Virus record (IMG/VR): IMGVR_UViG_3300042013_000103
Reading direction: 5' to 3' (one strand)
From: a virus
Taxonomy: Duplodnaviria; Caudoviricetes
Length of the DNA: 64,000 nucleotides
A model generated the notes under the pieces. That model saw only the letters and a list, made by a program, of their open reading frames with translations. It made no database searches and was not told the origin of the DNA. The position numbers and the translations under genes were made by a program. Below are positions 1-64,000 of this stretch, piece by piece (positions within the stretch are counted from its first letter, which is position 1; each line of letters begins with the position of its first letter).

Positions 1-361
1 CTTCCACGCCTTCTTGAATGTATTCCGAGTGGGTGGATTTGCGCACGTCTTCCGGCAGGTACGCGGTCATCGACGGAGCCAACAGCAGTTTCTGTTTCTT
101 CACCCGGTTGAGGAACCCGAGGAACGTGACGTGTTTGAGCGTGCGGTCGCCGTACTCGTTCTTGTCGAGGATGATCGTCTTGGGGTTTTGGAACGCGTTG
201 ACGCCGTCCGGACGGACTTGGGTCTTCACGAATTCCAAACACACGTCAAATGGATCCCCTGTCATCAAGGACAGATACTTTGCGTTATCACCTAGGTACG
301 CGTCGATGATCTCCAGATCTCGCTCGTAGTATTCGGCGTCTTTCAGAAAGGGGTTGAACAT
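1..361 (-). CDS. DNA polymerase, phiKZ gp50-like (PolB-type), 5' portion; runs off window start
   Basis: Hand translation from ATG at 361: MFNPFLKDAEYYERDLEIIDAYLGDNAKYLSLMTGDPFDVCLEFVKTQ...GDRTLKHVTFLGFLNRV...LLAPSMTAYLPE. Resembles the N-terminus of phiKZ-family gp50 and sits at the syntenic position. Not in the ORF track. Confidence 0.75.
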   Translation of the reverse strand, partial: MFNPFLKDAEYYERDLEIIDAYLGDNAKYLSLMTGDPFDVCLEFVKTQVRPDGVNAFQNPKTIILDKNEYGDRTLKHVTFLGFLNRVKKQKLLLAPSMTAYLPEDVRKSTHSEYIQEGVE

Positions 362-495
362 GGCGTGGTCCTATTCGAAGGTGTTCCGTAAACCGTCCCC
401 TTACACCAAAACAGGAAATAGACGGATGCCATTAAGCATCCAGGTTCCCAAGGGGCAAAGCGATTTACAACTCACATGGTTGCCCACACCAGTAC

Positions 496-771
496 TTATT
501 CGACTTTCAGCCCAACACCGGTTTCATCCGTGGACAGCGTGACCACCATCTGCAATTTATGCGCCACACCCAACAAGCGTTCAATGGTGATTGACTCCAG
601 CTTTCCATTCAAGATCAGGCTGCATTCGGAAATGGTCAGCCCCAAGACAAACGCCGCTTCCGTTTGAGTGCGCCACTCTTTCCGGATTCGTTTGGTCAGG
701 TGTTTGGCCAACAGGTCTTTAAAGTCCGTAACGCAGGTCGGGGTGGGTCTTTTGGTGTATGTGCGACGCAT
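496..771 (-). CDS. XRE/HigA-like helix-turn-helix DNA-binding protein
   Basis: TQTEAAFVLGLTISECSLILNGKLESITIERLL is a typical XRE HTH pattern. Confidence 0.75.
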   Translation of the reverse strand: MRRTYTKRPTPTCVTDFKDLLAKHLTKRIRKEWRTQTEAAFVLGLTISECSLILNGKLESITIERLLGVAHKLQMVVTLSTDETGVGLKVE

Positions 772-823
772 GGTAACCTCGGGATGGCATAGAGCCCTCC
801 TTAACAGGAGAGCCGTATGGGGT

Positions 824-1231
824 TTACTCGAATGTGACGGAGTCGGGGGTTTCGTTGTTGGCTTTGATGGCCAACAGGATCCGGTCCAACCGACGCTGGT
901 CGATGTTCTGGAAAATCAGGGTGGCCGTGGAACCTTCCGAGATGACGATGGTGCCCGCTCGGATCCAAGGACTACCAATCACCGCGTATTCGCCTGAATC
1001 GAACTTAATGCGAATCCAGCTGTACTGCGTGGGGTCATTGGGAACCCCGGCCGGCAACGATGGGTACACGTTGGCATGCGCTGGGTAAATCGCTTCCCCC
1101 AAGGTCTGGGCCAACTGCGCGTCGAACTCACCGCAGTAGGTTACGTTCTTGAAGACGTTCCCCAGCTGAGCACTGGGGTAAACCTCGAAGGAAATCTTTT
1201 GGTTAACCTGTAGGTCAGAGATTGTGGTCAT
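824..1231 (-). CDS. conserved jumbo-phage hypothetical protein (beta-rich, SH3-like)
   Basis: 135-aa ORF with an RBS; resembles a conserved phiKZ-family protein found upstream of the polymerase. Confidence 0.65.
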   Translation of the reverse strand: MTTISDLQVNQKISFEVYPSAQLGNVFKNVTYCGEFDAQLAQTLGEAIYPAHANVYPSLPAGVPNDPTQYSWIRIKFDSGEYAVIGSPWIRAGTIVISEGSTATLIFQNIDQRRLDRILLAIKANNETPDSVTFE

Positions 1232-1622
1232 GCTTTCTGCTCCGGATGATTTTAGCTTGAGTCATATCTTTAGGCTCAATAATAAAACCAAACGTTCCCG
1301 TCAGGTCGATGGGGATGATTGAGATGACCTCGATGCCTGGATAACGCTTGACGTAATCCGCGTAAACCTTGTAGGTGTCGACCACGTCTTGGTCATCGTC
1401 TTCCAAAAACCCGTCGTCGATCCGAGGGGATTCAATGATGGTGTTGACGAACTCGTCCATCACCGTGGTTTGAAAGGCATGCAGCAATTTCCGACGCATC
1501 TTGAAGGTTTCTTCTTCGACTCGGTCGGCTTCGTTAAAACGGGAGGCAATGATCTCGCTCAGCCAGCGGGCGGCGAAGAGCGTACCGGGTTGGGATTGTT
1601 CTACGTGAAGTGTGTACGCCAT
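1215..1622 (-). CDS. hypothetical protein (probable start MAYTLH at 1622)
   Basis: ORF track, start shortened to avoid overlap; tightly packed operon. Confidence 0.7.
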   Translation of the reverse strand: MAYTLHVEQSQPGTLFAARWLSEIIASRFNEADRVEEETFKMRRKLLHAFQTTVMDEFVNTIIESPRIDDGFLEDDDQDVVDTYKVYADYVKRYPGIEVISIIPIDLTGTFGFIIEPKDMTQAKIIRSRKHDHNL

Positions 1623-1632
1623 GTCATTTTCC

Positions 1633-2037
1633 CTAGTGAACGAATGCGACCCCCAGCTGCGTATAAGGGAGGTCAATGTACACTCGTTCCGGTTTGTTGT
1701 TGAGTGAAGGGTGTCTAAGGAACTCGAAGACGCTGTCCAGGTACGGGATCGCTTGCGCCATGGCGCTGTCAACCTCAAGGGCCGATAACAACTCCACGCC
1801 AGGCACCGCATAAATCAGGTCCCACAGGAAACCGAAGGCTGAGTAATCACGGTCCGGCCACTGCCATTGTTCCCGACGGTGGTACCGGTGTTCGTGCACT
1901 GCGTATCCAATTAAGGCATGTGAAAGGCGTATACGAAATAGCTCATGTCCGGGTATGCATATATGGCCAAACATACCCACGCTGGACATTACCAAGGTTC
2001 GTGTCCACGGTTTGCGTTGGGCAATGGGGAGCATCAT
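1633..2037 (-). CDS. hypothetical protein
   Basis: ORF track; 4-nt overlap with upstream gene. Confidence 0.65.
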   Translation of the reverse strand: MMLPIAQRKPWTRTLVMSSVGMFGHICIPGHELFRIRLSHALIGYAVHEHRYHRREQWQWPDRDYSAFGFLWDLIYAVPGVELLSALEVDSAMAQAIPYLDSVFEFLRHPSLNNKPERVYIDLPYTQLGVAFVH

Positions 2038-2855
2038 AGGTAGTCCGTTCCGCTAGAAGAGACCTCGTCGTCACTGCGCACGTTGTGCCGGTCCAACCAA
2101 TCGTGGATCACATCAACGTTACTCGGATGAATCCAGTACTTGCCGTACATCTGGGTGCCCGGCTGAGGCGTTAGGTGAATGCGTTGTGCCAGATCCCCCA
2201 CCCATTCCTGGAGGGCCTGCGGGGCATCAATGCTCACGAAGTCAATGCGTTCGTACCACTTGTACGTTCGGATGTACTCGTCCGATTCCGGCACGTACTG
2301 GCCTTGGTGCAGTATCATGGCTTCCGGCACGCAGCTGTCCCCGGTGATGATGAACATCTGGGTTTGGTTGGGTTTGATGTCCACCGATTGAAACCGGGTG
2401 ATCTCGTTGCCTTGCACCAGGACTTGGTGGAACGACGGCGCCAAGATCTTCGCCAGGTGCACCACCACTTCCGTGAACCACTTACTCAGTTGCAGCAGCG
2501 CCTCACGGTCTTGCAGGTCATCACCGTTGTACATTTTCATCGCCGTGGGGAAGGTTTCCCCTAAGTACATTTCGAAGTCCAGGACCATCCCCGGTTGAGG
2601 CACCACCGTGGGGTTGGATTGCAACCAGTGGTTCACACAACCGTGGACCAGCATGATCACCGAGACGTCATCGTCCAGATGGTGGTCAGATTCCGGGTTG
2701 CGGTAAGACCAGTTCTGAATGGAGAGGGCGATCTTGTAAATCAGTTTTTGGATTTCTTGGGTGTTTGCCGTGATGGCCACGTTGGTCGGCAAAGGGGCTT
2801 CGTACATAGTGGTCGTCCAAAAAGAATCAAGGATTGGGTCGGATGTATCGAGCAT
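2034..2855 (-). CDS. hypothetical protein
   Basis: 273-aa ORF with an AGGAG RBS and phage codon bias. Confidence 0.75.
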   Translation of the reverse strand: MLDTSDPILDSFWTTTMYEAPLPTNVAITANTQEIQKLIYKIALSIQNWSYRNPESDHHLDDDVSVIMLVHGCVNHWLQSNPTVVPQPGMVLDFEMYLGETFPTAMKMYNGDDLQDREALLQLSKWFTEVVVHLAKILAPSFHQVLVQGNEITRFQSVDIKPNQTQMFIITGDSCVPEAMILHQGQYVPESDEYIRTYKWYERIDFVSIDAPQALQEWVGDLAQRIHLTPQPGTQMYGKYWIHPSNVDVIHDWLDRHNVRSDDEVSSSGTDYL

Positions 2856-2865
2856 GAGGCGCTCC

Positions 2866-3255
2866 TTAAGCAGTCACTAGAATGATAACCCGCTTATGGT
2901 CCACCCCTAGGCACCGCAAATCAACCGCCACGCCCATGGGGTCTTGGGTTTTCAACATACCCAAGATTAACTTGCGGTACTCGTGGTCAATGCGCTTGAT
3001 CAGCGACCGGTACTCGGGATAGAGGTCTTTGTTGGTCACATAGACTCCGCTATCCACGTAAATGTTCACCAGTTCACTGTACCCGGCCTGGGTGTTGTTC
3101 TCCAGAATCTGTTCGTACGTCAGGCACCCGGTGCAGTACCAGTATTCGTAGATGCTATTCAGGACTTGTTGCACGCAATGCTCGACCCGCCAATGCCCCA
3201 GTTCTTTGATCTCGTGTGTAGAAAGCCTCTGCTCTAAGACGATTAACAATTTCAT
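2866..3255 (-). CDS. hypothetical protein (probable start MKLLIV at 3255)
   Basis: ORF track, start adjusted. Confidence 0.65.
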   Translation of the reverse strand: MKLLIVLEQRLSTHEIKELGHWRVEHCVQQVLNSIYEYWYCTGCLTYEQILENNTQAGYSELVNIYVDSGVYVTNKDLYPEYRSLIKRIDHEYRKLILGMLKTQDPMGVAVDLRCLGVDHKRVIILVTA

Positions 3256-3670
3256 ATTGTTCCCACTTGTCCGCGGTGTAAACCACGATAAAAATTGCCT
3301 TGTTTCGTTTGAACTGCACGGGGAACACGGCGTTGACTCCTTTGGGTAAGGCTTTCCACAACACCAAGGCCGTGTCAATAAAGAGCTTCTCATAGCGAGC
3401 AGCCCGTTTCCCTTTGCGCCTTTCAAAACCGTCGGGCATCCGCAACCAGTTCCCGGGAATCACAAACTCCCAGTCGTAGGTCATGTCTTCCCGTTCCACG
3501 GTAGCAATCCCGCGCATCACCCAGTCGATGATGTCGTTAAACACCCCGCACGGTCCCACACCGACGTAGGCATGGCCGGTGATGATCTTGGAATGCAGTT
3601 TCTCCAGTTCTTCGTAGTGGGGGAAGTAGGTGGGGATGTCCAGCGTGTACACCAACTCTTTACGTTCCAT
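3155..3670 (-). CDS. hypothetical protein (probable start MERKEL at 3670)
   Basis: ORF track, GAGGT RBS. Confidence 0.65.
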   Translation of the reverse strand: MERKELVYTLDIPTYFPHYEELEKLHSKIITGHAYVGVGPCGVFNDIIDWVMRGIATVEREDMTYDWEFVIPGNWLRMPDGFERRKGKRAARYEKLFIDTALVLWKALPKGVNAVFPVQFKRNKAIFIVVYTADKWEQYEIVNRLRAEAFYTRDQRTGALAGRALRATSPE

Positions 3671-3720
3671 TAGATACACCTCTTGACAGCATATCGCCCC
3701 AGCCGAAGCCGGGGCGAAAG

Positions 3721-3984
3721 TTACGTGTTGACCACGGGGAGCGTTAACCCGCTGAGCGAGTTGCGGCAAGAATGGTGCATTTGTTCTTGCAGCAGGGCTT
3801 GCTTGGCTTTGGTCACCAACACGTATTGTTCAGTGGTTCCGCGGTGGCTGTAGGCATTGACCACGTAACCTTTTGTTTCCAGGGCCGACAGGGCGATGGC
3901 TTTGAGTGGGTCATTGACGGTGAACTCAACCACGTGGAACCCTGTCCCCTGATATATCTTAATACCTTGACGAAAATCAATCAT
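3721..3984 (-). CDS. hypothetical protein (start MIDFRQ, ATGA-coupled)
   Basis: Start overlaps stop of upstream gene. Confidence 0.65.
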   Translation of the reverse strand: MIDFRQGIKIYQGTGFHVVEFTVNDPLKAIALSALETKGYVVNAYSHRGTTEQYVLVTKAKQALLQEQMHHSCRNSLSGLTLPVVNT

Positions 3985-4904
3985 TGACGGTTCTCCATAA
4001 TCCAACGCTCCGCGATGTCCACTTCACCCGGCAACAACCGATCACCGCGCTCGTAGGACTCCACCAGTTCCAGGATTTCGCGCTCACTGGCACTGCGGTT
4101 CACTTCCCGGATGGTCAGCAAGCCATTGATCAAGTCGGCTTCGTAACTTTTGTTCCGTTTGATGTACGTCGAGAAGTACGTCAACCCGAACGCGTGCAGT
4201 ACCTTGGAAACGACGTTAGACTTGAAGGTGTCGTAATGGAAGATCCCCATTCTCGCCAACAGTTTGCTGTCCACCATAGGAGTGTGCTTGCTGAAGCGCA
4301 GCTGAGGATACAGTTCCACGAACACTTCCGCCACCAGTGCGGTAATAAACCCGGCGGTGAATTCCATGCCGTAGTGGGTTTCGAACTTCTCATGGATGTA
4401 CTCGATCGGGTTGGAACAATTCAACGAGATGTACGGACGTTCGTTCTCGTCCACGTACTCGTTCGCTTGCTCCCACTCGGACACGCGGTAGTCCTTGCCT
4501 TCCGCCATGGCCAAGATCCCCGCCATGGAAATGATCTTCCACTCGGTCCAGGTCTTTTCTTCGATGTGCCGGTAGATCTGCCCTGACAGTTCATGCACGA
4601 TGCCGTCAATCGACGGTTCACGGTCCACAATCTCGGCGATGTCGATTTGGTGCGGTTGGACTTGTTCCTGTTCGCAGTTAAACAGGATCGCGGCTTTGGC
4701 CAAGGTCCAGTCATACCCGTTGGTGGGGATCAACGATCGGGCCGCCAATAACTCTTCGGCCAACACTTTTACGTACCGCATCCCCATGGCTTTCGTTGGG
4801 AACGCAAAGGATGCATTTGGGTTGTTTTCTTTTAGGAAGATAAAGTAATCCAGCGCCACGGACACGTGTTGGCGCGCTTCCAGTACAATAAACCGCTTAT
4901 GCAT
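3981..4904 (-). CDS. conserved jumbo-phage hypothetical protein
   Basis: 307-aa ORF with strong codon bias. Confidence 0.75.
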   Translation of the reverse strand: MHKRFIVLEARQHVSVALDYFIFLKENNPNASFAFPTKAMGMRYVKVLAEELLAARSLIPTNGYDWTLAKAAILFNCEQEQVQPHQIDIAEIVDREPSIDGIVHELSGQIYRHIEEKTWTEWKIISMAGILAMAEGKDYRVSEWEQANEYVDENERPYISLNCSNPIEYIHEKFETHYGMEFTAGFITALVAEVFVELYPQLRFSKHTPMVDSKLLARMGIFHYDTFKSNVVSKVLHAFGLTYFSTYIKRNKSYEADLINGLLTIREVNRSASEREILELVESYERGDRLLPGEVDIAERWIMENRQ

Positions 4905-4923
4905 TTCTTTGTCCTCTAGGTAA

Positions 4924-5271
4924 CTATTTACGGCTGTACGTCAACCACATCCTTCGGTCTTGCCGAAATAGGTGTACGAAAGAGCCTGCGCTTTCGTTGG
5001 GTAAGGCCAGGATCTGGTATAGCCAACTGCGTGCTTGTGTGTTTAGTTCAAACCATCTCAACTCGGGCAACGTGTTCTGCTGAACGTTGTAACCTGCAAC
5101 GTAGACCATCTGAAAGCTATTAATGGTGTAGGACAAGAAATTGTCAATTAATAGTTGACGCTTTAGGTGGCGTTCGGTCAGGGTTCCGGGGATGTACAAG
5201 GGGTGCTCGGTGAGCGCGTCCAGGACGATCCCGATCTCGTAGCCGATGATGGTCGAAGGGGGTTTGGTCAT
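4924..5271 (-). CDS. hypothetical protein (probable start MTKPP at 5271)
   Basis: GGAG RBS; first gene after the promoter at 5308-5317. Confidence 0.7.
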   Translation of the reverse strand: MTKPPSTIIGYEIGIVLDALTEHPLYIPGTLTERHLKRQLLIDNFLSYTINSFQMVYVAGYNVQQNTLPELRWFELNTQARSWLYQILALPNESAGSFVHLFRQDRRMWLTYSRK

Positions 5272-5307
5272 TGGTGAGACTCCAACCATTATTTATTTCT
5301 CCAGACC

Positions 5308-5317
5308 GTAATATAGT
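5308..5317 (-). promoter_or_regulatory. phiKZ-type early promoter motif ACTATATTAC
   Basis: Plus-strand GTAATATAGT directly upstream of a minus-strand operon; contains the established phiKZ early consensus TATATTAC. Confidence 0.7.
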
Positions 5318-5446
5318 CTTGAGATTTTATGTAATGGGTGCTGAGATTTTATATGACGATCCCTGAGCCCTGCTGTATACAATACGCTACCCAAGTATTA
5401 TCTTACGAGCGATCGTTCAACCAGTGGCCTCACAGGAGCCTTTAAG

Positions 5447-6247
5447 ATGAATCCTATCACGAAAGCGTTGTCGGATTTGAAGTTTAAGATCCCACCCGAG
5501 ATTTTAAAGACCGCTTTCATCACAGCGGAACAACAGCTATGCGGTTTGAACATTTCGCTGGAAACGTTGATCCGAGAAGCCGTGATCGAAGAACGCGTGA
5601 TGGTCGACATGAACCTGATCGGCGGCGCGAAAACGTACATCCCGTTGGATTTCCCCGTTAAGTCGGAGTACATCGATCCGTTCTGCGTGGTCTACTACAT
5701 CCCGGACGAGTACACCCAGCAGCGCGACATCGTACAGGTGTTCTCGATCCACTTCGGGATCTTGGGCTACCAGAACACCGGGTACGCCATGAACTACTCG
5801 GAATCGGTGATGGGGGCGGAAACCCGCAAAGTGCTGGATGCGGCCAAACGCTTGCCGGTGGCCCAGACCTCGTACATCAACATCATCAACCACAACACCA
5901 TCATGGTCCGCTACATTTACCTGCCGACGCATGCCGCTTACCTGAGCTGTCGCTTGGGCAATGACCAAGAACTGAACACAATCCGGGCCCAAGCCATTCC
6001 CGCGTTCTCCAAACTCGTGGAGATGGCGGTCAAGTCCTACATCTACAACAACATGTACGTGAGCATGGGTGAATCGGTGTTGCAAGGCGGTCAAGCGCTG
6101 GGTGAGTTCCGTGACAAAGTCATGGAGTACGCCGATGCGGAAGAACTCTACGAAGAGGCGCTGAAGCGCTGGCGGAAGATCTCCCGTTGCTTCAACGACC
6201 CCGAAGGCAACCGTCACCACATCCGCACGATCATGGCGGCCCCGTAA
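5447..6247 (+). CDS. conserved phiKZ-family protein, probable virion structural protein
   Basis: [20 protein letters not shown]... resembles a core phiKZ-family gene; isolated plus-strand gene with upstream TATG sites. Confidence 0.65.
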
Positions 6248-6301
6248 TGCATTAAAAAGAAAGGAGTTCTCGCCATGCGCGTTAAAGAACTGGTTTGAAA
6301 C

Positions 6302-6352
6302 CAAAAAAATAAATGACATAGGTCCTCTCCGGTTCGGAGAGGACTTTATGCC
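6302..6352. terminator. bidirectional intrinsic terminator
   Basis: A-tract, GTCCTCTCC-ggttc-GGAGAGGAC, TTTATG; lies between convergent genes. Confidence 0.8.
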
Positions 6353-6363
6353 GTGTTGAGCGG

Positions 6364-6597
6364 TTATTGCACAGTGGCCAGCACACTGCTGACGATTTGT
6401 AAAGATCCATCATGGTGCAAGTGCACTCCACGGGGGCGGGGGTGAATCGTCGCGATTTGATTGTTCGCGAGGATGTCCCAAATGATCACGCAATGTTTCT
6501 TGACGATGATCTGGTGGTCAAAGGCCGAGTACAAACGTTTGGCTCGGGTCATTAAACGCTTAGCGTTGCTCACGATGTCAGTTTCATAGGTTTCCAT
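6364..6597 (-). CDS. small hypothetical protein (~80-aa paralogue family)
   Basis: ORF with an AGGAG RBS; shares pattern with neighbours. Confidence 0.7.
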   Translation of the reverse strand: METYETDIVSNAKRLMTRAKRLYSAFDHQIIVKKHCVIIWDILANNQIATIHPRPRGVHLHHDGSLQIVSSVLATVQ

Positions 6598-6699
6598 TAT
6601 AGTTGCTCCTGTGACTTTGAGTTACACTTACTCCGTACCGGGGTTTTAGTGGGAAAGACGACATAAACCCCCTCCACACTGGAAGGGGCTATGTTGGGG

Positions 6700-6942
6700 T
6701 CAGTTGCGAATCATGCTGGCAAACAGGTCCACCACAATCCAATTCCGTTCGTGGAACGCAATGCGGTTTTCCTTCGGGAAGATTGACAGGATGTAGGTGT
6801 GGGGGCTGAAGATGCTCACTTCTTGGTTTTGTACCGTGCACCGGTATCCCCCCGGGTAGCGAATCTCTTGGGGTGGTGGATCCATGGCCAGAATGGTGGT
6901 GCCCCATCTGATCAGTTTAGCGGTGTGTTTTTCAGCCTTCAT
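6700..6942 (-). CDS. small hypothetical protein (start MKAEKH; ~80-aa paralogue family)
   Basis: ATGA-coupled; LSIFPKENRI motif. Confidence 0.7.
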   Translation of the reverse strand: MKAEKHTAKLIRWGTTILAMDPPPQEIRYPGGYRCTVQNQEVSIFSPHTYILSIFPKENRIAFHERNWIVVDLFASMIRN

Positions 6943-7184
6943 GGAGCGGTTCCGATCAGTACGATGAATTGGTCCACGGCCAGGCAATTGGCCACGTGCT
7001 GTTCCACCCGGTTTTCCTTCGGGTAGATGGTGAACAGCACCACGGTATCCGACAGCACGTGCACCACGGTCATTTCCACCCGGCACTCGTACCCGTTGTA
7101 GTGGGTGCGTTTGGGCAGGGGGCTTTCGTGCAACAAGGCCGAAGCCCATAACAACAACAAGTCTTTCTTGTAATCTCGGGTCAT
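6939..7184 (-). CDS. small hypothetical protein (~80-aa paralogue family)
   Basis: FTIYPKENRV motif; follows the promoter at 7221. Confidence 0.7.
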   Translation of the reverse strand: MTRDYKKDLLLLWASALLHESPLPKRTHYNGYECRVEMTVVHVLSDTVVLFTIYPKENRVEQHVANCLAVDQFIVLIGTAP

Positions 7185-7220
7185 GTAACGCTCCTCTTAA
7201 CTACATGGTTTATCCCCGTT

Positions 7221-7230
7221 GTAATATAGT
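7221..7230 (-). promoter_or_regulatory. early promoter motif ACTATATTAC
   Basis: GGTTTATCCCCGTTGTAATATAGTC, 24/25 identical to the copy at 22926-22950. Confidence 0.75.
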
Positions 7231-7250
7231 CGCAGAAAGCCTTCCAATGC

Positions 7251-7298
7251 AAAAAAATAAGGCATAAAGCCCTCCCCGAAGGGAGAGGCTTTTATGCC
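7251..7298. terminator. intrinsic terminator
   Basis: GGCATAAAGCCCTCCCCGAAGGGAGAGGCTTTTATGCC hairpin with an A-tract. Confidence 0.8.
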
Positions 7299-7300
7299 AG

Positions 7301-7780
7301 TCACAGCTCCATCAAGATCGCATAGATCTGCTCCAGTGTCCCGAAGGTATCGTAGATGCTGATCGTTTTTGGGATAAAGAACAAGGTGGCGTAATCCGCC
7401 CCCGCCTTTTTGATCGTGATGGTGGTGGATCGAATGTCCACTTTAAACATCCCCACATCTTTAACCACGGGCACGTCGGTTAGGAACTTACGTCCGGCAC
7501 CGAGCACTTCCTCTGTAGTCAACACCTTGGGCAACGACAGCGCCATCAATTCCTTGGCGATCAATGTCCGCAGGTCTCCTGACGTTTCCATGGCACGATG
7601 GTACATAACGCTCCCATCGTTCGGAAAAATGCTGACTACATCGTGTCCGTTTTTAGAAATACGCACATGGTCCGACATGAGATCGATCTTGTAATCACCC
7701 AGACGCGTCAAATGAACCACGTCCGGAGTAAGATAACGTTTCGCGAAATCGAGCAGGATTTGTTCGTTGGGTGTGTTCAT
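7301..7780 (-). CDS. hypothetical protein with two tandem ~75-aa domains
   Basis: YKIDLMSDHVRISK...VVSIFP versus FKVDIRSTTITIKK...ATLFFIP internal repeat. Confidence 0.75.
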   Translation of the reverse strand: MNTPNEQILLDFAKRYLTPDVVHLTRLGDYKIDLMSDHVRISKNGHDVVSIFPNDGSVMYHRAMETSGDLRTLIAKELMALSLPKVLTTEEVLGAGRKFLTDVPVVKDVGMFKVDIRSTTITIKKAGADYATLFFIPKTISIYDTFGTLEQIYAILMEL

Positions 7781-7886
7781 TTTCGTGTTACCTATTTGCT
7801 ACTACATACCAGTCCCGTCACCGGTCTGGGCTCTTACGCCCCTTGCGGGGCATAACTTTAAAATCCGAGCGAGCGGCAGCGCTCTG

Positions 7887-8378
7887 TTAAGCGGGTACCG
7901 CCAAAGGTTTCCGGAGAATAACGCCCCAGTTAAAGGGCAGTGCTTGCTGAGTATAAAGGGAGTACTTCCGCAGCTTCGGGCATTCCTCATTAAACACGGT
8001 TAACGTCCGATGACTGGGGTTATCATCAATTAAAAAATAGAAGTTTTCTTTGAGGTCTTCGGTCTTGGCTGTTTGCACCGGGAATAGTTCCCCGCCGCCC
8101 CTCACATACCACCGCCGATACTGCCGTTTCGCTAACCGTTCCTCCACGAGGGGATTAGAGATGAACTTTTTGATCTTTGCTCGCATCCCATTAGCATCAT
8201 TCCAAGTGTCAACTGTATCCACGTGGATGTAATCGCCCTGCACTAGGGCGAAGACGAACCCGTCCACCAGCTGGCGCAACCCGACAACGTGTCTGAGAAT
8301 CATGGTAAAGGGAGAGAGCACTAAACCCAGCTCGTTTGCTACGGCTTGGTCCAGTTGCTTAGCTATTGACTTGGTCAT
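7887..8378 (-). CDS. hypothetical protein
   Basis: 163-aa ORF with a GGAGG RBS. Confidence 0.65.
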   Translation of the reverse strand: MTKSIAKQLDQAVANELGLVLSPFTMILRHVVGLRQLVDGFVFALVQGDYIHVDTVDTWNDANGMRAKIKKFISNPLVEERLAKRQYRRWYVRGGGELFPVQTAKTEDLKENFYFLIDDNPSHRTLTVFNEECPKLRKYSLYTQQALPFNWGVILRKPLAVPA

Positions 8379-8470
8379 ATAGCCTCCCGCTTTAGTCTAG
8401 ATTGGATGCACGGTAATATTCCTTCATTGCAGGTACGGTTTACACAGCATGGGACAGGCGAGTAGAGTTT

Positions 8471-8743
8471 CTACGTCAGGTTCTGTTGCAGCAGTTCCCG
8501 AAACTTGTCATCCACATTGACTTTACCGGCGGCGACGTCAGGGTGGGACCGCGCTACGCGTTCCAGTCGTTTGACATCCAGCACCACGTTCGCGGGTTTG
8601 GGTTTCCCCAACACTTCATTCAGGGCAGACAGGGCCCCTTCCTTGATTGCGTCGATGGTTGTCTTGGTCGCGTAAGCTTCGTTGTGGCGTTTGATGTCCG
8701 CTTCACGCAGGCGGCGCTTTAACGTTTTCTTGGACTCCGTCAT
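8471..8743 (-). CDS. hypothetical protein (start MTESKK)
   Basis: TAATG coupling with upstream gene. Confidence 0.65.
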   Translation of the reverse strand: MTESKKTLKRRLREADIKRHNEAYATKTTIDAIKEGALSALNEVLGKPKPANVVLDVKRLERVARSHPDVAAGKVNVDDKFRELLQQNLT

Positions 8744-9150
8744 TACGGCACCTCGGGTGGGGTGTAAAGTGGGATGCGCTGTTGTTTGGACGTGTTCCCA
8801 TTGGCATCGGTCGTTTGTGCTGGGGACCAATACAACAATTTACCTAAATCACTGTCCACGGCAATGGTTACCGTGTCCAAGGTCAGAACGCAATCCATCG
8901 CTGGCTCGCCATTGGAATGGAAATCCCGCTCTCGCGTCCGTACTTCTTTCAGGGCTTCGTTCAACACCACGTATTCGCGTGAGCGTTCGCAATCGAGGCG
9001 CTCCACCAGAACCCTGCGCCCGTGGAAGACTTCGGTCAAGTCAGCGAAGCCTGCGTATTCCAGCGGTGACATGATCCGCACTAACTCGCCGTTGGGGAAC
9101 TGAAACCAGTTGCCGGAACGGGACAGGGTGACGTAACCGTTGTCGATCAT
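8743..9150 (-). CDS. hypothetical protein
   Basis: ORF track; coupled. Confidence 0.65.
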   Translation of the reverse strand: MIDNGYVTLSRSGNWFQFPNGELVRIMSPLEYAGFADLTEVFHGRRVLVERLDCERSREYVVLNEALKEVRTRERDFHSNGEPAMDCVLTLDTVTIAVDSDLGKLLYWSPAQTTDANGNTSKQQRIPLYTPPEVP

Positions 9151-9548
9151 GCACGCACCCCCTCAGGACTGTCCGACTGGTGTGCTTCTGCCCAGGCGTC
9201 GAATTCTTGTTTCGCTGTTTCCGCCAGCTTGGCGTGTTTGGACAGGTCGCGTTTGTAATCGTACTGCGGGGCACGGTACAGCGCTTGCCAGAACCAGTTG
9301 TCCGGGTACGGCACCAGGTGTTCCGCGGACTCTCCGTCGTTGATCCGGTGCGAGACGTACTGCAGCACCAGCGCCCACCGGGAGTTCTCACGGGGATCAT
9401 CGATGAGTTTGGCCAAGAACGCTTTGAGCATGGCTTCGTCGAGTTGAAGCTTGGCGGCCAGATCAGTGATGGTGATGGTTTCTTTGGCAACAATCGCACT
9501 CATCAGCGCGGCCATGGCCCGACCCATTAAGTTCAGGTGGTAAGACAT
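9147..9548 (-). CDS. putative HTH DNA-binding protein
   Basis: ITITDLAAKLQLDEAMLKAFL HTH-like; paralogue of 9548-10003. Confidence 0.6.
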   Translation of the reverse strand: MSYHLNLMGRAMAALMSAIVAKETITITDLAAKLQLDEAMLKAFLAKLIDDPRENSRWALVLQYVSHRINDGESAEHLVPYPDNWFWQALYRAPQYDYKRDLSKHAKLAETAKQEFDAWAEAHQSDSPEGVRA

Positions 9549-10003
9549 CAGGGGGTTACCTTGTCAGTGAGGAGTTTGAGTTGTTCTGCACGAAAACGAG
9601 CCCGCTGGTTCGAGAAGTCCCATAGCGTCGCCTCGATCACCGATTTGAACGGCTCTTTTCCGAACTGGTGATCGGGTGTGCCGGTGGCTTGAGCAAGGAA
9701 CCAGGTTGGAGGGCGATCGACCGGGGTAGAGCGGCCGGTGTCCCCTTCATACACAACCGAATGCATGGTGCTGACCAACAGACGCCACAACCCATCCTGC
9801 TCCAACGCAATGTTGCGGGACAAAAGGTCGTAGATGTCAGCGTTGCGCAGGTGCATGGCCGCAGCCAGTTCGTCCATGGTCGGGTGTTCGTCCAGCATCA
9901 CTGCCTTGTACAACAAGGTCTTCAGGTAGTGACGCTGGAAAGCAATGCGGGGGTCGAACATTTCGAGGGTGATGCGTTGGTCTTGAGCAAACAATACGTC
10001 CAT
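9548..10003 (-). CDS. putative HTH DNA-binding protein (start MDVLFA)
   Basis: PTMDELAAAMHLRNADIYDLL HTH-like. Confidence 0.6.
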   Translation of the reverse strand: MDVLFAQDQRITLEMFDPRIAFQRHYLKTLLYKAVMLDEHPTMDELAAAMHLRNADIYDLLSRNIALEQDGLWRLLVSTMHSVVYEGDTGRSTPVDRPPTWFLAQATGTPDHQFGKEPFKSVIEATLWDFSNQRARFRAEQLKLLTDKVTP

Positions 10004-10068
10004 TGAAAGGTTCCTTTTGATGGGGGACATAAAAGAAGGCCCGAAGGCCCTCTCTTACGCACAGTCGA

Positions 10069-11022
10069 TCAGGAGATAACCAAGCCATCGCTGGTGAGGT
10101 TGTCGTCCACGTCGGTCATGGGTTTGCGGGTGCGGTAGGCGCCGAAGGTACGGGCCATGGCCTGACCGCGTTCGCTCAGGGTGTTGTGAATTTCATCCAC
10201 ACCGATGACGTTGATCACGAAGTGGGCTTGGTCACAGTCCATCGCATCGGGGTCGATCGGGAAACCCGCGGTTTTGCTGTACGCTTCACCGAAGGTGGTT
10301 TCCTTGGCCTCGTCCGCGAACAACGAAGCAATTGCGATCGGTTCCAACACACCCGCCGCTTCAGCCCGCGAGTCGGTGATGAACAGGGTGGAGAGTTGTG
10401 GCTCGATCGGGTGCAGGCGTGAGTACTGCAACCAGTTCTGCACGTCTTTGGTGTCGAGGCGATGGTTGTTCTGCGAACTCAGGGTCAGCAGCAGGTCAAT
10501 GCCCCATGCCGCCCGGTCGTTGGTTTCCGCAAACGAAACCCCGGTCTTGTTTTCCAGGTAGTGCATGACCACCGGGAGCTTCAGTTCCACGGCGTTCACT
10601 TCCAGGCCTTTCAACGTGTCACGGGTGTTGCTCCATTGTTTCTTGGCGGTGTCGTCACCGACCACCACCAGCACCGTGGACAGCCCATCCTTCAGCAGAG
10701 AGCGCGCCAACAGCGGACCGATCACCGAACCCGAACCACCACCGGCACAGAACACCACGATGTTGAATTCAACGCCCGGGAACTCGGCAAGCACGCTTGG
10801 GATTTGTGGCGCAGCTTTCGGGTAACTGTAGGAACGGTCAGAACCCGCACCGTGCAGCCCTTCGAGCAGGTAGATGTTGGAGTCTTGCATGTCGGGAGTG
10901 ATGTTCGCATCACCGGTGTCGACGAAGGCGAAGCGGGGATCATTCGGGCCCATCAGGCGACCGATGTTGAAGCCAGTGCCGCCACAGAAGTACACACGGT
11001 GTTTCAATACAGGACTGCTCAT
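10069..11022 (-). CDS. phuZ: phage tubulin-like protein PhuZ
   Basis: YFCGGTGFNIG, FVDTGDAN, GAGSDR, tubulin signature GGGSGS and acidic C-terminal tail (DVDDNLTSDGLVI); start taken at MSSPVL after an AAGGT RBS. Confidence 0.93.
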   Translation of the reverse strand: MSSPVLKHRVYFCGGTGFNIGRLMGPNDPRFAFVDTGDANITPDMQDSNIYLLEGLHGAGSDRSYSYPKAAPQIPSVLAEFPGVEFNIVVFCAGGGSGSVIGPLLARSLLKDGLSTVLVVVGDDTAKKQWSNTRDTLKGLEVNAVELKLPVVMHYLENKTGVSFAETNDRAAWGIDLLLTLSSQNNHRLDTKDVQNWLQYSRLHPIEPQLSTLFITDSRAEAAGVLEPIAIASLFADEAKETTFGEAYSKTAGFPIDPDAMDCDQAHFVINVIGVDEIHNTLSERGQAMARTFGAYRTRKPMTDVDDNLTSDGLVIS

Positions 11023-11053
11023 GATTGTTACCTTATTGCTAGGAGTTTTGAGA

Positions 11054-11515
11054 TTAGTGGTCACTACGGGCAGTAATGGCCATGACGATCTTTTCGAAAC
11101 AGTTGTAGAACAGAACTTCTACGTAACCGTTGCACAGTTTCGTTTCCCAGGTGCCCCCGTTGGTCACGTGCGTGAGGATTTGTTCACGTATATAAGTAAG
11201 CTTGTAAACCTCGGGTTTCAACCACAACGGGGCAAACAGTTCCGTCAACCATTCCAGCGAAGGCACCCGTCGCTTGGGGTTGTTGGTGTCATTGGCCATG
11301 AACCGAGAGGTATCCACGATGTTGTTCTCGGCATCAAACAGCACCAGTAGCACACCGGCGTCTTTGGCGTATTTGTTGAGGGTGTAACCCCCTTGGGCGT
11401 CGATGTTATTGGCAATGGCCTGGGTCACCAATGCAGCGGTGTACTCCGAGAGCATCACCCCATGTCGCTTAAAGGTTTGTTGGATGGCTTCCTGGGTAGG
11501 TTTAGCTTGTGGCAT
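11054..11515 (-). CDS. hypothetical protein upstream of phuZ
   Basis: 153-aa ORF with an AGGAG RBS. Confidence 0.7.
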   Translation of the reverse strand: MPQAKPTQEAIQQTFKRHGVMLSEYTAALVTQAIANNIDAQGGYTLNKYAKDAGVLLVLFDAENNIVDTSRFMANDTNNPKRRVPSLEWLTELFAPLWLKPEVYKLTYIREQILTHVTNGGTWETKLCNGYVEVLFYNCFEKIVMAITARSDH

Positions 11516-11560
11516 TCTGACGCTCCTATTTCCTGTACATCATCTACCTCCGCAGTATTG

Positions 11561-11665
11561 TTACACAATGCGGACGATGCTTCCTTTACCGTTCCGGTAG
11601 ATGACCCACTCGATCTTGCGCCCTTGGTCGAGGGCTTGTTGCAGTGCGTTGTTCGTGTTCGGCAT
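11561..11665 (-). CDS. 34-aa micro-protein MPNTNNALQQALDQGRKIEWVIYRNGKGSIVRIV
   Basis: Hand-called; AGGA RBS and phage-like codon use. Confidence 0.5.
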   Translation of the reverse strand: MPNTNNALQQALDQGRKIEWVIYRNGKGSIVRIV

Positions 11666-11913
11666 GCGGTGGTTTTCCTGGTCACTTGAGATGAATCGGC
11701 TTACTAAATAAGGAATAATTACGCGGGTCCTCCCCAGAGGGTCCCCCCCACATAATTATATTCTTTATAGGTAAATCTTTGTTAGAAAACAAAAGCTTTT
11801 AAAAGAAAACAGCTTACTGAATTCCCTGTCGTTCCAAAAGCTTTATAGCGCGATTTTGTTAAAACCGACGAACGGCATACCACCTCCCCAGAGGGAGGCA
11901 GCGGGCTCAGACA

Positions 11914-13239
11914 TTACTCAATGGTTTCGATGATGCCGGTTTCCGTGATCACGTCTTCTTCCTTCTCCCCAAGCAAAAATTGGGTCGAGATCACTTTGAA
12001 GCTGAAGTCCCGTGTGAGCGACTTGTACACCAACCCTTCCCGGTAGCTACCTTTGCGTCCGTTAAAGACCGCAGGGCCCTCAGCGGCGGCCAGGCAGTCC
12101 TTTACCGTAGGAGGCAGCAAAGTGCAAGGGTCAGCCACTGGAATGTACCTCAACCCCAGGACTTCACAGATGGAACGGGCACCGTGAGGCGGTAGTTCCA
12201 TGTTGCCGTTGCTGTAAATCTTGTACACGAAGAACTCGCGGGCTTCCAACCCTTCGAAGTTCGACTGAATGCCCGGACCACAGAGTTCCCCTTGCAGGGT
12301 CAACGCCACCCCCGAGTTCTGCTGGTAACGTTGCAACTTTTCCACCAGGCCATGGGCTTTCACGTAATTGGTGAAGTCGTTGCTATCGTTCTTGCTGACT
12401 TTCCAGGCCGGCCAGATCAAACGGCGACGAGCGATGCACCGGCGGTTGCGACCCAAGAAACTGGCCACCCAGTAACGCAGCTGTTCAAAGCGGGTCCATG
12501 GCACGGGTTCCAGGTCGTACTCAACGTTCCGGGAACACACCCCCGACAACATCATGGCGTCTTGCACCACGTTGTAGACGGTCATCGACGCGCCATTCAG
12601 CTTGATCGACGCTTCGAAAAGCTCATTGTTCTCCACAGCCTTCCGGTACGCCATTGTGAGGTTCTGTACGCGATCCTCAGTCGACTTGGTAAGAAACTTA
12701 GGCCACGGCTTCTCATTCTGCAGATCGCCCATTACACGGGCTACCAGGCGCTCGTACCAATCCGGGGCTTTCAGGGACTCGGCGTTCTTCTTACCGGAGG
12801 ATTCGTACTTCAGAATCCCCAGTTCCAAGGTCACGTTGTCGTCGACCTTCTTGCCGCTGAGTTCTGCGGGGATCGGCACCACCAACCCTTGGGCCAGCTC
12901 CTTGCGGAACTTGGTGGTCTTCAGGCGGTGGTAGTTGGTCCCGTTGACGGTGCGCAGGTCAGAACGACGCGCTTCCAAGAACGAAAACAGCGGGTGTTCA
13001 ACCGGCAACAAACTGTCGATCTCACAGTAGATCGCGCGATCCCCGGCTTTGTATTCGTCGAGTTTGACCACACACTGCCAGCCCCCAACCAACGCCAAGG
13101 ACAACCGATCGGCGTTAGGATGTTTGATCACTTCGTCGATGACGACGATGCGGGCCAGTTTACGTTCGGTTTCCACCACCCCCACGCCAGAACGGATCGG
13201 CGCGAGTTCTTCGGGCAGTACAGTTTCAATTGCAGTCAT
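11914..13239 (-). CDS. ATP-dependent RNA ligase (DRB0094/Rnl2-like)
   Basis: N-terminal IKHPNADRL...GWQCVV...YCEIDS domain; motifs KLNG (I), QGELCGPGIQ (III), FFVY (IIIa), REGLVYK (IV), FKVIS (V). Confidence 0.88.
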   Translation of the reverse strand: MTAIETVLPEELAPIRSGVGVVETERKLARIVVIDEVIKHPNADRLSLALVGGWQCVVKLDEYKAGDRAIYCEIDSLLPVEHPLFSFLEARRSDLRTVNGTNYHRLKTTKFRKELAQGLVVPIPAELSGKKVDDNVTLELGILKYESSGKKNAESLKAPDWYERLVARVMGDLQNEKPWPKFLTKSTEDRVQNLTMAYRKAVENNELFEASIKLNGASMTVYNVVQDAMMLSGVCSRNVEYDLEPVPWTRFEQLRYWVASFLGRNRRCIARRRLIWPAWKVSKNDSNDFTNYVKAHGLVEKLQRYQQNSGVALTLQGELCGPGIQSNFEGLEAREFFVYKIYSNGNMELPPHGARSICEVLGLRYIPVADPCTLLPPTVKDCLAAAEGPAVFNGRKGSYREGLVYKSLTRDFSFKVISTQFLLGEKEEDVITETGIIETIE

Positions 13240-14630
13240 TCAGCAGCATCCTTTTTAGGGTCGATTCCAGAGACATAAGTTTCGAAGATAGCCAACAAAC
13301 GTTCGGGGTTTAACGTGCTTTCATAGTCGTACATCACCATGGGTTTGGTCATGTCGGTCTGACCAGTAGCGATCCGGTAACGGACTTCGGCCCGCCATTC
13401 GTTTTCGTCTCGACCTTCCGGTACGGGCATGGCGTTGACTAGGAAATCCGACGGCCCCGACTTACCTAGGTTCGAGGCATGGGACCAATAAACCCCCTCT
13501 TGGAATTGACCGGTGGAAAAGTCGAAAAGGGGTTGATCGTTCAGGGTCTTCCGGAGGTGGGCGTTGGTGAACGACCCCGCCACACCATCCGATTCTGAGC
13601 AATGGCGTAAGCGCTCGGACAGGTTTGCCATCACCGCGTTCGGATCGAGTGGTGCGACATTTGTGCTTTCTGTTGGGTGGACGTAGAAAGCCATCGTTTC
13701 GTTACGACCAGTTTGCGTAGTCTCAGCCATGATCTGAATCAGGTCATGGACGTTACCTAGGGACGTACCCTCTTCATGTTCTGCGTATGTACGTAAACGC
13801 TCGGACAGGTTTGCCATCACGGTGTTCGGATCAACCCAAGGGGCGAATGGCCGTTCGCCAAAAATGATCTGGTACAGACGACGGTGGGTCTCTACCATTG
13901 CACCTTCTTCAGGTACTGGTCCGAAACGGAGAACGTCATGCCAGGTTGCCGTGTCCACCATCAAGCCTTTGCCGCTTGGGGTGTCGAGGATGCTGTACGC
14001 CGCCAGTCCGATGGAACCCAGCACTTTCAAGTCACCCACCACAATGGTGAACGGTCCGCCTACTTTGGCTTCCAGTTCCGCCAAGACCTCGACGTCGCTT
14101 TTGAACAGTTTGCTGCTGGCATCCTGCAACGCATCCCGAATGGCCAGTTCCCGTTCCATTTGGCGTGCTTGTGGTTCCAAGGCCGCAAAGCCTTCCCGGA
14201 CCACATCGGCAGTGGTCTTGCCGAACGTGGAATTGGGGACGATGTTCTTTACCAAACGGGATGGTTTGGCACGTTGCAACAGTCGATTAAACATAGACGA
14301 CATATCCTGAGGAATGTTGTGGGTGGCTTTACGGTCCCGGCCTTCGCCTTGTACGGGTTGTTCCAGTTTGGCGTACCAACTGCAATCGTCCGCGTCCGAG
14401 TACATTGGAATCTCGAGGTGCTTGGTGGAATCCCGCGACACCTGGGAAGCCAGGTTTGCCATGCTCAGGGCCAAAGAGAGTCGATGGGAAAACATATCTT
14501 CCTCCATGAGGACCATGCCAAAGTTGTGGAGACCGGGATCGATCCCCAAAATGCGGCGCGTGGGTGGGGTTACCGGCAAGGGGCTATCTAACCCGACGCA
14601 GACGAACGACAAGCCATCGAATGGGTTCAT
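13236..14630 (-). CDS. hypothetical protein with N-terminal RuvC-like motif and an internal repeat
   Basis: ILGIDPGLHNFGMVL near the N-terminus; DPNxVMANLSERLR occurs twice. Confidence 0.65.
   Translation of the reverse strand: MNPFDGLSFVCVGLDSPLPVTPPTRRILGIDPGLHNFGMVLMEEDMFSHRLSLALSMANLASQVSRDSTKHLEIPMYSDADDCSWYAKLEQPVQGEGRDRKATHNIPQDMSSMFNRLLQRAKPSRLVKNIVPNSTFGKTTADVVREGFAALEPQARQMERELAIRDALQDASSKLFKSDVEVLAELEAKVGGPFTIVVGDLKVLGSIGLAAYSILDTPSGKGLMVDTATWHDVLRFGPVPEEGAMVETHRRLYQIIFGERPFAPWVDPNTVMANLSERLRTYAEHEEGTSLGNVHDLIQIMAETTQTGRNETMAFYVHPTESTNVAPLDPNAVMANLSERLRHCSESDGVAGSFTNAHLRKTLNDQPLFDFSTGQFQEGVYWSHASNLGKSGPSDFLVNAMPVPEGRDENEWRAEVRYRIATGQTDMTKPMVMYDYESTLNPERLLAIFETYVSGIDPKKDAAE
13606..13832. 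repeat. 41-bp imperfect direct repeat, 186 bp apart, within the CDS
   Basis: CGCTCGGACAGGTTTGCCATCAC exact at 13612-13634 and 13798-13820, with flanking similarity. Confidence 0.9.
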
Positions 14631-15412
14631 TCACGGTCTTCCATAGCCAACGCAACTGATTCGTGGAACTTACCGGTGGCCAGATCCACTGCCGCGTGGT
14701 AGAGGTTGAAACGGTAGGTTTCCGGGTTCCCATTCACCGCTGGAATGGACATTTGGAAGTGTTCCACCACCACCTTGCCTTCGGCATCCGTGCGTTTGCC
14801 GTAGGTGTAGGTCATGGCGGCACCGGGTTGGCCAGTCTCTTCGAGCAAGTACGCGATTTGGGCAGCGTACAAGTGTAACGCTTCGCCCAACCACGCCGGC
14901 CGGTTGGATTTGACCAAGGCCAAAAAGCTCTTCTTACTGGAGAGAGTTTTTTGATCGTCCAACTGGGACGGTTTCTCGGTGAAGGTGAAAATGCGGAAAC
15001 TGTTCTGCGTGCACGGTTCTCGTTTGACGATAGTGCAGGTTTTACGGCTGGAGTGATTGTAGCCCTGGCAGATGAAGGTGTCTTGAATGAACAGTTCTGC
15101 AGCTGCGCGACGGCGACTGGTGATGAAGTCCATGGAACGGACGTCCGCCAGCAACACGTTCAAGGCTTTTTCGGCCACGGCCTCGTGATTGAATTTCTGT
15201 TCCGGCAACTCAGCGAAGCGCACCGTGATATGCCCCAGGACTTTTTGGTCGTGTGACACCTCCACTACCGCGTTGTCGTCATTCGCTTGAATTTTGATGT
15301 CCAAGCAAGTGGCGCATTGTTCCATATGGAAGATGTGCTTGGTGCCGCGTTGGAACAGTTCGTCGGAAACGCCCAGTTGGTTGTACCAGCCAGGAAAGAA
15401 AAAATGAGCCAT
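14627..15412 (-). CDS. hypothetical protein
   Basis: 261-aa ORF; first gene after the promoter at 15454. Confidence 0.7.
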   Translation of the reverse strand: MAHFFFPGWYNQLGVSDELFQRGTKHIFHMEQCATCLDIKIQANDDNAVVEVSHDQKVLGHITVRFAELPEQKFNHEAVAEKALNVLLADVRSMDFITSRRRAAAELFIQDTFICQGYNHSSRKTCTIVKREPCTQNSFRIFTFTEKPSQLDDQKTLSSKKSFLALVKSNRPAWLGEALHLYAAQIAYLLEETGQPGAAMTYTYGKRTDAEGKVVVEHFQMSIPAVNGNPETYRFNLYHAAVDLATGKFHESVALAMEDRE

Positions 15413-15453
15413 TAGAAAAATGCCTTGTGGTGGTTAGGGTAAAGATCACTAAC

Positions 15454-15463
15454 GTAATATAGT
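15454..15463 (-). promoter_or_regulatory. early promoter motif ACTATATTAC
   Basis: Plus-strand GTAATATAGT upstream of a minus-strand operon. Confidence 0.7.
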
Positions 15464-15530
15464 TCTGACTTATTTTAAAATCTACCGAACGGGCATAAGA
15501 AGAGCCCGAAGGCTCCTCTTGTGGGGGTTG

Positions 15531-15818
15531 TTACGGGAACGCTTGACGGTCGATCACGGCGAAGCTGCCCTTCTCGATGTAAGCCAACAGCGTGGCCTTG
15601 TTGGTCACGTTGGAACTGCGGTCCACGGAAAACTGGATGGACAACTTACCCGCCACGTTGTAAATGGCTGCTTCGTGGTGCACGGGTTCGAATTCCAGGG
15701 TATCGGTGACATCCGTGAGGTAGCTGAGGTTAAACAGACGACGGATCACTTCCTTGCAAAACTCCACCGGCAACCGAGTTGCGGTGGACACTTCAGCCAA
15801 CGTTACTTCAATTTTCAT
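15531..15818 (-). CDS. hypothetical protein
   Basis: 95-aa ORF with an RBS. Confidence 0.65.
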   Translation of the reverse strand: MKIEVTLAEVSTATRLPVEFCKEVIRRLFNLSYLTDVTDTLEFEPVHHEAAIYNVAGKLSIQFSVDRSSNVTNKATLLAYIEKGSFAVIDRQAFP

Positions 15819-15827
15819 AGGGGTACC

Positions 15828-16592
15828 TTAGAGGGTGTAGTATTCGTGGTACTGAGCCAACGTGGGGTCGGTCAGTTGAATGTCTTGGCGGGTTAAGCGC
15901 ACCACATAATGAGTGGTGTTATCGCGCTTGATCCTGCCGCTGATGGTCGTCTTGGCGTAATCCTGCACCGTCAATTCTTCCACCGTGTCAAACACCACAC
16001 CTAACTTCATGTACCGTGTCACCAAGCGAGCCAAAGCCCGACCTGCTTCTCCTGGAACCACCGCCAGCGCTTCCCACAATCCAGGGTGCGTTACGCGGTC
16101 GAGAGGCACGGGGCCTAGTTCGGTTAAAATATCCAGTTGGAACGGCACCAACCCTAACGTGACGATAATCGGACGGAAAATGCGGTAGCCAGTCGCCGTG
16201 CATTCCATTCGGTAGTGGGCAGTCGGATTAGTATCCTGCAAGGCCTCTAGGTGGTCTTCTAAGGCACGCATGATGGAGACGTTGTACCGTAGGGTACTTT
16301 CGATATAATCCCGCTCAAACGCAGCCTGAGCGCTTTCATTAGGAAAGGCCTTCATCACACTCCAACTCAATGTTTGTCCCGTTGCTTTCTCCGTCAACAC
16401 GAACATGTAGTGCGTGGCATCAATCAATTGCCATTGCACCGACCAGGCGTCCGGTTGGCACAATGCGTTGCACCGTTTGCACAGGTCTTTCAGCCGTTCC
16501 CGGTCTTTCAGTTGCTGTCCCAGTTGACACACGTCGTACTGACTGAGGTCAATGCTGGTGTCAACAACCGGTTTAATCGTACACCAACTCAT
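15828..16592 (-). CDS. hypothetical protein
   Basis: 254-aa ORF with a GGAGA RBS. Confidence 0.7.
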   Translation of the reverse strand: MSWCTIKPVVDTSIDLSQYDVCQLGQQLKDRERLKDLCKRCNALCQPDAWSVQWQLIDATHYMFVLTEKATGQTLSWSVMKAFPNESAQAAFERDYIESTLRYNVSIMRALEDHLEALQDTNPTAHYRMECTATGYRIFRPIIVTLGLVPFQLDILTELGPVPLDRVTHPGLWEALAVVPGEAGRALARLVTRYMKLGVVFDTVEELTVQDYAKTTISGRIKRDNTTHYVVRLTRQDIQLTDPTLAQYHEYYTL

Positions 16593-16674
16593 GGCGTTCT
16601 CCTCTGTGGAATTCTTCTACAGATTATTGCGCCATAAACCCCTCCTGGTTGCCGGCCAAGGAGAGGGAATTGCA

Positions 16675-17715
16675 TTACAGGTTGATGTGGATGGACTTGG
16701 GTTTCTCCACCCCGGTTTCCATCAGGTTAATCGACAAACGCGACTGGCCGTAGTTGGACAGTTCGAAGGAGGTCACCACAGGGTCGTTCAAGGACTTCAA
16801 GACCATGACCAAATACTCGTTGATCCAACCGAGGGGCAACTTCAGCAGTCCGGCGAGTTTCTCGAGGCCCTGGGAAGCCCGCTCGATGGACATGCACGCC
16901 ACCGCATGGCTGTCTTTTTTGTGTTCGTGTGAATTGACGTCCATCGCGTGGATGGTGGCGTCGTCTTTAAACAGGTAATAGCTTCCGGTGTATTGCGACG
17001 TCAATTCGTCATGACCATACCGGTGTGTCGTACGCACTAGCTGCCCGTACTGCGGGTCGAGTTTCGGGATGAGCGAAACAGGCGCAACGCCGAGGTTCAA
17101 CACCACCGAGTAACTCAGGCCGGCTTTCAGGTAATTGGCCGTGAGGGTGTAATCATGACTGGATTTGGTCAACCGCATGTTGTCGCAGCCAAAACCCTTC
17201 TCACTCAGGGCTTTGTCCAGCTGAGCGAACATGCTGACGCGGGCAATGGAACTGTCCCCGCCGTCGCGGCACAGGGTCACGGCCGTAATGATCGTGCGCT
17301 TGCGGACGTCCGCGGTGACCAGTTCCTCGACAGACCGGTCGACGTACCAGCTGTTCCGGGGTTTCAGTTCCAGGATGCTGAAACCGGTGGCTTTCACCAC
17401 CACGGTGCCGCCTTTGGGTCGGAACCCCACCAACGGGTATGTCCCGCCATCGCGGGTGTCGTCGATGGCACCTTCAATCAGATGATATTCAGCCGGCACA
17501 TGGCCGTTCAACACGTCGGACAGGAGGACCTGGTCTTCTTCTTTGATCTTGGTGCGTTCGGGTTGGCATGCAGCCTGCCACGGCAGAAAAGGATCGGCAC
17601 CCGTGGCCGATGCCGAGGCGTTCACAGGAGCACCGGCGGTTACAGCGACTTGCGGTTCTTCCGACGGAGCAATTTCGGCATCGGTTTGTTGCTCATTAAC
17701 GAGGGACATCGGCAC
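16675..17715 (-). CDS. hypothetical protein with low-complexity acidic/Ala-Pro N-terminus
   Basis: 346-aa ORF with strong codon bias. Confidence 0.7.
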   Translation of the reverse strand: MPMSLVNEQQTDAEIAPSEEPQVAVTAGAPVNASASATGADPFLPWQAACQPERTKIKEEDQVLLSDVLNGHVPAEYHLIEGAIDDTRDGGTYPLVGFRPKGGTVVVKATGFSILELKPRNSWYVDRSVEELVTADVRKRTIITAVTLCRDGGDSSIARVSMFAQLDKALSEKGFGCDNMRLTKSSHDYTLTANYLKAGLSYSVVLNLGVAPVSLIPKLDPQYGQLVRTTHRYGHDELTSQYTGSYYLFKDDATIHAMDVNSHEHKKDSHAVACMSIERASQGLEKLAGLLKLPLGWINEYLVMVLKSLNDPVVTSFELSNYGQSRLSINLMETGVEKPKSIHINL

Positions 17716-17821
17716 GTACTCGTGAAGGTTAGCGGGGCTATCACAAAATGAGACAGCGCAGTATAACTACATTTCTGAAGCCAATGGTGTAGATTAATAA
17801 CTGGCCTAAACAGGTGTACCC

Positions 17822-19054
17822 ATGACCAGAGTGACCATTAAGGAAGTCTTGGACGAAGAGTTCAAAGACGTGAAGTTCGACACTGAACTCTGCAAGCGGA
17901 TCATCAAATACAACGTGCGGTTGATGAACGTCAACGCCAACCACTCCGCGTTCTTCGGCGGGGTGTTGATTGGGGTGAATGAAATCCGGTTTCACGAGTC
18001 GGACATGGAACTCTGGTACGAGGACGTGTTGGGCATTGACGAAGAGATGCTGAAGCACAACTTCGCCCGGGTGTCGTCCATCGACAAAGACCACAAAGTG
18101 ATCTCCACGGCGTTCAACCACCTACCGGGGTACATCACTTACCGGTTGAACCAAGAACGGAACATCCCGCAGAACGTCCGGCACGAAGCGGAAGTGGCGT
18201 TGTTCATGATCATGCACATTCGGTTCTTGACCTCGTTGTTGGTGCCCCGCTTTAAGTACCCGGCCAAGAAAGCCATCGCCGAAGCGGCCTTTGCCGCGTT
18301 GTCGTACAAATACGACATCAAGAACTACGGCAGTTGGCGGGATTTGCTGAAGGCCCGTTCCGAAGACATCCTGGTGCGGGATTCGATCTACGCCAAAGTG
18401 TTCCAGCAGTACAACGACGAACACATGGCGATCCGTTTGGTGTCCGACAAACAAACGCTCATCCGGAAACTGATCAACAAGTATTTCGGTGTGTATTGCC
18501 TGGTCAAAGAAAACGGGGGTCGGATTGTAACGACCTCGGACATGATGATGTCCACCGATGGTGACATGGTGCTGAAAGACCGAACCACGGGGTATTCGAC
18601 CTACGTCAGTTACCTCAACACAGTGATCCAACGGGAACGGGACTTCATTCGCCCAGAGTTGCAAACAGTGGTGGAACAAGCGGTGGAGCAGATGCCACCG
18701 CAGCTGCTCGACAAAACGTTGGCGTACATGTCCAAGAACTACACCCAAGCGCGCATGAAGCACTTGGAGACGTTTACGGAAGAGTGCTTGCTCTACACCT
18801 TTGATTACCTGCAGTCGATCCGGACTCAAGCAGGGCGCAACACGGACCTGGTGGGCATGGTCACCCAAGTGCGGGCCAAACTCATGGCCTCCCGGTCGGA
18901 AGACATTCGGGTGTTGACCATTCGGGAAGCCGGGGAACAGATTGTCAAGGAAGCCACGGGCGTGAAAACCCCCGCCTCCTTAGCGGCCACCCGGACGGGG
19001 TTGATGCTGTACCTGATGTTGCGGGCGATGACCCGTCAACATTACGACAGTTGA
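17822..19054 (+). CDS. conserved phiKZ-family protein, probable virion structural protein (gp32-like position)
   Basis: 410-aa ORF; synteny between phuZ and tail tube. Confidence 0.6.
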   Translation: MTRVTIKEVLDEEFKDVKFDTELCKRIIKYNVRLMNVNANHSAFFGGVLIGVNEIRFHESDMELWYEDVLGIDEEMLKHNFARVSSIDKDHKVISTAFNHLPGYITYRLNQERNIPQNVRHEAEVALFMIMHIRFLTSLLVPRFKYPAKKAIAEAAFAALSYKYDIKNYGSWRDLLKARSEDILVRDSIYAKVFQQYNDEHMAIRLVSDKQTLIRKLINKYFGVYCLVKENGGRIVTTSDMMMSTDGDMVLKDRTTGYSTYVSYLNTVIQRERDFIRPELQTVVEQAVEQMPPQLLDKTLAYMSKNYTQARMKHLETFTEECLLYTFDYLQSIRTQAGRNTDLVGMVTQVRAKLMASRSEDIRVLTIREAGEQIVKEATGVKTPASLAATRTGLMLYLMLRAMTRQHYDS

Positions 19055-19102
19055 CAAAAAAGAAAATCATACGCCCTCTCCCGAAGGAGAGGGCGATATG
19101 CC
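19055..19102. terminator. bidirectional intrinsic terminator
   Basis: GCCCTCTCC-CGAA-GGAGAGGGC plus an A-tract; identical to 40635-40662. Confidence 0.8.
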
Positions 19103-19103
19103 G

Positions 19104-19376
19104 TCACACCCGAGGGGCGAGAAAGTGCATCGGGTCATCGCGCGGGTCTTTGACCAACGTGCAGTCGACTTCCCACCAGCGTGCGCCGTAAATGTCCCAG
19201 CGGCGATAGCTGTTGTTGTAGGGTTGACGGAAACTGACGTTTTTGAAACGTTTGCGCAACCGCATCATGGCCATGTCTTTAAGGATCCGCCGTTCCCACG
19301 TAGGGCCCAACAGGACCCCGTCTTCCAGGTACGCCGAGAGGAGCTTGCCCATGGGCAATGGTTGGTGGTTGAGCAT
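19104..19376 (-). CDS. hypothetical protein (paralogue of 19718-20122)
   Basis: KRFKNVSF...RWDIYG..WEV motif. Confidence 0.65.
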   Translation of the reverse strand: MLNHQPLPMGKLLSAYLEDGVLLGPTWERRILKDMAMMRLRKRFKNVSFRQPYNNSYRRWDIYGARWWEVDCTLVKDPRDDPMHFLAPRV

Positions 19377-19393
19377 TATAATGTTCCTATTGG

Positions 19394-19705
19394 TTAAAGT
19401 TCGTGGGTGTTCTCGATGGGTGGGAAATAAAAGACTATGGTTTGGCGTTCGCCGCTGTCGCAGTTATACGCCTTGCGTTCAACGATGACCTTGGCCCAAC
19501 CGGCAGCCAGGTACTTTTCCCGGACGGTGTTTTCTTCATGGACGTCGAGCATGTCGTCGAGGTCGTAGATAACCATCTCGATGTGCGCGTCTTCACCGCA
19601 GCCGTGAATGCCGTTCTCACGATCCATGAAATCTTCAATGCGTTGAATGGCCAGCGCCGCATAGTTGGTTTGCATGAATTTGCGAGGGCCAGTGACGTTA
19701 CTCAT
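19394..19705 (-). CDS. hypothetical protein
   Basis: 103-aa ORF with a GGAGG RBS. Confidence 0.7.
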   Translation of the reverse strand: MSNVTGPRKFMQTNYAALAIQRIEDFMDRENGIHGCGEDAHIEMVIYDLDDMLDVHEENTVREKYLAAGWAKVIVERKAYNCDSGERQTIVFYFPPIENTHEL

Positions 19706-19717
19706 GTGTTGCCTCCG

Positions 19718-20122
19718 TTAAGGTTTTGAAATGTTCGGGTGACAGCACTCGGTGGTGATGATCTCGGAGTTGAAGTAGAGGCGCATCTTCGGGTCGAGGA
19801 GACCACCGGACGAGACATCGTCTTCCGCATCATCGTGCCCCGGGAACACGATGTGGTTGTAGGTGCGGTTGTTCCCGTTGATCGAAGGTGACATCGAAAC
19901 CACCACCTCGTAGTGTGCGTTGCCGTGGATGTCCCACACTTCGTAGTTCCCGCTGTTAGGGAGCTTGCGTTTAAACGCCACGTTGATGAAACGTTTTAAC
20001 AAAGCTTGTTGCGCCCGGTCCACGTGTTTCGGTTTGGTCCAGAAGACATCGCTGTCCTCGAAAATGATGACCTGTCCGTTTAGGCCACGGACGTTTTCCG
20101 CCATTTCAAGAAGGGTGGACAT
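19718..20122 (-). CDS. hypothetical protein (paralogue of 19104-19376)
   Basis: KRFINVAF...VWDIHG..YEV motif. Confidence 0.7.
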   Translation of the reverse strand: MSTLLEMAENVRGLNGQVIIFEDSDVFWTKPKHVDRAQQALLKRFINVAFKRKLPNSGNYEVWDIHGNAHYEVVVSMSPSINGNNRTYNHIVFPGHDDAEDDVSSGGLLDPKMRLYFNSEIITTECCHPNISKP

Positions 20123-20149
20123 TATAATTTTCCTATTAAACGGGGGTGG

Positions 20150-20515
20150 TCAGGCTTTTGGTGCGTCACGCCGGATGTCTACGGTCACGTAGGACCCCGT
20201 GAGGTCCACACGGGCTTCTTCGATGACCTTACTGTGGATGCCCGCCAGGCTGCTGAAGTCGATCTCCACCAGCCGCACCTGCTTGCGTCCCGCCAAGCGC
20301 TGTTTGCACATGTCTTTCACGTACGGCAGGTTGCACAGATTGGCCGTGGTGGTGAGCAGGTTGAATTCCTTCACCGCAGTGGCACAATCCATGAACCCCG
20401 ACGGGACCATGTGATCGCTCCAGAACGGCACGCCGCCTTTGATGATGTCAATGCCCATGAAACGGATAGAGCCGTCGTCCAAGTCCATCGCTTCGATTGC
20501 ATAGAGTAAGTCCAT
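20150..20515 (-). CDS. hypothetical protein
   Basis: 121-aa ORF with an AGGA RBS. Confidence 0.7.
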   Translation of the reverse strand: MDLLYAIEAMDLDDGSIRFMGIDIIKGGVPFWSDHMVPSGFMDCATAVKEFNLLTTTANLCNLPYVKDMCKQRLAGRKQVRLVEIDFSSLAGIHSKVIEEARVDLTGSYVTVDIRRDAPKA

Positions 20516-20527
20516 GGTAATGTCCTC

Positions 20528-20836
20528 TCAGTACATCGTGACGTAGGTCGAATAGAAGTCCGCAATGGCGTCGGCGTACTTCTGTTGGGTGGCCAGTGAA
20601 TACTTGCCGTTAGGGAAGATGACGCTGTAGCCGTCTTCCACCAACCCCGAAATGGCCACCGGTTGTTTCTTGTCGTAATCCACGCAGACTGAATCGACAC
20701 AGTGGATCAGGGTCGAGTCGAGGATCATTTGGTGCAAGAGGTCTGCGTCGACCTCCGGGTGGTCCAAGGCAGGGTGATCCGCTGCGTGGGCTACATTCAA
20801 CAACAAACCGCAGGTCAAGGCGAGAAGTAGTTTCAT
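20528..20836 (-). CDS. small exported/periplasmic protein
   Basis: MKLLLALTCGLLLNVAHA-AD Sec-type signal peptide with an AxA site; Cys pair in the mature part. Confidence 0.7.
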   Translation of the reverse strand: MKLLLALTCGLLLNVAHAADHPALDHPEVDADLLHQMILDSTLIHCVDSVCVDYDKKQPVAISGLVEDGYSVIFPNGKYSLATQQKYADAIADFYSTYVTMY

Positions 20837-21267
20837 GCCAAGTCATCCAGGTAAATGTGGTAAGGTATGTCGAACTGATGCAGCCGGTTCAACAGGTCCT
20901 GTTCTTGGTTATCGGTGCGCATTAAGAACGTGAAAGCCCAATGCCGGTCGTCCGATTCAATCGCTTCGATTTCTTCTTTGTCCGGCACCACGGGATCGTT
21001 GAGCGTGCGAACGATGTGCTCAAGGTCTTTGAGCTGGGCCCAACTGTACGCCCGTGCCTCGATAACGGAGCGGGAAACGTACTGGGACGATTGAATACCG
21101 TACGTTTCAAACAACAAGGTCACAGCCGCTCCAGCGTCGCCGGGAACTTCCAGTAACACCCAACCGTCGCCTACAGTCTTAGCCACCAGCCATTGATTGT
21201 CGTCAACAGCTTTGAGAATGCGCTCGTAGTCGCCTTCAAAAATTGAGTACACACTGATCATCGTCAT
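20833..21267 (-). CDS. hypothetical protein
   Basis: 144-aa ORF; coupled. Confidence 0.7.
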   Translation of the reverse strand: MTMISVYSIFEGDYERILKAVDDNQWLVAKTVGDGWVLLEVPGDAGAAVTLLFETYGIQSSQYVSRSVIEARAYSWAQLKDLEHIVRTLNDPVVPDKEEIEAIESDDRHWAFTFLMRTDNQEQDLLNRLHQFDIPYHIYLDDLA

Positions 21268-21367
21268 GGTAGTTTTCCTATTGGTAGGGGATTAACAAAG
21301 GGGCGCTAGGCCCAAGGGTATAAAAAAGAAAAAGAGAACCCACCCGCAGCTGGGTCCCCTTGGGGCA

Positions 21368-21535
21368 TTATGGAACGATGCCCGCCATCGTCATCAGTTT
21401 CTCCACGGCCAAGTAAATACCGTACGGGGGAAACCACGAGAACAGCGTTTGCCAAGCCCCCTTGGCGATCACCACACCCATGCACCAGAGCACGACGATA
21501 AACGCCACGCCCATACCGTTTGTTTTTATCTCCAT
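21368..21535 (-). CDS. 55-aa membrane protein MEIKTNGMGVAFIVVLWCMGVVIAKGAWQTLFSWFPPYGIYLAVEKLMTMAGIVP
   Basis: Hand-called; two hydrophobic segments. Confidence 0.6.
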   Translation of the reverse strand: MEIKTNGMGVAFIVVLWCMGVVIAKGAWQTLFSWFPPYGIYLAVEKLMTMAGIVP

Positions 21536-21538
21536 GTG

Positions 21539-21808
21539 TTAAGCCACCGCATTTAGGTTAAAGATTTTCTTCAGGACCGTCCGGGCGTCCACCGTCAACG
21601 CCGTTCGTTCCTCGTCGTTCAATGACGCGAAGACCGTTAATACTTCGTCAATGGCATTATCCAACGACAAGTGCTGTTGGGTCGGACTGAAGTCTTCGAT
21701 GCCGAAGCAACGTTCATTGACTTCCACCGCAACCGCATAACGGATGCTGGAGAGGAAAGAAGTGCGTACGGGGACTTCGTCTTGCAGCAGCTGTTGAAGG
21801 GTGCGCAT
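21539..21808 (-). CDS. hypothetical protein
   Basis: 89-aa ORF with an AGGAG RBS. Confidence 0.7.
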   Translation of the reverse strand: MRTLQQLLQDEVPVRTSFLSSIRYAVAVEVNERCFGIEDFSPTQQHLSLDNAIDEVLTVFASLNDEERTALTVDARTVLKKIFNLNAVA

Positions 21809-21862
21809 CGGTAAAGCTCCTTGGGTTAGTGTGAGAACAGTCTCACTTCCGTAATATGGCCG

Positions 21863-22207
21863 TTATGGGTTTTTAAAGGTGGTCAGGTAATCCGAGGGTT
21901 CCGCTGTAGAAGCTTGTATCGTTCGGATCACTTTCCCCAGCAGACTTTGTACGTACTGGTACGACTCGTCCTTCACGTCTAAGTCATTCCACGCTTGGGT
22001 GCACCGCAGGTAAAACCCTGAGGCACGTTCGAGGATATTCCCCAACACCACGTCGGGGTTATCCAACCGCATGAAGTTCACCCGCCGTTCACGCACGTCC
22101 CAGGTCACCAAGATGTTATCCTCTGGCAATTCCATGGAGTAGCCCGTGTGGGTCCGTGCCATCAGGATCAATTGAGTGGCGCGGTTCAGGAACATGGCTT
22201 TGCTCAT
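21863..22207 (-). CDS. hypothetical protein
   Basis: 114-aa ORF with an AGGA RBS. Confidence 0.7.
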   Translation of the reverse strand: MSKAMFLNRATQLILMARTHTGYSMELPEDNILVTWDVRERRVNFMRLDNPDVVLGNILERASGFYLRCTQAWNDLDVKDESYQYVQSLLGKVIRTIQASTAEPSDYLTTFKNP

Positions 22208-22240
22208 TGTAAACAGTCCTATTGGTTATTATGGTTGGGT

Positions 22241-22606
22241 TTACCTGGGGGTATCTGTGTCCAGATCCCAGTCGAGGATGAACTCGGAGATGCAGATGCC
22301 CGGATGGGCGTTGTCGAGTGATATACGGGCGAACAGGATCTCTTCGTCTCGGAAGGTGAGTTGGGTGTAGATCAACTGATCGCGCATCCCCAAGATGCTG
22401 TGGGTGCGTGGCAACACCACGGTGTATTCCATGCCCGGACGACACTCAACGCCGAAGTACTTCCGGATCATGTCATAGTCCACTGTACGGCTGGTGCCTG
22501 TCCGTGGGTTCATGACGAACCACTCTTTGAAAGGAGCCGCCGCACCGAACGTGGTGAGGTCACGGAGTTCAAACTTGACAAACTGATCACTGCCTTGCAT
22601 ACACAC
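22241..22606 (-). CDS. hypothetical protein
   Basis: 121-aa ORF with a GAGGT RBS. Confidence 0.65.
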   Translation of the reverse strand: MCMQGSDQFVKFELRDLTTFGAAAPFKEWFVMNPRTGTSRTVDYDMIRKYFGVECRPGMEYTVVLPRTHSILGMRDQLIYTQLTFRDEEILFARISLDNAHPGICISEFILDWDLDTDTPR

Positions 22607-22614
22607 CTCTTGGT

Positions 22615-22839
22615 TTATTTTTCAGTACAGGTAAAGATGGCGGTGCCGCCACGCCAGTGGACGATGGCCCCGTTGCTGGTCCGAGCGATCAAGCTTTCCG
22701 GCAGCATGGCGGCTTCGATGGAGATGGCCTTCATGCATTTGGTTTGGTTGGTGTACTCGGACGTGCTGCGGTGAACGGGTCGAGTGGGGAGGTCATTTTG
22801 GTACAGCACCACGCTCAGAATGGCCGATGCGATGTCCAT
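22615..22839 (-). CDS. small two-cysteine protein (paralogue of 55932-56198)
   Basis: KCM...RTSNG...FTCTEK pattern. Confidence 0.65.
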   Translation of the reverse strand: MDIASAILSVVLYQNDLPTRPVHRSTSEYTNQTKCMKAISIEAAMLPESLIARTSNGAIVHWRGGTAIFTCTEK

Positions 22840-22939
22840 GAGATGTTCCTTTTAAGGGATAGCAACATAAAAGCCACCGAGGCACTATATGTTAGTGACC
22901 CCAGTAATCTTTCGCCGATTAAGTTGGTTTATCCCTGTT

Positions 22940-22949
22940 GTAATATAGT
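22940..22949 (-). promoter_or_regulatory. early promoter motif ACTATATTAC
   Basis: Near-identical extended context to 7221. Confidence 0.75.
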
Positions 22950-22974
22950 CATTTAAATCGTTTCAATGCAACGC

Positions 22975-23010
22975 GGCATAAAGCCTCCCCCGCAGGGAAG
23001 GCCGTATGGC
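22975..23010. terminator. intrinsic terminator after tail tube gene
   Basis: GGCATAAAGCCTCCCCCGCAGGGAAGGCCGTATGGC hairpin. Confidence 0.65.
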
Positions 23011-23209
23011 GTTACTTGGACGACAACGGGAACCGTTGGCTGGAAGCCGCCTGCAGGTCCTTACGGGCCGCAGCGCCTTGCTCTAACTGCGCAGCAAAGC
23101 CCACGTCAGTTGCTGAAGCCACGTCAGTGGACAGCAGGTTGTTGTAGTCCGGCCGTTTGGGTTGCCCCGCCGGCGTGGAGATCGGTTCACCAGCCATGTG
23201 CAGGTTCCT

Positions 23210-24079
23210 TTAAACAACGATACGGTTAGCCGCGCCTTGTTCCAGCTGTTTAGCCAGACCGGTGTCAGCCGCACGAACGTCTGCCGTTGCCTTCTCAATC
23301 CAGGTACGGGTTTCGTTCGGGTTCATGCCGCCACGGTTCAACCCGGCCAGCAGTTCACGCGCGTACAGAATCACGCCATCAGAGATGTCGGTGATCGCCG
23401 TGAACTCGATGTTGAGGTCGAGGTTCTGACCGATCTGGCTGACGTCCTTGCGGGCGTCCCACGGACCGGTGCCGGTCGGCTGCATGTTGGTGCACAGGTA
23501 CGCTTGCACCACGTCCGTCATGGTTGGGTCCGGTTCGATGAACATCATCGACATGCCCGCGAAGGTCTGGTCGTAATGCTGCGCTTGAACCACACCGTCC
23601 GAAACGATACGTGGGTACTTGGTGTTTTCGTCCGCGATGCCGTAGGTGATCCACCACTTGATGAATTTCTGTACGGCACGGCCTTGCAGTTCCCACAAAC
23701 CGAAGTTCGGGTTGCTCGGCGAACGGGTCACGTTGGTGGCCGTTTGGATACGCTCACCAGAACCGCCCCAAGGCGATTCAGCGTAGTCCACCTGGATCTG
23801 TTGAGTCAGACCTTCGATGGTGCGGGCGTGGGTTTCCACCAGAGCCTTCAGACAACGCACGAGGTAGGCTGCGTTGCTGGTGTACCGGAAGAACCGAGGT
23901 GCTTCCAGTAGGAACGGGATCAGGTTACGGCCCACGTACGGGGTGTTCGATGCGATGTTGCCGAGAGCCGGAGCAAGCTGGAACGAGCCAGCCTGCGCCA
24001 AGTTCATCATGTTGGCAACGTTCGACGTACCGAAGCTCTGTTGAGGAGCGAACGGCGAGTTAAAACGGGTGATAGCCAT
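23210..24079 (-). CDS. tail tube protein (phiKZ gp30-like)
   Basis: 289 aa, immediately downstream of the sheath; [20 protein letters not shown] resembles the phiKZ-family tube. Confidence 0.8.
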
Positions 24080-24094
24080 TTCGTGTTCCTCTTA

Positions 24095-26203
24095 TTAACG
24101 ACCGGCGACAGCAGGGACAGCCGGATCGCGATTTTCGCGACGGACCGTTTCCAGGTCGAAGTTGAAGGTGGTGTGCGGATTGTTAGCCGCAACAGTCACA
24201 CGGCAGCTCCAGCTGGTGCCATTGTTTTCGTCGATCGGCGAGATGTACGTACGCGGGATGATGTCGACACGATCACCGAAGAGATCTTTCGTCAGTTCCA
24301 GAATACGTTCGTCGGTACGCTCGATCAGCTGGTTCTTGTCGATGGACGCATCGCCCGAGAAGTCAGCGTGAACTTTGTAGATGAGACGGATCAGCACGCA
24401 GCAGATGTTCACGGTCACTGGCGACAGCAACACGGAAGTATCGTCCGCGGTCACGGAACGCAGGCACGGGTAGTACTGCGAACGGGTGTCGTACGACTGC
24501 GACCAGGTCGCGCCGTTGGTCCACACCTGGGAACGGGTGCGGGCATCGATGAACTCGATGTTCAGGCCTTTCACGAACGACACACGGTTGTTCGGCGACT
24601 TGTCCATCTTGAACGCTTCGTTCAGTTGACCGGTACCTGCACCAGCGTACTTGGCCCACTTCATCGCCACGTCGAGCAGTTGGGGCACGCGCTTGTTGTA
24701 GCCGCCCGCCATCAGTTTACCCGACTGCAGCACGATCATCGCTCGGCAAACACCGGTGCCGTACAGGACGGATTCCGGGAAAGCTTTCAGGCGCGTGATC
24801 AACGCTTGGGTCCGGGAGGCTTCTTCCGTCACCGTCAGACCGCGCTTCTCGCCTTCGATCATGGTGGTGAAGAAGTATTGGATGTCCCGACGCGCTGCCA
24901 TGGCGTTCATCGCCCGGAACTTGGACTCCATCGGCAGGCCGGTGTCGTACAGCTGACCGAACTGGTAGATCGCGATGTTGTCGTACTGGTCGCCGAGTTT
25001 ACCGAAGTTCAGGTTCTCGATGTCAACCAGGTTGGCGTAGGTGTCCAGGTTCATGGTGCCGTCTTTGCCACCGGCCGCGAACACTACGGTTTGCTTGCCG
25101 AGCAGAATGCCGCCACCCAGAGCCCCTTCCAGTTTAACGGATTGGTACGGGTCGCCGTCTTCTTGCAGCATGGTCAAGAAGTCGATCTGAGTCGGCTCAG
25201 TGGCCTGGCTGGAAATGGCTGGGTTAACCCGCATCTCCGCGTCAAAGATCAGCTCTTGCACAACTTGTACGTTCGAGCGATATACGTATACCTGGCTGAA
25301 CGGGGAGTACAGTGGGGACAGGCCCGCTTGCACACCGTCGTCGGCGTAACGGTCCACCAGCACTTCGTCGATGGTGTAATCGAGGTCGTTGGTGTTCGAG
25401 AACACGCCTTCGTCAAAGCTGACGTTGACGAAGTCTTCTTGGTTGGCCGTCTTGATAATGGTTGGGGTGGTGCCCACGGCCGGCATTTCCACGAACTGCA
25501 CGCGGTACATGCGGGTCAGGAATTGAGCGGCAGTTTCTTCGTCGTACCCTTCCAGGTCCAGACGGGTCGGTGCCCAGATGCGCATGCCTTGGTTATTGCC
25601 CAGTTTGCCGAAGAAGCTGGCTGGCAGTTCCATCAACGGGTAAACCGAGGATTGACTGTTGTCGATGCTGGAAATCATTTCGCCCGGCAGGACACGCTGA
25701 CCGCCGATCTCGGTGGTGTTGTCACGAATCAGCACGATGCGGGCGCGATAGCCTTCCACAGTCGCGTCGGTCGACACCGGGGAATCCGTCAGGTCCGTCA
25801 CCAGGTCTGGGTAGTTGAACCCGGAAAGCTGCTGCACGGTCACCGGGATCATGTCGCGAACCATTTCCAGGGCCATGATCAGACGCGCAGGGGCACCGGC
25901 ATCTTCCGGCTTCAGACGCTTGACGTAGAAACCGTTGCCTTGACCCAGCAGGTTCAGAGCCAGCAGAGACTGCAGGTTGAAGTACTTGCTGCGCGGGGCG
26001 AGGGAGTCAGCACCAAAGATCGATGCGAAGCCATCATCGGAGTCGCCGACATACGTGGTTTCAGTTGGACCGGTCTCGGTGAAGAGACGGAGCAAAGGAC
26101 AGTGTTGGGCATACGTGATTTCCGGACGGATGAAAGGCCGACGCGAACGGTCACGGATACCATTAAACACTACCTGTGGAACGGCATTGCTATAAGTCGC
26201 CAT
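24095..26203 (-). CDS. contractile tail sheath protein (phiKZ gp29-like)
   Basis: 702 aa; [15 protein letters not shown]...[12 protein letters not shown]-terminus typical of phiKZ-family sheaths; synteny. Confidence 0.88.
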
Positions 26204-26330
26204 GTTTTTGCTTCTCCCAAATATGGAGCTTTGAACTCGATCTTATGAGTGTTAACTAACAATCAATCATAGATATTAATCGTAACTGACTACGCTAGTT
26301 AGGTTTTACCAATCAAAAGGAGTCACCGGA

Positions 26331-27263
26331 ATGTACTTACTTCCATATGAGACTGCAATTTGCCAGAAGCTCTACCCTAAGGTAACTGGTGATATCGTCA
26401 ATAAGATCAAGCGAGTAGAGCTTGATATGAAATTGCCAGAAGTCGCTACGCCTCTCGGGTATAAACTCCAGCATGCGGTTTTTGTGACACCGAGTGATGA
26501 GCATGAACTGGTGCCACAGTTCACTCAGTATCTGGACATCGGCACCCCTAAGGACCCCAAACTGGTGATCCATGGTGGGCAGTACATGTCCATCGAGAAA
26601 CGGACTGGTACATACCGTTTGGTAGCTTCTGGTGATTGGAAATTACAATGCGTCCGAATGGCCCTCAACATGCACCTGTTAAACGGTGACGAAGCGTTCT
26701 TTTCCCGCTTCACGGACCTGCCGGTGAAAGTCTTTTCGCGCTGGTTGGCGGCGACGCTGACCAAGCAGTACAACCTGGGGATTGAATCCCAGATGGCCAT
26801 GTACGTCATCGGGGCCTACTACTATTACGCCATGTTCACCCCCGAGATGCGTCAACCGGGCGATGACCGGGAACGGGCAGCCATCAACGTGTCCCGGGTG
26901 ACCGGTGTGCCGATCGACGCCGTGCTCAACCAACTGACCACCATGGGTCCGTTGCGCAACGTCGACGACCTGTGCCATGAATTCTCCACCAACGCCAACA
27001 CCATCCGGATCGGCAAGCTGACGTCGTCGGCGCTGTTCGTGCTGGTGCACTCCAGTTGGTTCGGGGTGAACGCCCGTGAGAACGTGGCCGTGGCCCTGGA
27101 ACATTTACCGACCTTCCTGGCCTTACTGTACATGGCCGTGGACGATCGCTCATACCGTAATTCGGGTTTGACCAGCCGGGTAGAGAACGCCGCCCGGGGC
27201 AACGAGATGGCGGTGTTTGTGGACCTGGTGTCGCGGGCAGTGTCCGACTACTACGTGGAATAA
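26331..27263 (+). CDS. virion structural protein (phiKZ gp28-like position)
   Basis: 310 aa; divergent from the sheath; synteny. Confidence 0.6.
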   Translation: MYLLPYETAICQKLYPKVTGDIVNKIKRVELDMKLPEVATPLGYKLQHAVFVTPSDEHELVPQFTQYLDIGTPKDPKLVIHGGQYMSIEKRTGTYRLVASGDWKLQCVRMALNMHLLNGDEAFFSRFTDLPVKVFSRWLAATLTKQYNLGIESQMAMYVIGAYYYYAMFTPEMRQPGDDRERAAINVSRVTGVPIDAVLNQLTTMGPLRNVDDLCHEFSTNANTIRIGKLTSSALFVLVHSSWFGVNARENVAVALEHLPTFLALLYMAVDDRSYRNSGLTSRVENAARGNEMAVFVDLVSRAVSDYYVE

Positions 27264-27278
27264 TCGAGGAGCTTCACC

Positions 27279-29948
27279 ATGAACGACTATCTGTTGCGTT
27301 ACGCAATCGATAACGTTTGGTGCAACCCAACGATGGATAAACAGTTCGTCTACCAGCTCCGCCAACTGACGCCGAAGTACGGGGTCAGGGGCGCGTGGGG
27401 CGTGGACTACGAAACGTACACCCTCCCGTCTGCACAAGACTGGTGGCACGTGTACCAGATCGGTTCTGTGATTCCCTCGTTAATGGGCCTGCCCAAACTG
27501 TACAATCAGTGGATGTCCTTGGACCTGCTGGCGAACCAACTGAAAGTCTTGGCGGAAGTCTACGTGTCCTCGGGCATTCAATTCCCCCGGCACCAAACGT
27601 ACATCTTGATTACCTCGTCCCAGAACCTGATCGTGGCGGTTCGTGTGAACCCCAAGTTCCCCGACCTGGATACCCACAAACCGTACCTGCACGTGTACTC
27701 CAACTCGTTCTACAACTCCAAGCGTTCGGACCAAGGTCCGTTGTACGAAGTTGTGGTGAAGTCCAAGACCTTTGCGGTGGCAGAAGAAGTGCGCCAGTTC
27801 CAAGTGGAGCTGATGGATTTCATGGCGGCCAAGGGCGGTTACGGTCAGTACTTCGTGAACGGTCGGTTTGTCAACGAGATCTCTCCGGTGACGGCGACGA
27901 TCGGCGACACGGCGGACTTTGTCTGGGACAGTTCCATTAAAGGCATGCTGGAGTTTCCAATTGCGAACCTCCCGACCTTTCTCTCGACCCTGGACAGCCA
28001 GCGCAAGTACTTGCTGCACCCCACCGTGCGGGCAACCACCATCGAGTTTTATGACGACGTGGACGCGTACCTGTACAAACCGGGTGCGGTCCCAGGCCGG
28101 TTCTCCGGGGTGAGCTACCACCACAACGAAGGGAATTGGTTGCGGATGCTAACGCACCAAGATTACTCGTTGCCGGTGGACCGGGTCGTACGGATCGCTG
28201 CAGAGCACCCAGAAGACCCGCGGCACGGAACTGACCCTGTTAGGTGGCCCAGTGACCTATGGCCCTCTGTAGAGCCTCTCACGGTGCGCCTGTACCTGCG
28301 GCACTCGGGGTACGAACGGCCGTTGATCGCAGACAGCTCCCGGATCCAAGAACTCTACCGGTTACCGGACGCGGACATTGTGCGCGCCATGGTGGGGGCT
28401 GACTCCACTGCGATCTGGCACGCCGCAAAGTTGGAGAACGCCCCGTACGTGCAGTTCATGTCGGCCAGCCCGGATGACATCTTCCCCATTGCGTTCCAAC
28501 GCCCGGACACTTCCGTTCCGGAAAAGACCGAGGCGCAGAACTTTGCCGGGGACGTGTTCGGGTACCACGAGGCCGCTCACATCCTCAGTCAGAACCCGTG
28601 CCCTATCATCACGGACCAGAACGTTCGCTATGCCGAGTTGGCGTACAACTACTGGGAAAACGCCACCATCTTCGAGTACACCGCAGATGGCACGTTGATC
28701 AACTATTACTACCACGTGGCCGGCACCCGGCACCAGATCATCAACCCGTCCTGTGGGCTGGTGGAAGCGATCTCGGGGAAAGGGGGGGAAACCCTGGGGG
28801 AAAGCTACGGCTTAGACCCCGTGCTGATCGGCACCGGTTTTAACTTCCGGGTCTACGTGGCTCCGGTGTGGGCTGGAGTGCCATCGGACGAATGGATCGA
28901 CATTACCGATTTGCCGAACCGACATGAGTGGGGGTTCCTGGACGACACCACCGACGTGCACCGTTGGGTGTGGACCGCCAGTGCAGTGAGTTGGTTTGGG
29001 ATGGTCCGCCGGGACGAACAGTTCTTGATCAACAGCTACAACTTCAACAAGACCGACGGGGTCATCCGCTTCACCTTGGGGTCGATGGAAACCTACAACA
29101 CGCAGTACAACTACAAACTGCTGGAGATTCCGTTCGGGCAACTGGACGTGTTCTGCAACGGCAAGTCGTTGGTGTATGGGTTGGACTTCGTCATCGAAGA
29201 CATGCAGGTCGTGGTGTCTAACCTCAAGTGGCTCACGGACGACGTCAACAAGATCATGTACCGTGGTCATGGGTTCTGCACGCCGGACTTCCAGATGTAC
29301 GAACCGACGGAGTTGGGGTTTGTGGAGTACGGGGTGATCTCGAACAACGGGACTTACAACGTGCACCGGCACAAGATGCAGCGCTTGGTGATTGACGGCC
29401 GTTACCGCGACCCGGCCACCGTGCCGTTCGAGGAAGACCGCCAGACCACCACGTTGGATGAGTTGATTGACTCCACACCGTACCAGATCCAAACCCCGCA
29501 GTCGCGCTTCCGCGACGTCTACGACACGGACAACCAAGCCCGCCTCAAAGACGACGCGATCGACAAAGAAGTCTCGGACTTTATGACCGAGTATTTCCCA
29601 CAGCGGACCCGACCGAACCCCGACGTGTTCCGTGAGCATTATTTGGTGTTCTCGGTGTTCTCCAACAAGATCCTGGCCGACCTGGTCGCTGGGCGGTTGA
29701 ACCCACCGGAAATCATTGGCTTTTACTCCGACGAACAGATTCGTGTGTGGTTGAAACGCTACGAGTGGCTCGTGCCGTATGACATCGTCAACCGGGGCTA
29801 TAACCACAACCACGTGAAGGTCTACCCGCATTGGCACGTCAATCCTGTAGGACTGAACCGCTACCAAATAGCGTTCTTCAAACGGATACTCGGGCTGTAC
29901 TTGCGTGAACCCATGGATCTGGCTCCCTTCATCTATCAAACGGGGTAA
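27279..29948 (+). CDS. virion structural/baseplate protein (phiKZ gp27-like)
   Basis: 889 aa; YAIDNVWCNP..DKQFV N-terminus; synteny. Confidence 0.7.
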   Translation: MNDYLLRYAIDNVWCNPTMDKQFVYQLRQLTPKYGVRGAWGVDYETYTLPSAQDWWHVYQIGSVIPSLMGLPKLYNQWMSLDLLANQLKVLAEVYVSSGIQFPRHQTYILITSSQNLIVAVRVNPKFPDLDTHKPYLHVYSNSFYNSKRSDQGPLYEVVVKSKTFAVAEEVRQFQVELMDFMAAKGGYGQYFVNGRFVNEISPVTATIGDTADFVWDSSIKGMLEFPIANLPTFLSTLDSQRKYLLHPTVRATTIEFYDDVDAYLYKPGAVPGRFSGVSYHHNEGNWLRMLTHQDYSLPVDRVVRIAAEHPEDPRHGTDPVRWPSDLWPSVEPLTVRLYLRHSGYERPLIADSSRIQELYRLPDADIVRAMVGADSTAIWHAAKLENAPYVQFMSASPDDIFPIAFQRPDTSVPEKTEAQNFAGDVFGYHEAAHILSQNPCPIITDQNVRYAELAYNYWENATIFEYTADGTLINYYYHVAGTRHQIINPSCGLVEAISGKGGETLGESYGLDPVLIGTGFNFRVYVAPVWAGVPSDEWIDITDLPNRHEWGFLDDTTDVHRWVWTASAVSWFGMVRRDEQFLINSYNFNKTDGVIRFTLGSMETYNTQYNYKLLEIPFGQLDVFCNGKSLVYGLDFVIEDMQVVVSNLKWLTDDVNKIMYRGHGFCTPDFQMYEPTELGFVEYGVISNNGTYNVHRHKMQRLVIDGRYRDPATVPFEEDRQTTTLDELIDSTPYQIQTPQSRFRDVYDTDNQARLKDDAIDKEVSDFMTEYFPQRTRPNPDVFREHYLVFSVFSNKILADLVAGRLNPPEIIGFYSDEQIRVWLKRYEWLVPYDIVNRGYNHNHVKVYPHWHVNPVGLNRYQIAFFKRILGLYLREPMDLAPFIYQTG

Positions 29949-29954
29949 TGACTA

Positions 29955-31622
29955 ATGTTCCCAGTCGGTCAAACTTTTACCAACAGCAACTTCCGGGACC
30001 CCAACCGGGGTTTCCGGATCTGGGGGCGCGGCGAAATCGTTTCGGTCCCCGGCCAAGTCGACAAATACTGGCCCAACAAAGACGACCTGGTGTTCGACCC
30101 GTTGAACGGGTTTGAGATCGTGGTCGCGGTGGACCAAACCACAGGGATGTCGGACCTCATTCCGTGGTACCCACCGACGGAACCGACCGGTGACGCCAAC
30201 GACATGCTGGTGGCCGTTGGCCCAGGCTACCCGTCGGAATCGTTCCGGATGTTCTTGGACACGTCCACCACGCCGTTCACCTTGACCCCGGATGACCGCC
30301 TGCACGCGTACAGTTCGTTGGCGGACTATTACTTGGTGTTCTTGGGTTCGGACATTTCGGACGCCACGGGCAAAGTGATCTCGGCGTACTACGACGGGTC
30401 CCTGACTTACCTTGGCCCGGAAGTGCCGTTTGAATCCGTGCCGGTCGAAGGCCCGGTGCAAACGGTGATCAAAGCGCACCTGCCGGCCTTTACCTCGGAA
30501 CGCTTGGCAGACAACGAGCTTGTGACCATCGTGCACTACAACGCACAGAGTGGTCCCACGTCCAAGGCCCAGCTGCTGATCATGAACTCCGCGGCCATCC
30601 GTCGCTCGGACACGTCGAAGAAATACGTGAAGTCGATCAAGATCGATTCCCCGTACATCAACTCGGCGGAACCGCGCGTGATTGAGTTCCCGTTGAACGT
30701 GACCGTGGAATCGCTGCCAATGACCTTGGTGGTGACCTACCGTGACGGCAAAACGAACCGGATGAACATGGACAACACCGTGGCGTTCTTGCACGGGTTG
30801 AACAACTACATCGCCACGGAAGTCGGTCAAGAGTTTGCCCTCGAAGCCGCCTACCAACTCGCCGAAGACGAAATCGCTTACGGGCTCACCCCTACGGCGA
30901 ACCGTCGGATTGTCGAGTCGTACATTGCCCGCACGGGCCCAGTGGACGGGGCGTACGAATGTCGTTTGTTCGTGTACCCAGTGTGGGTGTCGGACCTGAT
31001 CGGTTACCGGTTGGAATTCTGGCTGTACAACATGGACCGTTCGACGTTCTACAACGTGACGTCGAAAATGGTCTTGGGCCAAACGTCCCGGCCGTTCGAC
31101 CCTGTGTCCTACGGCACCTTGCAGTCCCTGACCTACAGCGTGAACCTCAACGCCGTGGACGGGCGCTTCCTGCCGTTCCAATTCGTCAGCAAGTTCCAGA
31201 TTGCGTTGCTGCAACCGGGTTCCAACCGCACAGCGAACTGGGAAGTCTTCTCGCGTCCAGACCAAGCTTCGGCGTACGGTCGGGATTTGAAAGGCGACAT
31301 GGAGTACCTGAACGCCAACCTGTGGAACCTGCGCTTGGCCAACGGGGCACAAACCAAAGAAGACTGGCTGCGGAAGATGTACTACGGGGCCGAGCCTTTG
31401 GTCAACCCAGAGCTCGAAGTCACGGCGCCGATCCCGACGCACTTCCGTGTGGTGCTGCTGCATAACACCTACGAGTTCTCGGTCAATCAGTGGAACGAAG
31501 TGTTGAAAGTGAACGAGGCCGTGGCCGATGGGGAACTGGTGTACCTCCAGTGGATCCAGCGCACGGCATTGAACGATTTGCAGTTGGCAATGACTGCAGT
31601 TCCTTCGCTGCAACGCGTGTAA
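29955..31622 (+). CDS. virion structural protein (phiKZ gp26-like)
   Basis: 555 aa, directly upstream of terminase; synteny. Confidence 0.7.
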   Translation: MFPVGQTFTNSNFRDPNRGFRIWGRGEIVSVPGQVDKYWPNKDDLVFDPLNGFEIVVAVDQTTGMSDLIPWYPPTEPTGDANDMLVAVGPGYPSESFRMFLDTSTTPFTLTPDDRLHAYSSLADYYLVFLGSDISDATGKVISAYYDGSLTYLGPEVPFESVPVEGPVQTVIKAHLPAFTSERLADNELVTIVHYNAQSGPTSKAQLLIMNSAAIRRSDTSKKYVKSIKIDSPYINSAEPRVIEFPLNVTVESLPMTLVVTYRDGKTNRMNMDNTVAFLHGLNNYIATEVGQEFALEAAYQLAEDEIAYGLTPTANRRIVESYIARTGPVDGAYECRLFVYPVWVSDLIGYRLEFWLYNMDRSTFYNVTSKMVLGQTSRPFDPVSYGTLQSLTYSVNLNAVDGRFLPFQFVSKFQIALLQPGSNRTANWEVFSRPDQASAYGRDLKGDMEYLNANLWNLRLANGAQTKEDWLRKMYYGAEPLVNPELEVTAPIPTHFRVVLLHNTYEFSVNQWNEVLKVNEAVADGELVYLQWIQRTALNDLQLAMTAVPSLQRV

Positions 31623-31630
31623 CGCACGAC

Positions 31631-31660
31631 GCCCCTGCCTTCGGGTAGGGGCTTTATGCC
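31631..31660 (+). terminator. intrinsic terminator
   Basis: GCCCCTGCC-TTCG-GGTAGGGGC-TTTATG. Confidence 0.75.
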
Positions 31661-31716
31661 ATCTCAGGGGAGCAATGCTATAGACCTTATTCGAACGCAT
31701 AGAGCGGAATACCTAT

Positions 31717-33921
31717 ATGCAATTACCTCCTTACAGCAAGAAGGGCATGTTGCCTGTCCTGTTCCAATCCGATTATGACCTGTACCCGACGGCCATTTGG
31801 GATTGGAAAACCACCAACAAATCGTTTCTGAAACTGGTGGATTTGTACGAGAATGAAATGGGGATCAAGAACTCCCGGTTCATTCTGACGTTGCTCCAGC
31901 CGGAACTGCAGGGCGTGGACCCTTACGCCGAAGACCTGACCAAGCACCAGAAATGGATGATTGCGATGGAGTGCAAGTTCAACCCGTGGTACGTGTTCCG
32001 GGAAGTCATCCGGATTCCGGCTACTTCCGGTTCGGTGCCGATTCGTTTCAAGGCCAACCGTGGCAACATCGCGTTGTTTTGGAGTTTCTTTAACCACGTG
32101 GACTTTGCCTTGCTCCAGCCGCGTCAGACCGGTAAGTCGGTGTCGACGGACTGTTTGAACACTGGCATCATGTTCATCTGGGGCGAGAAGACCACGATCA
32201 ACCTGATCACCAAAGACTCCAAACTGCGCGAAGCCAACATTGAACGCCTGAAAGACATGCGGGATCTGTTGCCCCCGTACATCTTCGAAACCACCCGCAA
32301 CGACGCCGACACCAAAGACCTGTTGACCGCAGTGATCCACGGCAACAAGTACAAGACCGCTGTGGGTCGTTCGGACAAACGTGCCGCGGATAAACTCGGT
32401 CGTGGTTTGACCGTACCCATCATGCACTTCGACGAATTGGCGTACATCGAGAACATTGAAGCATCTCTCGGTGTGGCCCTGGCATCCGGTTCGGCAGCAC
32501 GCGGTCAAGCGGCGGAGCAAGGTCAACCGTACGGCAACGTGTACACCACAACAGCGGGCGACATCACCACCCGTGACGGCGGTTACGCTCACGAGTTCAT
32601 GACCTCCGGTGCGGTGTGGACCGAGTCGTGGTTTGACCTGAGGGATAACGCGCAACTGGTTAAAGTCGTGGACAAAGAGAAGGTTGGGAAGAAGCGCCTG
32701 ATCTACGGAGCGTTCAACCACCGGCAACTGGGCAAAACCGACGCATGGCTCTACAAAGAACTGGCGGACTCCAACCAGCGGGGCGAATTGGCCGACCGTG
32801 ACTTCTTCAACATCTGGACCTTGGGCGGTGAAGGTTCCCCGTTGAACTTCGAGGACAAGAAACTGCTGCGCGGGTCCCTGCGCGAACCGGCGTTCACCGA
32901 GATCACCCCCGACGGGTACACTGTGCGTTGGTACATCCCACGGCACCAGGTGGAAGCCCGGATGCAGACGGGTCGGTTTGTCATGGGCATCGACCCTTCG
33001 GAACTGTTGGGCCAAGACAACGACGCCACCGGCATGGTGATGATCGACGTCGAGACGCACGAAATCGTGGCTTCTGGGCGGTACAACGAAACGCTGATCC
33101 CCATGCTGGCTAACTTCATGGGTAGCATGCTGATCAAGTACCCGAACATCCTGTTTGTCCCAGAACGCAAGTCGACGGGGAGTTCGATCATCGACATGAT
33201 TGTGATCATGCTGGCGAAAGTGGGCATCGATCCATTCAAACGCATCTTTAACCGGATCGTGGATGAATCCGGTATCCTCAAGACCGAGTTCGCGGAAATC
33301 CACACGCCGATGGCCCACCGTCCACCGGACTTCTACGACCGCTTCAAACGTCACTTCGGGTTCAACACCTCGGGCAGTGGTCGTTACAGCCGGAACGCGT
33401 TGTACTTGGAAGCGTTGCCGTCTTCGATGATCTACGGTGCCCGTCGCATGCACGACACCACACTGGTGAACGAGTTGTTGGGCTTGACCATCCGCAATGG
33501 CCGGATCGACCACAAACGCGGCAACCACGATGACATGGTGGTGTCGATGCTGTTGGCGCACTGGGTGCTGATCCGTGGCGAGAACCTCGGGTACTACGGC
33601 ATTAACGTGTCGGTGTTCTCCAAGGCGAAAACGCAGGACCATGAGCCGACTAACATCGAACGCTACAAAACCGAGAAGATGGACCGGGAGAAAGCGGAGT
33701 TTGAAGAACTGATGGAGCAGCTGAAGAAAGAAGGTAACCAACTGGTGGCCATGAAGCTGGAATTGCGCCTGCGTGCACTCTCTCGCCGTGTGAACGTTGA
33801 AGAGACCGTAGGGGTGGGCATTGACGCCATGTTGAAACAAGCCCGGGACGAACGGACACGTCGGGTGCGGACTGCACGGTTCGGCAGCAACAGCGGCCAA
33901 CCACAGCGTTTCGCGGCATAA
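31717..33921 (+). CDS. terL: terminase large subunit (phiKZ gp25-like)
   Basis: Walker A PRQTGKS, Walker B MHFDE, nuclease motifs GIDPSE and HDDMVVS. Confidence 0.92.
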   Translation: MQLPPYSKKGMLPVLFQSDYDLYPTAIWDWKTTNKSFLKLVDLYENEMGIKNSRFILTLLQPELQGVDPYAEDLTKHQKWMIAMECKFNPWYVFREVIRIPATSGSVPIRFKANRGNIALFWSFFNHVDFALLQPRQTGKSVSTDCLNTGIMFIWGEKTTINLITKDSKLREANIERLKDMRDLLPPYIFETTRNDADTKDLLTAVIHGNKYKTAVGRSDKRAADKLGRGLTVPIMHFDELAYIENIEASLGVALASGSAARGQAAEQGQPYGNVYTTTAGDITTRDGGYAHEFMTSGAVWTESWFDLRDNAQLVKVVDKEKVGKKRLIYGAFNHRQLGKTDAWLYKELADSNQRGELADRDFFNIWTLGGEGSPLNFEDKKLLRGSLREPAFTEITPDGYTVRWYIPRHQVEARMQTGRFVMGIDPSELLGQDNDATGMVMIDVETHEIVASGRYNETLIPMLANFMGSMLIKYPNILFVPERKSTGSSIIDMIVIMLAKVGIDPFKRIFNRIVDESGILKTEFAEIHTPMAHRPPDFYDRFKRHFGFNTSGSGRYSRNALYLEALPSSMIYGARRMHDTTLVNELLGLTIRNGRIDHKRGNHDDMVVSMLLAHWVLIRGENLGYYGINVSVFSKAKTQDHEPTNIERYKTEKMDREKAEFEELMEQLKKEGNQLVAMKLELRLRALSRRVNVEETVGVGIDAMLKQARDERTRRVRTARFGSNSGQPQRFAA

Positions 33922-33925
33922 TAGC

Positions 33926-33964
33926 AAAATCAGCCTTCTCCCGCAAAGGAGAAGGCTTTATTTC
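33926..33964. terminator. bidirectional terminator
   Basis: AGCCTTCTCC-cgcaaa-GGAGAAGGCT-TTATTT between convergent genes. Confidence 0.75.
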
Positions 33965-33965
33965 G

Positions 33966-34442
33966 TCACGCGGCCTCGGCTTCGAACTGCACCTTCAATG
34001 GACTGACGGCAGAACGGCCTGGGCGACGCACGATGCGGTACGCGTCCACACCGGCCTGGATGGTCACCCGACGCCACGGCTTCACTTCCAACACGCGCAT
34101 GGCCTCGTACAGGATCCGATCCACTTCGGCGCGGTCGATGTCCACCCGGGTTTCCACGCCGTTAATGCGGTGGATGATGTACATGTTCTCGCACAACCAA
34201 TCGTGCAACGTCGTCGCTTGACCGTACTCGCCCCAGGCAGGGATCAGCCAGGTGAACAAGAAGGGCACGGAAGCCCCGTCGGTGAGGAACCCTTTAGGGA
34301 TGTCCACCCATTTGTCCGAGTCAAACGACCCGATGTAGTACCGGAAGGCTTTCACCCGCCAGTAGTCTTTGTGCAGTGCGAGCGAAGCTTCTCGGTCGTA
34401 CGTGGTGTCCAGCGAACCGGTAAAGCGTGTAAACGTACTCAT
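33966..34442 (-). CDS. DUF1353-like protein (start MSTFTR)
   Basis: VDIPKGFLTDGASVP...ATTLHDWLC...ADRILYEAM motif set. Confidence 0.8.
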   Translation of the reverse strand: MSTFTRFTGSLDTTYDREASLALHKDYWRVKAFRYYIGSFDSDKWVDIPKGFLTDGASVPFLFTWLIPAWGEYGQATTLHDWLCENMYIIHRINGVETRVDIDRAEVDRILYEAMRVLEVKPWRRVTIQAGVDAYRIVRRPGRSAVSPLKVQFEAEAA

Positions 34443-34518
34443 GGTGTTACTCCATTCCCCGTAACAAAGTGTTACAAAAAATAAAGGCATAAAGCCCCAC
34501 CCGAAGGTGAGGCCCTAT

Positions 34519-35100
34519 TTATTCGGTTCCACCAAAGCAACGGGACGCAATCCAGTTCAGGCTGTAACGGGCCAGGTTGGGATGTGTCGGGGCAGTGACC
34601 CCGTTATAGAGTTGCCGATCCCGGGCCTTCAGGGGGATGCACGTGAGGTCACAGGTCTGCACGTGGGCCATGAACAACATAAGGTCAGCTTGGGCCTCGA
34701 CGGGCAACTCGTGCTGGGACAAGTAGGCCACGTTCTTTAAGCCTGTCTGCAGCGGCTCAGCGATGTAGTCAATGGTTCGCCAAGTCGCGGTCCGTCGTTG
34801 GTAATGGTAACTCCCCGTGGGCATGCAACACCCGCTGTCCTGTTCCAACAAGTCCAACAACTTGGTCAACATGGCACCCCCTAAGGAATCGGTGCGGGTG
34901 ACCTGTTCCTTGGTGTCCACCAGGTTCACCGACACCCGCACCATGTAAGCGCGGTAGTCCATCTGGACGGCGATCGATGCAATCCGGCCGGGGTAACACT
35001 CGTCCTCGTCCAGGAAGCTGTTGTCCTGGTCCAAGATTTGAATCAGTTTTTCGTGAAACGCATCAAGGTCCAGGTGACCTTCGGGCAAAGAACGAAACAT
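34519..35100 (-). CDS. hypothetical protein
   Basis: 193-aa ORF. Confidence 0.7.
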   Translation of the reverse strand: MFRSLPEGHLDLDAFHEKLIQILDQDNSFLDEDECYPGRIASIAVQMDYRAYMVRVSVNLVDTKEQVTRTDSLGGAMLTKLLDLLEQDSGCCMPTGSYHYQRRTATWRTIDYIAEPLQTGLKNVAYLSQHELPVEAQADLMLFMAHVQTCDLTCIPLKARDRQLYNGVTAPTHPNLARYSLNWIASRCFGGTE

Positions 35101-35114
35101 ATAACTACCCCTTG

Positions 35115-35456
35115 TTACGGCAGGATGATTTCAATACGGGTAAGTCCCCGTCCGGCTTCGAACGTGAGCTCACGGAAGTTCTTCGGCAGCACCTGCTCGA
35201 ACAAGTCACCCAAGGTGGCCAACATGTGGGTCTCCATGTCGACACTAAGGTCGTCGATCGCCCTTTCCGTTAAGGGGACGGTTACCTCAAACTCGGTGTG
35301 GTACACCGTAAGGAGCTTTACCACAAAGGAATCCTGGCGCAGAAACTTAACGGTAATGCCCTTGTACTCGCATTCGTCCATCTCGAACTTAGCGAAGTCC
35401 CTCGGGTTGTAGCGGCGCAGCACGTCCAGGACTTGGACTGTAAAAATGGTACCCAT
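35115..35456 (-). CDS. hypothetical protein
   Basis: 113-aa ORF. Confidence 0.7.
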   Translation of the reverse strand: MGTIFTVQVLDVLRRYNPRDFAKFEMDECEYKGITVKFLRQDSFVVKLLTVYHTEFEVTVPLTERAIDDLSVDMETHMLATLGDLFEQVLPKNFRELTFEAGRGLTRIEIILP

Positions 35457-35458
35457 GC

Positions 35459-35950
35459 TCAGGTTCGCCTTGTGTAGTGTTCGAAATTAAACGTGATCGG
35501 GAACTGGCCTTGGGTGGGGGATTGCGAGGCTAAGGCCCAAACCGCCGGGTCGACGACTTCGTCAAAGAACGCATCGCCGTCGTCCACGTCAAAATTAACC
35601 CGGGTGATGTACATGTCACTCACCAACTCACGGGCTTCTTTATACAGCCGTTCGCCACCGATGACGAAGAGCTTCTCGTGCAGCAGGTCTTCGGCCAGGT
35701 TTTTGGCCTGCTCCAAACTCGTGGCGTGGATCACCCCCGCGACTCCCGGGTCTTGACCGCATACCACGAAGTTAGTGCGGTTGGGAAGGGCTCTGCCGAT
35801 CGATTCCAGCGTCTTCCGTCCTTCCACCACCGCGTGGCCTGTGGTCAATGCACGGAAGTACCTCAGGTCTTCTGAGAGCTTCCACGGGATGTCGCCGGCT
35901 TTACCGATAACACCGTTGTTGCTAACTGCTACGATCAGGCAGAGTTTCAT
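35459..35950 (-). CDS. folA: dihydrofolate reductase
   Basis: LIVAVSNNGVIG..GDIPWKLSEDLRYFR..T.GHAVVEGRKT.ESIGRALPNRTN, VIGGE.LY, GDAFF. Confidence 0.95.
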   Translation of the reverse strand: MKLCLIVAVSNNGVIGKAGDIPWKLSEDLRYFRALTTGHAVVEGRKTLESIGRALPNRTNFVVCGQDPGVAGVIHATSLEQAKNLAEDLLHEKLFVIGGERLYKEARELVSDMYITRVNFDVDDGDAFFDEVVDPAVWALASQSPTQGQFPITFNFEHYTRRT

Positions 35951-35953
35951 GGG

Positions 35954-36499
35954 TTAGTCCTGTGAGCGGAATTTAATGGCACCCCGATCGAACACAAATT
36001 CGAAGTCGGTGTTGTAGTTGTGGCGAGCGCCGAGCAGCTGGTCGCTTTGGTTGACAATCACACCCAGCAGGGCCACCCCGGCAAACGCACCTATGTTCGG
36101 GACGTGGTACTCGAACACCACTTCTTTCCCGGTGGTGCTGTTCTCACGGAGATCCGCTAAAGGCGCACTCAACCCCGTGAGTTTGATGAACTGGCCCATG
36201 GCCGAGTAATGGATCTTGTACACCGCCACCCCGCGACCTTGGTCTTGCAATGCGATCAGGTCTTGTAGCTGGTACTGGTACGCCACGAACTGCAGCGGCG
36301 AGATGTTCAGCTGCGTCGGGTGGGTACCGCCCATGATCGCCCCGAAGTTCATCAACTGCTGCACCGTGAGCGTGTGCTGAATACCGGCTTGCCCTTCAAC
36401 CCGCACGTAGTTACGCACGGCAACACTGCCATCGGGTTCGTTGTTGATCATCGAGAGCACGATGTCGTCGAAGATGTTCTGGGTTTCTTGGATGCTCAT
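35954..36499 (-). CDS. conserved hypothetical protein
   Basis: 181-aa ORF with strong codon bias. Confidence 0.7.
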   Translation of the reverse strand: MSIQETQNIFDDIVLSMINNEPDGSVAVRNYVRVEGQAGIQHTLTVQQLMNFGAIMGGTHPTQLNISPLQFVAYQYQLQDLIALQDQGRGVAVYKIHYSAMGQFIKLTGLSAPLADLRENSTTGKEVVFEYHVPNIGAFAGVALLGVIVNQSDQLLGARHNYNTDFEFVFDRGAIKFRSQD

Positions 36500-36837
36500 T
36501 GGGTAGCCTTTACGAGTTGAAATTGTTTTTCGAAGCTTTTCTTTTCATGGCGGCGGTACGCCACGATTTTGCCTTGTTGGTCACGCACTGTGACAATGTA
36601 GTCACCAGGGCACACGCGCTCAGTGCCGCACAGCTGATCATTAGGCAAAGGCACCAGCCGACCATGGTCATGACCAGCCTGATTGCACTTGACACAGAGT
36701 GTTGGAACTTTCCAGCTGCCATAGCGCACCACCTGACCTTCTTGACTGGGATTGCTCACTTGGTCCATGGGGTGATCCCCGTTCTTAAACCACACGTGAG
36801 CCTCTAAGGTATCTGGGATGCGTGTATAAAGAGGCAT
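36496..36837 (-). CDS. phage protein of the WFKNGDHP...CPGDY type
   Basis: EAHVWFKNGDHP, CxxC, HG, VCPGDYIV motifs. Confidence 0.65.
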   Translation of the reverse strand: MPLYTRIPDTLEAHVWFKNGDHPMDQVSNPSQEGQVVRYGSWKVPTLCVKCNQAGHDHGRLVPLPNDQLCGTERVCPGDYIVTVRDQQGKIVAYRRHEKKSFEKQFQLVKATQ

Positions 36838-37103
36838 TGCCTGACTCCGGGGAAAGATAGGTTAAGTATACTCTTAGGCTTACGAGTACTTTTACCGCGA
36901 AGGGCTCTACAATGCGTTTTGAGCGGTTTCGCTACGTACCCCCTAACGTGATGTATGGAGTCAAAAATAGTCGCTTAAAACGCCTCAAGTTAGCTCGAAA
37001 AAGTAAGCACTAAAAGGATGTGTATCGTATGCGAGAGACAAATTACTGAACTGAATCTAAGTATGTTTATTCACCTCCAACACACCTTAATGGGCACAGA
37101 CCA

Positions 37104-39386
37104 ATGATCAAAGTTATTGTTAAACTCGACGGAACGGAAGAAGCGTTCTCCCCTCACAAGATCAATGGCTGGGGCGAATGGGCAGCCAAAGAACTGGGTG
37201 ATCGTGTTGACTGGTCCGCGGTGGTAATGGATGCGGTGGCGTCGTTGCCATCGAAGTGCACATCTCAAGAACTGCAACAAGCGCTGATTGATCAGTGCCT
37301 CGACCGCAAAACCTGGTCGTATTACCTGATGGCCGGTCGTCTCTACGCGGTGTTGCTGCGTAAGAAGCACTACGGTACCGCGGGTATCCCGACCGTGAAA
37401 GCGTTGCACACCAAAATGCGTAAGGCCGGTGTGATCGTGAAGATGGACTACTCGACACAAGAATACAAACAAATCGAGAAGTTGATCAACCACGACCTCG
37501 ACCTGAATTGCCCGCATTTCTCGCTACACCACACGCGTCGCAAGTACGCGCTGCAGAACCGCGTCACCAAAGAAGAATTCGAAACCCAGCAATTCACTTA
37601 CATGCGCATGGCCATGGCGTTGGCTGAACACGAGCCCCGTGACGTTCGCATGGAACACCTGAAGAACTTCTACTGGCTGTTCTCCAACAAGAAACTGTCG
37701 GCCCCGACCCCGAACTATGTCAACCTGGGCACCGTGCTCAAAGGCTTCGCGTCGTGCTGCCTGTTCGCGACGGGTGACGAAGGCGTGTCATTGGCCATGG
37801 GCGACTACATTGCCAACATCATGACCCAGTCCGCGGCCGGCATCGGTGTGAACGTGATGTGCCGTTCGATCGGCGACGAAGTCCGTAAAGGTCTGATCAT
37901 TCACCAAGGCAAACTCCCGTACTACGCGGTGATGGGCAAGTCCGTCGGTGCCAACCTGCAGAACGGCCGGGGCGGTGCGTGCAACGTCTTCTATAATGCC
38001 TTCGACCCGGAAGCCAACATCATCTCCCAGCTGCGCAACCCACGCAGTCCTGAAGACCGTCGTAACCGTGACCTGCACTACACGCTGATCACCAACCAGT
38101 TCTTCGACCAGAAAGCGGCCAAGAACGAAGACGTGTTCACCTGGAACATTTACACCGCTCCGGAACTGCACGCGGCGTTCTATAGCAAAGACAACGAACT
38201 GTTCGCGGAACTGTACGCCAAGCGCGAAGCCGACCCAACGTTCAAGAAGAATTACATCTCGGCCCGTAAGCTGTTGCTGGTCGCGTTGAACGAAGCCTAC
38301 GAAACCGGTACCACCTACTGGTACAACGTGGACGAGTCCAACCGCCACACGCCGTTCCTGGACGCCATCCACAGCTCCAACCTGTGCGTGGAAATCCACG
38401 AAGCGACCATCCCGTATTTGAACATGATGGACCTGTACTCCACCGAAGACCATGGCCGTGGCGAAATCGCGACCTGTTCGTTGGCGGCCATCCCGGTGGA
38501 CAACATCGAGAACGATAAAGAGTACGCCCTGGCGTCGTACTACGCGTTGAAAATGATCGACTACTGCATCAACCACGCTGAATACGCTTTCCCGCACCTG
38601 GCGTTCACCGCCAAGCAACGGATGTCGGCGGCCGTGGGCATCATGGGCCTGGCCACCCACATGGCCCGTAACCAGTTCTCGTACTCTTCCCCGGAAGGCA
38701 AGCGCGAACTGCACTTCGTGGCAGAGCGCCATGCGTTCCACATGATCAGCGCGTCGCTGCGCATCGGTAAAGAACGCGGCAATGCGCCGTGGATGCACAA
38801 GACCAAATGGCCATCGGGCTGGTTGCCAATCGACACCTACAACCGTAACGTCGACACCATCCTGGAAGGCGGCTTTGAGCTGACCTACAAATGGGAACCG
38901 CTGCGTGCCGAGATTATCGCCAACGGCGGCATCGGTCACACGGTCACTTGCGCGCACATGCCAGGTGAGGCCTCCTCCAAGGCCCTGGGTGGCACGAACT
39001 CGTTGTACGGTGCTCGTCGTCTGGTCATCAACAAAACCGACGGCAACACGGTCGTACAGTGGGCTGCACCATTCGGCGACGACCCGGCATACAAGTACCA
39101 CTTGGCCTGGGACATCCCATCCGATGACATGATCGATTGCTACGCAGTCTTCCAGAAGTTCACGGACCAAGGGATCTCGGCGGACATGTTCCGTCGCATT
39201 GTCGGTGAAGAGAAGATCACCACCAATGAAATGTTGAAACAGCATTTCCGTATGAGGAAGATGGGTCTGAAGGGACGCTACTACCAGAATACCGAAACCA
39301 CCGACAACCTGTCGTTGGAAGCGTTGAGCTCAGCGTTTGAAAACGTAACCGAACAAATGTGCCCTAGCGGTGTGTGTTCCGTTTAA
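37104..39386 (+). CDS. nrdA: class Ia ribonucleotide reductase alpha subunit
   Basis: N-terminal ATP-cone-like segment, PTP, SCCL, SNLCVE active-site loop, YY motif, C-terminal CPSGVC. Confidence 0.95.
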   Translation: MIKVIVKLDGTEEAFSPHKINGWGEWAAKELGDRVDWSAVVMDAVASLPSKCTSQELQQALIDQCLDRKTWSYYLMAGRLYAVLLRKKHYGTAGIPTVKALHTKMRKAGVIVKMDYSTQEYKQIEKLINHDLDLNCPHFSLHHTRRKYALQNRVTKEEFETQQFTYMRMAMALAEHEPRDVRMEHLKNFYWLFSNKKLSAPTPNYVNLGTVLKGFASCCLFATGDEGVSLAMGDYIANIMTQSAAGIGVNVMCRSIGDEVRKGLIIHQGKLPYYAVMGKSVGANLQNGRGGACNVFYNAFDPEANIISQLRNPRSPEDRRNRDLHYTLITNQFFDQKAAKNEDVFTWNIYTAPELHAAFYSKDNELFAELYAKREADPTFKKNYISARKLLLVALNEAYETGTTYWYNVDESNRHTPFLDAIHSSNLCVEIHEATIPYLNMMDLYSTEDHGRGEIATCSLAAIPVDNIENDKEYALASYYALKMIDYCINHAEYAFPHLAFTAKQRMSAAVGIMGLATHMARNQFSYSSPEGKRELHFVAERHAFHMISASLRIGKERGNAPWMHKTKWPSGWLPIDTYNRNVDTILEGGFELTYKWEPLRAEIIANGGIGHTVTCAHMPGEASSKALGGTNSLYGARRLVINKTDGNTVVQWAAPFGDDPAYKYHLAWDIPSDDMIDCYAVFQKFTDQGISADMFRRIVGEEKITTNEMLKQHFRMRKMGLKGRYYQNTETTDNLSLEALSSAFENVTEQMCPSGVCSV

Positions 39387-39397
39387 AGCCTACAACT

Positions 39398-39426
39398 TGG
39401 GTGGTGTAACAGCCACCCATTTTATC
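39398..39426 (+). terminator. hairpin plus U-tract between nrdA and nrdB
   Basis: TGGGTGGT...GCCACCCA followed by TTTTAT. Confidence 0.5.
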
Positions 39427-39451
39427 CCTGATTTGTCAATTGGAACTCAGC

Positions 39452-40615
39452 ATGAACGCACCGTTTAAAGTAGACCAGCTCCCCACGAACATTTTCAACC
39501 TGCAGAAAAACGATTACGATGTCCCGGAAATCATCCTGGGGCAGCAACCCGGGTTGTTCGACTCGATCAACAACCACTTCCCGGCGCCGTGGAAGATTTA
39601 CAAACGCTTGCGCAAGCTGGACTGGGACGAACACGAAGTCGATTTTGGCCCGTGCAACGCCGAGTTCAAATCCTGCGATCCGGACATCCGCGACATCATG
39701 ATTGAAACGCTGGCCTGGCAATGGGAAGCGGACTCGATCGCCGCCCGTTCCATCGTGGGCATCTTGGCCCCGGTGATCACCGATTCCCGCATCTGGCAAG
39801 CGTACCTGCGCATCAACGAAAACGAAGGCGTGCACGCACTGACGTACTCCGAGATCGTTCGCGTGTCGTTCGATAACCCTGACGAAATCCGTGCGGCCGT
39901 CCTCGCCGTGGAAGAAGCTCAGTCACGCATGTCGGCCGTGGCGAATATCATGGCGACGGCGTACACCGCGTCCCACGAGTACGCGCTGGGCATCCGTCAG
40001 AACGACCAGTCCATGTACAACGACATCTTCATGTATTTCATCGCCCTCTACTTCTTGGAGCGCATTCAGTTCATGGCGTCGTTTGCCATCACCTTCGCCA
40101 TCGGTAAAGCCGGGAACTTCCAACCGATCTCCGACGTGGTGAAGAAGATTGCACAGGACGAATTCGAGATCCATTCGCAGTACGGCCAAGAGATCATCCG
40201 CATCCTGTTGCAATCGGAACGGGGCAAGCTGGCGTACATCCAGTGCAAACAGCGCATCCTCGGCCTGGCCAAAGAAATCCTGTGGACCGAAACCACCTGG
40301 GCCAAGTACATCTTCCGCAACAACCGTGAACTGGTTGGCGTGAACATTCCGAAGCTGGTCAACTGGGTGCAGTTCAACGGCCTGGCAGCGTTCACCTTCC
40401 TGGGCATTCAAGACGACGTCGTGTCGTTGTGCCAAGAAGACTATGAAAAGGAATTCAACCTGCCGCTGGCAATGCCAAAGGTCAACCCGATCCCGTTCCT
40501 GCAGGATTACCTCGACATCGCCGGTAGTCAGGCATCGCCACAAGAGCAATCGCAAACTGCTTATATGGTGAATTTGATGGACGCTGCAGGGGAGCAAGAA
40601 GTTTTCGATATGTAA
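39452..40615 (+). CDS. nrdB: class Ia ribonucleotide reductase beta subunit (last ~21 codons apparently replaced)
   Basis: W...E, EADS, ExxH..TY, ERIQF..SF, DEFEIH, PQE...Y motifs. Confidence 0.95.
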   Translation: MNAPFKVDQLPTNIFNLQKNDYDVPEIILGQQPGLFDSINNHFPAPWKIYKRLRKLDWDEHEVDFGPCNAEFKSCDPDIRDIMIETLAWQWEADSIAARSIVGILAPVITDSRIWQAYLRINENEGVHALTYSEIVRVSFDNPDEIRAAVLAVEEAQSRMSAVANIMATAYTASHEYALGIRQNDQSMYNDIFMYFIALYFLERIQFMASFAITFAIGKAGNFQPISDVVKKIAQDEFEIHSQYGQEIIRILLQSERGKLAYIQCKQRILGLAKEILWTETTWAKYIFRNNRELVGVNIPKLVNWVQFNGLAAFTFLGIQDDVVSLCQEDYEKEFNLPLAMPKVNPIPFLQDYLDIAGSQASPQEQSQTAYMVNLMDAAGEQEVFDM

Positions 40616-40664
40616 CAAAAAAGAAACGGCATAAGCCCTCTCCCGAAGGAGAGGGCGATATGTC
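40616..40664. terminator. bidirectional terminator between nrdB and the endonuclease
   Basis: GCCCTCTCC-CGAA-GGAGAGGGC with an A-tract. Confidence 0.8.
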
Positions 40665-40665
40665 A

Positions 40666-41352
40666 TTAAACGTAGAACCAGTCTTTCCACTGCGGCGAGT
40701 TTGATTTTAATCGAAGACGAGTTGTGTCGGCCCTAGTGTTATTCTGCCTAGCCGCTTCACGTGAGCTTGCATAGACGATTCCATTTATTGAAACCTTCTT
40801 ACTGCGCGCACGATTTCTAGCCCGACACATCTCCGCAATGGATTCAGGTTGCGGCTTTCCTTTCTTTTGGGTGGATAGTATCTGTTTGGTTAGATCTGAA
40901 GTAATTCTTCCAGTTAGGGCTGCACTTATTTTCTTCCTTACCTCTTCACTAACGACCGCCCCCTTCATGCGTTCCGACAGGCGTTGTCTATGAGCAGCAT
41001 CATACACCCTACCTTTATTAGAAATCCTAGCATCCATCGCGAGGTTTAACAATAACCCTGTTGGAGCATAATGGTTGATAAGGGCTTGTTCTACGTCATA
41101 GGCATCTTCGCGAGTCTTGGTTACATAGAACACTTTATTAAAATTAGGGTTTTCATTGTAAGCAGCCTGGAATTGATGATTAATGTGATAGTTACCCTTT
41201 AGTAACGTTAGATGGTTGGCAGCACGTAAACCGATCCGTGTGGAACTACCCACGTAGACTTTCCGGGTCTTCTCTTGGTAGAGACAATACACTCCGGTAG
41301 TCCATGATGTGTTAGTAATGTGGTCTGGATGAGGAATTAAAGTATTTAACAT
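40666..41352 (-). CDS. free-standing GIY-YIG homing endonuclease with NUMOD3 repeats (start MLNTLI)
   Basis: GVYCLY...KVYVGSS...R..NH; NUMOD3-like repeats (RQRLSERMKG, RKKISAALTG); C-terminal INGIVYASSREAAR HTH; AAGGAG RBS. Confidence 0.9.
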   Translation of the reverse strand: MLNTLIPHPDHITNTSWTTGVYCLYQEKTRKVYVGSSTRIGLRAANHLTLLKGNYHINHQFQAAYNENPNFNKVFYVTKTREDAYDVEQALINHYAPTGLLLNLAMDARISNKGRVYDAAHRQRLSERMKGAVVSEEVRKKISAALTGRITSDLTKQILSTQKKGKPQPESIAEMCRARNRARSKKVSINGIVYASSREAARQNNTRADTTRLRLKSNSPQWKDWFYV

Positions 41353-41401
41353 AAATACTCCTTTAAGTAAAGATGATCTCCGTTGAACTACGTTCACCGA
41401 A

Positions 41402-41411
41402 ATAATATAGT
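41402..41411 (-). promoter_or_regulatory. early-promoter-like ACTATATTAT upstream of the endonuclease
   Basis: One mismatch to the window's ACTATATTAC motif. Confidence 0.55.
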
Positions 41412-41423
41412 CACATAACGTGT

Positions 41424-41489
41424 TCGAATCCATTGTACCAAGTTAACCTGATGGACTCGCATGGCGAACAAGAAGTGTTCGAGATGTAA
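41424..41489 (+). pseudogene. stranded duplicate of the nrdB 3' end (SNPLYQVNLMDSHGEQEVFEM*)
   Basis: Aligns ungapped to nrdB SQTAYMVNLMDAAGEQEVFDM* (14/21 identical aa, same stop position); no start codon. Confidence 0.85.
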
Positions 41490-41572
41490 TGCTATGTATT
41501 GCTGTACCCATCCCGTGGCAAAGAACCCTTTACTTTTCTTGGAAGGGTTTTTACTGCGCGGTGGCGTTAACC

Positions 41573-41605
41573 CATAGGGGTCCGCCTTCGGGCGGGCTCT
41601 TATGT
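41573..41605 (+). terminator. intrinsic terminator
   Basis: GGGTCCGCC-TTCG-GGCGGGCTC-TTATG. Confidence 0.7.
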
Positions 41606-41655
41606 CGTCAATTTTATGTAACGTCATTTAAACTTTCTGAAACTGAGTAGCCCTC

Positions 41656-43806
41656 ATGAATACTTCCGAACAACAAACACCCACGGATGGCGGGGATCAA
41701 CCACCATTGCACGAAGACAACTCACGTGAAGACCCTGCTAACCGTCCGGAACCCACGGAAGATGAAGGCTCGCGTCAACACCACGTCATTCCGACCGAAC
41801 CCTTGGCGGAACCGGATTACGACCTGTGCCCGGAAGGCAACACCCCTGGGGCCGGCAACATCTACGCCATGGAACGCTTCCTCGACCGTACTCAGTTTAA
41901 AGAACTGGTGGGCACCCCGAGCCTGGAAACGTTCCTGTTCGGTCCCCACGTGACCCCCGCTGAAACAGAAGCCGCCACGTTCACGTTCCAGGAGCACATT
42001 TACCGATCGTCGGACTTGCAGAAGTTGGTGGACTGCATTCCCGTTACGCAGTTCCCTTTGGAGAAGCTTCAGTGGATGGCGGGTTTGCCGTTTGATCAAG
42101 CCCTGGTGGATGCTGCTGACCTCAGCTTGCCGGTGGTCGTGACCGAACACGAGATGGGCAGTTGGACCGCCCCGGATGGGCTGCCGCGTGTTATTAAAGC
42201 CCTGCAGCAGAAAGCCGTCACCCTCCCCGCCAAAGTGGTCCCGCCTGGGTTTGAATTGAGCCTGCATCCAGTCAAGCCAGGCAACGAAGGGGTGTTCGAC
42301 TTCTTTAAGAAACTGTTCCAGCCTTCCCCCAAAGCCCACGACGCCAACGCGGTGAAGGTGCTGGAGAGCCAGTACAAGAACCTGACCTGGCTGAACCAAC
42401 AAAGCTTTGCGGAAGGGGAGATTGACTTGGGCAAAGCGGGCAAAGCACTGGCCATTAAAGGCAAGGTACCCGCGGACATTCAAACCGCCGTGACCTTGGC
42501 GCTGAAAGAGTTCGGGGACGCCAGTCGGGATTTGGTCAAAGCACTCAAGCCGATTTTGGGTGAGGTCGATGAACGGCTGGATGATGTGTACGACAGCAGT
42601 TCGGCTGAGTGGGAAATGGACCAAATAGCGGATCTGGTGGATGAAGCCAACACCCTGATTCGCAATGCCACGGCTGCCTTTACCTTGGGTGACGACAAGG
42701 TCACCTCGACCACCACCAAAGCGCTGGATGCCAAAGGCGTGCAACAGTTGGCGACGGGGTTGCTGAAGTTGATCGCTCTGTACGAGACCACCCGGCAACA
42801 GTTGGGGAACCTCGGCGTGGCGGAAGCCGAATGGCAAATGGCGGACATCCTGACCGAATACCCGGATCAGACGTTGGCGGAAAGTTCCTTTGCAGGCTTT
42901 CGTATCTTGGACGAACTCGAAGAAGTGATTCGGGTGTTGACCATCGCCATTGACAAATCGATCAAGGCCACCGGTGGCACTCCATCCACGGTGTCCAAAG
43001 AAGGCTTTGGGGATTTCATCAAAGGGCTATTCACCAAGAAACCGGTGGAAGTGGATTTCCGTAACCTCACGGAAGTGCGGCGCAAACTGAAAGAAACCCT
43101 GTTGTCGGATAAGTGGTTGGCCCAACAGGGTTTCATCACCGATGACGTGACCTTGGTGGTACCGGCTTTCTTGGTGACCGGCGACTACAGTTCCGTCGTG
43201 CGCATCATGGAGAACAGCGCCAAAGGGGCGATTGCCAAAAACAAGGCCGCCTTGCAGACGTGGTACGCGACGTGGGAACGCATTAACAAATACGCCACCA
43301 GCGGTGATATGAACAGTTGGACCGTTGCCGGCGTCCGCGACATGATCGACAGCGTGGACACCGACGCCGACATTGATTTCGTGGACATGCCGGATCTGAT
43401 GAAAGGTCCCCGTTCGGTGAAACTCCCTGCCCTTAATGCCGCTCAGGTTAAAGCGGTGGCTGAAGTGATCCTGGCGCTGAACGACTCCGACGTGGGGTTT
43501 TTCCGGAAGTCGGTGGAAGGCCAATGGCGCGACGATAACTTCTTGGGCAAAGGGGACATCAGCAAGTGGGATCAAAACAGTGCGTTCAGCAAAGAACGTT
43601 TGGCCACCATCAAAGACCCTGCGGTAAAGGCGGCGGTCGATGAATTGTTTGAAACCTGTGAACATGCGTGCAACAACGTGTTCAAAGGGTTCTTCAACGG
43701 CATGGACGTGTACTGGCACAACCATCATCACACCGCGACGCTGCTGGTGGCGTGGATTGAGAAGTCGCTGGGCAAGACCGTGTCGAAAGAAGTCTACGTG
43801 AAATAA
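41656..43806 (+). CDS. probable virion internal-head protein, protease-processed, with ParB-like N-terminal domain and two repeated domains
   Basis: GNE|GVFDFFKKLF and SKE|GFGDFIKGLF repeats match the S/A/G-x-E head-protease site; DLSLPVVV...DGLPRVIKA...LPAKV is ParB-like. Confidence 0.65.
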   Translation: MNTSEQQTPTDGGDQPPLHEDNSREDPANRPEPTEDEGSRQHHVIPTEPLAEPDYDLCPEGNTPGAGNIYAMERFLDRTQFKELVGTPSLETFLFGPHVTPAETEAATFTFQEHIYRSSDLQKLVDCIPVTQFPLEKLQWMAGLPFDQALVDAADLSLPVVVTEHEMGSWTAPDGLPRVIKALQQKAVTLPAKVVPPGFELSLHPVKPGNEGVFDFFKKLFQPSPKAHDANAVKVLESQYKNLTWLNQQSFAEGEIDLGKAGKALAIKGKVPADIQTAVTLALKEFGDASRDLVKALKPILGEVDERLDDVYDSSSAEWEMDQIADLVDEANTLIRNATAAFTLGDDKVTSTTTKALDAKGVQQLATGLLKLIALYETTRQQLGNLGVAEAEWQMADILTEYPDQTLAESSFAGFRILDELEEVIRVLTIAIDKSIKATGGTPSTVSKEGFGDFIKGLFTKKPVEVDFRNLTEVRRKLKETLLSDKWLAQQGFITDDVTLVVPAFLVTGDYSSVVRIMENSAKGAIAKNKAALQTWYATWERINKYATSGDMNSWTVAGVRDMIDSVDTDADIDFVDMPDLMKGPRSVKLPALNAAQVKAVAEVILALNDSDVGFFRKSVEGQWRDDNFLGKGDISKWDQNSAFSKERLATIKDPAVKAAVDELFETCEHACNNVFKGFFNGMDVYWHNHHHTATLLVAWIEKSLGKTVSKEVYVK

Positions 43807-43826
43807 TACTCAACTGTCCTGTTATA

Positions 43827-43948
43827 TAGGTGAAGATGTCGCTGAGCGCTCCCCATGCTGGGGAAGGTGCTAGTACCGGTCGTATGTGTATCGGTCAGTT
43901 GGGGAAACCCAACCACCCAGCGGCATCTTCATCCTACCTTTATGTTTT
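43827..43948 (+). ncRNA. putative structured RNA, copy 1 of a five-helix motif
   Basis: 18-bp terminal helix with one bulge and one G-U, inner P2-P5, GAAA tetraloop, U-rich tail; second copy at 44853. Confidence 0.7.
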
Positions 43949-43965
43949 ATTTCGGAGAATACGTC

Positions 43966-44148
43966 ATGACCACCACCATCACCATTGCAGCTCATTGCAC
44001 CCCCGACAAAGAAGTCTCGGTTCGCATCCTGGACCACACCAACGGCACCGTGGTGGAAACGTTTGCCATGCAAGACGGCGACACGACCAACCGTGTGGTG
44101 TTTGATGGCCGTGAACTCACCGTGTCCGAAGTGCTGAAAGCGAAGTAA
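43966..44148 (+). CDS. 60-aa beta-rich protein MTTTITIAAHCTPDKEVSVRI...
   Basis: GGAG RBS; track start at 43855 rejected because it lies inside the RNA motif. Confidence 0.75.
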   Translation: MTTTITIAAHCTPDKEVSVRILDHTNGTVVETFAMQDGDTTNRVVFDGRELTVSEVLKAK

Positions 44149-44151
44149 CCC

Positions 44152-44829
44152 ATGACCGTCGATATCAGCACATACCTCATCGCCACCCCGTTGCCCGTGT
44201 CGGACACCAACCCAGTGGCGCTGGAACTCATGGGGGCACAAGCGTTGATCGATTGCCCCACGGTGATTCAGCAACTGGAGGATGGGTCGGTGCAGTTGTC
44301 CGCCCCTACCTTGGGCGCGTCCAGCAAAAGCACGCACCGTACCCGCTGTGAATGGAAGGACGCTGCGTACTGGGCCTTGGACAGTGCCGCACACCACTGG
44401 AGCCGCCAAGAGCTGACCTTGCTTAAAGTCAACTCAGCGGAAAAAGTGGTGGTGGCCCAGATCCACGTGAAAGGCGCCACCACCCCACCCCTGAAAGTGT
44501 TCTGGGATAAAGGTAAGCTTCGCATCGGGTTCCGGGCCAGTTTTGTTGACCCGGCCATCGCCAGCTCGACGCTCCTGTACAACGTGCCTTTGAACACCCC
44601 CTTCAAAATCGCCATACACGCCACCCTGGGTGGTTCTGTGTCGGTGACGGTGTCGTGTGAGGGGAACAAGGTAACGAGTCCTGTGCTGCGTCTGGACGCG
44701 TCGTGGAAGGATCAGTTGTTCCAGTTCCACGGTGGTATCTACAATCAAGTGGATTACACCGAAGAAACCTCGGCAGAAGATGGGTCGGTGTGCGTGATCA
44801 GTTCGCTGGTCACCACGCACGGTGCATAA
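44152..44829 (+). CDS. polysaccharide lyase family 7 (alginate lyase-like)
   Basis: RTRCEWK (cf. RxELR), QIH, FQFHGGIYNQ (cf. YFKAGxYxQ); ~225-aa jelly-roll size. Confidence 0.8.
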   Translation: MTVDISTYLIATPLPVSDTNPVALELMGAQALIDCPTVIQQLEDGSVQLSAPTLGASSKSTHRTRCEWKDAAYWALDSAAHHWSRQELTLLKVNSAEKVVVAQIHVKGATTPPLKVFWDKGKLRIGFRASFVDPAIASSTLLYNVPLNTPFKIAIHATLGGSVSVTVSCEGNKVTSPVLRLDASWKDQLFQFHGGIYNQVDYTEETSAEDGSVCVISSLVTTHGA

Positions 44830-44852
44830 AACTACCCGGGTGTAAACTAGTA

Positions 44853-44971
44853 TAGGTGAAGATGTCGCCGAAAAGTCCCTGATGATGGGATGGTGCAAAG
44901 GTCGGGCAATACGTCTGGCTAATCGGGGAAACCCCAGCATCCTGCGACATCTTCACCCTAGCTTTATGTTT
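44853..44971 (+). ncRNA. putative structured RNA, copy 2 of a five-helix motif
   Basis: 16-bp terminal helix with a bulge at the same position as copy 1, P2-P5, GAAA loop, CTTTATGTTT tail. Confidence 0.7.
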
Positions 44972-44990
44972 CAAAGGACCGGTATGGTAT

Positions 44991-45079
44991 ACGGGTTCTT
45001 GCACCGAGCGTGAGATAGAGCCTCCCAAGCTCTGTCGCCGGGGCTGAGGATCGCGGTTAGCTCAGTTCAAAAAACCCGC
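44991..45079 (+). ncRNA. possible three-way-junction RNA
   Basis: CGGGTT/AACCCG closing stem; GATAGAGC/GCTCTGTC and GGGCTGAG/CTCAGTTC hairpins. Confidence 0.35.
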
Positions 45080-45098
45080 CCAAATTTCGAGGTTCAAT

Positions 45099-45257
45099 AT
45101 GATCCGACCATTCACGTTGAGTGATATAAAACCCTTACCTAACGCCAACGGCCGAGAGCACAGTTTAGACATGGTTCGTAGGTATCAGGAAGCGCAGGCT
45201 AAGCTGGAAGCGATCTGCAAAGAGAAAGGCATTCCTGTGCCGATCATGGTTTGTTGA
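45099..45257 (+). CDS. 52-aa protein MIRPFTLSDIKPLPNANGREHSLDMVRRYQEAQAKLEAICKEKGIPVPIMVC
   Basis: Hand-called; GAGGT RBS; 3 nt before next gene. Confidence 0.55.
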   Translation: MIRPFTLSDIKPLPNANGREHSLDMVRRYQEAQAKLEAICKEKGIPVPIMVC

Positions 45258-45260
45258 GCC

Positions 45261-45455
45261 ATGAGTCTCGCTGCCTTGATCCAACTCACTGAACGCTTAA
45301 AGAATCAAACCCCCGATGAAAGGGCTGCCCGACATAAGGCGGCCAATGAACGGTTGCGCCTATTCAACATCGAGTGCGAACAACGCATTCGAGACTCGAT
45401 CCCCACCCAAGCACAATTGAACAAAGTGTGTAACTGGGGTACTTTACACGGATAA
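45261..45455 (+). CDS. small hypothetical protein
   Basis: ORF track. Confidence 0.6.
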   Translation: MSLAALIQLTERLKNQTPDERAARHKAANERLRLFNIECEQRIRDSIPTQAQLNKVCNWGTLHG

Positions 45456-45460
45456 AACGA

Positions 45461-45590
45461 ATCTGCTGCAGCGGATAATGCAATGCATCCGGATTACGAT
45501 AGTGCCAGCGCCTCGTAAGCGTGAGAAGACCCTAGGCCTCAGGATGAGGGAAAAGACCCGTAGCCGGCGGAGAGCGTTACATTAACACCA
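45461..45590 (+). ncRNA. possible structured RNA (nested long hairpin with two apical hairpins)
   Basis: TAATGCAATGC/GCGTTACATTA and CCGGATTACG/CGTAGCCGG nested stems; followed by a terminator. Confidence 0.45.
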
Positions 45591-45594
45591 CCCA

Positions 45595-45618
45595 GGGAGA
45601 TCTTCGGATCTCCTTTAT
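45595..45618 (+). terminator. intrinsic terminator
   Basis: GGAGATC-TTCG-GATCTCC-TTTAT. Confidence 0.75.
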
Positions 45619-45637
45619 AACGCAACAGGACTTTACC

Positions 45638-45946
45638 ATGACCGCAGCCATCCATGAATTTCCCGTTTACAAAATCGTCCAGACCAACAACAGTTCACGC
45701 TGGCCTTGTTGGAACGTGTTGTGTTCCGCCTACGGTGACTCCGGTTACCTGTACAGCTACGCCGCGGTAGAAAAATGGGTGGCGGGGCACATTACCCAAT
45801 ACGTGAAGTTATCGGACCATCTGGCGGTCGTTCGGGAACTGGAACAAACGGAGAAGCAAGCGAAGGATCTCGGCTATGCTAACTTAGAGGATGCCTTGGC
45901 TGATTTAGCCGTACTCAAGGAACAACGTGACTACCCGGGAAACTAA
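45638..45946 (+). CDS. hypothetical protein
   Basis: 102-aa ORF with an AGGA RBS. Confidence 0.7.
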   Translation: MTAAIHEFPVYKIVQTNNSSRWPCWNVLCSAYGDSGYLYSYAAVEKWVAGHITQYVKLSDHLAVVRELEQTEKQAKDLGYANLEDALADLAVLKEQRDYPGN

Positions 45947-45958
45947 CGTTTAACTCAC

Positions 45959-45984
45959 GAGAGGTCTTCGGATCTCTCTTATGC
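45959..45984 (+). terminator. intrinsic terminator
   Basis: GAGAGGTC-TTCG-GATCTCTC-TTATG. Confidence 0.7.
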
Positions 45985-46004
45985 TGTCTTGTACTGATAA
46001 CCCT

Positions 46005-46012
46005 TATATTAC
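46005..46012 (+). promoter_or_regulatory. early promoter motif TATATTAC
   Basis: Exact phiKZ early consensus just after a terminator and before 46047. Confidence 0.6.
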
Positions 46013-46046
46013 GTGCACTTTAGCACATTACCTCGAGACACCCATA

Positions 46047-46574
46047 ATGGCTATCTTTACACAAACCCGTGTTGATTACATGGGGATCATTGAAGCCCTG
46101 TTACAAGGCACCAATGAAAGTTATGAACGTAACAAAGAAGTGATGAACTGGGGCGACCACGCCGTTACTTTGCGCGATTGTCGCACGGTAGGATTCCTCA
46201 CCGGCCGTCAAACGGGCAAGGGAGAGTTCATCGCCGACTTCTACCGGAAGTACCCGAATGATACTTCGGTGTTGGTACGGGACGCCAAGCTCCAAAGTGT
46301 GGCAAGGGCGAACATCTTAAAAGGCGCTGATGGTCCCACGCCTCACGTCAGCGGTCCCGTGGCCGTGGCCACTGTGATTAAATCGCACATGGCCGATGTA
46401 ACGGCGGTTCCGGAAAGCGTATCTGACGACCCGTTGAACCGCCGTTACATCATCGTGGACGACGCCACGTTCTTCTTTGACATGTTGCATTCCATGGGCA
46501 TAAAGCGGAACAACTTCTTCCGGGCCATCGCCAGCCGGCGCGGCACCGACGTTAACATCATTTTAATAGGGTAA
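46047..46574 (+). CDS. small P-loop NTPase-like protein (start MAIFTQ)
   Basis: GRQTGKG Walker A and YIIVDD Walker B. Confidence 0.65.
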   Translation: MAIFTQTRVDYMGIIEALLQGTNESYERNKEVMNWGDHAVTLRDCRTVGFLTGRQTGKGEFIADFYRKYPNDTSVLVRDAKLQSVARANILKGADGPTPHVSGPVAVATVIKSHMADVTAVPESVSDDPLNRRYIIVDDATFFFDMLHSMGIKRNNFFRAIASRRGTDVNIILIG

Positions 46575-46579
46575 TCAAT

Positions 46580-47218
46580 ATGTTCAATCTGTTTCTAATG
46601 GGCCTTAAAGCGTGGGTGTTGTCTTACGTGAACGTCGCCCGGATCACCAGCTGGTTCGTCAGAGCAGACCTGTGGTGGAAAGGTTACCGTGTGGCCCAGT
46701 TGGAGGAGAACGTGGCTGTAATCGATCCACAGGAGCCCACCGAGGCAGAATGCAACTACTTGCAACTCCTCCGGCGCACGTTGGATACCCAATGCCTCCT
46801 CCCCCTGTTTGGTAATGACATTGACCCAACACAGCTGGGGAAGATCAAAGAGGAACTCTACGAATTCTTCCGTGAACGGTACCTCCAACAGAAGGCCCAA
46901 GAAGCAACTCCGGGGCCACGTGAATACACTTTCGAAGACGTGTTCATCCATGCTCGAAACGACTTGGTAATGGTCCTGTGGTTAGACCTGTGTTCGGCTG
47001 ACCGCATTCCCCTGTGGTACGCGATGACTGGCTTGACGTGTGTGAAGCCGAATCTCTTCGTTCAGGTCCATCGGGGTGGTAACCAGATCGTCAGTGAACA
47101 CGCGAACCAGCTGGAACTGTTCAACGCCGGTATCCAGGCCTTGTTGGCCCAAGAGAACCCCGACGTGAAAGAGTGGGTGGAACAAGTGGCAGCAGCGGAT
47201 GGTCGCAAAGTCGCTTAA
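46580..47218 (+). CDS. hypothetical protein
   Basis: 212-aa ORF. Confidence 0.7.
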   Translation: MFNLFLMGLKAWVLSYVNVARITSWFVRADLWWKGYRVAQLEENVAVIDPQEPTEAECNYLQLLRRTLDTQCLLPLFGNDIDPTQLGKIKEELYEFFRERYLQQKAQEATPGPREYTFEDVFIHARNDLVMVLWLDLCSADRIPLWYAMTGLTCVKPNLFVQVHRGGNQIVSEHANQLELFNAGIQALLAQENPDVKEWVEQVAAADGRKVA

Positions 47219-47228
47219 CGGCCAAGAC

Positions 47229-47275
47229 AAAAAAATAAGGCATAGAGCGTTCCCCTAGGGGAACGCTCATTATGT
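47229..47275. terminator. bidirectional terminator at the strand convergence
   Basis: GAGCGTTCCC-CTAG-GGGAACGCTC with an A-tract. Confidence 0.8.
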
Positions 47276-47277
47276 CG

Positions 47278-47583
47278 TTATGCCCGGCGGAACCGACGAG
47301 GGGACAGCGGGAGACTGGGTTCTCGTTGCTTGCGTAAACGCTTGGTGGTGTAGTCATGGATCCAACAGGCCAGCACAATGCCCAACGCACTGCCACAGCC
47401 CGCCGAGAGGATGATCCACTTGCCGCCAGCCACCGCAATCTGCGCGGACGCCACTTCCACCCCGCCGATGGCGAAACCAATTACCGCCATGGCCAAGTAG
47501 TAACCGGCGTTAATGTTCTTCTGTTGTAACGACTTGAGGAACACCACACTGAAAGTAATGCAAAAGCTTAACGCGAAGATCAT
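47278..47583 (-). CDS. small multi-pass membrane protein
   Basis: FLKSLQQKNI...GGVEV...GCGSALG; three hydrophobic helices. Confidence 0.7.
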   Translation of the reverse strand: MIFALSFCITFSVVFLKSLQQKNINAGYYLAMAVIGFAIGGVEVASAQIAVAGGKWIILSAGCGSALGIVLACWIHDYTTKRLRKQREPSLPLSPRRFRRA

Positions 47584-47587
47584 TGGT

Positions 47588-47734
47588 TTAACCCCTCCAC
47601 AGGGCGATTAGGAGCTTCGTTGAGGTGACTAGAACGACGATCGCAATAAAGCTCACCATTGACCAGCGTTGTAATTGATCGACCCTACGTGCGCGTGTAC
47701 GGCGTTGCATCCGATCCAGTAAAGGATTGTCCAT
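47588..47734 (-). CDS. 48-aa single-pass membrane protein MDNPLLDRMQRRTRARR...
   Basis: Hand-called; AAGGA RBS; basic N-terminus followed by a TM helix. Confidence 0.55.
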   Translation of the reverse strand: MDNPLLDRMQRRTRARRVDQLQRWSMVSFIAIVVLVTSTKLLIALWRG

Positions 47735-47743
47735 ACGTGTCCC

Positions 47744-48163
47744 TTAGGCTGGTTTCATTTGTATGGCCGAGGCCCCGCGTAACAATTGATAACTTTGGGT
47801 CTTCAATTGCTCCAGTTCGTGGCGTTTCAGGTGTACGTACATCTGCATGATGAGGTGATCCACCAAGGAATAGAAGTTACCCTCGGTCCAACGGCACGCC
47901 CGGTCTAAATCTTCATCAGGTTGGGTAAAGGTTGCCATTGCATCGGTGTGGGCACAGATCACGTGGATCACCACCCCTTTCGTGCCGGTGTACTGAACAC
48001 AACCATCGGTGTTCATCACGCCCGTGGCACTGATCACCAACCGTCCGGAAAAGGGCTTTCGTTCGGAAGGCAGTAACGATTGTTTATGCCGCGACGCTAG
48101 GAACCGAAATGTTGCGGTCCTTTGTGTTGCGGAGAGTTGCGAATTAGCCAAAGACAAGCGCAT
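47744..48163 (-). CDS. hypothetical protein
   Basis: TAATG-coupled ORF. Confidence 0.6.
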   Translation of the reverse strand: MRLSLANSQLSATQRTATFRFLASRHKQSLLPSERKPFSGRLVISATGVMNTDGCVQYTGTKGVVIHVICAHTDAMATFTQPDEDLDRACRWTEGNFYSLVDHLIMQMYVHLKRHELEQLKTQSYQLLRGASAIQMKPA

Positions 48164-48369
48164 TAGAGTTTTCCTATTTCAATACTGAGCAATAAACAGC
48201 CCACCCCCAACACGAACAACGTGAGGGGAATGAACCAAGGATAATGGAACATGAGAGCTGCTCCACACAAGAGTAACAGCACAAAGGCGGCCACTCCTAA
48301 ACAAAACGTTAACAGCGTCCACAGTATCAACACCATAAGACGTTTGAAGTGGAACAACACGCTGGTCAT
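48163..48369 (-). CDS. small membrane protein
   Basis: Two long hydrophobic segments. Confidence 0.7.
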   Translation of the reverse strand: MTSVLFHFKRLMVLILWTLLTFCLGVAAFVLLLLCGAALMFHYPWFIPLTLFVLGVGCLLLSIEIGKL

Positions 48370-48396
48370 GTATAAGTACCTGTAAAGGGAAACGCG

Positions 48397-48433
48397 CCAT
48401 AGCGCCCCTGCCGGAAGTAACGGCAGGGGCTAG
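48397..48433 (-). terminator. intrinsic terminator or attenuator
   Basis: GCCCCTGCCG...CGGCAGGGGC 10-bp stem. Confidence 0.7.
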
Positions 48434-48745
48434 GCACATTGCTGTTAAACACTGGTCAGGCTATTCACTCTAGATTCCAGTGCGCCGAACCGACGTCCCC
48501 GGATTTCGGAGTCGAGGGCTATGACTTCCTTCGGTCCGCGTTTGTCCACGCGCAAGTCAGGCATGAGATTCGGAACAGGGACAACTGCTCCACGGAGGTT
48601 AGCTTCCACTATTAACGGCAACGAATAATCCCGAGTCTTCGCGGTTAACAGTCATTTAGGGGGAGTCAAAAGGGCACCAGCTATCGCCGACGGGTAAGCA
48701 GCTGGGAGATAGTCCCTTTCAACTCCACGATCGTAAAACTCCTAT
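48434..48745 (-). ncRNA. putative ~310-350-nt structured RNA or leader
   Basis: 13-bp GGAGTTGAAAGGG/CCCTTTTGACTCC stem (tandem G-U only on minus strand), 7-bp stem closing a 210-nt multi-hairpin domain; no ORF of 60 aa or more called on this strand. Confidence 0.5.
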
Positions 48746-48756
48746 AGTATTACACT

Positions 48757-49542
48757 CTAGGTATTCTCTTCCCGTAAGCGCATGCCCCCTACGATGGCAG
48801 ACGTCCCCGTGTTGCCTTCGGCCCGGTGGTAAGCGGTTTTGATGAGGTAGTCCAGTTGCTCCAACCGCAGCGTGAGCTGGTCCTGTGGTGACGTGGTCCA
48901 GGAAACATCGGTTGGGATCGCCACACGGAAATTGTCCGCGGTGTACGTGGACACAAAGCGGATGAATTCAATTGGGTGATGTGGGTCAGTTTCCAGTTGC
49001 ATGTGGTAGCGCAGTGCGTCCACCCTGACCGCAAAGGTGGTGTGGTCCTCGGGGTCAAACCAGTTGTTGGGTATGCCTGCCTGGATGAAGGCTTCTTTGG
49101 CCAGTTGATGGACCCCCTTAAACAGAACAAACCCACTTAGGACTAGGCGAGTGTACGGGATGATCACCGGTTTGGCTTTGAGCGGACCATGGTCCAAGGG
49201 GCGCGGGGGCACTGGGCGTTTCAGGGCCAACTTGCGCTGGACGATGTGGTCCAATAAACCTTCCAGAATGACCACGTCAATTGCCCGGTGGATCTTGACC
49301 ATGTCCGGGGCTTCGCCGCGCACGTCCAGGTCTACGGGCAGGGGAATGTACGCGACTACGTTGGTGAGGCTGCACCGCACTTCCACTTGGGGCCACGATT
49401 GCACGGTGTCAATGGACCATGTTCGGACGCCAGAGAACACCCCTTGGCGGTTGTTATTGGTGAGTTCCGCTCGGGCCACCAAACTGAGGAACAGTTCGCG
49501 TTCCTCCACGGACACCCCGAGTTGAGTTGGATCGATGATCAT
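48757..49542 (-). CDS. hypothetical protein (N-terminal domain paralogous to 49539-49970)
   Basis: QLGVSVEERELFLSLVAR. Confidence 0.7.
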   Translation of the reverse strand: MIIDPTQLGVSVEERELFLSLVARAELTNNNRQGVFSGVRTWSIDTVQSWPQVEVRCSLTNVVAYIPLPVDLDVRGEAPDMVKIHRAIDVVILEGLLDHIVQRKLALKRPVPPRPLDHGPLKAKPVIIPYTRLVLSGFVLFKGVHQLAKEAFIQAGIPNNWFDPEDHTTFAVRVDALRYHMQLETDPHHPIEFIRFVSTYTADNFRVAIPTDVSWTTSPQDQLTLRLEQLDYLIKTAYHRAEGNTGTSAIVGGMRLREENT

Positions 49543-49970
49543 TGGGTAATCCCCTTACGCCAGTCTTTGTGGATGGTGCGTTTGTCCAAACGTTCAACGA
49601 TAACCCGGTAATGGTGCAACAACACGCGTTTGATCACCCCTTGGACGTCATCGTACACCAACGCGGCCAGATCCCCTTCGTAACGGTCCAGTGCTTTGAT
49701 GCCCAGGTGCTCGTCCGGTCGGGGCAGGACCTTGATGTTCACATGACGGCCATTGCAATGGATGTTCAACCAACGGTCGTAGCCGTCGATGACGTGCACG
49801 ATACTCAGATCACAGCCGATGGTCGCCTCGTCGCATTCCCGGGGATCGGACCACATGCTGGGTTTCCCTTCAGCACACACCACGTTGGGTTCTGGCATCC
49901 GCTGGGCGAGGTTCAGGAACAACAGCAGTTCGGTTTTGGTGTAATTCAGTTGGGCGGCACGGAGTTCCAT
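49539..49970 (-). CDS. hypothetical protein
   Basis: QLNYTKTELLLFLNLAQR. Confidence 0.7.
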   Translation of the reverse strand: MELRAAQLNYTKTELLLFLNLAQRMPEPNVVCAEGKPSMWSDPRECDEATIGCDLSIVHVIDGYDRWLNIHCNGRHVNIKVLPRPDEHLGIKALDRYEGDLAALVYDDVQGVIKRVLLHHYRVIVERLDKRTIHKDWRKGITQ

Positions 49971-50000
49971 TGTAAGTGTTCCTATTGGTAAAAGACGGTA

Positions 50001-50032
50001 TAAAGCCTATCCTTTTAACGGGATAGGCTTTT
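50001..50032. terminator. intrinsic terminator
   Basis: AAAGCCTATCC...GGATAGGCTTT. Confidence 0.7.
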
Positions 50033-50459
50033 AGACAATGATGGCACGTGGGGCTAACGGCACCCGCATCCAATCCAAGGTCAACGGCACGATGAGGTTA
50101 TCGCTTCGGGACTTGAACTTGCACACGGTGTTGTCGTCGTAGTGGTTGATCTGGTTGCAATAACCCTCCACGGCGTCCTCGTACTGTTTCATCAGCAACG
50201 TGATGGCCTGGTCCCGTTCATGGTACGGCGAGAGCTCGCCTTCCTTTAAGGGGGCCTTGTGGACCTTATCCCACAGGATCACCATCAACAAGTCCGGCCA
50301 GTCCGAGTGTTCCCGGTGGTAGTTGAACTGGTCGATGGCAAACAAGCGGTGGGTTTCCGTCACGTGAGCCATGATCAACTCAGGGGACTCACGGGTTAAG
50401 CCGTAGAACTGCCAACCACCGAGGAACGTCAGGTCAACAACGATCAGTTGAGAAGACAT
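50031..50459 (-). CDS. hypothetical protein (start MSSQLI)
   Basis: ORF track, start adjusted. Confidence 0.65.
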   Translation of the reverse strand: MSSQLIVVDLTFLGGWQFYGLTRESPELIMAHVTETHRLFAIDQFNYHREHSDWPDLLMVILWDKVHKAPLKEGELSPYHERDQAITLLMKQYEDAVEGYCNQINHYDDNTVCKFKSRSDNLIVPLTLDWMRVPLAPRAIIV

Positions 50460-51157
50460 GGTGCGTCGCCGGCGGGCAGGCACTTGTTCACTTCGTCGCT
50501 ACGGTTCTTGTTACGGTTGCGTTCCACCACTTCCAGCACCGACACGTGGATGGTTGCATCGGCTTCGGTTGGGGCCACGTCCGCAAACATTTCCGGGAAC
50601 GCATCCCGCAGTGCTGCTTCGGTGATTTCGATCGCGTCGGCGTCGGAGATGTAGTTGGTCAGGATCACCCCGCGGTGGTACAGGAAACCGAACAGCTCGG
50701 TGTCGCGCACATTGACCTGGACTTTGAAGCCGCCGTAGGTCAGGGTGTTCGGGTTGATCTCGGTGCGGAACACGTCGAACTGGATGTTGTTCGGCAGGTA
50801 CATCTGCATGAACTCGTTCACGCCTCCGCCGAAGATGGTAGGACGCTTACGGCCCACGACGATGTCGCGGATCGAATCCATCAGGCGCGACAGGTCGGTG
50901 GTGAATTCCAGGATGTCGCACATGCGGTGCATGGCTTCGATCAGGCGGTCACGCACCTGTTTGGTTTCATCCGGGGTCCACGGACGGGACTGGAAGGTGA
51001 TCAGGCTCACCCCGAACCAAGCAAAGCCGTTGTTGTGCTGGGCTTTGACGCAGAGGTGCGGCACGTTGTCCCGACCGGCTTGGGTGTTGACGGTGTAGTC
51101 CGTGATTCTTTTGATCACGAAGGAGGCAAAGGGAAATTGTACGATCTGAGTAGACAT
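50444..51157 (-). CDS. hypothetical protein, strongly codon-optimised
   Basis: 237 aa; nearly all C/G third positions. Confidence 0.75.
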   Translation of the reverse strand: MSTQIVQFPFASFVIKRITDYTVNTQAGRDNVPHLCVKAQHNNGFAWFGVSLITFQSRPWTPDETKQVRDRLIEAMHRMCDILEFTTDLSRLMDSIRDIVVGRKRPTIFGGGVNEFMQMYLPNNIQFDVFRTEINPNTLTYGGFKVQVNVRDTELFGFLYHRGVILTNYISDADAIEITEAALRDAFPEMFADVAPTEADATIHVSVLEVVERNRNKNRSDEVNKCLPAGDAPCLLN

Positions 51158-51235
51158 GGGATATTCCTATTTTTAAAATTGATGAACATACTGTTGTGGG
51201 GTAGTGGGTGTAATAGATAACCCACCCCAGTAACT

Positions 51236-51898
51236 TTAAGCCGAACGGTTCAAACAGAACATTGCCCCATGAAGGTCGATGTGCTCACGAAATTTGAAGT
51301 CCAGGTCTTCTTTGTTGTCGAAGGTGCCCACCACCGTAGCAGTGAACCCTTGCTGGCGCAACACGTCCCCGGCGTAGCGAGACACGAACTCATCCAGCTT
51401 GATGTTGGCCGAGGTGCCGCTGGAGGATTTGTAATTGTTCAGCAGGTACATGAACCGCGACAAGCCACGGAACTGGTGATCGCCTTCGACCCGTGAGGAG
51501 GTCAAGAAGTAATAACCGGTGGTGTCGTGGGTAAAACGGAACAGTTGCCCGGTCCATTCTTTGTTCTTTTCTTTACGGGTCAGCAGTACATCCAGGCTGT
51601 CCAACTCTGCGCGCAAATAATCGTACTGTTCTTCGGTCATCTTGGTGGAGATGAACATCGACAGCTTATGCCCTTTGGCCACATACTCCGCCACGGTGTG
51701 CGAAACGGCGCTCGCATTCTGGTGATGGTACTGCTTGTGCAAATTGGCCAACGCTTTGGACTCACCCAACCACACTTTACCGTTGTCCAGCAAATAGGCA
51801 AAATACCCTTTGTTGGATTTCGGTGGTGTTTGGGTGGTGCTGTAGTCGGCCAGGTTACGGACGATCAGCGAGCGGATTTGTTTGTAGAGTGCGGACAT
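51236..51898 (-). CDS. protein with two degenerate GIY-YIG-like domains
   Basis: KGYFAYLLDNGKVWLGES and GQLFRFTHDTTGYYFLTSS...CLNR. Confidence 0.5.
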   Translation of the reverse strand: MSALYKQIRSLIVRNLADYSTTQTPPKSNKGYFAYLLDNGKVWLGESKALANLHKQYHHQNASAVSHTVAEYVAKGHKLSMFISTKMTEEQYDYLRAELDSLDVLLTRKEKNKEWTGQLFRFTHDTTGYYFLTSSRVEGDHQFRGLSRFMYLLNNYKSSSGTSANIKLDEFVSRYAGDVLRQQGFTATVVGTFDNKEDLDFKFREHIDLHGAMFCLNRSA

Positions 51899-51967
51899 TG
51901 TAATACCCCTATTGACTTACTTTTCTAGTTATACCCTCCCAGAGAATACCGGGAGGGCTGTGGCAGT

Positions 51968-53569
51968 TTACATGACGGAGATGACGTGAGGCTCAGGGAA
52001 GGTGCGGTAGTACACACGGGCATCGGTGTTAGCCTGCCGTGCTATTGTGAGTTGGGTAACGTCGGTGTACCCGTACTGGCCCCAGAACTGATCGGTCGCC
52101 GTGGCATAGCCTTCCAGGTTAAGCGTCTTGCGTTCCACCGCGAACCGTTTCTCGTTCAATTTTCCCAATGAACAATACTGGTAGTCCTGGGTCCAGTCAC
52201 CTTTCTGCTCTTTCAACTGCTTGATTGCGTACGCCGGAGCTTGGGACGTTACCAGAAAATGCTGAATCACGGCACGGGCCGAATCCAACAACACGTCCAG
52301 GTGCACCGCTTCGTCTTGAACCTGCTGGTGTTTCAGCGTTGCCGCCCGAGCACCCAGATCCCCCAACGTGCCGAACATATCCTCCTGCGCACGCAGTTTC
52401 AACAGTTGAATCTCGTTGGCCGTGTGTTTGTCCCCCGTGAACTGCGAGTACCAGTACGGCAACTCCCCTTTCGGCGAGGTGATGTAAATCAACAACGAGA
52501 ACAAGCGTTGTTCGCCGGAATTACCGTTGACGGTGGCCACGCAGATCGCTTTCAGCATGCAGTTCAGTTCTGACTTGGACGCCCCCAGTCGATCACAGAG
52601 TTCATCAAAGGTAATGTCCGAGTTGTCCAGCATCAGCCCGGTCAGGATCTTGGCCAGGTTCCGCATGTAAGCCTGAAACTTGCCCGACTCGGCCATCCCC
52701 ACGGCATCCGCCTCAACAGCTCGATTGTACGACTCCATCAACGCAATATCCTTAATGGACATGGTCTGTTTGGAATTTACTTCCGATTCCCCTTGGCTCC
52801 GGTCTGGCATTTGTCGAACCGGTGGGTCCGTACGGTCCGCCGTAGGACCAAAGTCTTTGGGGGTCAGGGTAAGGCGCCCAATCTTGATGGCGGTGTTGTT
52901 CACGTTAGTGCCGATGCAGTCGCCCTGTGGGGTCTCCACGTTGTCCAACAACACGTCTGCAAAAGCGCTGTTTATTTCGCTGATCGTAAGCTGCCCAGCT
53001 TCCGCGCAGTAGGCCGGTTCCGGTCTGGCGGCGTTCGTGCGGGCCAAGCCTTCCCGGACCATATCACCCAAGGACTTCGCATCGCCTTGCGGTTTAGCGT
53101 TGTCGATAGCGGTGGGGATAAAGACCAACTGATCGGCCGGTGGCTTGAGCTGGTGCCCTTCGGACAGCGGCGTTACCGGGGCCGCGACTTTGGGTTCTGG
53201 ACGCACGGGTTTCGGGGCAAACACCAAGCGAATCATCGCCAGTTTATTCCCCAGGTCTTTCATGATCATGGAGTTGACGTTCGGGGATTCGTTACGGACC
53301 CAGCTTGGTTGCAGGGCTTTCGGTTCACAGCAGACCAAAGTCAGTGCCCGCAGGTCAGCACGGGACATGTGCAACATGGCCATCGCCATGGTCAGTTCCG
53401 CTTCCGGCGTGTGGTTGTGGTACACGCTGTTTAAGCCGATCCCGACAGTCAACGCATTCGGGCAGACGTGACGCATCTCGTGACTGAGTTCGACCAGCGA
53501 ACAGGTTTTCCCGTTTTTCACGTGGTCCAACAGCACGGTGAACATTTTGGCAAATTGTTTCGGGTTCAT
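51968..53569 (-). CDS. multidomain hypothetical protein with HTH-like segments
   Basis: DITFDELCDRLGASKSELNCML resembles the 9147/9548 HTH family; Pro-rich linker. Confidence 0.65.
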   Translation of the reverse strand: MNPKQFAKMFTVLLDHVKNGKTCSLVELSHEMRHVCPNALTVGIGLNSVYHNHTPEAELTMAMAMLHMSRADLRALTLVCCEPKALQPSWVRNESPNVNSMIMKDLGNKLAMIRLVFAPKPVRPEPKVAAPVTPLSEGHQLKPPADQLVFIPTAIDNAKPQGDAKSLGDMVREGLARTNAARPEPAYCAEAGQLTISEINSAFADVLLDNVETPQGDCIGTNVNNTAIKIGRLTLTPKDFGPTADRTDPPVRQMPDRSQGESEVNSKQTMSIKDIALMESYNRAVEADAVGMAESGKFQAYMRNLAKILTGLMLDNSDITFDELCDRLGASKSELNCMLKAICVATVNGNSGEQRLFSLLIYITSPKGELPYWYSQFTGDKHTANEIQLLKLRAQEDMFGTLGDLGARAATLKHQQVQDEAVHLDVLLDSARAVIQHFLVTSQAPAYAIKQLKEQKGDWTQDYQYCSLGKLNEKRFAVERKTLNLEGYATATDQFWGQYGYTDVTQLTIARQANTDARVYYRTFPEPHVISVM

Positions 53570-53674
53570 GTAGAGCTTCCTTGAGTCCGGTTCGGACGTT
53601 GTGTTGCTACGTTAGCGGTTCGCTAACTGGGTTGGTAGCCACCGGTTTGATGGACTACAGGGTTGGACACTGGA

Positions 53675-53684
53675 GTAATATAGT
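53675..53684 (-). promoter_or_regulatory. early promoter motif ACTATATTAC
   Basis: Plus-strand GTAATATAGT ~105 nt upstream of 53569. Confidence 0.7.
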
Positions 53685-53703
53685 TCCGAGATCTGGTTAA
53701 ATA

Positions 53704-54366
53704 TTACCCTGCGCTGGCTTTCGGTTTTGCAGTCAAATCCAACCGACGGTACAGCTTGTCGTGGATCTTGTCGATTTGACGTTGGGTCAAGCAGTTGTTT
53801 TTGTGGATCTTGTGGGTCACCGAGTCGTAGTAATCGAAATTGATCGAGCTGCTTTTGTCCCGGCTGGCGGCAAACACAAAGGCTTCCAAGGCGTTCCCGA
53901 AGATCCCGGGGTGCAGTGACTGCAACTGCCGGGCATAAAAGTCCCCTGAGCCGTCGACGTAAACAAAACGTTCATCCGTCGGGGTGTAGACTGCGAACGT
54001 TTGTTTCGTGTCGTCGTTGATCCAGAAGGGTTCGTTGGGACCCATAAAACCGATGATGCCCAATGAACCCATGTTGTGTTGCAGTACGTTCACCGCGGCG
54101 GCCCACGTGACGAAGTGCAACGCTTTGGCACAAGCTTTGAACTTTTCAATGCTGTCCAGGTTTCCACAGAATGCGGCTGCCATCACCGGACTCTTGGAAT
54201 CTAAGGTCCATTTCTCTTCGGGCGCTGGAATCACGAGTTTGGTCGCTGCCCCACTTCGGTGTATGCGGTCGCGGACCGCGTCCGGGTCGTCGAGGGTGCA
54301 GCTGAGGTCATGGTTCACTAACCGATCCGCCACCATGAACCGTTTGTCAAGTACGATTGTGGTCAT
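53704..54366 (-). CDS. Ntn-hydrolase/proteasome-beta (HslV-like) family protein
   Basis: Starts M-T-T-I-V, AD, K, AFCG, GSG..A, A.EA...A...D..S pattern. Confidence 0.6.
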   Translation of the reverse strand: MTTIVLDKRFMVADRLVNHDLSCTLDDPDAVRDRIHRSGAATKLVIPAPEEKWTLDSKSPVMAAAFCGNLDSIEKFKACAKALHFVTWAAAVNVLQHNMGSLGIIGFMGPNEPFWINDDTKQTFAVYTPTDERFVYVDGSGDFYARQLQSLHPGIFGNALEAFVFAASRDKSSSINFDYYDSVTHKIHKNNCLTQRQIDKIHDKLYRRLDLTAKPKASAG

Positions 54367-54384
54367 TGTAAGTGTTCCTATTGG

Positions 54385-54693
54385 TTACTGTGTTTTAATG
54401 GTCTTTGCCAACAAGGTGGCGTTCGCAGTGCCACGACCAACCCACGTTTCGATGTGCACCTGTGTGGGTTCCCCAGCGACCCGGTTAAAAGCCTCCTCCG
54501 CCACGAGGGAGTAGTACGGTTCCAAGTCCTCCAGAGAATTAAAGCGCTTGCAGTATTCCGGGGCCGAATGCAATCGAACGTCACCGGGGACCCTCCAATT
54601 TGACCAACTGGCCAGGTAATACACAAACCCCCGTACCCACACACTCAAGGTGTATTGTTCGTTTTCAGATACCATCATATTCAATTGTTCCAT
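54385..54693 (-). CDS. hypothetical protein
   Basis: ORF track. Confidence 0.65.
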   Translation of the reverse strand: MEQLNMMVSENEQYTLSVWVRGFVYYLASWSNWRVPGDVRLHSAPEYCKRFNSLEDLEPYYSLVAEEAFNRVAGEPTQVHIETWVGRGTANATLLAKTIKTQ

Positions 54694-54699
54694 GCCCGA

Positions 54700-55200
54700 T
54701 CAACGGAAGGTGTGGGTTAGCCATGCGCGAAGACGCTCCATGAAGGGAAGGGGTGGAACGACGGGAGTAAGATCGGGGGCTAACACGTAAGGCCGTTCCG
54801 GATGAAAGTAGTGGCGGTACGTGGTGATCTTGTCTGGGTGGAACGTATAACGAGCCCCCAACAACAGCGCTTTACGGGGTAACCAAAACAGCGTGTTGTT
54901 GTAATGGAAGTCAGGGACGTATTCATCAAAACTGACGAAGACGTGGTGGATCAAGTGCCGGGTCCGGGTATGCCGAATGGTCATCGTCGTGCCGCTCAAC
55001 CGAAGCTGGAGAGCACGGCGAATCGTTCCGTGTTGTTTAAACTCTCCGGTGTCAATCACCCGAGCGTGCTGCAACGTTTGCCGGTAGGTCTTGATCAGGA
55101 ACGCCGCTTGGTATTCGTTCAGGGCATAAATGAACGTGTACCGATTGCCCATGCAGTTCGTCAATAGGTCAGCGTAGAGGTCGTTCTGCTCCGAGTCCAT
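54700..55200 (-). CDS. hypothetical protein
   Basis: ORF track. Confidence 0.7.
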   Translation of the reverse strand: MDSEQNDLYADLLTNCMGNRYTFIYALNEYQAAFLIKTYRQTLQHARVIDTGEFKQHGTIRRALQLRLSGTTMTIRHTRTRHLIHHVFVSFDEYVPDFHYNNTLFWLPRKALLLGARYTFHPDKITTYRHYFHPERPYVLAPDLTPVVPPLPFMERLRAWLTHTFR

Positions 55201-55202
55201 GA

Positions 55203-55901
55203 TTACACCTTTTTGTGGATGCGGTTACCGAAAGCGATCACATCTTGCGTGCACAGGGTCGGCTCCGAATGGTGCACGGTGACCTTAGCGAACAAACCGT
55301 TGTTGCCTTCGTAGACGTACTCCGCTTTCAGCGAACGGTCCCACGCCGATTTGTCATGACGAACCCAGCTCATGATCGGGTGACGGTCGTTGAAATGTTG
55401 GTTGAGTTCCTTCAGCATCGCCCGGTGGTTCTGCTGGTCGAACGCGTCCAACGGAATCACGGTGTCCACGAACGGCGGGGCTTTCGGACAGCTTTCACTC
55501 AACGACAGATGAATCCCCGTGCAGATGAACTCCACGGTGCCGAAGGTTTCAGTGATAGCGAGGTTGGCTTTATTCAAGTGCCAGTTCAGATCACCAATCC
55601 GTGGGATCAGCGAAGACAGGTTGAAGATCGCGGCAAAGTTGAACATGTCCTTGGCGTAGCGGGTGGCTTGGTCGCGACTCAGGTTATTCGGCATGCTCAA
55701 GCACATGGCTTCCGCACCGACGCCTGCAATGACCAAATTACTTTGTTCGTCTACTTGACGAACCCACAACGACACCGCCCCCCACAACGATGGGTCGGTG
55801 GGGATTTCGATCCCGCCCACTTCCAACAAGTAATGTGCGTAACGGATGTCGGTTTCGGGTGCGTTGCCTGTGATCAGTTCCCACGAAGTAGTCTGTGACA
55901 T
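55203..55901 (-). CDS. hypothetical protein
   Basis: ORF track; AGGA RBS. Confidence 0.7.
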   Translation of the reverse strand: MSQTTSWELITGNAPETDIRYAHYLLEVGGIEIPTDPSLWGAVSLWVRQVDEQSNLVIAGVGAEAMCLSMPNNLSRDQATRYAKDMFNFAAIFNLSSLIPRIGDLNWHLNKANLAITETFGTVEFICTGIHLSLSESCPKAPPFVDTVIPLDAFDQQNHRAMLKELNQHFNDRHPIMSWVRHDKSAWDRSLKAEYVYEGNNGLFAKVTVHHSEPTLCTQDVIAFGNRIHKKV

Positions 55902-55931
55902 TATAATGTTCCTATTGGGTGCAGGGTAAGG

Positions 55932-56198
55932 TTAACGTGCTTTTGGTGTGCAACTGTAGGTGATGGTGGTTTTGAGGTCGGTTTCGACGAACGTGGTGAC
56001 GCTGCCGTTGGCCGTCCTTACCAGAGTAGTGCGGTTTTTGGAATTCTCCAATTCCAGTTGATCGGCCAGTGCCATGCACCGATCAATGCCTTCCTTGATT
56101 ACCCGGGTGGTTTTGATCTCTTCCTTGGGTTGCCCCACGGTGTTGATTTGCACTTGAACAACTTCTACAGTTAAAACGTAAGCGGGCTCGGCGTACAT
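55932..56198 (-). CDS. small two-cysteine protein (paralogue of 22615-22839)
   Basis: RCM...RTANG...YSCTPK. Confidence 0.65.
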   Translation of the reverse strand: MYAEPAYVLTVEVVQVQINTVGQPKEEIKTTRVIKEGIDRCMALADQLELENSKNRTTLVRTANGSVTTFVETDLKTTITYSCTPKAR

Positions 56199-56211
56199 TA
56201 GAATCTCCTGT

Positions 56212-56676
56212 TTAAACGTAAGCTATGGTCAGCAGTTTGATGTCAGCCATGCCCCAGCAACGAATTTCCGCAGTGCTGTTACCACACCCGCTACCTTGAT
56301 AGACCGCCCCATCAAAGCCCAGCGCAGTGGCCACGGTGATGAACTCTTCGTCATCCAGCAAGCGCCAGACTTGAATCGAGTCCCCCACCGAACAGCGGTA
56401 ATCAGGCCCCCAACGGTCCAACAGGGTTTGCGGGAACCCTAGGTCCAGCAACTCTTGAACGTAGATGTAACAATCGCCATCGTTGTTCATCAACAGCTTG
56501 CTCATCGTGAGTTCACAGAGGAACACCACGGGGCGTACCGGCAGTTCTCTGGAATCGTTTGGTTCCTTGGCGTACTGCACGGCCACGGGGAGTGATGCCG
56601 TAAAGGACCAGGACGCGTGGCGTTTGGACAACCCGTCTTCTCCCCCGTGCTGTCCACGATAACATTGAAGCTTCAT
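56212..56676 (-). CDS. ADP-ribosyltransferase-like protein (R-S-E type)
   Basis: YRG, SWSFTAS..VA.QYA, GFDGAVY, AE. Confidence 0.55.
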   Translation of the reverse strand: MKLQCYRGQHGGEDGLSKRHASWSFTASLPVAVQYAKEPNDSRELPVRPVVFLCELTMSKLLMNNDGDCYIYVQELLDLGFPQTLLDRWGPDYRCSVGDSIQVWRLLDDEEFITVATALGFDGAVYQGSGCGNSTAEIRCWGMADIKLLTIAYV

Positions 56677-56993
56677 TGAAATTGTTTCTCCAGTTCCAGG
56701 ATTTGCGGCAGGTACTGTGTAAACTTCCGGCGAACCCAGGTCATTCGAGTTTCGGGTTCATGTCGGAGGTGAGTACCCGCCAGCAGGTATAACAGGCGAC
56801 CTTTATTAGCGTCGCATTCAGGATGGACCAAAGACCAATCGATAGCATCTAGATGATCCATCCGTAATGTACAAAACAATTCATATTGGCGCAGGTGCTC
56901 TTTTTCTGAAAACACACTCACCAAGAACATTGCCCAGAGTTGGCGGCAATAGACTTGGGGGGTGTTGGGGGTTTCAACCAAGGACTTGACCAT
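56673..56993 (-). CDS. hypothetical protein (paralogue of 56974-57276)
   Basis: LWAMFL...YE...LLYLL. Confidence 0.65.
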   Translation of the reverse strand: MVKSLVETPNTPQVYCRQLWAMFLVSVFSEKEHLRQYELFCTLRMDHLDAIDWSLVHPECDANKGRLLYLLAGTHLRHEPETRMTWVRRKFTQYLPQILELEKQFQ

Positions 56994-57276
56994 CCTTTAC
57001 CTCGAGTTCGCAACGACGAAGGCAGTCGACGTACAGGTAGTAGTTCATCACCACCCATTCCTTGCTCAGGTGCTTGGGGATGGTCCCCAAGCGGTTGGTG
57101 TACGTCAACAGGTAAATCACCGAACAACGGTTGAAGTTCAGTTGTAAACTTTCCCAGTACTCCCGGTACTGTTCGACCTTGTCGCCGTGGGCTTGCAACA
57201 GACCCTCATAAGCCACGAACAAGCGAGGGGATTCCTTGCACAACTTCTTTAGGAACAGGTCCCAGATGCTGGTCAT
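56974..57276 (-). CDS. hypothetical protein (start MTSIWD)
   Basis: IWDLFL...YE...VIYLL. Confidence 0.65.
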   Translation of the reverse strand: MTSIWDLFLKKLCKESPRLFVAYEGLLQAHGDKVEQYREYWESLQLNFNRCSVIYLLTYTNRLGTIPKHLSKEWVVMNYYLYVDCLRRCELEVKDGQVLG

Positions 57277-57332
57277 GTAAGTGGCGTTGTTGCACGATCG
57301 TTTGGTCACGCTGTGTGACTCTAGGTCCTGAC

Positions 57333-57821
57333 TCATTCGGATTCCTTAGGAAGTTCATAGGCCAAACTGTAATCGAGCATTGCGAGGGGGTGGGAGTACA
57401 GGCCTTTGTAACATTCCCCATCGCACGCCTGAGTTCGGAACCGTTGGTTGCCACGAATAAACAAAATGGGTTCCGTGGCGTCGTGTTTAGCAATGGTCAC
57501 AAAATGTACTTCTTCGTCCAGCCCTTGTTGGGGGTGGTTGAGCGGAGGTAGTCGATTAAGGAACTCACCACACTCGGCCAAGTCTGCTTGAATTTCCTCC
57601 GGGGATTTGATTTTAACCTCGGGTGGATTGACGGCAGCGTCCGGGAAGGGTCTGTAGTTGGTTTCATCCCCGTAGACGTTCAGTGGTGCTTTGGCCGTGA
57701 TGAACACCACGCCTTCGGGCGGGGCATAAACTCGCATTTGGCGACACAACTCAAGCTCGTCATCAACGGACACTGGAATGTTGACCGGGTTCAAACCGGC
57801 TCGGTACTCTTTATCATCCAT
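57333..57821 (-). CDS. hypothetical protein
   Basis: 162-aa ORF after a promoter-like motif. Confidence 0.7.
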   Translation of the reverse strand: MDDKEYRAGLNPVNIPVSVDDELELCRQMRVYAPPEGVVFITAKAPLNVYGDETNYRPFPDAAVNPPEVKIKSPEEIQADLAECGEFLNRLPPLNHPQQGLDEEVHFVTIAKHDATEPILFIRGNQRFRTQACDGECYKGLYSHPLAMLDYSLAYELPKESE

Positions 57822-57847
57822 TGGAAGGTCCTCTTGGTTGTACTGTC

Positions 57848-57857
57848 GTGATATAGT
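57848..57857 (-). promoter_or_regulatory. early-promoter variant ACTATATCAC
   Basis: One mismatch to ACTATATTAC, intergenic, upstream of 57821. Confidence 0.5.
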
Positions 57858-57887
57858 TCTTTGTTAGACTCTATTACAAGTCGTTGG

Positions 57888-58742
57888 CTACGTCGGGTTG
57901 GTGCGCATGGCCATCATGCACTTCGACACAGACCGTTCTACCTGGGCCAAGATTTCTGGGGTGCTGCGTTCCGCCAATAAAGCGTAAGCTTCCCGCAAGC
58001 CCGTGCTCAGCCAACAGTCTTCCAAGTACAGCAAGGTGGTACCCTCCAGTTGCAGTGTCACCTCGGTACGGGTAGTGCAGTGACTTGCCGTTGCCCCGAC
58101 CACATAAGTGGCGTTCATGCAATTACACAACAGGTGCAGTCGCAGGATGTCCGCTTGGTAATCTAATCCCAACGGTGTGGCATAACGGTCCGTGGGTACC
58201 GGGGGTTCTGCAACCGGCGGTGCGATGGGTTGGTGGGTTAACACCCGGGTGGAGCCGCCAAAAGGCGACGCCCGATGGATCTTTTCCGGACAGGCTTTGT
58301 GCACCTGTTGTACTTTGGCCAGCGCTGTTGTGCTCCCTTGCCAGAACTCGATTTCCCGGGCGTGCAACGTCCAGTCCACATGACCGTCGGCACGTTGCTT
58401 GATGAGGATCACTTCGTCTGGGGTCACCACGTACACATCCAGCAGTTTGTAATCCCGCACACACTGCATGAGCTGGGGTAGCCGAAAGAACGGTGAACGT
58501 TGCCGGTGCTTCATCCGCAACCAATGGGTGAAGTTCTCTACCTCCCCCCGAGGTCCCCGAAAGATGATCGCTTCCACTTCCCGCAATGGGCGAACGTCAG
58601 CAAACATCGTGGACAAGTCCAGGTTGGTGACTTGGGGGTCGAAATCCACGAGGCTGGTGGATTGAGGCGTGGTGGCCGAGGTGAACACCACCGCTTGGTG
58701 GGCGTCAATGAAAATAACGTGGTGCGATGGCCGGACGTACAT
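57888..58742 (-). CDS. hypothetical protein (start MYVRPS)
   Basis: TAATG-coupled. Confidence 0.7.
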   Translation of the reverse strand: MYVRPSHHVIFIDAHQAVVFTSATTPQSTSLVDFDPQVTNLDLSTMFADVRPLREVEAIIFRGPRGEVENFTHWLRMKHRQRSPFFRLPQLMQCVRDYKLLDVYVVTPDEVILIKQRADGHVDWTLHAREIEFWQGSTTALAKVQQVHKACPEKIHRASPFGGSTRVLTHQPIAPPVAEPPVPTDRYATPLGLDYQADILRLHLLCNCMNATYVVGATASHCTTRTEVTLQLEGTTLLYLEDCWLSTGLREAYALLAERSTPEILAQVERSVSKCMMAMRTNPT

Positions 58743-59074
58743 TAACGAAACCCCTGTTTCTTGAGTTCTTTTTCGAACTCGCTGATGGTAAGTTCTCGGT
58801 TGCACTTCAAACTAAAGAAACTCACCCCGACCTCGGGTACCTGAAACATTGTCTCGGAGTTGCAACAGGTGTTGTCTTTCGACCCTTCAATGGTCAGTTG
58901 CGCTTCTTTAGCCCGACGAATCAGGTTGAGTGTCGCCTGTTCGAAATGGGGTTGGCCGTAGAACCGATCGCCTTCCGGGCTGTTTTCCACCCAGCACGGA
59001 AAATGGCAGGTCATGTAGAACAGGCGTTTACGCTGCAACGCTTCCTGTTGTTTTTGCAGTTTGGTCTTGGCCAT
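58742..59074 (-). CDS. hypothetical protein (start MAKTKL; paralogue of 59028-59462)
   Basis: MAKTKLQKQQEA...YM...FP.W. Confidence 0.65.
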   Translation of the reverse strand: MAKTKLQKQQEALQRKRLFYMTCHFPCWVENSPEGDRFYGQPHFEQATLNLIRRAKEAQLTIEGSKDNTCCNSETMFQVPEVGVSFFSLKCNRELTISEFEKELKKQGFR

Positions 59075-59462
59075 TTGGATTTTCCTCTTGAACAACGGAT
59101 TGATATTGCTGAAGGTTGATGATGCCTTGTTTGTAACATTCCAAGTGATACGAGTTCACCAGGATTTGACGGTTGCTGGCGCACATGACGTGGCGGATGA
59201 AGCTTTCGGGTTTCCGCAACCTAGCGAGTTCCCAGGCGCTGTCGTCCAGAGGTTGCCCCGACATACTCACTTGCGCTTCTAACGCCTTGGCGTGCAGCTC
59301 ACGAGCTCTGGTGGCCAAGTACACGGCCTCGTGCAAGCCATCCCCCGCATGACGCCACGAAGCCAACCATCCCGGGAACGCGTACCGCATGTAGTCCCGT
59401 CGATAGCCGACCAAGTTCCGGTCATGTGCTTCCTTACGTTTTTGTTCCTTTGACTTGGCCAT
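59028..59462 (-). CDS. hypothetical protein (start MAKSKE)
   Basis: MAKSKEQKRKEA...YM...FP.W. Confidence 0.65.
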   Translation of the reverse strand: MAKSKEQKRKEAHDRNLVGYRRDYMRYAFPGWLASWRHAGDGLHEAVYLATRARELHAKALEAQVSMSGQPLDDSAWELARLRKPESFIRHVMCASNRQILVNSYHLECYKQGIINLQQYQSVVQEENPNGQDQTAKTTGSVAA

Positions 59463-59493
59463 GCAAATATCCTTATAAACGTTTATATAGAAA

Positions 59494-59838
59494 TCACACC
59501 GTGGGTTTGGTCCAACAGTTACCAACCAGCACCATCCCATCAAAACGAATGATCCACGCAGCGGCGATGCGGTAGCGTTCCACCAAGCTTTTGGATAGGT
59601 CGCACTCAATGGAACGGATCGCAAAAATATCCCCGTGGAGGTCCGGGTTGTTTTTGTACATCTCGTGCACCAAGAAACCGTAATGCGCACCCAGTTCTTC
59701 TCGGGTGGGTGGTGTCTCGACGGTGTGGACATCCGCCGTAAAGCGCTGGAGTTTGTATTCCAGGTGAGGCCCCGTGATCACGGACCAGCTGACTTGGGTT
59801 TTAGAACAGAAGATTTCGATGGAGTACGAGATTGACAT
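59494..59838 (-). CDS. hypothetical protein
   Basis: AGGA RBS. Confidence 0.7.
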   Translation of the reverse strand: MSISYSIEIFCSKTQVSWSVITGPHLEYKLQRFTADVHTVETPPTREELGAHYGFLVHEMYKNNPDLHGDIFAIRSIECDLSKSLVERYRIAAAWIIRFDGMVLVGNCWTKPTV

Positions 59839-59850
59839 GCAGCGTTCCTG

Positions 59851-60087
59851 TTAGAGGGCCGTGGACAGGATTATCAATCCCACCAAACCAATGAAGGTTA
59901 AACCGAGGTGATACCGGACAAATCGGTCTTTTAGACCAGCGACACGTACCCCATAAAGTACACCAAGGGCAGAGCCCACCAACAACACCCACCCAAGTCC
60001 CATTAGAAACGTAACACTGGAGAGGTCGTTGACCGTGCAGAGATCCAACACGGTTTCCGCGATGGGTGGTCCTGTGTTAGTTAACAT
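59851..60087 (-). CDS. small membrane protein
   Basis: Two hydrophobic helices. Confidence 0.7.
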   Translation of the reverse strand: MLTNTGPPIAETVLDLCTVNDLSSVTFLMGLGWVLLVGSALGVLYGVRVAGLKDRFVRYHLGLTFIGLVGLIILSTAL

Positions 60088-60096
60088 GCTTGCTCC

Positions 60097-60543
60097 TTAA
60101 CCGTGACGGGCATGGATCAGGGCGAGCACGGCATCGGTGAACCGAGTCCAGTCCTCGCGGTACTGATGGTCCACTACCTGTGGGATTTTGCGCCACATTT
60201 CGTTGCCGTGGGGCAACCCCAGTTTCTTACAGGTGAGTTTCCACCGGCCGCGGGTGTGGCGTAATTCAGTGCCGCTGCAGTTGGACTGCAACTTGTACCA
60301 AGCGGGGTGGGTGATGCTGTTGGGGTGATCGGGTGATCGCAACGCCCCGGTGAATGCCAGTCCCTGTTCGTTGGCATCTTTCAACAGGTTTTCGGTGAGG
60401 GACAAGACCAACTGTGCCGTGTCGGCCATCGACGCGTAACGGTCGAATTCGAGGCCCCCGGGAAAGTTGGCCATCCAAAAAGGGAAGCTGACTTGTAAGT
60501 ATTCCAATTGCCCTTCGGAAAGGGTGGTTTGTGTTTCCGACAT
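60097..60543 (-). CDS. hypothetical protein
   Basis: 148-aa ORF with an AAGGA RBS. Confidence 0.7.
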   Translation of the reverse strand: MSETQTTLSEGQLEYLQVSFPFWMANFPGGLEFDRYASMADTAQLVLSLTENLLKDANEQGLAFTGALRSPDHPNSITHPAWYKLQSNCSGTELRHTRGRWKLTCKKLGLPHGNEMWRKIPQVVDHQYREDWTRFTDAVLALIHARHG

Positions 60544-60581
60544 GTTGATTCCTTTGGATAACTGGCGGCATAAACCTCCCC

Positions 60582-61112
60582 CTAAGGGAAGGCCATACCG
60601 GATTGGTTGTGTACTACCGTTTTATGTTGGCTGGCCCAAACGTGCTCAGTTGGCGTGTCAGGCAGTTGGCGAGTAAAGATAACCACTTTCCCCTCCATCC
60701 AGTGTTTCACGTCCACAGGCTCCACTGAGACGTTCTCAATGGTGTTCTTGGTCAGCCACTCGGTGTCGATGTTGTTGTGAGGGTTTTTATTCTTCACAAA
60801 CCCATCGGCGGCCCGAAACGGAATGGTGTAAACGTAGAGCTGCATCGCCAAGAACTTGTCCAAGGGGATTTCGTTCTTGCAGTAGATCGTGACGATCTTA
60901 CCTTCGATGTTAAAACGGTCGGTGTTGAAAACCTTCTCCACCGCACTGCCCACGGCCAAGTCACAAGCAGCGGACTTGTCGGTGGTGACGTAGAGGAATT
61001 GATTGGATTCAATGCCGTCCCACATCGTGAGTTTGCCGGAACGTTTATAGCCCGGCATTAACTCGGTTTGGTTGTACAGGGAGCCGTGGTAGAAGTGTGT
61101 GGGGTTGGCCAT
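60582..61112 (-). CDS. ADP-ribosyltransferase-like protein (H-Y-E / Arr-like)
   Basis: FYHGS, LYVTTD..AA, YVYTIP, DTEW. Confidence 0.55.
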   Translation of the reverse strand: MANPTHFYHGSLYNQTELMPGYKRSGKLTMWDGIESNQFLYVTTDKSAACDLAVGSAVEKVFNTDRFNIEGKIVTIYCKNEIPLDKFLAMQLYVYTIPFRAADGFVKNKNPHNNIDTEWLTKNTIENVSVEPVDVKHWMEGKVVIFTRQLPDTPTEHVWASQHKTVVHNQSGMAFP

Positions 61113-61441
61113 GGTATCTGCTCTGCGTTGGACATCATATCGTTAGTGATCACCCACTCCATCTGGCCATCGGAACTCACTACATACCGAGGGTGAGTGA
61201 TGGTGACGATTTTGTACCCATTGAACGTTGCATCGGCCACCCGCGATGCGTCGCGGACCACACGGAGCAGTTCAGGGTGATGGCGGGGAATGCCCTGGAT
61301 GAACCACAACAAATTGTCGGTAGTGTCCGGGTTTTCCCGCAAGGCGTTTAACGCCGGATTGTCCCCGATCATGCGTTTGAGAAGCCGTTCCATCTTGGAG
61401 CCTAGACGATGCTCTATGAACACCACCACTTCCCAAGTCAT
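61058..61441 (-). CDS. PRHHP-motif family protein
   Basis: GIPRHHPELL. Confidence 0.65.
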   Translation of the reverse strand: MTWEVVVFIEHRLGSKMERLLKRMIGDNPALNALRENPDTTDNLLWFIQGIPRHHPELLRVVRDASRVADATFNGYKIVTITHPRYVVSSDGQMEWVITNDMMSNAEQIPWPTPHTSTTAPCTTKPS

Positions 61442-61893
61442 GTGTTGTCCCTGTTGTATTGGCGCTGTTCATCGGGGGTCAACCACGTATAGGCTGAGAC
61501 CATGTCCTTTTCTTCGATCACCTCCTCTTCGTCACTACGTTCATCATATTCGACGCGATAGAGCTCACCTTCCAACAACACCAACCGAAACGGCACGTTG
61601 TCGGCATCGTCAGGTTGGACCAGTTCCAGGTATTTCTCGTTGGCCTTACGTGCGAAGGTCACCAGTTCCGGATGGTGCCGTGGAACCGCGTGTAATACGT
61701 CCAAGCGCAGGTTGAGCCACCGCACGGAACTCAAGGTCCGGGCATCTACGTACGCCGCCAAGATGACGTTGTGCTGCAAGTAGTTACGCACCCAGTCAAT
61801 GAACGGATCGTACAACACGTCCCCATTACAAACCACGACCACCGGGCCGGAAACCAGGTCACGGGTGTCCGGTACTACGCCAAATTCTTTCAT
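61438..61893 (-). CDS. PRHHP-motif family protein
   Basis: AVPRHHPELV. Confidence 0.7.
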   Translation of the reverse strand: MKEFGVVPDTRDLVSGPVVVVCNGDVLYDPFIDWVRNYLQHNVILAAYVDARTLSSVRWLNLRLDVLHAVPRHHPELVTFARKANEKYLELVQPDDADNVPFRLVLLEGELYRVEYDERSDEEEVIEEKDMVSAYTWLTPDEQRQYNRDNT

Positions 61894-62342
61894 GTTGGTT
61901 CAACTCCCTCAGATTGTTCCTCTTGGTTTTCGTTAGCCATTAGTCGGTCCATGTGCGCAAACCGCAGTACGTCATAAACTTCCCGGTTGTAGCTCAGCAG
62001 GTCTTTGTTGGTTAACGGGGTGAACACCACAGTGTAACCCATTTCGTTTTGCAAGAACCGAGCAATCGCGGCCGAGCGGGAAATTCCTGCGTGACAGTGC
62101 ACCACAATGTCTTCATCCCCGCATTCTTCAATGAACTTGAAGAACTTCACGGCCAAGGAATAATCGAAGTTGCGGTATTCGTGCCCGACCCACCCTTCGA
62201 TGTCGTCAAACTCCAGCCGGCACAGCCGCAAGTGGTCCACCCGAAACGCAGGGTCATCCCCCCGTTCACCGATGGACACCATGTTCACCGGCACACGAAT
62301 GTCTTCAGCGACCCTTTGTGAAAAGAAATTGACCTTTTTCAT
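61890..62342 (-). CDS. CX5R cysteine-based (PTP/dual-specificity-like) phosphatase
   Basis: LEFDD acid loop and IVVHCHAGISRSAAIA P-loop. Confidence 0.85.
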   Translation of the reverse strand: MKKVNFFSQRVAEDIRVPVNMVSIGERGDDPAFRVDHLRLCRLEFDDIEGWVGHEYRNFDYSLAVKFFKFIEECGDEDIVVHCHAGISRSAAIARFLQNEMGYTVVFTPLTNKDLLSYNREVYDVLRFAHMDRLMANENQEEQSEGVEPT

Positions 62343-62346
62343 GAAT

Positions 62347-62769
62347 TTACCTGTTCCATTCTGCTTCTATTGCATCTTCCGTCCACTCGGACCGCAGTGC
62401 TTCATCCATCAGGAGTCGCATCTCAGCCGGGGTACGGACTTGGTCGGAGCGGTGGGCGATGGTTGGCATCACCGTTTCCACATCGGGGGAGGCTTGGTAA
62501 TTGATGTACCATTCCGGCCACTTGACTTCCACTAACTGCAGCCCTAAGCGAATGCCTTGGCTGTCGCGGGCCAACCGGTACGCCATTTCCACCAATTTAG
62601 GGTGGTGGCGAGGCAACAACAAACACGCGGCAGTTTTCCAACCCTCGTGGTATTGGGTTGTGTCCAGTCCGGTGAAGTAGTCACGGAGTTCAGCGTCGTC
62701 CATGATCGCCGCTTCAAACGCATGCCATTTAATCAGATTGCGGTGAAACAACACTACAAATTGGCTCAT
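62347..62769 (-). CDS. PRHHP-motif family protein
   Basis: LLPRHHPKLV. Confidence 0.7.
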   Translation of the reverse strand: MSQFVVLFHRNLIKWHAFEAAIMDDAELRDYFTGLDTTQYHEGWKTAACLLLPRHHPKLVEMAYRLARDSQGIRLGLQLVEVKWPEWYINYQASPDVETVMPTIAHRSDQVRTPAEMRLLMDEALRSEWTEDAIEAEWNR

Positions 62770-63212
62770 TCGGAAGCACCATTGTGAAAGCGGATGTCCA
62801 TCGGGTTGTTCCAGATCGGGGGTGAGTTGATAGTTGGTCCCACCACCGGTTCTAGGTACTCGCGGCGCGGTTCACTCAACGACAACTGAAACCCTAGGAG
62901 GATCTCGCCACAGTCGTTCAGCTTATTAGTAAACTTAGCAGCGACAATGTGCGTAGCTCCCAAAGGGATATTGCGTTCAGGGAATTCCCCGGCTGCAAAG
63001 CACTGTACCAACTTCTGAAAGAAGCCATTGATCTGGGTAGCTTTAGCGGTGCGAAACAAGTCATCGGGTTTAACGTCTACTGCCACAGCGAAATCCTGGG
63101 ACCCTTTGATGCGGCACAAGGACCCCACAATCTCGGATTTATCGTTAACAAAATGGAACACGTATTTGCCCGGCTGATTAAAGTCCGGCTGAACTCGCGC
63201 GGTTTCCCACAT
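62766..63212 (-). CDS. hypothetical protein
   Basis: 148-aa ORF. Confidence 0.65.
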   Translation of the reverse strand: MWETARVQPDFNQPGKYVFHFVNDKSEIVGSLCRIKGSQDFAVAVDVKPDDLFRTAKATQINGFFQKLVQCFAAGEFPERNIPLGATHIVAAKFTNKLNDCGEILLGFQLSLSEPRREYLEPVVGPTINSPPIWNNPMDIRFHNGASE

Positions 63213-63705
63213 AATGGCTGTCCTCTATGATGTCGTATGGTAAGACGTGGTACTCGGTGTCCGACATACAGTGGTTCAGCATGGGGTCGGCGGCTAACCG
63301 GTCCAACCCCTTGATGGCTTGGAAGTGTTCGTCGGGCAATTCCACGCCCACCCCGATGGCCGCACGGTTGTCCGTGTGTTCTTCGATGTACACCATCCCC
63401 CGGTAGGTGATCACGTGCTTGGTGCTCACCACCACAACCAACGCTGTGGGGTACCGTGCCGTGAGTTTCCGCAGCAGGTAATCGTGCATCATCGCCTTGG
63501 TCTGCTCCGCCACGGCCTGGGCCAACACCGTGACATCGTCCCCGATCGGCGACAACACCAAGATGGCCCGGAAGGGAATGCGAAGCCCGCCTCGGGTGAA
63601 AAAGAAGTTATAGCCCTGATGGTTCAACAGCGCTTTAAACGACGTGTCTCCCCGCTCTTTCCAAACCTCCACATTGTGCGGGGTAGCACGGTACAGAAAT
63701 TTCAT
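63178..63705 (-). CDS. hypothetical protein (start MKFLYR)
   Basis: GGAGG RBS; track start upstream crosses a terminator. Confidence 0.7.
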   Translation of the reverse strand: MKFLYRATPHNVEVWKERGDTSFKALLNHQGYNFFFTRGGLRIPFRAILVLSPIGDDVTVLAQAVAEQTKAMMHDYLLRKLTARYPTALVVVVSTKHVITYRGMVYIEEHTDNRAAIGVGVELPDEHFQAIKGLDRLAADPMLNHCMSDTEYHVLPYDIIEDSHYVGNRASSAGL

Positions 63706-63720
63706 AATGCCTCCACAGGC

Positions 63721-63755
63721 TATACTGCCCCTCCCGAAGGAGAGGCCGTTATGAC
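63721..63755. terminator. intrinsic terminator
   Basis: GCCCCTCCCGAAGGAGAGGCCGTTATG hairpin. Confidence 0.6.
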
Positions 63756-63758
63756 GTT

Positions 63759-64000
63759 TTACAGGGTGGGTTCTTCGGCCGAGATGGGGTACTTGGCGTC
63801 GAAGCCTTCCACTCCCACGGCTTTCAGCCATTCGCGGAATTCGGCTTTGGTGCCTGGCCGTGGACCCTGTTTTGGATCTTCAGGCACAACCATAAAGCCA
63901 TGCGTCGATGCGATGGAGTATTCGCACAGCAAGTCGTCTTCACCGACCGATACGGTCCAGAAGTTTTCCCCTTCCTTGCGCACGCCGTAGCACAGGCTTT
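63759..64000 (-). CDS. hypothetical protein, 3' part (open to window end)
   Basis: Frame stays open upstream of the track GTG (…SLCYGVRKEGENFW…). Confidence 0.6.
   Translation of the reverse strand, partial: SLCYGVRKEGENFWTVSVGEDDLLCEYSIASTHGFMVVPEDPKQGPRPGTKAEFREWLKAVGVEGFDAKYPISAEEPTL

Follow-up and report, generated by a model that had tools for sequence, protein, structure and literature searches.

The window analysed here is a stretch of 64,000 nucleotides (IMG/VR record IMGVR_UViG_3300042013_000103) from an uncultured phiKZ-like (chimallivirus) jumbo phage. Its nrdB gene, which codes for the small subunit of a class Ia ribonucleotide reductase, is followed by a convergent gene for a GIY-YIG endonuclease and, beyond that gene, by a second copy of the last codons of nrdB (Table 1). 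The native body of nrdB closes with the conserved ...QASPQEQ motif and the insertion lies directly after it; the C-terminal end encoded in the gene then reads SQTAYMVNLMDAAGEQEVFDM (21 codons, then the stop). The second copy, in frame with a stop of its own, reads SNPLYQVNLMDSHGEQEVFEM. At the junction the native body ends in ...CCACAAGAGCAA and the second, stranded tail opens with TCGAATCCA...; the first codons of that tail (AAT CCA TTG) are not preferred ones. The stranded tail has neither a ribosome site nor a start codon; ahead of it, at 41403, its frame contains a TAA.

Table 1. Features at the nrdB locus, in coordinates of the window, with the evidence for each.
Feature	Position	Strand	Evidence and remarks
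nrdB	39452-40615	+	ATG at 39452, stop ending at 40615; ORF list
nrdB native body	39452-40549	+	Pfam PF00268; GC3 0.77; class Ia ribonucleotide reductase small subunit
In-gene (replacement) nrdB tail	40550-40615	+	Low codon score; pS/pN against stranded tail; Tyr aligned with Y356
GC-rich hairpin between convergent nrdB and endonuclease genes	40628-40664		Fold energy, z-score
I-TevI-like GIY-YIG homing endonuclease, free-standing, 228 aa	40666-41352	-	Pfam, PHROG, conserved residues, GC3
Endonuclease 5' region	41353-41423	-	GGAG ribosome site 41359-41362; promoter-like motif 41395-41410
Stranded nrdB tail, 21 codons and stop	41424-41489	+	Translation, tail match score, codon score
Presumed original nrdB terminator and second hairpin	41521-41604	+	Fold; recurrence behind nrdB in L020 and L022
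Native downstream gene, 716 aa, virion-protein-like	41656-43806	+	Homology to L020 gene, synteny, PHROG matches
Near-identical X1/X2 tract, 3.49 kb	39815-43307		1 SNP; X1 versus X2 contig comparison

The two tails share 14 of 21 residues and 43 of 66 bases (65% at the DNA level), and both end in an unusual ...VF(D/E)M. When the in-gene tail was scored against each of the 127,870 21-mers in the six frames of the window (background mean -18.8, sd 8.3), the stranded copy reached 71 and the runner-up 24; the match is thus far beyond chance. The two tails of equal length, already noticed in the first-pass annotation, are borne out by the sequence, the open reading frames and this scoring. Nearly every synonymous site differs between the two (pS 0.93), as against a pN of 0.24. 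In 20,000 simulations with 23 random substitutions each, none retained at least 14 of the 21 residues and more than half gained a stop. The high pS beside the low pN argues for two once-functional alleles and not for a decayed local duplication; judged by this pattern, both are genuine nrdB tails that have diverged under purifying selection. Alignment to E. coli R2 places the Glu of the PQE motif at E350 and the Tyr of the in-gene tail at Y356, the junction falling between these two equivalents. The replaced segment, which by this alignment includes the radical-transfer Tyr and the NrdA-binding end, is predicted to be essential.

Codon usage distinguishes the tails. Among 1,470 windows of 21 codons taken from the phage's genes, the in-gene tail scores in the lowest 1.2%, whereas the stranded tail, at the 27th percentile, is typical of the phage; no window of the endonuclease gene scores as high as the stranded tail. 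The codon contrast drawn at first reading therefore stands as a difference in codon usage, but it does not extend to overall GC, which is nearly equal in the two tails (0.42 vs 0.44). Atypical codons already begin about 27 nt before the duplication (40523-40549, from the per-codon table), and these last ~27 nt of the nrdB body may have been co-converted too. A left cassette boundary at this codon switch, at 40523 instead of 40550, was considered and dropped, since it rests on about 8 codons. Tail phylogeny was also tried as a test of polarity and discarded, as the two tails resemble those of the nearest relatives about equally (P0003, 9-10/21; P0002, 7/21) and the comparison does not discriminate.

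We compared the locus with relatives that are free of the endonuclease. In the two nearest (L020 and L022), nrdA and nrdB are followed after ~80-100 nt by the next gene, with no endonuclease; these relatives are distant, with a NrdB identity of 63%. The gene after nrdB in L020 is homologous to the virion-protein-like gene downstream of the stranded tail (E 2e-22). In the window, a hairpin with a U-run (41521-41552) and a second hairpin (41573-41604) lie behind the stranded tail, followed by a TTATGTCG..AATT.TAT motif; a hairpin with the same motif also lies directly 3' of nrdB in both relatives. The DNA 3' of nrdB in L020 and L022 thus matches what stands behind the stranded tail and not what stands behind the in-gene tail. 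The case for a native stranded tail is built on codon usage and synteny, as no close endonuclease-free relative whose tail is assembled turned up in the collections searched. The polarity proposed in the first-pass annotation, with a foreign in-gene tail and a native stranded one, is supported by these two lines and by the pS/pN contrast.

When 39440-41700 was compared by megablast with 50,697 phage records, only the ~55-nt hairpin was matched, and the best NrdB relatives found anywhere are 60-63% identical. Neither viral_contigs nor metagenome_contigs matched degenerate DNA patterns written to cover both tails; a shorter tail pattern picked out a single NrdB whose tail is similar (L039), along with seven matches due to chance. 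The tail duplication was absent at 19 of the 19 relatives' loci examined. No second occurrence of the cassette, tail with endonuclease, was seen among the viral contigs, the homologue loci and the pattern searches, an absence from databases that does not speak decisively against the two travelling together.

The opposite-strand GIY-YIG gene predicted between the tails was confirmed: its product passes the Pfam cut-offs for PF01541 (GIY-YIG, 28.9 bits against 22.6) and, over residues 179-227, for PF20987 (I-TevI_DNA-bd, 28.9 bits against 27), and it matches PHROG 314 'homing endonuclease' at 5e-26. In an alignment with 10 homologues, the GIY-YIG residues Y22, Y33, G35, R43, H47, E88 and N103 are all present; the gene is apparently intact and the protein looks functional. 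Its GC3 of 0.41, against 0.55-0.80 in 30 other long ORFs, makes it the only low-GC3 ORF of the window. Like I-TevI of the T4 td intron, the protein combines an N-terminal GIY-YIG catalytic domain with a C-terminal I-TevI-type DNA-binding domain; I-TevI is intron-encoded whereas this gene is not, and the sequence similarity is low. A search by sequence gave no PDB match at E 0.01, and viral_contigs contained 0 related loci. Eleven weak homologues exist elsewhere (identity at most 34%), and the three that were looked up all lie at other loci, none at nrdB.

The endonuclease gene appears to have its own expression signals. Upstream of it, on the minus strand, lies an early-promoter-like motif, CTATATTAT...GTG. 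Its CTATATTAY element is found at 6 places in the window, where 0.11 would be expected; six sites share an extended motif, and the motif agrees with the promoter consensus published for phiKZ and 201phi2-1 (PMC7058600, Table 2). The gene is therefore predicted to carry its own chimallivirus-type early promoter. The hairpin between the convergent genes folds at -25.8 and -24.1 kcal/mol (z -6.6 and -5.2); since a U-run follows it on the minus strand only, the endonuclease transcript is the one for which it forms a canonical terminator. The window has a second copy of the hairpin's 22-nt core at 19073, the phages PA1C and Phabio carry this core between convergent genes, and over ~55-60 nt the hairpin is 87-90% identical to those of PA1C, Phabio and other Pseudomonas jumbo phages. 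Every structural part of the element originally proposed (tail, terminator, endonuclease and promoter motif) is thus present, as is the displaced native tail.

With a probability of roughly 0.8, we read the 874 nt from 40550 to 41423 as a mobile cassette inserted in the 3' end of nrdB, an endonuclease element that homes by replacing the tail of its host gene. Taken along nrdB, the cassette consists of the foreign 21-codon tail with its stop, the hairpin terminator, the opposite-strand endonuclease gene and its predicted early promoter. The borrowed tail would complete NrdB by supplying the Y356 equivalent and the NrdA-binding end, which would make RNA or protein splicing unnecessary; the native tail would have been displaced ~0.9 kb downstream, with loss of its translation. 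We infer both the cleavage specificity of the enzyme and the immunity of the carrier. The likely target is the native sequence as it would run unbroken over the insertion site, ...CCACAAGAGCAA joined to TCGAATCCA...; the inserted DNA and the differently spelt tail that comes with it would break this target and so shield the genome that carries the cassette. During mixed infections, relatives free of the endonuclease would be cut by the enzyme, and repair would then copy the cassette, with the nrdB body as left arm and the stranded tail and downstream DNA as right arm. The anatomy of the cassette, its foreign origin, its polarity and the evolution of both tails as functional tails appear well established from the comparisons given above.

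If the cassette homes in this way, its surroundings could carry the trace of a recent transfer. Both strain-level relatives, found on rhizosphere contigs from separate studies (X1, 2025; X2, 2022), contain it. They differ by 159 SNPs over 17.5 kb (0.91% divergence), with a single SNP in the 3.49-kb tract around the cassette; the next largest low-SNP tract between them measures 1.7 kb. The 3.49-kb tract is a candidate co-conversion tract, although the SNPs that separate the two strains are unevenly spread as a rule and ordinary recombination could also have left a low-SNP tract. Words from the cassette occurred in the runs X1 and X2 only, which does not show its absence elsewhere, and no RNA data set was listed for the stretch or the cassette. 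A third run (X3, from wastewater, labelled RNA-Seq but possibly DNA) contains a relative 96-97% identical at a depth of 3-7, with contigs of ~150-300 nt on 40251-40548 and 41489-41638, none on 40713-41419, and other gaps too. No contig bridges the block and, with contigs this short, the gap in cover does not count as evidence for an endonuclease-free allele.

We consider it unlikely that the structure is instead the scar of a single event, in which the nrdB end, terminator and endonuclease of a donor were copied from the left and the right end was joined without homology. The endonuclease would then once have been free-standing behind nrdB of a lower-GC chimallivirus, the tail would have come in as donor DNA by co-conversion and no more, and the junction need not lie inside the enzyme's target. 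Many chimalliviruses have a GC content below that of this phage, and such a donor would account for the AT-rich codons with no need of 'recoding'. The type of hairpin shared with Pseudomonas jumbo phages fits the 3' region of a donor's nrdB, the atypical codons ahead of the duplication are what a co-conversion tract would give, and the cassette has no second copy in any search. Against this history, the low-SNP tract in two strains suggests a recent transfer of the whole block, and the same design recurs in fungal mitochondria (PMC3630166). Furthermore, any relative with a similar tail would offer homology to either side of the present structure, which would thus home as a unit whatever its origin.

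The opposite polarity, in which the in-gene tail is native and a hairpin, the endonuclease and a foreign tail fragment were inserted after the nrdB stop, draws on the fact that either tail adjoins native DNA on one side and that neither tail phylogeny nor tail GC separates the two. It is nonetheless very improbable, given the aberrant codon usage of the in-gene tail, the typical usage of the stranded one, and the relatives' syntenic intergenic region behind the latter; moreover, a donor with an endonuclease followed by a bare nrdB tail is the very arrangement that needs explaining. Still less credible is an intron, or a spliced or recoded element of another kind, through which mature NrdB takes the downstream tail, even though phage nrd genes often hold group I introns with endonuclease genes (PMC7344957, PMC2988022): an Rfam search of 39000-42500 returned no group I intron or other family at E ≤1, the nrdB frame is already closed ahead of the block, with a whole conserved tail and a stop, and the endonuclease gene runs the other way, with a promoter and a terminator of its own. 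The element thus appears intron-less, as the first-pass annotation had it. To a local tandem duplication of the nrdB end, with one copy drifting and an unrelated endonuclease inserted between, we give hardly any weight. Equal length and the shared ...VF(D/E)M end would suit it, but pS is saturated while pN is not, none of the neutral simulations kept 14/21, and the copies differ in codon usage.

The closest parallels to the tail-replacing cassette are the mORF 'gene hybrids' of fungal mitochondria, known from atp6 of Allomyces macrogynus and from atp6, atp9 (GIY-YIG), cox2 and nad3 of Glomus sp. (PMC3630166); C-terminal duplications of atp6 and cob occur in Endoconidiophora resinifera (PMC6279837). 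In both the mORFs and the nrdB cassette, an endonuclease ORF lies near the 3' end of an essential gene, with a foreign, diverged C-terminus in frame upstream and the native C-terminus duplicated downstream; the copies are diverged as DNA (63.5% in atp6 of Glomus, 65% in nrdB) and conserved as protein, and neither an intron nor an intein is involved. The mORFs, in contrast, belong to an organelle and are in phase or co-transcribed with the host gene, whereas the nrdB cassette belongs to a bacteriophage and carries its endonuclease gene in the reverse orientation, with a phage-type promoter and a terminator of its own. For Allomyces, mobility and cleavage were demonstrated biochemically, as reported in PMC3630166; for the nrdB cassette both are predicted.

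Among phages, the cassette resembles the T4-type free-standing endonucleases in being a free-standing GIY-YIG or HNH gene by or in conserved genes, nrd genes included. The endonuclease mobA of T4, with the bypass of gene 60, reportedly (Bonocora et al., 2011) represents a case in which the invaded essential gene stays functional and the target is disrupted. In that cassette the endonuclease travels with extra sequence (bioRxiv 10.1101/2022.08.31.505936), as is proposed for nrdB; the rescue relies there on translational bypassing and a split gene, whereas in the nrdB cassette it is a simple end replacement. SegF, SegG and MobE move by intronless homing (PMC2988022), and MobE is linked to nrdB (PMC2790892). 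In T4-type homing, double-strand-break repair co-converts flanking markers, and the expected footprint is a low-divergence tract round the gene. T4-type examples lie between genes or split a gene into two polypeptides (nrdA of Aeh1, 39/60 of T4, gene 43), whereas nrdB stays whole by means of its substituted end. In the review of PMC2988022, gene splitting is the only outcome listed for insertion into a gene, and duplication is not mentioned. This literature bears out the remark of the first-pass annotation that such duplications come mainly from fungal mitochondria (PMC3630166, PMC6279837, PMC2988022), and in it no published phage example of a tail-replacing endonuclease cassette was found.

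Besides introns or inteins and gene splitting, the cassette would represent a third route by which a selfish nuclease gene can settle in an essential phage gene, namely by bringing a spare gene end. Whether this extends beyond the present locus is a more tentative matter: at somewhat less than even odds, cassettes that replace a tail or a start are a general, unpublished route of invasion into essential phage genes without introns or inteins, and the E350-Y356 linker of NrdB is a convergent hot spot for unrelated nuclease families. Such insertions can distort gene phylogenies, and annotation pipelines overlook the short pseudo-ends and chimeric genes that they create. From the stranded tail the point of insertion can be read to the exact base, which offers a ready prediction of the enzyme's target. 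If the reading is true, the 3.5-kb tract in the 2022 and 2025 rhizosphere strains would mean that the cassette is now spreading in nature, and that it does so in nucleus-forming phages, where the enzyme must reach the DNA of another phage. An intron-encoded endonuclease of nucleus-forming jumbo phages has been reported to act when co-infecting phages compete (PMC12908238). A further candidate for such a contest would be a nuclease that is free-standing and directed against the radical-transfer tail of ribonucleotide reductase.

By its sequence, the window comes from an uncultured phiKZ-like jumbo phage (a chimallivirus). Its NrdB protein is encoded on a 308.6-kb contig, the best named NrdB relatives belong to Pseudomonas phages of the phiKZ, PA1C and PhiPA3 groups (58-61% identity), and phiKZ-specific Pfam families occur in the genes neighbouring nrdB. 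Both runs that contain the window sequence are rhizosphere metagenomes, one from 2022 and one from 2025. At low depth, a relative 96-97% identical over 39463-40548 and 41489-42400 also occurs in a wastewater library with the label metagenomic RNA-Seq.

Beyond an opposite-strand endonuclease gene, a second copy of the nrdB 3' end follows the gene itself. This stranded tail had been reported by the first-pass annotation, with 14 of 21 residues identical to the in-gene tail, and was confirmed by its reading frame and by six-frame 21-mer scoring; 43 of 66 bases are also identical. When all six-frame 21-mers of the 64-kb window were scored against the in-gene tail (BLOSUM62), the stranded copy reached 71 and the runner-up 24, against a background mean of -18.8 (sd 8.3). 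The duplication is therefore no chance match. The stranded tail is evidently not a gene; sequence inspection found neither a start codon nor a ribosome site, and there is a TAA in frame at 41403.

Features of the nrdB region, promoter-like sites and related NrdB genes (window positions unless a contig is named)
Feature	Position	Strand	Remarks
nrdB	ATG 39452 to stop 40615	+	C-terminal end SQTAYMVNLMDAAGEQEVFDM
Stranded tail	41424-41489	+	same frame length; SNPLYQVNLMDSHGEQEVFEM then stop
GIY-YIG endonuclease ORF, 228 aa	40666-41352	-	GGAG precedes start
Terminator behind stranded tail	41521-41552		hairpin and U-run of canonical form
GACTATATTAC motif	5308, 7221, 15454, 22940, 53675; endonuclease copy 41402	-	shared upstream ATT..AA
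NrdB with insert at ENE|(G)VHA	L039 (contig) 9831-11981		also proteins P0053 (535 aa) and P0103 (533 aa)

Among the non-Met codons that specify the same residue in both tails, 7 of 12 differ synonymously; pS between the tails is 0.93, which is saturated, and pN is 0.24. Drift was simulated by placing the observed number of substitutions (23) randomly in either tail: none of 20,000 runs kept at least 14 identical residues, and more than half gave a stop. The pS/pN pattern and the simulations indicate two alleles, not a local duplication: each evolved for long as a working NrdB tail, in separate lineages, before the two met in one genome.

Scored against the phage's own codon usage (from 27 long ORFs), the in-gene tail fell in the lowest 1.2% of 1,470 21-codon windows and the stranded tail at the 27th percentile. 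None of the 21-codon windows of the endonuclease gene reached the stranded-tail score, and 21% reached that of the in-gene tail. Along nrdB, the codon score falls only in the final windows, from about 40500. Atypical codons (GGT AGT .. GCA .. CCA) begin near 40523, about 27 nt 5' of the duplication, and 40523-40549 may be a short co-converted stretch, with few codons as its basis. An initial contrast between AT-rich codons in the in-gene tail and C/G-ending codons in the stranded one held as a tendency, but total GC is nearly the same (0.42 in the in-gene and 0.44 in the stranded tail).

The nearest relatives, L020 and L022 from other metagenomes (63% NrdB identity), have no endonuclease gene: DHFR, nrdA and nrdB are followed after about 80-100 nt by the next large gene, and 41656-43806 of the window is homologous to that gene in L020 (E 2e-22). 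In both relatives, a hairpin and then TTATGTCG..AATT.TAT lie 3' of nrdB (about 6125-6175 in L020 and 6165-6215 in L022). Their window counterpart, at 41573-41625, is found behind the stranded tail, not behind the in-gene tail, and excising 40550-41423 restores the native order of nrdB, terminator and next gene. This hairpin and motif, kept between nrdB and the next large gene despite only 27-63% protein identity, may be a promoter or regulatory site. In the 716-aa protein of 41656-43806 (a PHROG virion structural protein), residues 200-372 and 443-705 both align to a single N-terminal region of L020's 883-aa protein, which indicates internal repeats.

The endonuclease gene looks intact, since the conserved Tyr, Tyr-x-Gly, Arg, His, Glu and Asn positions are kept in an alignment with ten distant homologues. 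Two domains exceed their Pfam gathering scores, GIY-YIG catalytic at residues 20-97 and I-TevI DNA-binding at 179-227, and the protein hits PHROG 314 'homing endonuclease' at 5e-26. Its GC3 is 0.41, versus 0.55-0.80 in the window's 30 other long ORFs, and the six stretches of the window with the lowest GC include the 300-nt windows in 40851-41650, the overall minimum among them.

Because the hairpin behind the in-gene tail (-25.8 kcal/mol, z -6.6) has its U-run on the minus strand, it reads as the regular terminator of the endonuclease transcript, and would shield nrdB from antisense read-through. Its 22-nt core, GCCCTCTCC-CGAA-GGAGAGGGC, is identical at 40635-40656 and 19073-19094 and recurs in PA1C (L018, about 2525-2546) and Phabio (L019, about 2527-2548), with conserved flanks (an A-run before, GATATG(T/C)C after). 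Convergent genes flank the core both here and in these distant Pseudomonas jumbo phages; it resembles a bidirectional terminator or regulatory element shared across the family, far better conserved than the surrounding genes. Since it recurs in PA1C and Phabio, we conclude that the cassette derives from the same phage world, that of the Pseudomonas jumbo phages.

At the other end, CTATATTAT and then ..GTG lie 50 nt upstream of the endonuclease ATG. CTATATTAC has five further copies in the window, all on the minus strand, and CTATATTAY has 6 matches where 0.11 are expected; the six sites agree at additional upstream positions. The motif matches the early-promoter consensus of phiKZ (TATATTAC) and 201phi2-1 (PMC7058600 Table 2), and is probably the phage's early promoter, that of the virion RNA polymerase. 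As the upstream ATT..AA positions of the endonuclease copy overlap the first codons of the stranded tail (41424-41432), the displaced nrdB tail may now be part of the endonuclease promoter. A foreign cassette, made up of a tail, a terminator, the endonuclease gene and its promoter, therefore lies within nrdB; it has displaced the native tail and leaves nrdB complete. The first-pass annotation had proposed such an end-replacing cassette, and codon usage, synteny, pS/pN and cassette anatomy support it; for the terminator and promoter, the support is the hairpin with its U-run and the phiKZ-type motif.

When the NrdB end was compared with E. coli R2 (phmmer), the Glu of PQE fell on E350 and the tail Tyr on Y356. 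In class Ia reductases, radical transfer to the large subunit runs through Y356, and R2 binds R1 by its final residues. The cassette is inserted between the E350 and Y356 equivalents, directly 3' of the region's most conserved codons. The tail is indispensable, and one must come with the cassette. Both tails have an unusual ...EQEVF(D/E)M end, unlike other relatives, which suggests that the donor belonged to the same sub-lineage and that the donated tail is compatible with this NrdA.

Both rhizosphere runs carry the cassette at the identical place. Over 17.5 kb (29452-46963), the 2022 contigs differ by 159 SNPs (0.91%) from the window, whose sequence equals that of the 2025 contigs. Between 39815 and 43307 there was a single SNP, synonymous and within the endonuclease gene, where about 19 would be expected at the lowest nearby SNP density. 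This 3.49-kb tract, reaching 0.7 kb to the left and 1.9 kb to the right of the cassette, is the longest with at most one SNP (next longest non-overlapping, 1.7 kb). Homing with co-conversion yields a young shared tract flanking the endonuclease cassette (PMC2988022), and the tract is suggestive of such a footprint; ordinary recombination between strains could also have produced it. SNPs generally fall in strong clusters, such as the 13 in 43452-43951. Separately, the 2025 strain differs from the 2022 strain (L045) at six consecutive bases (33942-33947) and at two more 15 nt on (33962-33963), a small patch of replacement located within the gene at 31717-33921 or immediately behind it.

Taken together, the sequence describes a clear, well-preserved end-replacing homing endonuclease cassette, probably active. 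The enzyme's target would be the unbroken native sequence that spans the point of insertion; enzymes of the I-TevI type bind where the element inserts and make their cut a short distance away (PMC2988022). The split target site and the different spelling of the new tail would make the carrier immune. During mixed infection the enzyme would cut endonuclease-free relatives, and repair would use the carrier as template; the homology arms would be the nrdB body on one side and, on the other, the stranded tail with the DNA downstream of it. The replacement tail may have moved along with the endonuclease gene through several hosts, or may stem from a single co-conversion of nrdB from the last donor.

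The end-replacement principle is already known from mitochondria. Fungal mobile endonuclease ORFs make 'gene hybrids' in Allomyces atp6 and in Glomus atp6, atp9 (GIY-YIG), cox2 and nad3, where it is the foreign, inserted C-terminus that is expressed, the native copy lying downstream, with ~63% DNA identity between copies; the cassette described here matches this architecture (PMC3630166). Another case is the C-terminal duplication of atp6 and cob, where GIY-YIG or LAGLIDADG ORFs flank the copies (PMC6279837). For phages, a review of T4-type mobile elements lists free-standing endonucleases between genes and three gene-splitting cases, with no end replacement (PMC2988022). The literature searched, with subscription journals mostly outside its scope, yielded no description of a duplicated gene end in phages. 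What is new is the location in a chimallivirus nrdB, the I-TevI-like gene that runs on the opposite strand and has a phage early promoter and, suggestively, a population-level conversion tract. In some related jumbo-phage NrdB proteins, about 150-330 extra residues, probably an intein, interrupt the sequence exactly at the metal-binding ENE|(G)VHA motif, which again points to nrdB in this group as a frequent target of selfish elements.

Follow-up and report, generated by a model that had tools for sequence, protein, structure and literature searches.

The stretch of viral DNA analysed here (the window, 64,000 nucleotides in length) encodes a tail sheath protein, a terminase and a ribonucleotide reductase, and fragments of chimallin and of a multisubunit RNA polymerase are found just upstream of it in the same genome. 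The window belongs to a phiKZ-like, nucleus-forming jumbo phage, the host of which is probably a Pseudomonas. The phage is present in rhizosphere metagenomes from different studies, and a 95–99% variant occurs in a wastewater library; searches for close relatives with the 716-aa protein and the tail sheath returned none. Two diverged copies of a structured element of about 125 nt lie 1026 bp apart on the coding strand, between plus-strand genes, and bracket a cassette of two genes (Table 1). Copy 1 begins 20 nt after the TAA stop codon of a 716-aa gene (43804–43806), and copy 2 begins 23 nt after that of a PL7-like gene (44827–44829). The locus of the elements is homologous to the tRNA island of Psa21-like relatives, in which tRNAs stand directly on either side of the PL7 homologue and several of the small ORFs near it recur. 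ARAGORN detects no tRNA gene in the 64-kb window. The island holds a second structured element (45461–45618), 89% conserved in a relative, and a GIY-YIG homing endonuclease gene is located 2.4 kb upstream.

Table 1. Features of the locus that carries the two elements
Feature	Position	Strand	Remarks
Canonical terminator (example)	41585..41612	+	8-bp GC hairpin, UUCG loop, tail CTTATGTCGT, ATAG 5′ of the stem
716-aa gene	41656..43806	+	Upstream of copy 1; weak PHROG matches to virion structural proteins
Element copy 1	43825..43951	+	Full covariance-model match, 144 bits
Copy 1, P1 5′ arm	43827..43844	+	Pairs with 43918–43936; 18 bp, bulged U at 43932
Copy 1, P2 hairpin	43850..43864	+	UCCCCA/UGGGGA; resembles the C-run/G-run hairpin of canonical terminators
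Copy 1, P3	43866–43869 with 43914–43917	+	Thermodynamically unfavoured; encloses P4 and P5 (region 43866..43917)
Copy 1, P4	43875–43880 with 43890–43895	+	
Copy 1, P5	43898–43913	+	GAAA loop
Copy 1, P1 3′ arm	43918..43936	+	From arm search, fold and pair probabilities
Copy 1, tail	43938..43947	+	CTTTATGTTT; fits the phiKZ-type terminator tail YTTATKYY
Bracketed two-gene cassette	43966..44829	+	Between the copies
60-aa ORF	43966–44148	+	Cassette gene
225-aa PL7/alginate-lyase-2-like gene	44152–44829	+	Cassette gene
Element copy 2	44851..44975	+	Covariance-model match, 139.8 bits
Copy 2, P1 5′ arm	44853..44868	+	Pairs with 44944–44960; 16 bp, one bulged C
Copy 2, interior	44875..44941	+	Probabilities 0.84–1.0 across the interior helices
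Copy 2, P2	44875–44879 with 44887–44891	+	
Copy 2, P3	44892–44896 with 44937–44941	+	Well supported in this copy
Copy 2, P4	44900–44907 with 44913–44920	+	
Copy 2, P5	44925–44928 with 44932–44935	+	
Copy 2, P1 3′ arm	44944..44960	+	From arm search, fold and pair probabilities
Copy 2, tail	44962..44971	+	CTTTATGTTT, identical to that of copy 1

The shared sequence of the two copies is concentrated at their ends. As the original prediction had it, an 18-mer occurs without a mismatch at 43825–43842 and 44851–44868, and it proves to be unique to these two sites in the 64-kb window even when as many as three mismatches are tolerated (0.03 matches expected). The predicted 28-nt stretch comprising the 3′ arm and tail was likewise recovered, at 43920–43947 and 44944–44971, with three differences between the copies (none expected by chance). 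The arms constitute terminal inverted repeats 14 bp long in each case, with 100% complementarity in one and 93% in the other and 73–75 nt between them. The 18-nt 5′ arm and the GAAA-capped P5 are invariant between the copies. A direct duplication of the kind left at a target site was looked for in the flanks of the arms, and none was seen in either copy.

Both copies fold far more stably than expected of their composition. The plus strand of copy 1 reaches −58.6 kcal/mol (z −5.72) and that of copy 2 −50.9 kcal/mol (z −5.02), and none of 200 shuffles equalled either value. The long closing helix P1 has a pair probability of about 1.0 in both copies taken overall; the P1 of copy 1 (0.76–1.0 along its length) contributes −28.6 kcal/mol as a helix alone and that of copy 2, in which the outer 4 bp are weak, −26.7 kcal/mol. 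Pair probabilities bear out the description of P1 as a helix of 18 bp in one copy and 16 bp in the other, with a bulged pyrimidine at the same place and a U–G pair exchanged for U–A. The further claim that both copies adopt one five-helix topology stands for P1, P2, P4 and P5, whose pairs have probabilities of roughly 0.85–1.0 in both, but not for P3, which in copy 1 (GGUG/CACC) has a probability near 0; there P2 is extended instead by pairing of AGCGC with GUGCU, and the common five-helix fold lies 5.6 kcal/mol above the minimum of that copy. In the nascent RNA the 5′ arm of P1 is only weakly engaged (mean unpaired probability 0.42–0.45), and a second complement for either P1 arm was sought in the window and not found. 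On the minus strand the fold is weaker by 5.0 kcal/mol in copy 1 and 7.3 kcal/mol in copy 2, and P4 is lost, in agreement with G–U pairs that are workable on the plus strand only. This difference upholds the preference, expressed in the original prediction, for an RNA over a DNA cruciform.

The differences between the copies are distributed unevenly with respect to this structure. None of the 32 consensus base pairs is broken; one has undergone a double change (A–U to G–C, in P4) and six have changed on one side by way of G–U. Compensatory change had been claimed more broadly, and what remains of that claim is the single true double change in P4: the others are of the one-sided wobble type, and 265 of 500 shuffles match the covariation, a control that is powerless with two sequences only. 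Paired columns differ in 8 of 64 cases and unpaired columns in 28 of 41 (Fisher p 8e-9), and with P1 left out the figures are 6 of 34 against 26 of 39 (p 4e-5), a comparison that is partly circular since these two sequences also served to derive the structure. The pattern is like that of a structured RNA under selection, and the folds and the column test support the view of a plus-strand RNA element under structural constraint. Variation among strains adds little here, as a contig of strain X2 that spans both elements shows no differences within them at an overall divergence (0.35–1.3%) too low to inform. A protein-coding reading was rejected: a common frame extends over the 3′ part only, owing to the shared nucleotides, single-base gaps put the interiors out of register, and a stop closes the other frame in copy 2.

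Comparison with described RNA families and with other genomes returned no relative of the elements. At gathering thresholds Rfam gives no match over the 64 kb, and at E ≤ 10 the matches over the elements are at chance level: MIR9672 with 20.3 bits (E 0.8, gathering threshold 74) and Burkholderiales-2 with 18 bits (E 5.1, gathering threshold 67.9). With the empty ARAGORN result, this agrees with the earlier failure to match the elements to any riboswitch or ribozyme consensus. A tRNA relic was also considered and rejected, since the elements neither score as tRNA-like nor resemble the tRNAs beside PL7 in the relatives. A covariance model, R1, built from both copies finds just these two in the window, the next best score being 21.7 bits on the palindromic reverse strand, and nothing in four Psa21-like genomes or in a further stretch of about 60 kb from the genome of this phage, obtained by contig walking in Logan (roughly 52 kb on the upstream side of the window and 8 kb on the downstream side). 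The search of the own genome thus covered about 124 of 308.6 kb, window included, and there a third copy is absent by the covariance model, by a fuzzy search for the arms and by an architecture scan alike. Exact and gapped arm patterns picked out 3 and 30 stretches in viral contigs, 75 in metagenome contigs and none in genome contigs, in collections scanned without the window's own contig; all those inspected lacked a complementary arm or lay in apparent coding sequence. No matches came from a BLAST comparison of the elements with 50,697 phage records. The phage, viral, metagenome and genome collections searched have yielded no homologue, and the small-RNA "family" of the original prediction comes down to two local copies across all collections searched. 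As a local pair of strongly structured plus-strand elements, the two copies are real.

A context for the elements that was absent from the first reading of them is supplied by the transcription terminators of the phage. In phiKZ, ONT-cappable-seq has tied transcript 3′ ends to a hairpin of consensus CCYCCCC-loop-GGGRRGG followed by a TTAT region of consensus BYTTATKYYGT (Putzeys et al., 2024; PMC10914365). Twelve canonical terminators of this type occur in the window, with a GC stem of 7–10 bp, mostly a UUCG loop, and a tail of YTTATG then CC or TC; ATA(G) stands directly 5′ of the stem in 7 of the 12, and one of them sits just upstream of the 716-aa gene. The elements carry the same flanks. 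In both copies P1 is immediately preceded by TATAG, CTTTATG begins 1 nt beyond its last pair, and a gene on the same strand lies just before the element. The conserved tail and the TATAG of the elements are thus the ordinary terminator flanks of this phage, which places the elements at transcript 3′ ends. The stem is another matter: P1 has 16–18 bp of mixed composition in place of a short GC-rich hairpin, only the internal P2 resembles a canonical hairpin, and the canonical hairpins have stabilities of −11 to −18.5 kcal/mol as against −28.6 and −26.7 for P1. In copy 2 the U-richness of the tail drops after 10 nt. An architecture scan for a long-range helix within 9 nt of a YTTATK tail recovered the two elements and a few chance pairs only.

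We propose that the elements are elaborated intrinsic terminators or 3′-end caps, in which the short hairpin is replaced by a helix of 16–18 bp that closes a branched domain, and rate this reading at about even chances. The two would be paralogous RNA 3′-end modules. As the phage RNA polymerase runs out of the 716-aa gene (at copy 1, where the transcript of that gene would end) or the PL7-like gene (at copy 2), the interior would be transcribed first and fold into three to four hairpins within a branched domain of about 75 nt. Emergence of the 3′ arm would then allow P1 to zip directly ahead of the U-rich tail CUUUAUGUUU and the transcript to be released; P1 should be able to close at this point because the nascent 5′ arm is weakly engaged. 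The upstream mRNA would retain a very stable, fully paired 3′ cap, and the long stem would make for strong termination that is difficult to override. There is precedent for such an effect, in that elongated stems make stronger terminators in the related phage 201phi2-1 (PMC11512511), and a 15-bp stem, where 7–9 bp are usual, renders a terminator of pLS20 resistant to processive antitermination (PMC10325885). The plus-strand-specific architecture is expected of an RNA signal and also favours the terminator reading.

The tail of copy 1 holds a TATG (43941–43944), 22 nt ahead of the ATG of the 60-aa gene. TATG is the core of the phiKZ late promoter, with the G as start site (PMC4666361), and within the tail it might double as a point from which late transcription of the next gene begins. 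Efficient termination at copy 1 would oblige the cassette to have a start of its own, for which this TATG is the sole candidate. Upstream of either element no phiKZ late-type promoter signal (TATG) was found, which speaks for the terminator reading. It should be borne in mind that phiKZ rules may not carry over to this distant relative. The sole RNA-labelled run, X4, yields thin, patchy contigs of low depth across 19 kb, which cannot resolve transcript ends. A branched insert of 75 nt between the stem arms is atypical of intrinsic terminators, and simple termination needs neither conserved P2, P4, P5 and GAAA loop nor an invariant 18-nt arm. Our confidence goes no higher because conservation of the interior helices and of the exact 18-nt arm is unexplained by the model; with stems kept while loops differ, the conserved interior says, on this comparison, that it has some function beyond the terminator model's reach.

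It is this surplus of interior constraint over what termination needs, together with the invariance of the 18-nt arm and GAAA-capped P5, that lends weight to a possible, though less probable, reading of the elements as stable small RNAs of about 115–120 nt with paired 5′ and 3′ ends, acting in trans or bound to protein. Such an RNA could be initiated independently, from the G of TATAG, and be ended by P1 and the tail, or it could be cut from a polycistronic transcript. The locus, matching the tRNA island of the Psa21-like relatives and sharing it with another structured element that is conserved in one of them, is in keeping with this; both phiKZ and 201phi2-1 are documented to make terminated RNAs shorter than 250 nt (PMC10914365, PMC11512511), and the tRNA region of T4 encodes two small RNAs of unknown role, RNAC and RNAD (PMC3014915). 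Some 22–23 nt upstream of P1 both copies show a weak likeness to the phiKZ middle-promoter motif AAanTTACc, but it overlaps the stop codons and is, by our estimate, statistically unconvincing. No recognised promoter is present: TATAG differs from the late TATG core, and neither the ACTATATTAC motif (8 sites) nor the AAnnTTACY-like sites found in the window convincingly precede the elements. The stop codon is only 20–23 nt from P1. Nor is there an enriched short species in the RNA-labelled run, whose thin, even coverage is uninformative in this respect, or a homologue in the other phages searched. More tentatively still, the elements might represent an undescribed class of stable jumbo-phage RNA of about 115 nt, resident in a former tRNA island and marked by a closed end helix of 16–18 bp, an invariant arm sequence and a GAAA-capped hairpin. 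A factor of phage or host, engaged for instance in processing or stabilizing RNA or in exporting it from the phage nucleus, would be bound by the conserved branched domain; termination would then merely end the RNA.

Selection at the level of DNA seems unlikely to account for the elements, although their arrangement invites it. As direct repeats with exactly one cassette of two genes between them, they could be intergenic modules that delimit or shuffle accessory genes by homologous recombination, in the manner of the PeSL modules of T4-type phages (PMC2839356, PMC4122927), or a small inverted-repeat mobile element. The PL7 gene has another, tRNA-flanked context in the relatives, the homing endonuclease gene lies nearby, and strain X2 differs at 12 positions in 285 nt (43500–43784) as against 11 in 3148 nt (43816–46963); this step in divergence at 43784–43816, with a minor contig that branches at 43796, points to mosaicism, with the junction at the 5′ border of copy 1. 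A bracketed cassette with such a step beside it is what joining by recombination at PeSL-like modules would be expected to leave, but the elements number two only and no promoter could be identified for them. Of the hallmarks of a MITE, the elements have the terminal inverted repeats and lack both dispersed copies and target-site duplications, with no third copy in the ~124 kb or elsewhere. Moreover, the G–U pairs and the plus-strand advantage of 5–7 kcal/mol point to selection on RNA, and neutral DNA repeats would not retain their stems amid diverging loops. A role as cassette border can coexist with termination, probably as a by-product and not as the selected function, since the substitution pattern and strand asymmetry point to RNA. 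RNase III processing sites lie between genes of phage T7, and an intergenic P1 of 16–18 bp with a single bulge and an invariant arm sequence could be a site of this type, cleavage separating the cistrons and leaving a protective hairpin; we consider this improbable, as the terminator tail right after P1 already accounts for the 3′ end and P1 falls short of two full turns unless stacked on P2 or P3. Least credible of all is a ligand- or protein-responsive cis-regulatory switch for the downstream gene, which the original prediction had offered as one of its options. What would suit it is the combination of several conserved stems around a junction, a GNRA loop and a position shortly before a ribosome-binding site and an ATG. 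A switch, however, would have to open a hyperstable P1 (−27 to −29 kcal/mol, probability about 1.0) with no alternative partner for either arm in the window; Rfam holds no matching aptamer, and the junction and loop residues, the usual sites of ligand pockets, are the least conserved (as the unpaired columns show). Given the shared flanks, a terminator or 3′-end cap is most likely, in preference to a new riboswitch.

By their flanks the elements are best called, on present sequence evidence, part of the phage's own terminator system. If they are terminators, the phiKZ-type signal of flank, stem and YTTATG tail can accommodate a branched insert closed by a long helix, which would inform our understanding of termination by the unusual RNA polymerases of jumbo phages and could yield terminator or insulator parts of very high strength for use in Pseudomonas. 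An extra role, as 3′-end cap, protein-binding site or small RNA, is hinted at by the conserved interior. In addition, the elements mark the borders of a swapped PL7-like lyase cassette in a region that is tRNA-bearing in related phages, and so provide an example of gene exchange framed by regulatory modules in giant phages.

Integron attC sites, which lie at cassette boundaries, are like the elements in being imperfect inverted repeats; both have an extrahelical base in a set position and a centre that varies and can be branched. The elements have no RYYYAAC/GTTRRRY core sites, however; the annotated parts of the genome contain no integrase, and the evidence for the elements favours a plus-strand RNA. 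By locus they can be likened to RNAC and RNAD of T4, which come from the tRNA region of that phage (PMC3014915): in either case a pair of small structured RNAs belongs to a phage tRNA island or to a locus homologous to one. The present window, however, is without tRNA genes, and the elements are only candidates for separate RNAs. PeSLs resemble them as repeated intergenic regulatory modules that flank small accessory cassettes in a plastic region; they are, however, numerous dispersed copies of an early promoter with a simple stem-loop (PMC2839356, PMC4122927), whereas the elements are two in number, have a much larger fold and lack any promoter that could be found. In TerR of pLS20 and the A/B-motif terminators of 201phi2-1, as in the elements, a stem of about twice the usual length precedes a U-rich tract (PMC10325885, PMC11512511), but those are simple short-loop hairpins, whereas the apex of the elements is a conserved branched domain, and no antitermination system is known for the present phage. 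The intrinsic terminator of phiKZ has a stem of about 7 bp made of C and G runs and a tetraloop, where the elements have 16–18 bp of mixed composition enclosing about 75 nt in three to four hairpins; what the two have in common is the YTTATKYY tail after the stem, the ATAG-type 5′ flank and the same-strand site shortly after a stop codon (PMC10914365).

At copy 1, the upstream one of the two diverged structured elements, the window was compared with X2, a sequencing run that contains a related strain of the same phage. The 3' end of the 716-aa gene shows 12 differences over 285 nt, but the sequence starting at 43816 shows just 11 over 3148 nt, and a minor X2 contig departs from the window sequence at 43796. 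A mosaic junction between strains lies at 43784-43816. Downstream, the small ORF is publicly annotated as 68 aa, beginning at an ATG (43942-43944) that lies inside the terminator tail of copy 1; a start at ATG 43966, which has GGAG as its ribosome-binding site and gives 60 aa, seems the likelier one.

The window contains 12 canonical phiKZ-type terminators, each a GC hairpin of 7-10 bp, in most cases with a UUCG loop, followed by a YTTATG tail (see table). Many carry CATA/ATAG on their 5' side, and because of this flank these look alike when read from either strand. A second recurrent motif, the promoter-like ACTATATTAC, occurs eight times in the window against one occurrence expected. At two sites it forms part of a longer repeat, continuing ...CAAC(G/A)GGGATAAACC, one of which leads directly into an ATG, and the motif probably represents the early promoter class of this phage.

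Features of the window and their coordinates
Feature	Position	Strand	Remark
Canonical terminators	6345, 6667, 7268, 10033, 15499, 22982, 31653, 33957, 34493, 40635, 41599, 60574
ACTATATTAC sites	5308, 7221, 15454, 22940, 41402, 53675, 57848 (minus strand)
GIY-YIG (I-TevI-like) homing endonuclease gene	40666-41433	minus	2.4 kb upstream of copy 1
Second structured intergenic element	45461-45618		nested long outer helix; own canonical terminator on the 3' side
Perfect 16-bp inverted repeat, 25-nt loop	46395-46451		within 197-aa ORF 45981-46574

Among the neighbouring features, the homing endonuclease gene adjoins ribonucleotide reductase genes, and the inverted repeat carries an X2 substitution in its 3' arm, at 46445. 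The second structured element folds no better than its shuffles (z -0.1) and is without a match in Rfam. It shares 89% identity over 135 nt with positions 3644-3778 of the Psa21-like viral contig L005, with no change in the core and differences on both strands of the outer stem.

This L005 counterpart is located between tRNA-Trp and the PL7 homologue. When window 43800-47300 was compared with four Psa21-like relatives (L004, L005, L006 and L008), the PL7 homologue was found within a tRNA cluster, alongside HNH endonuclease genes, in all four, the order in L008 being tRNA-Met, PL7, tRNA-Trp; the homologous part of the window (43800-47300) holds no tRNA genes. Directly 3' of its tRNA cluster, L008 has a long, strongly structured hairpin (6420-6500; z -4.6), unrelated in sequence to either copy of the element. 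In the window, a 40-nt stretch 3' of copy 2 (45040-45078) contains a tRNA D-arm-like string and may thus be left over from the tRNA island; the stretch is 87.5% identical to positions 4501-4540 of phage Psa21 (L004), which lie just 5' of tRNA-Trp.

Follow-up and report, generated by a model that had tools for sequence, protein, structure and literature searches.

A covarying 5′ hairpin and the gene for a probable structured RNA of about 345 nt in an uncultured phiKZ-like jumbo phage

Jumbo phages of the nucleus-forming type serve as models in phage cell biology and are considered for therapeutic use, and their RNA biology is almost unexplored. In phage lambda, the short promoter-proximal '6S' transcript from pR′ ends at the terminator tR′ before the lysis and late genes, and the nut and put antitermination RNAs are structured and lie just after a promoter. 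GOLLD (RF01998) and ROOL (RF03087) are large structured phage RNAs whose function is not known. The closest described counterpart of the locus studied here is a transcription unit of phiKZ, TU198, which spans 120 nt (263172–263292), contains no gene, has a longest read to 264292 (PHIKZ289) and is listed as an ncRNA candidate, "5'UTR-derived, PHIKZ289, 120 nt" (bioRxiv 10.1101/2023.10.13.562163). Short RNAs from premature termination, together with read-through forms, make up a class in phiKZ with 17 candidates (PMC10914365). Putzeys et al. gives TU198 as a transcript only, without structure, conservation or function, and we found no description of the conservation, structure or long forms of this RNA in the accessible literature. 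The phiKZ member is thus already known as an anonymous transcript candidate only, and the window, by which we mean the whole 64-kb stretch of DNA analysed, contributes a divergent member, whose extension is of another type or no longer recognisable and whose terminator tail is degenerate.

The locus in the window shares with TU198 a homologous hairpin (53.5 bits in phiKZ and 64.2 bits in the window) with the loops AUCUCC, CCCGUC and GGUGCC and a CCUA tail, as well as a promoter upstream, a standard terminator downstream and homologues of PHIKZ287/287.1 upstream. TU198 is a short form, however, in which the hairpin is followed directly by the terminator, whereas the window has about 220 extra nucleotides, an eroded U-tract and other downstream genes; the predicted RNA of about 345 nt also lies above the <250 nt size filter of PMC10914365. 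In layout the RNA would resemble lambda 6S and nut/put, being a structured RNA after a promoter with a terminator before lysis or late genes, but there is no similarity in sequence or structure, and the polymerase here is the phage's own non-canonical enzyme. Compared with GOLLD and ROOL, the RNA has no Rfam match and is smaller, and its only well-supported structure is a hairpin of 77 nt.

The window has 54% G+C and densely packed genes, and this DNA stretch was present in two rhizosphere metagenomes only; no RNA run was listed as containing it. As its PHIKZ287-family protein of 237 aa shares 48–49% identity with counterparts in 65 Pseudomonas jumbo phages of the phiKZ-like, PA1C-like and Psa21-like kinds, and as the sequence carrying the upstream 261-aa gene is 308,580 bp long, the window is, judged by its sequence, part of an uncultured phiKZ-like (nucleus-forming type) jumbo phage of about 308 kb. 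The interval at issue is a gap of 387 nt on the minus strand (48370–48756) that has no plausible gene; the original prediction had placed it correctly and had called it one of the largest gaps, and it ranks second in the window after one of 398 nt at 11516–11913. The features in and around the gap are as follows.

53704–54366, minus strand: only PHIKZ289-like match in the window (tblastn, 54 residues aligned, E 8e-6), located upstream of the gene homologous to PHIKZ287
50444–51157: PHIKZ287 homologue, 237 aa, phrog_15052
48757–49542, minus strand: upstream gene, a 261-aa orphan, with its stop codon 11–14 nt before the predicted RNA start
48740–48766, minus strand: promoter-like element AATACC-N8-TAATACTATAGG, at a site conserved in relatives
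48652–48728, minus strand: conserved 5′ hairpin motif, 77 nt (covariance model R1, 64.2 bits, E 1.3e-12)
48726–48714 / 48674–48662, minus strand: P1 stem, 13 bp
48713–48706, minus strand: 5′ internal loop ACUAUCUC, which contains AUCUCC
48705–48700 / 48682–48677, minus strand: P2a stem, from the minimum free energy (MFE) fold
48694–48689, minus strand: CCCGUC, within the P2b and apical loop region
48678–48673, minus strand: GGUGCC, on the 3′ strand
48660–48654, minus strand: tail CCUAAAU, after P1
48431–48651, minus strand: lineage-specific 3′ extension, about 221 nt, between hairpin and terminator
48390–48430, minus strand: terminator hairpin (stem 48430–48421 / 48413–48404, loop 48420–48414) with degenerate tail GCUAUGGCGCG
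48163–48369, minus strand: first downstream gene, a very hydrophobic membrane protein of 68 aa (ORF list; called as a gene on Logan contigs)
47744–48163, minus strand: downstream ORF, 139 aa (ORF list)
47588–47734, minus strand: 48-aa PHIKZ290.1-like small membrane protein (likeness by eye)
47278–47583, minus strand: holin-like membrane protein, 101 aa (phrog_7045 'holin', E 1.9e-11), last gene of the unit behind the RNA

Related loci were gathered from Logan, JGI, IMG/VR and GenBank via the PHIKZ287-like neighbour. Two Logan contigs, L003 and L004, were 100% identical to the window and so carry no comparative information. Using nhmmer, the 5′ hairpin of the window matched an intergenic region of one related locus, L005 (E 1.6e-4), and from L005 many others were reached; a blastn search of phage genomes with the region found nothing, and exact DNA patterns searched in IMG/VR returned only chance matches or loci already known. 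A covariance model built from 11 sequences (R1) found exactly one hairpin per locus in 24 related loci including the window, with E values from 1.8e-17 to 0.81; the members include phiKZ, U5, PA7-like, PhiPA3, HPP-Temi, PA1C, phiLBG22, Psa21, Viktualia and 201phi2-1. Each whole genome searched (phiKZ, PA1C, PhiPA3, Psa21, 201phi2-1 and Viktualia among them) had one significant copy, and the 64 kb of the window held one R1 match. A further model, R2, gave no match in EL, OBP, Lu11, SPN3US and Ea35-70, which does not by itself prove absence. No known RNA family accounted for the locus: Rfam 15 had no match at E ≤ 10 in 48100–49000 and none at gathering score anywhere in the window, the elements of five relatives had no Rfam match at E ≤ 5, and ARAGORN reported no tRNA or tmRNA. 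The signatures of tmRNA and RNase P are missing, as had been predicted, and the likeness to these RNAs is one of size only; a group I intron and an RsmY/Z-like GGA sponge were rejected on the same grounds.

When each of the 23 distinct relatives was folded alone, a common architecture was recovered. A P1 stem of 12–13 bp leads to an asymmetric internal loop (7–8 nt on the 5′ side, AACAUCUC, and 2 nt, UG, on the 3′ side), followed by P2a of 5–8 bp, a 3-nt bulge, P2b of 3–5 bp and a loop of 7–8 nt with CCCGUC; the letters AUCUCC, CCCGUC, GGUGCC and the tail N-CCU-A are invariant. In the model alignment 89.9% of the cells assigned to pairs were paired, against 69.2% in column shuffles and 41–49% in slid controls, and cells changed on both sides numbered 87 against 25.5 in shuffles. 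Changes on both sides occurred in 16 of the 19 pairs, and P2a takes at least 10 different sequences, every one of them complementary. The hairpin therefore covaries, and the window copy is a member of the family: its P1 closes the asymmetric AUCUCC loop, P2a and P2b follow, and the CCCGUC loop, GGUGCC and the N-CCU-A tail are all present. Two helices that had been proposed from the window alone, the 13-bp stem at 48726–48714 / 48674–48662 and the inner CCAGCT/AGCTGG helix, are both found in the MFE fold and are kept by compensatory changes in the 23 relatives.

The hairpin is better kept than the proteins encoded around it, for several of which no homologue could be detected, and between phages with proteins only about 40% identical its loops do not vary. 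The invariant unpaired nucleotides most likely form the site at which a conserved partner, protein or RNA, docks. The P1 stem, at 12–13 bp, is as long as a minihelix of tRNA acceptor and T-arm and is always followed by N-CCU-A (48654–48662 in the window), which recalls a tRNA 3′ end; as part of the bolder and improbable proposal given below, stem and tail might mimic such a minihelix, or an anti-Shine-Dalgarno sequence. Pairing of the AUCUCC loop with the terminator or with a ribosome-binding site, as in an anti-terminator or anti-Shine-Dalgarno device, was considered and rejected, because the match is a trivial one of C-rich with G-rich sequence and does not covary.

These data leave the strand unfixed. 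It had been argued that tandem G-U pairs assign the structure to the minus strand, and this holds in the window, where 4 of 24 pairs are G-U; family-wide, however, G-U pairs are rare and, by the folding energies of the two strands, the antisense folds equally well. This symmetry, together with the presence of a single copy per genome, would also suit an element acting as DNA or single-stranded DNA, for instance an origin of replication or a signal for packaging. We consider that very improbable, given that phiKZ makes a discrete RNA of 120 nt exactly here, that conservation of the promoter and of the terminator is confined to the sense strand and that the loops are conserved asymmetrically. 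It is the promoter, the terminator and the phiKZ transcript that fix the sense strand.

Upstream of the hairpin, all close relatives carry AATACyy-N-TAATAsyATAT(G/A). The phiKZ promoter P130, with its transcription start site (TSS) at 263172, was classed as "middle" (Putzeys et al. supplement, bioRxiv 10.1101/2023.10.13.562163, published as PMC10914365), and phiKZ late promoters have TATG with the G at +1 (PMC4666361). P130 is the sequence homologous to the window promoter, and its TSS falls just after the TATG; by this correspondence, transcription in the window would start at about 48740–48743. The terminator T119 was placed at 263292 (Putzeys et al. supplement, bioRxiv 10.1101/2023.10.13.562163). 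The phiKZ homologue of the hairpin, found by R1 with 53.5 bits at 263187–263262 between PHIKZ288 and PHIKZ289, lies inside TU198, so that the sense strand, start, stop and read-through are experimentally set for a short-form homologue. As TU197 shows the PHIKZ288 mRNA ending at the same T119, the hairpin belongs in phiKZ to a 3′ UTR as well. A consensus scan for sigma-70 promoters and canonical terminators returned nothing at the element, as is expected for a phage with its own polymerases. Elsewhere in the window, the promoter-like motif TGTAATACTATA upstream of the RNA has a single close match, TGTAATGCTATG at 41485–41496 (plus strand), which is intergenic and points at a gene starting at 41656.

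All relatives have a G+C-rich hairpin and GCUUUAUGCCG behind the RNA, either directly or after an extension, and at the position of the window terminator, which corresponds to that of T119 in phiKZ, they have a stem followed by GGCTTTATGCC. The 10-bp terminator of the original prediction exists as a hairpin at this standard site, but only GCUAUGG is left of its U-tract, and it goes uncalled in the scan for consensus terminators. By alignment the RNA would end at about 48390–48400, which gives a predicted length of about 345 nt. As most of the U-tract has been lost, termination in the window may be weak, and the element may there be mostly a long 5′ leader. The window contains 15 copies of the sequence GGCTTTATGCC where 5.2 would be expected, a good number of them between genes (for example 7261–7271, minus; 7288–7298, plus; 22975–22985, minus; 31650–31660, plus; 34486–34496, minus; 49997–50007, minus), and it looks like a family-wide terminator signature of these phages. 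In a wastewater library, guessed to be of RNA, there were two small variant contigs, 48191–48399 and 49483–49600, neither of which covers the RNA; the former, of 210 nt, covers the 68-aa gene and ends 5 nt past the terminator stem, and being single and of low depth it gives no evidence of a transcript end.

Members of the family differ in what stands between hairpin and terminator. In the short forms (phiKZ, L005, L029, the Psa21 group and L041) the terminator comes right after the hairpin, and L005, the nearest relative of the window, is among them. The long forms (the window, L008, PA1C/HPP-Temi/phiLBG22, PhiPA3, L043, L044, Viktualia and 201phi2-1) carry an extension of 238–265 nt at this same junction. 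In the window about 221 nt separate hairpin and terminator, at a position that corresponds to the extensions of 255–265 nt in L008, PA1C/HPP-Temi, PhiPA3, 201phi2-1 and Viktualia. The long forms of PhiPA3, PA1C/PS119XW/HPP-Temi, 201phi2-1 and Viktualia, which are unannotated or lie under doubtful small CDS, share with the window the 5′ hairpin, the terminator, the insertion point and a similar total length (334–378 nt). The extensions of the PA1C/PhiPA3 and 201phi2-1 groups are homologous and make up a single domain (nhmmer E about 1e-4), with the core motifs CUUUCGG...CCGAAGC, GAAGUUA and GCUGGCCAGC; a helix CUUUCGG/CCGAAGC surrounds hairpins, and then come a covarying hairpin and GAAGUUA. 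This domain covaries, with changes on both sides in 17 of 38 predicted pairs, and its members score 102–117 bits with a covariance model of it (R3).

The extension of the window does not match this conserved core: with filters off, its best R3 score was 0.8 bits (E 1.4), and nhmmer profiles likewise found no homology to the other long forms. The extension of L008 was borderline (5.4 bits, E 0.075). Window and L008 have patchy collinear similarity (global z = 1.9) and three shared collinear hairpins, of which CGCGU-GGACAA-ACGCG in the window and CCCGU-AGGCAA-ACGGG in L008 differ by one compensatory change; they also share ATGC(C/A)TGA, GAAGUC, a hairpin CUCCG/CGGGG versus CCAC/GUGG, and GCGCACUG...CAGUG. 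The window extension would then be either a very diverged version of the PhiPA3/201phi2-1-type domain or a second type.

Folding energies must be read with the hairpin in mind. The whole interval folds better than shuffles (z = −2.6), because of the 5′ hairpin (z = −1.9) and the terminator. The original prediction had leaned mainly on the many stems of a second domain, and of these CGCGT/ACGCG, CTCCG/CGGGG and CACTGG/CCAGTG do appear in the MFE fold; the domain itself, however, folds no better than dinucleotide shuffles (z = −0.01), so that as the main argument for an RNA the stems carry no more weight than chance. The helix proposed to close this domain, CTGTTAA/TTAACAG, is absent from both MFE folds, and two other partners compete for it. 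The GUUAA/UUAAC segments at 48651–48644, 48623–48610 and 48450–48438 pair in mutually exclusive ways, as a long-range closure, a local 8-bp hairpin or a third pairing, none of which is backed by any relative.

It may accordingly be asked whether only the 5′ hairpin and the terminator are functional, the 221 nt between them being a decayed or inserted spacer with no structure or function of its own. The folding energy of this stretch, equal to that of shuffles, would fit, as would the lack of nhmmer or covariance-model homology to the covarying PhiPA3/201phi2-1 extension, the low global similarity to L008 and the absence of any extension from short forms, even from L005. Yet six lineages have an extension of similar length (238–265 nt) at the same site, the extension covaries in the PhiPA3/PA1C and 201phi2-1 groups, and the hairpins shared with L008 include one with a compensatory change. 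We regard a mere spacer as a serious possibility that falls somewhat short of an even chance, and any role given below to the 3′ extension is proposed with this in mind.

The gap contains no conserved ORF. A reading frame at 48445–48621 (minus) is open for 58 codons from a TTG start or 39 codons from an ATG start, and a small protein encoded there had been named as a weak alternative. Neither start is preceded by a Shine-Dalgarno sequence, the 58-aa product has no homologue among 5.8 billion proteins, and gene callers left the gap empty on the Logan contigs, so this ORF was rejected. The long forms contain unrelated ORFs at shifting positions and frames, relatives that are 90% identical differ in frame and stop, and a 2-nt gap in the alignment of window and L008 puts their shared nucleotides in different frames. 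With frames not kept among relatives, we give a protein of 39–58 codons hardly any credence.

Small 'hypothetical protein' CDS have been deposited over long-form RNAs, in Viktualia (CDS0139 and CDS0140; L080 1183–1633) and in HPP-Temi (CDS0042 and CDS0041; L001 8481–8698), and these annotations are probably false. The PA1C and 201phi2-1 annotations leave gaps of 430 and 450 nt at the site of the RNA, the one in 201phi2-1 being 287026–287476.

The surroundings of the RNA are only partly constant. Its locus is syntenic, lying downstream of PHIKZ287/287.1 homologues in the window and in phiKZ alike, and in the window the intervening 261-aa protein had no homologue except itself by tblastn, in IMG/VR and in the 5.8-billion-protein search. 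The gene behind the RNA is PHIKZ289-like in phiKZ, PA1C and PhiPA3, a membrane protein of about 80 aa followed by a PHIKZ289-like gene in the Psa21 group, the phrog_7045 holin-like gene in L029, a PHIKZ290.1-like microprotein in L005 and L008, gp425 in 201phi2-1 and, in the window, the 68-aa membrane protein, which had no family match. This variation indicates that the RNA is not tied to one gene, and argues against a dedicated cis-regulator of a single gene. The PHIKZ289 homologue is found upstream in the window and likewise in L008 (4329–4982); from its position, it has changed place in the window lineage while the RNA stayed put. The 48-aa ORF of the window (N-terminal MDNPLLDRM...) resembles by eye the small genes directly behind the RNA in L005 and L008, and PHIKZ290.1 finds the L008 gene by tblastn; the ORF of the window was not matched in that way. 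In L029 the homologue of the 101-aa holin-like gene stands directly behind the RNA, a hint that the RNA may be connected with lysis genes.

The explanation that we consider likely is that the interval encodes a structured RNA of about 345 nt, an enlarged and divergent member of an RNA family that phiKZ-like Pseudomonas jumbo phages carry in single copy, and that this RNA doubles as the leader of an operon. The phage's own RNA polymerase would start at the conserved promoter about 15 nt upstream of the 77-nt hairpin, pass through the extension of about 220 nt and mostly stop at the standard phage terminator. A fraction would read through into the genes for small membrane proteins (68 aa, 139 aa, 48 aa PHIKZ290.1-like and 101 aa holin-like), and the locus would thus yield both a discrete ncRNA and the 5′ leader of the downstream operon. 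It had been proposed at the outset that the interval was either a large ncRNA or an attenuating leader for small membrane genes, and both halves fit, given a covarying hairpin throughout the family and a phiKZ homologue that is a 120-nt transcript with read-through.

One may postulate instead a stand-alone ncRNA that acts purely in trans, as a protein sponge, a component of a ribonucleoprotein or a base-pairing RNA, with its position before membrane genes incidental and the read-through devoid of regulatory meaning. The better conservation of the hairpin relative to neighbouring proteins, the varied gene downstream (PHIKZ289-like, small membrane proteins, holin-like or gp425), the move of the PHIKZ289 homologue past an RNA that stayed, the single copy per genome and loops that are invariant where proteins are about 40% identical are what such an RNA would lead one to expect. 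Against it, reads from the same start in phiKZ run into PHIKZ289, and a ribosome-binding site and start codon follow within 20–60 nt behind every member; we rate a purely trans-acting RNA as rather unlikely and prefer the double role of ncRNA and operon leader. A bolder proposal, which we hold to be improbable, is that the hairpin forms the active part of an RNA which works in trans and is needed by all nucleus-forming phages of the phiKZ/PhiPA3/201phi2-1 type, whose stem, tail and loops would dock a conserved host or phage factor and whose 3′ extensions would be lineage-specific functional modules. Were this true, the RNA gene would be modular, with 3′ extensions that can be exchanged and belong to two or more unrelated types.

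The locus shows that one of the 17 anonymous ncRNA candidates of phiKZ is an RNA with deep conservation, covariation, invariant loops and a single copy per genome. In several genera it is better kept than the genes next to it, and it comes in a short and a long form, with what appear to be at least two unrelated extensions. The RNA offers a concrete target for genetics or antisense knock-down in phiKZ, PhiPA3 or 201phi2-1 and is a candidate for a new Rfam family, and the mis-annotated small CDS that lie over it are flagged here in several deposited genomes.

The largest gap in the window without an ORF of at least 100 aa, the 398 nt at 11516–11913, lies between minus-strand genes at 11054–11515 and 11914–13239. 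It had no Rfam match at gathering score, and it could hold another RNA gene.
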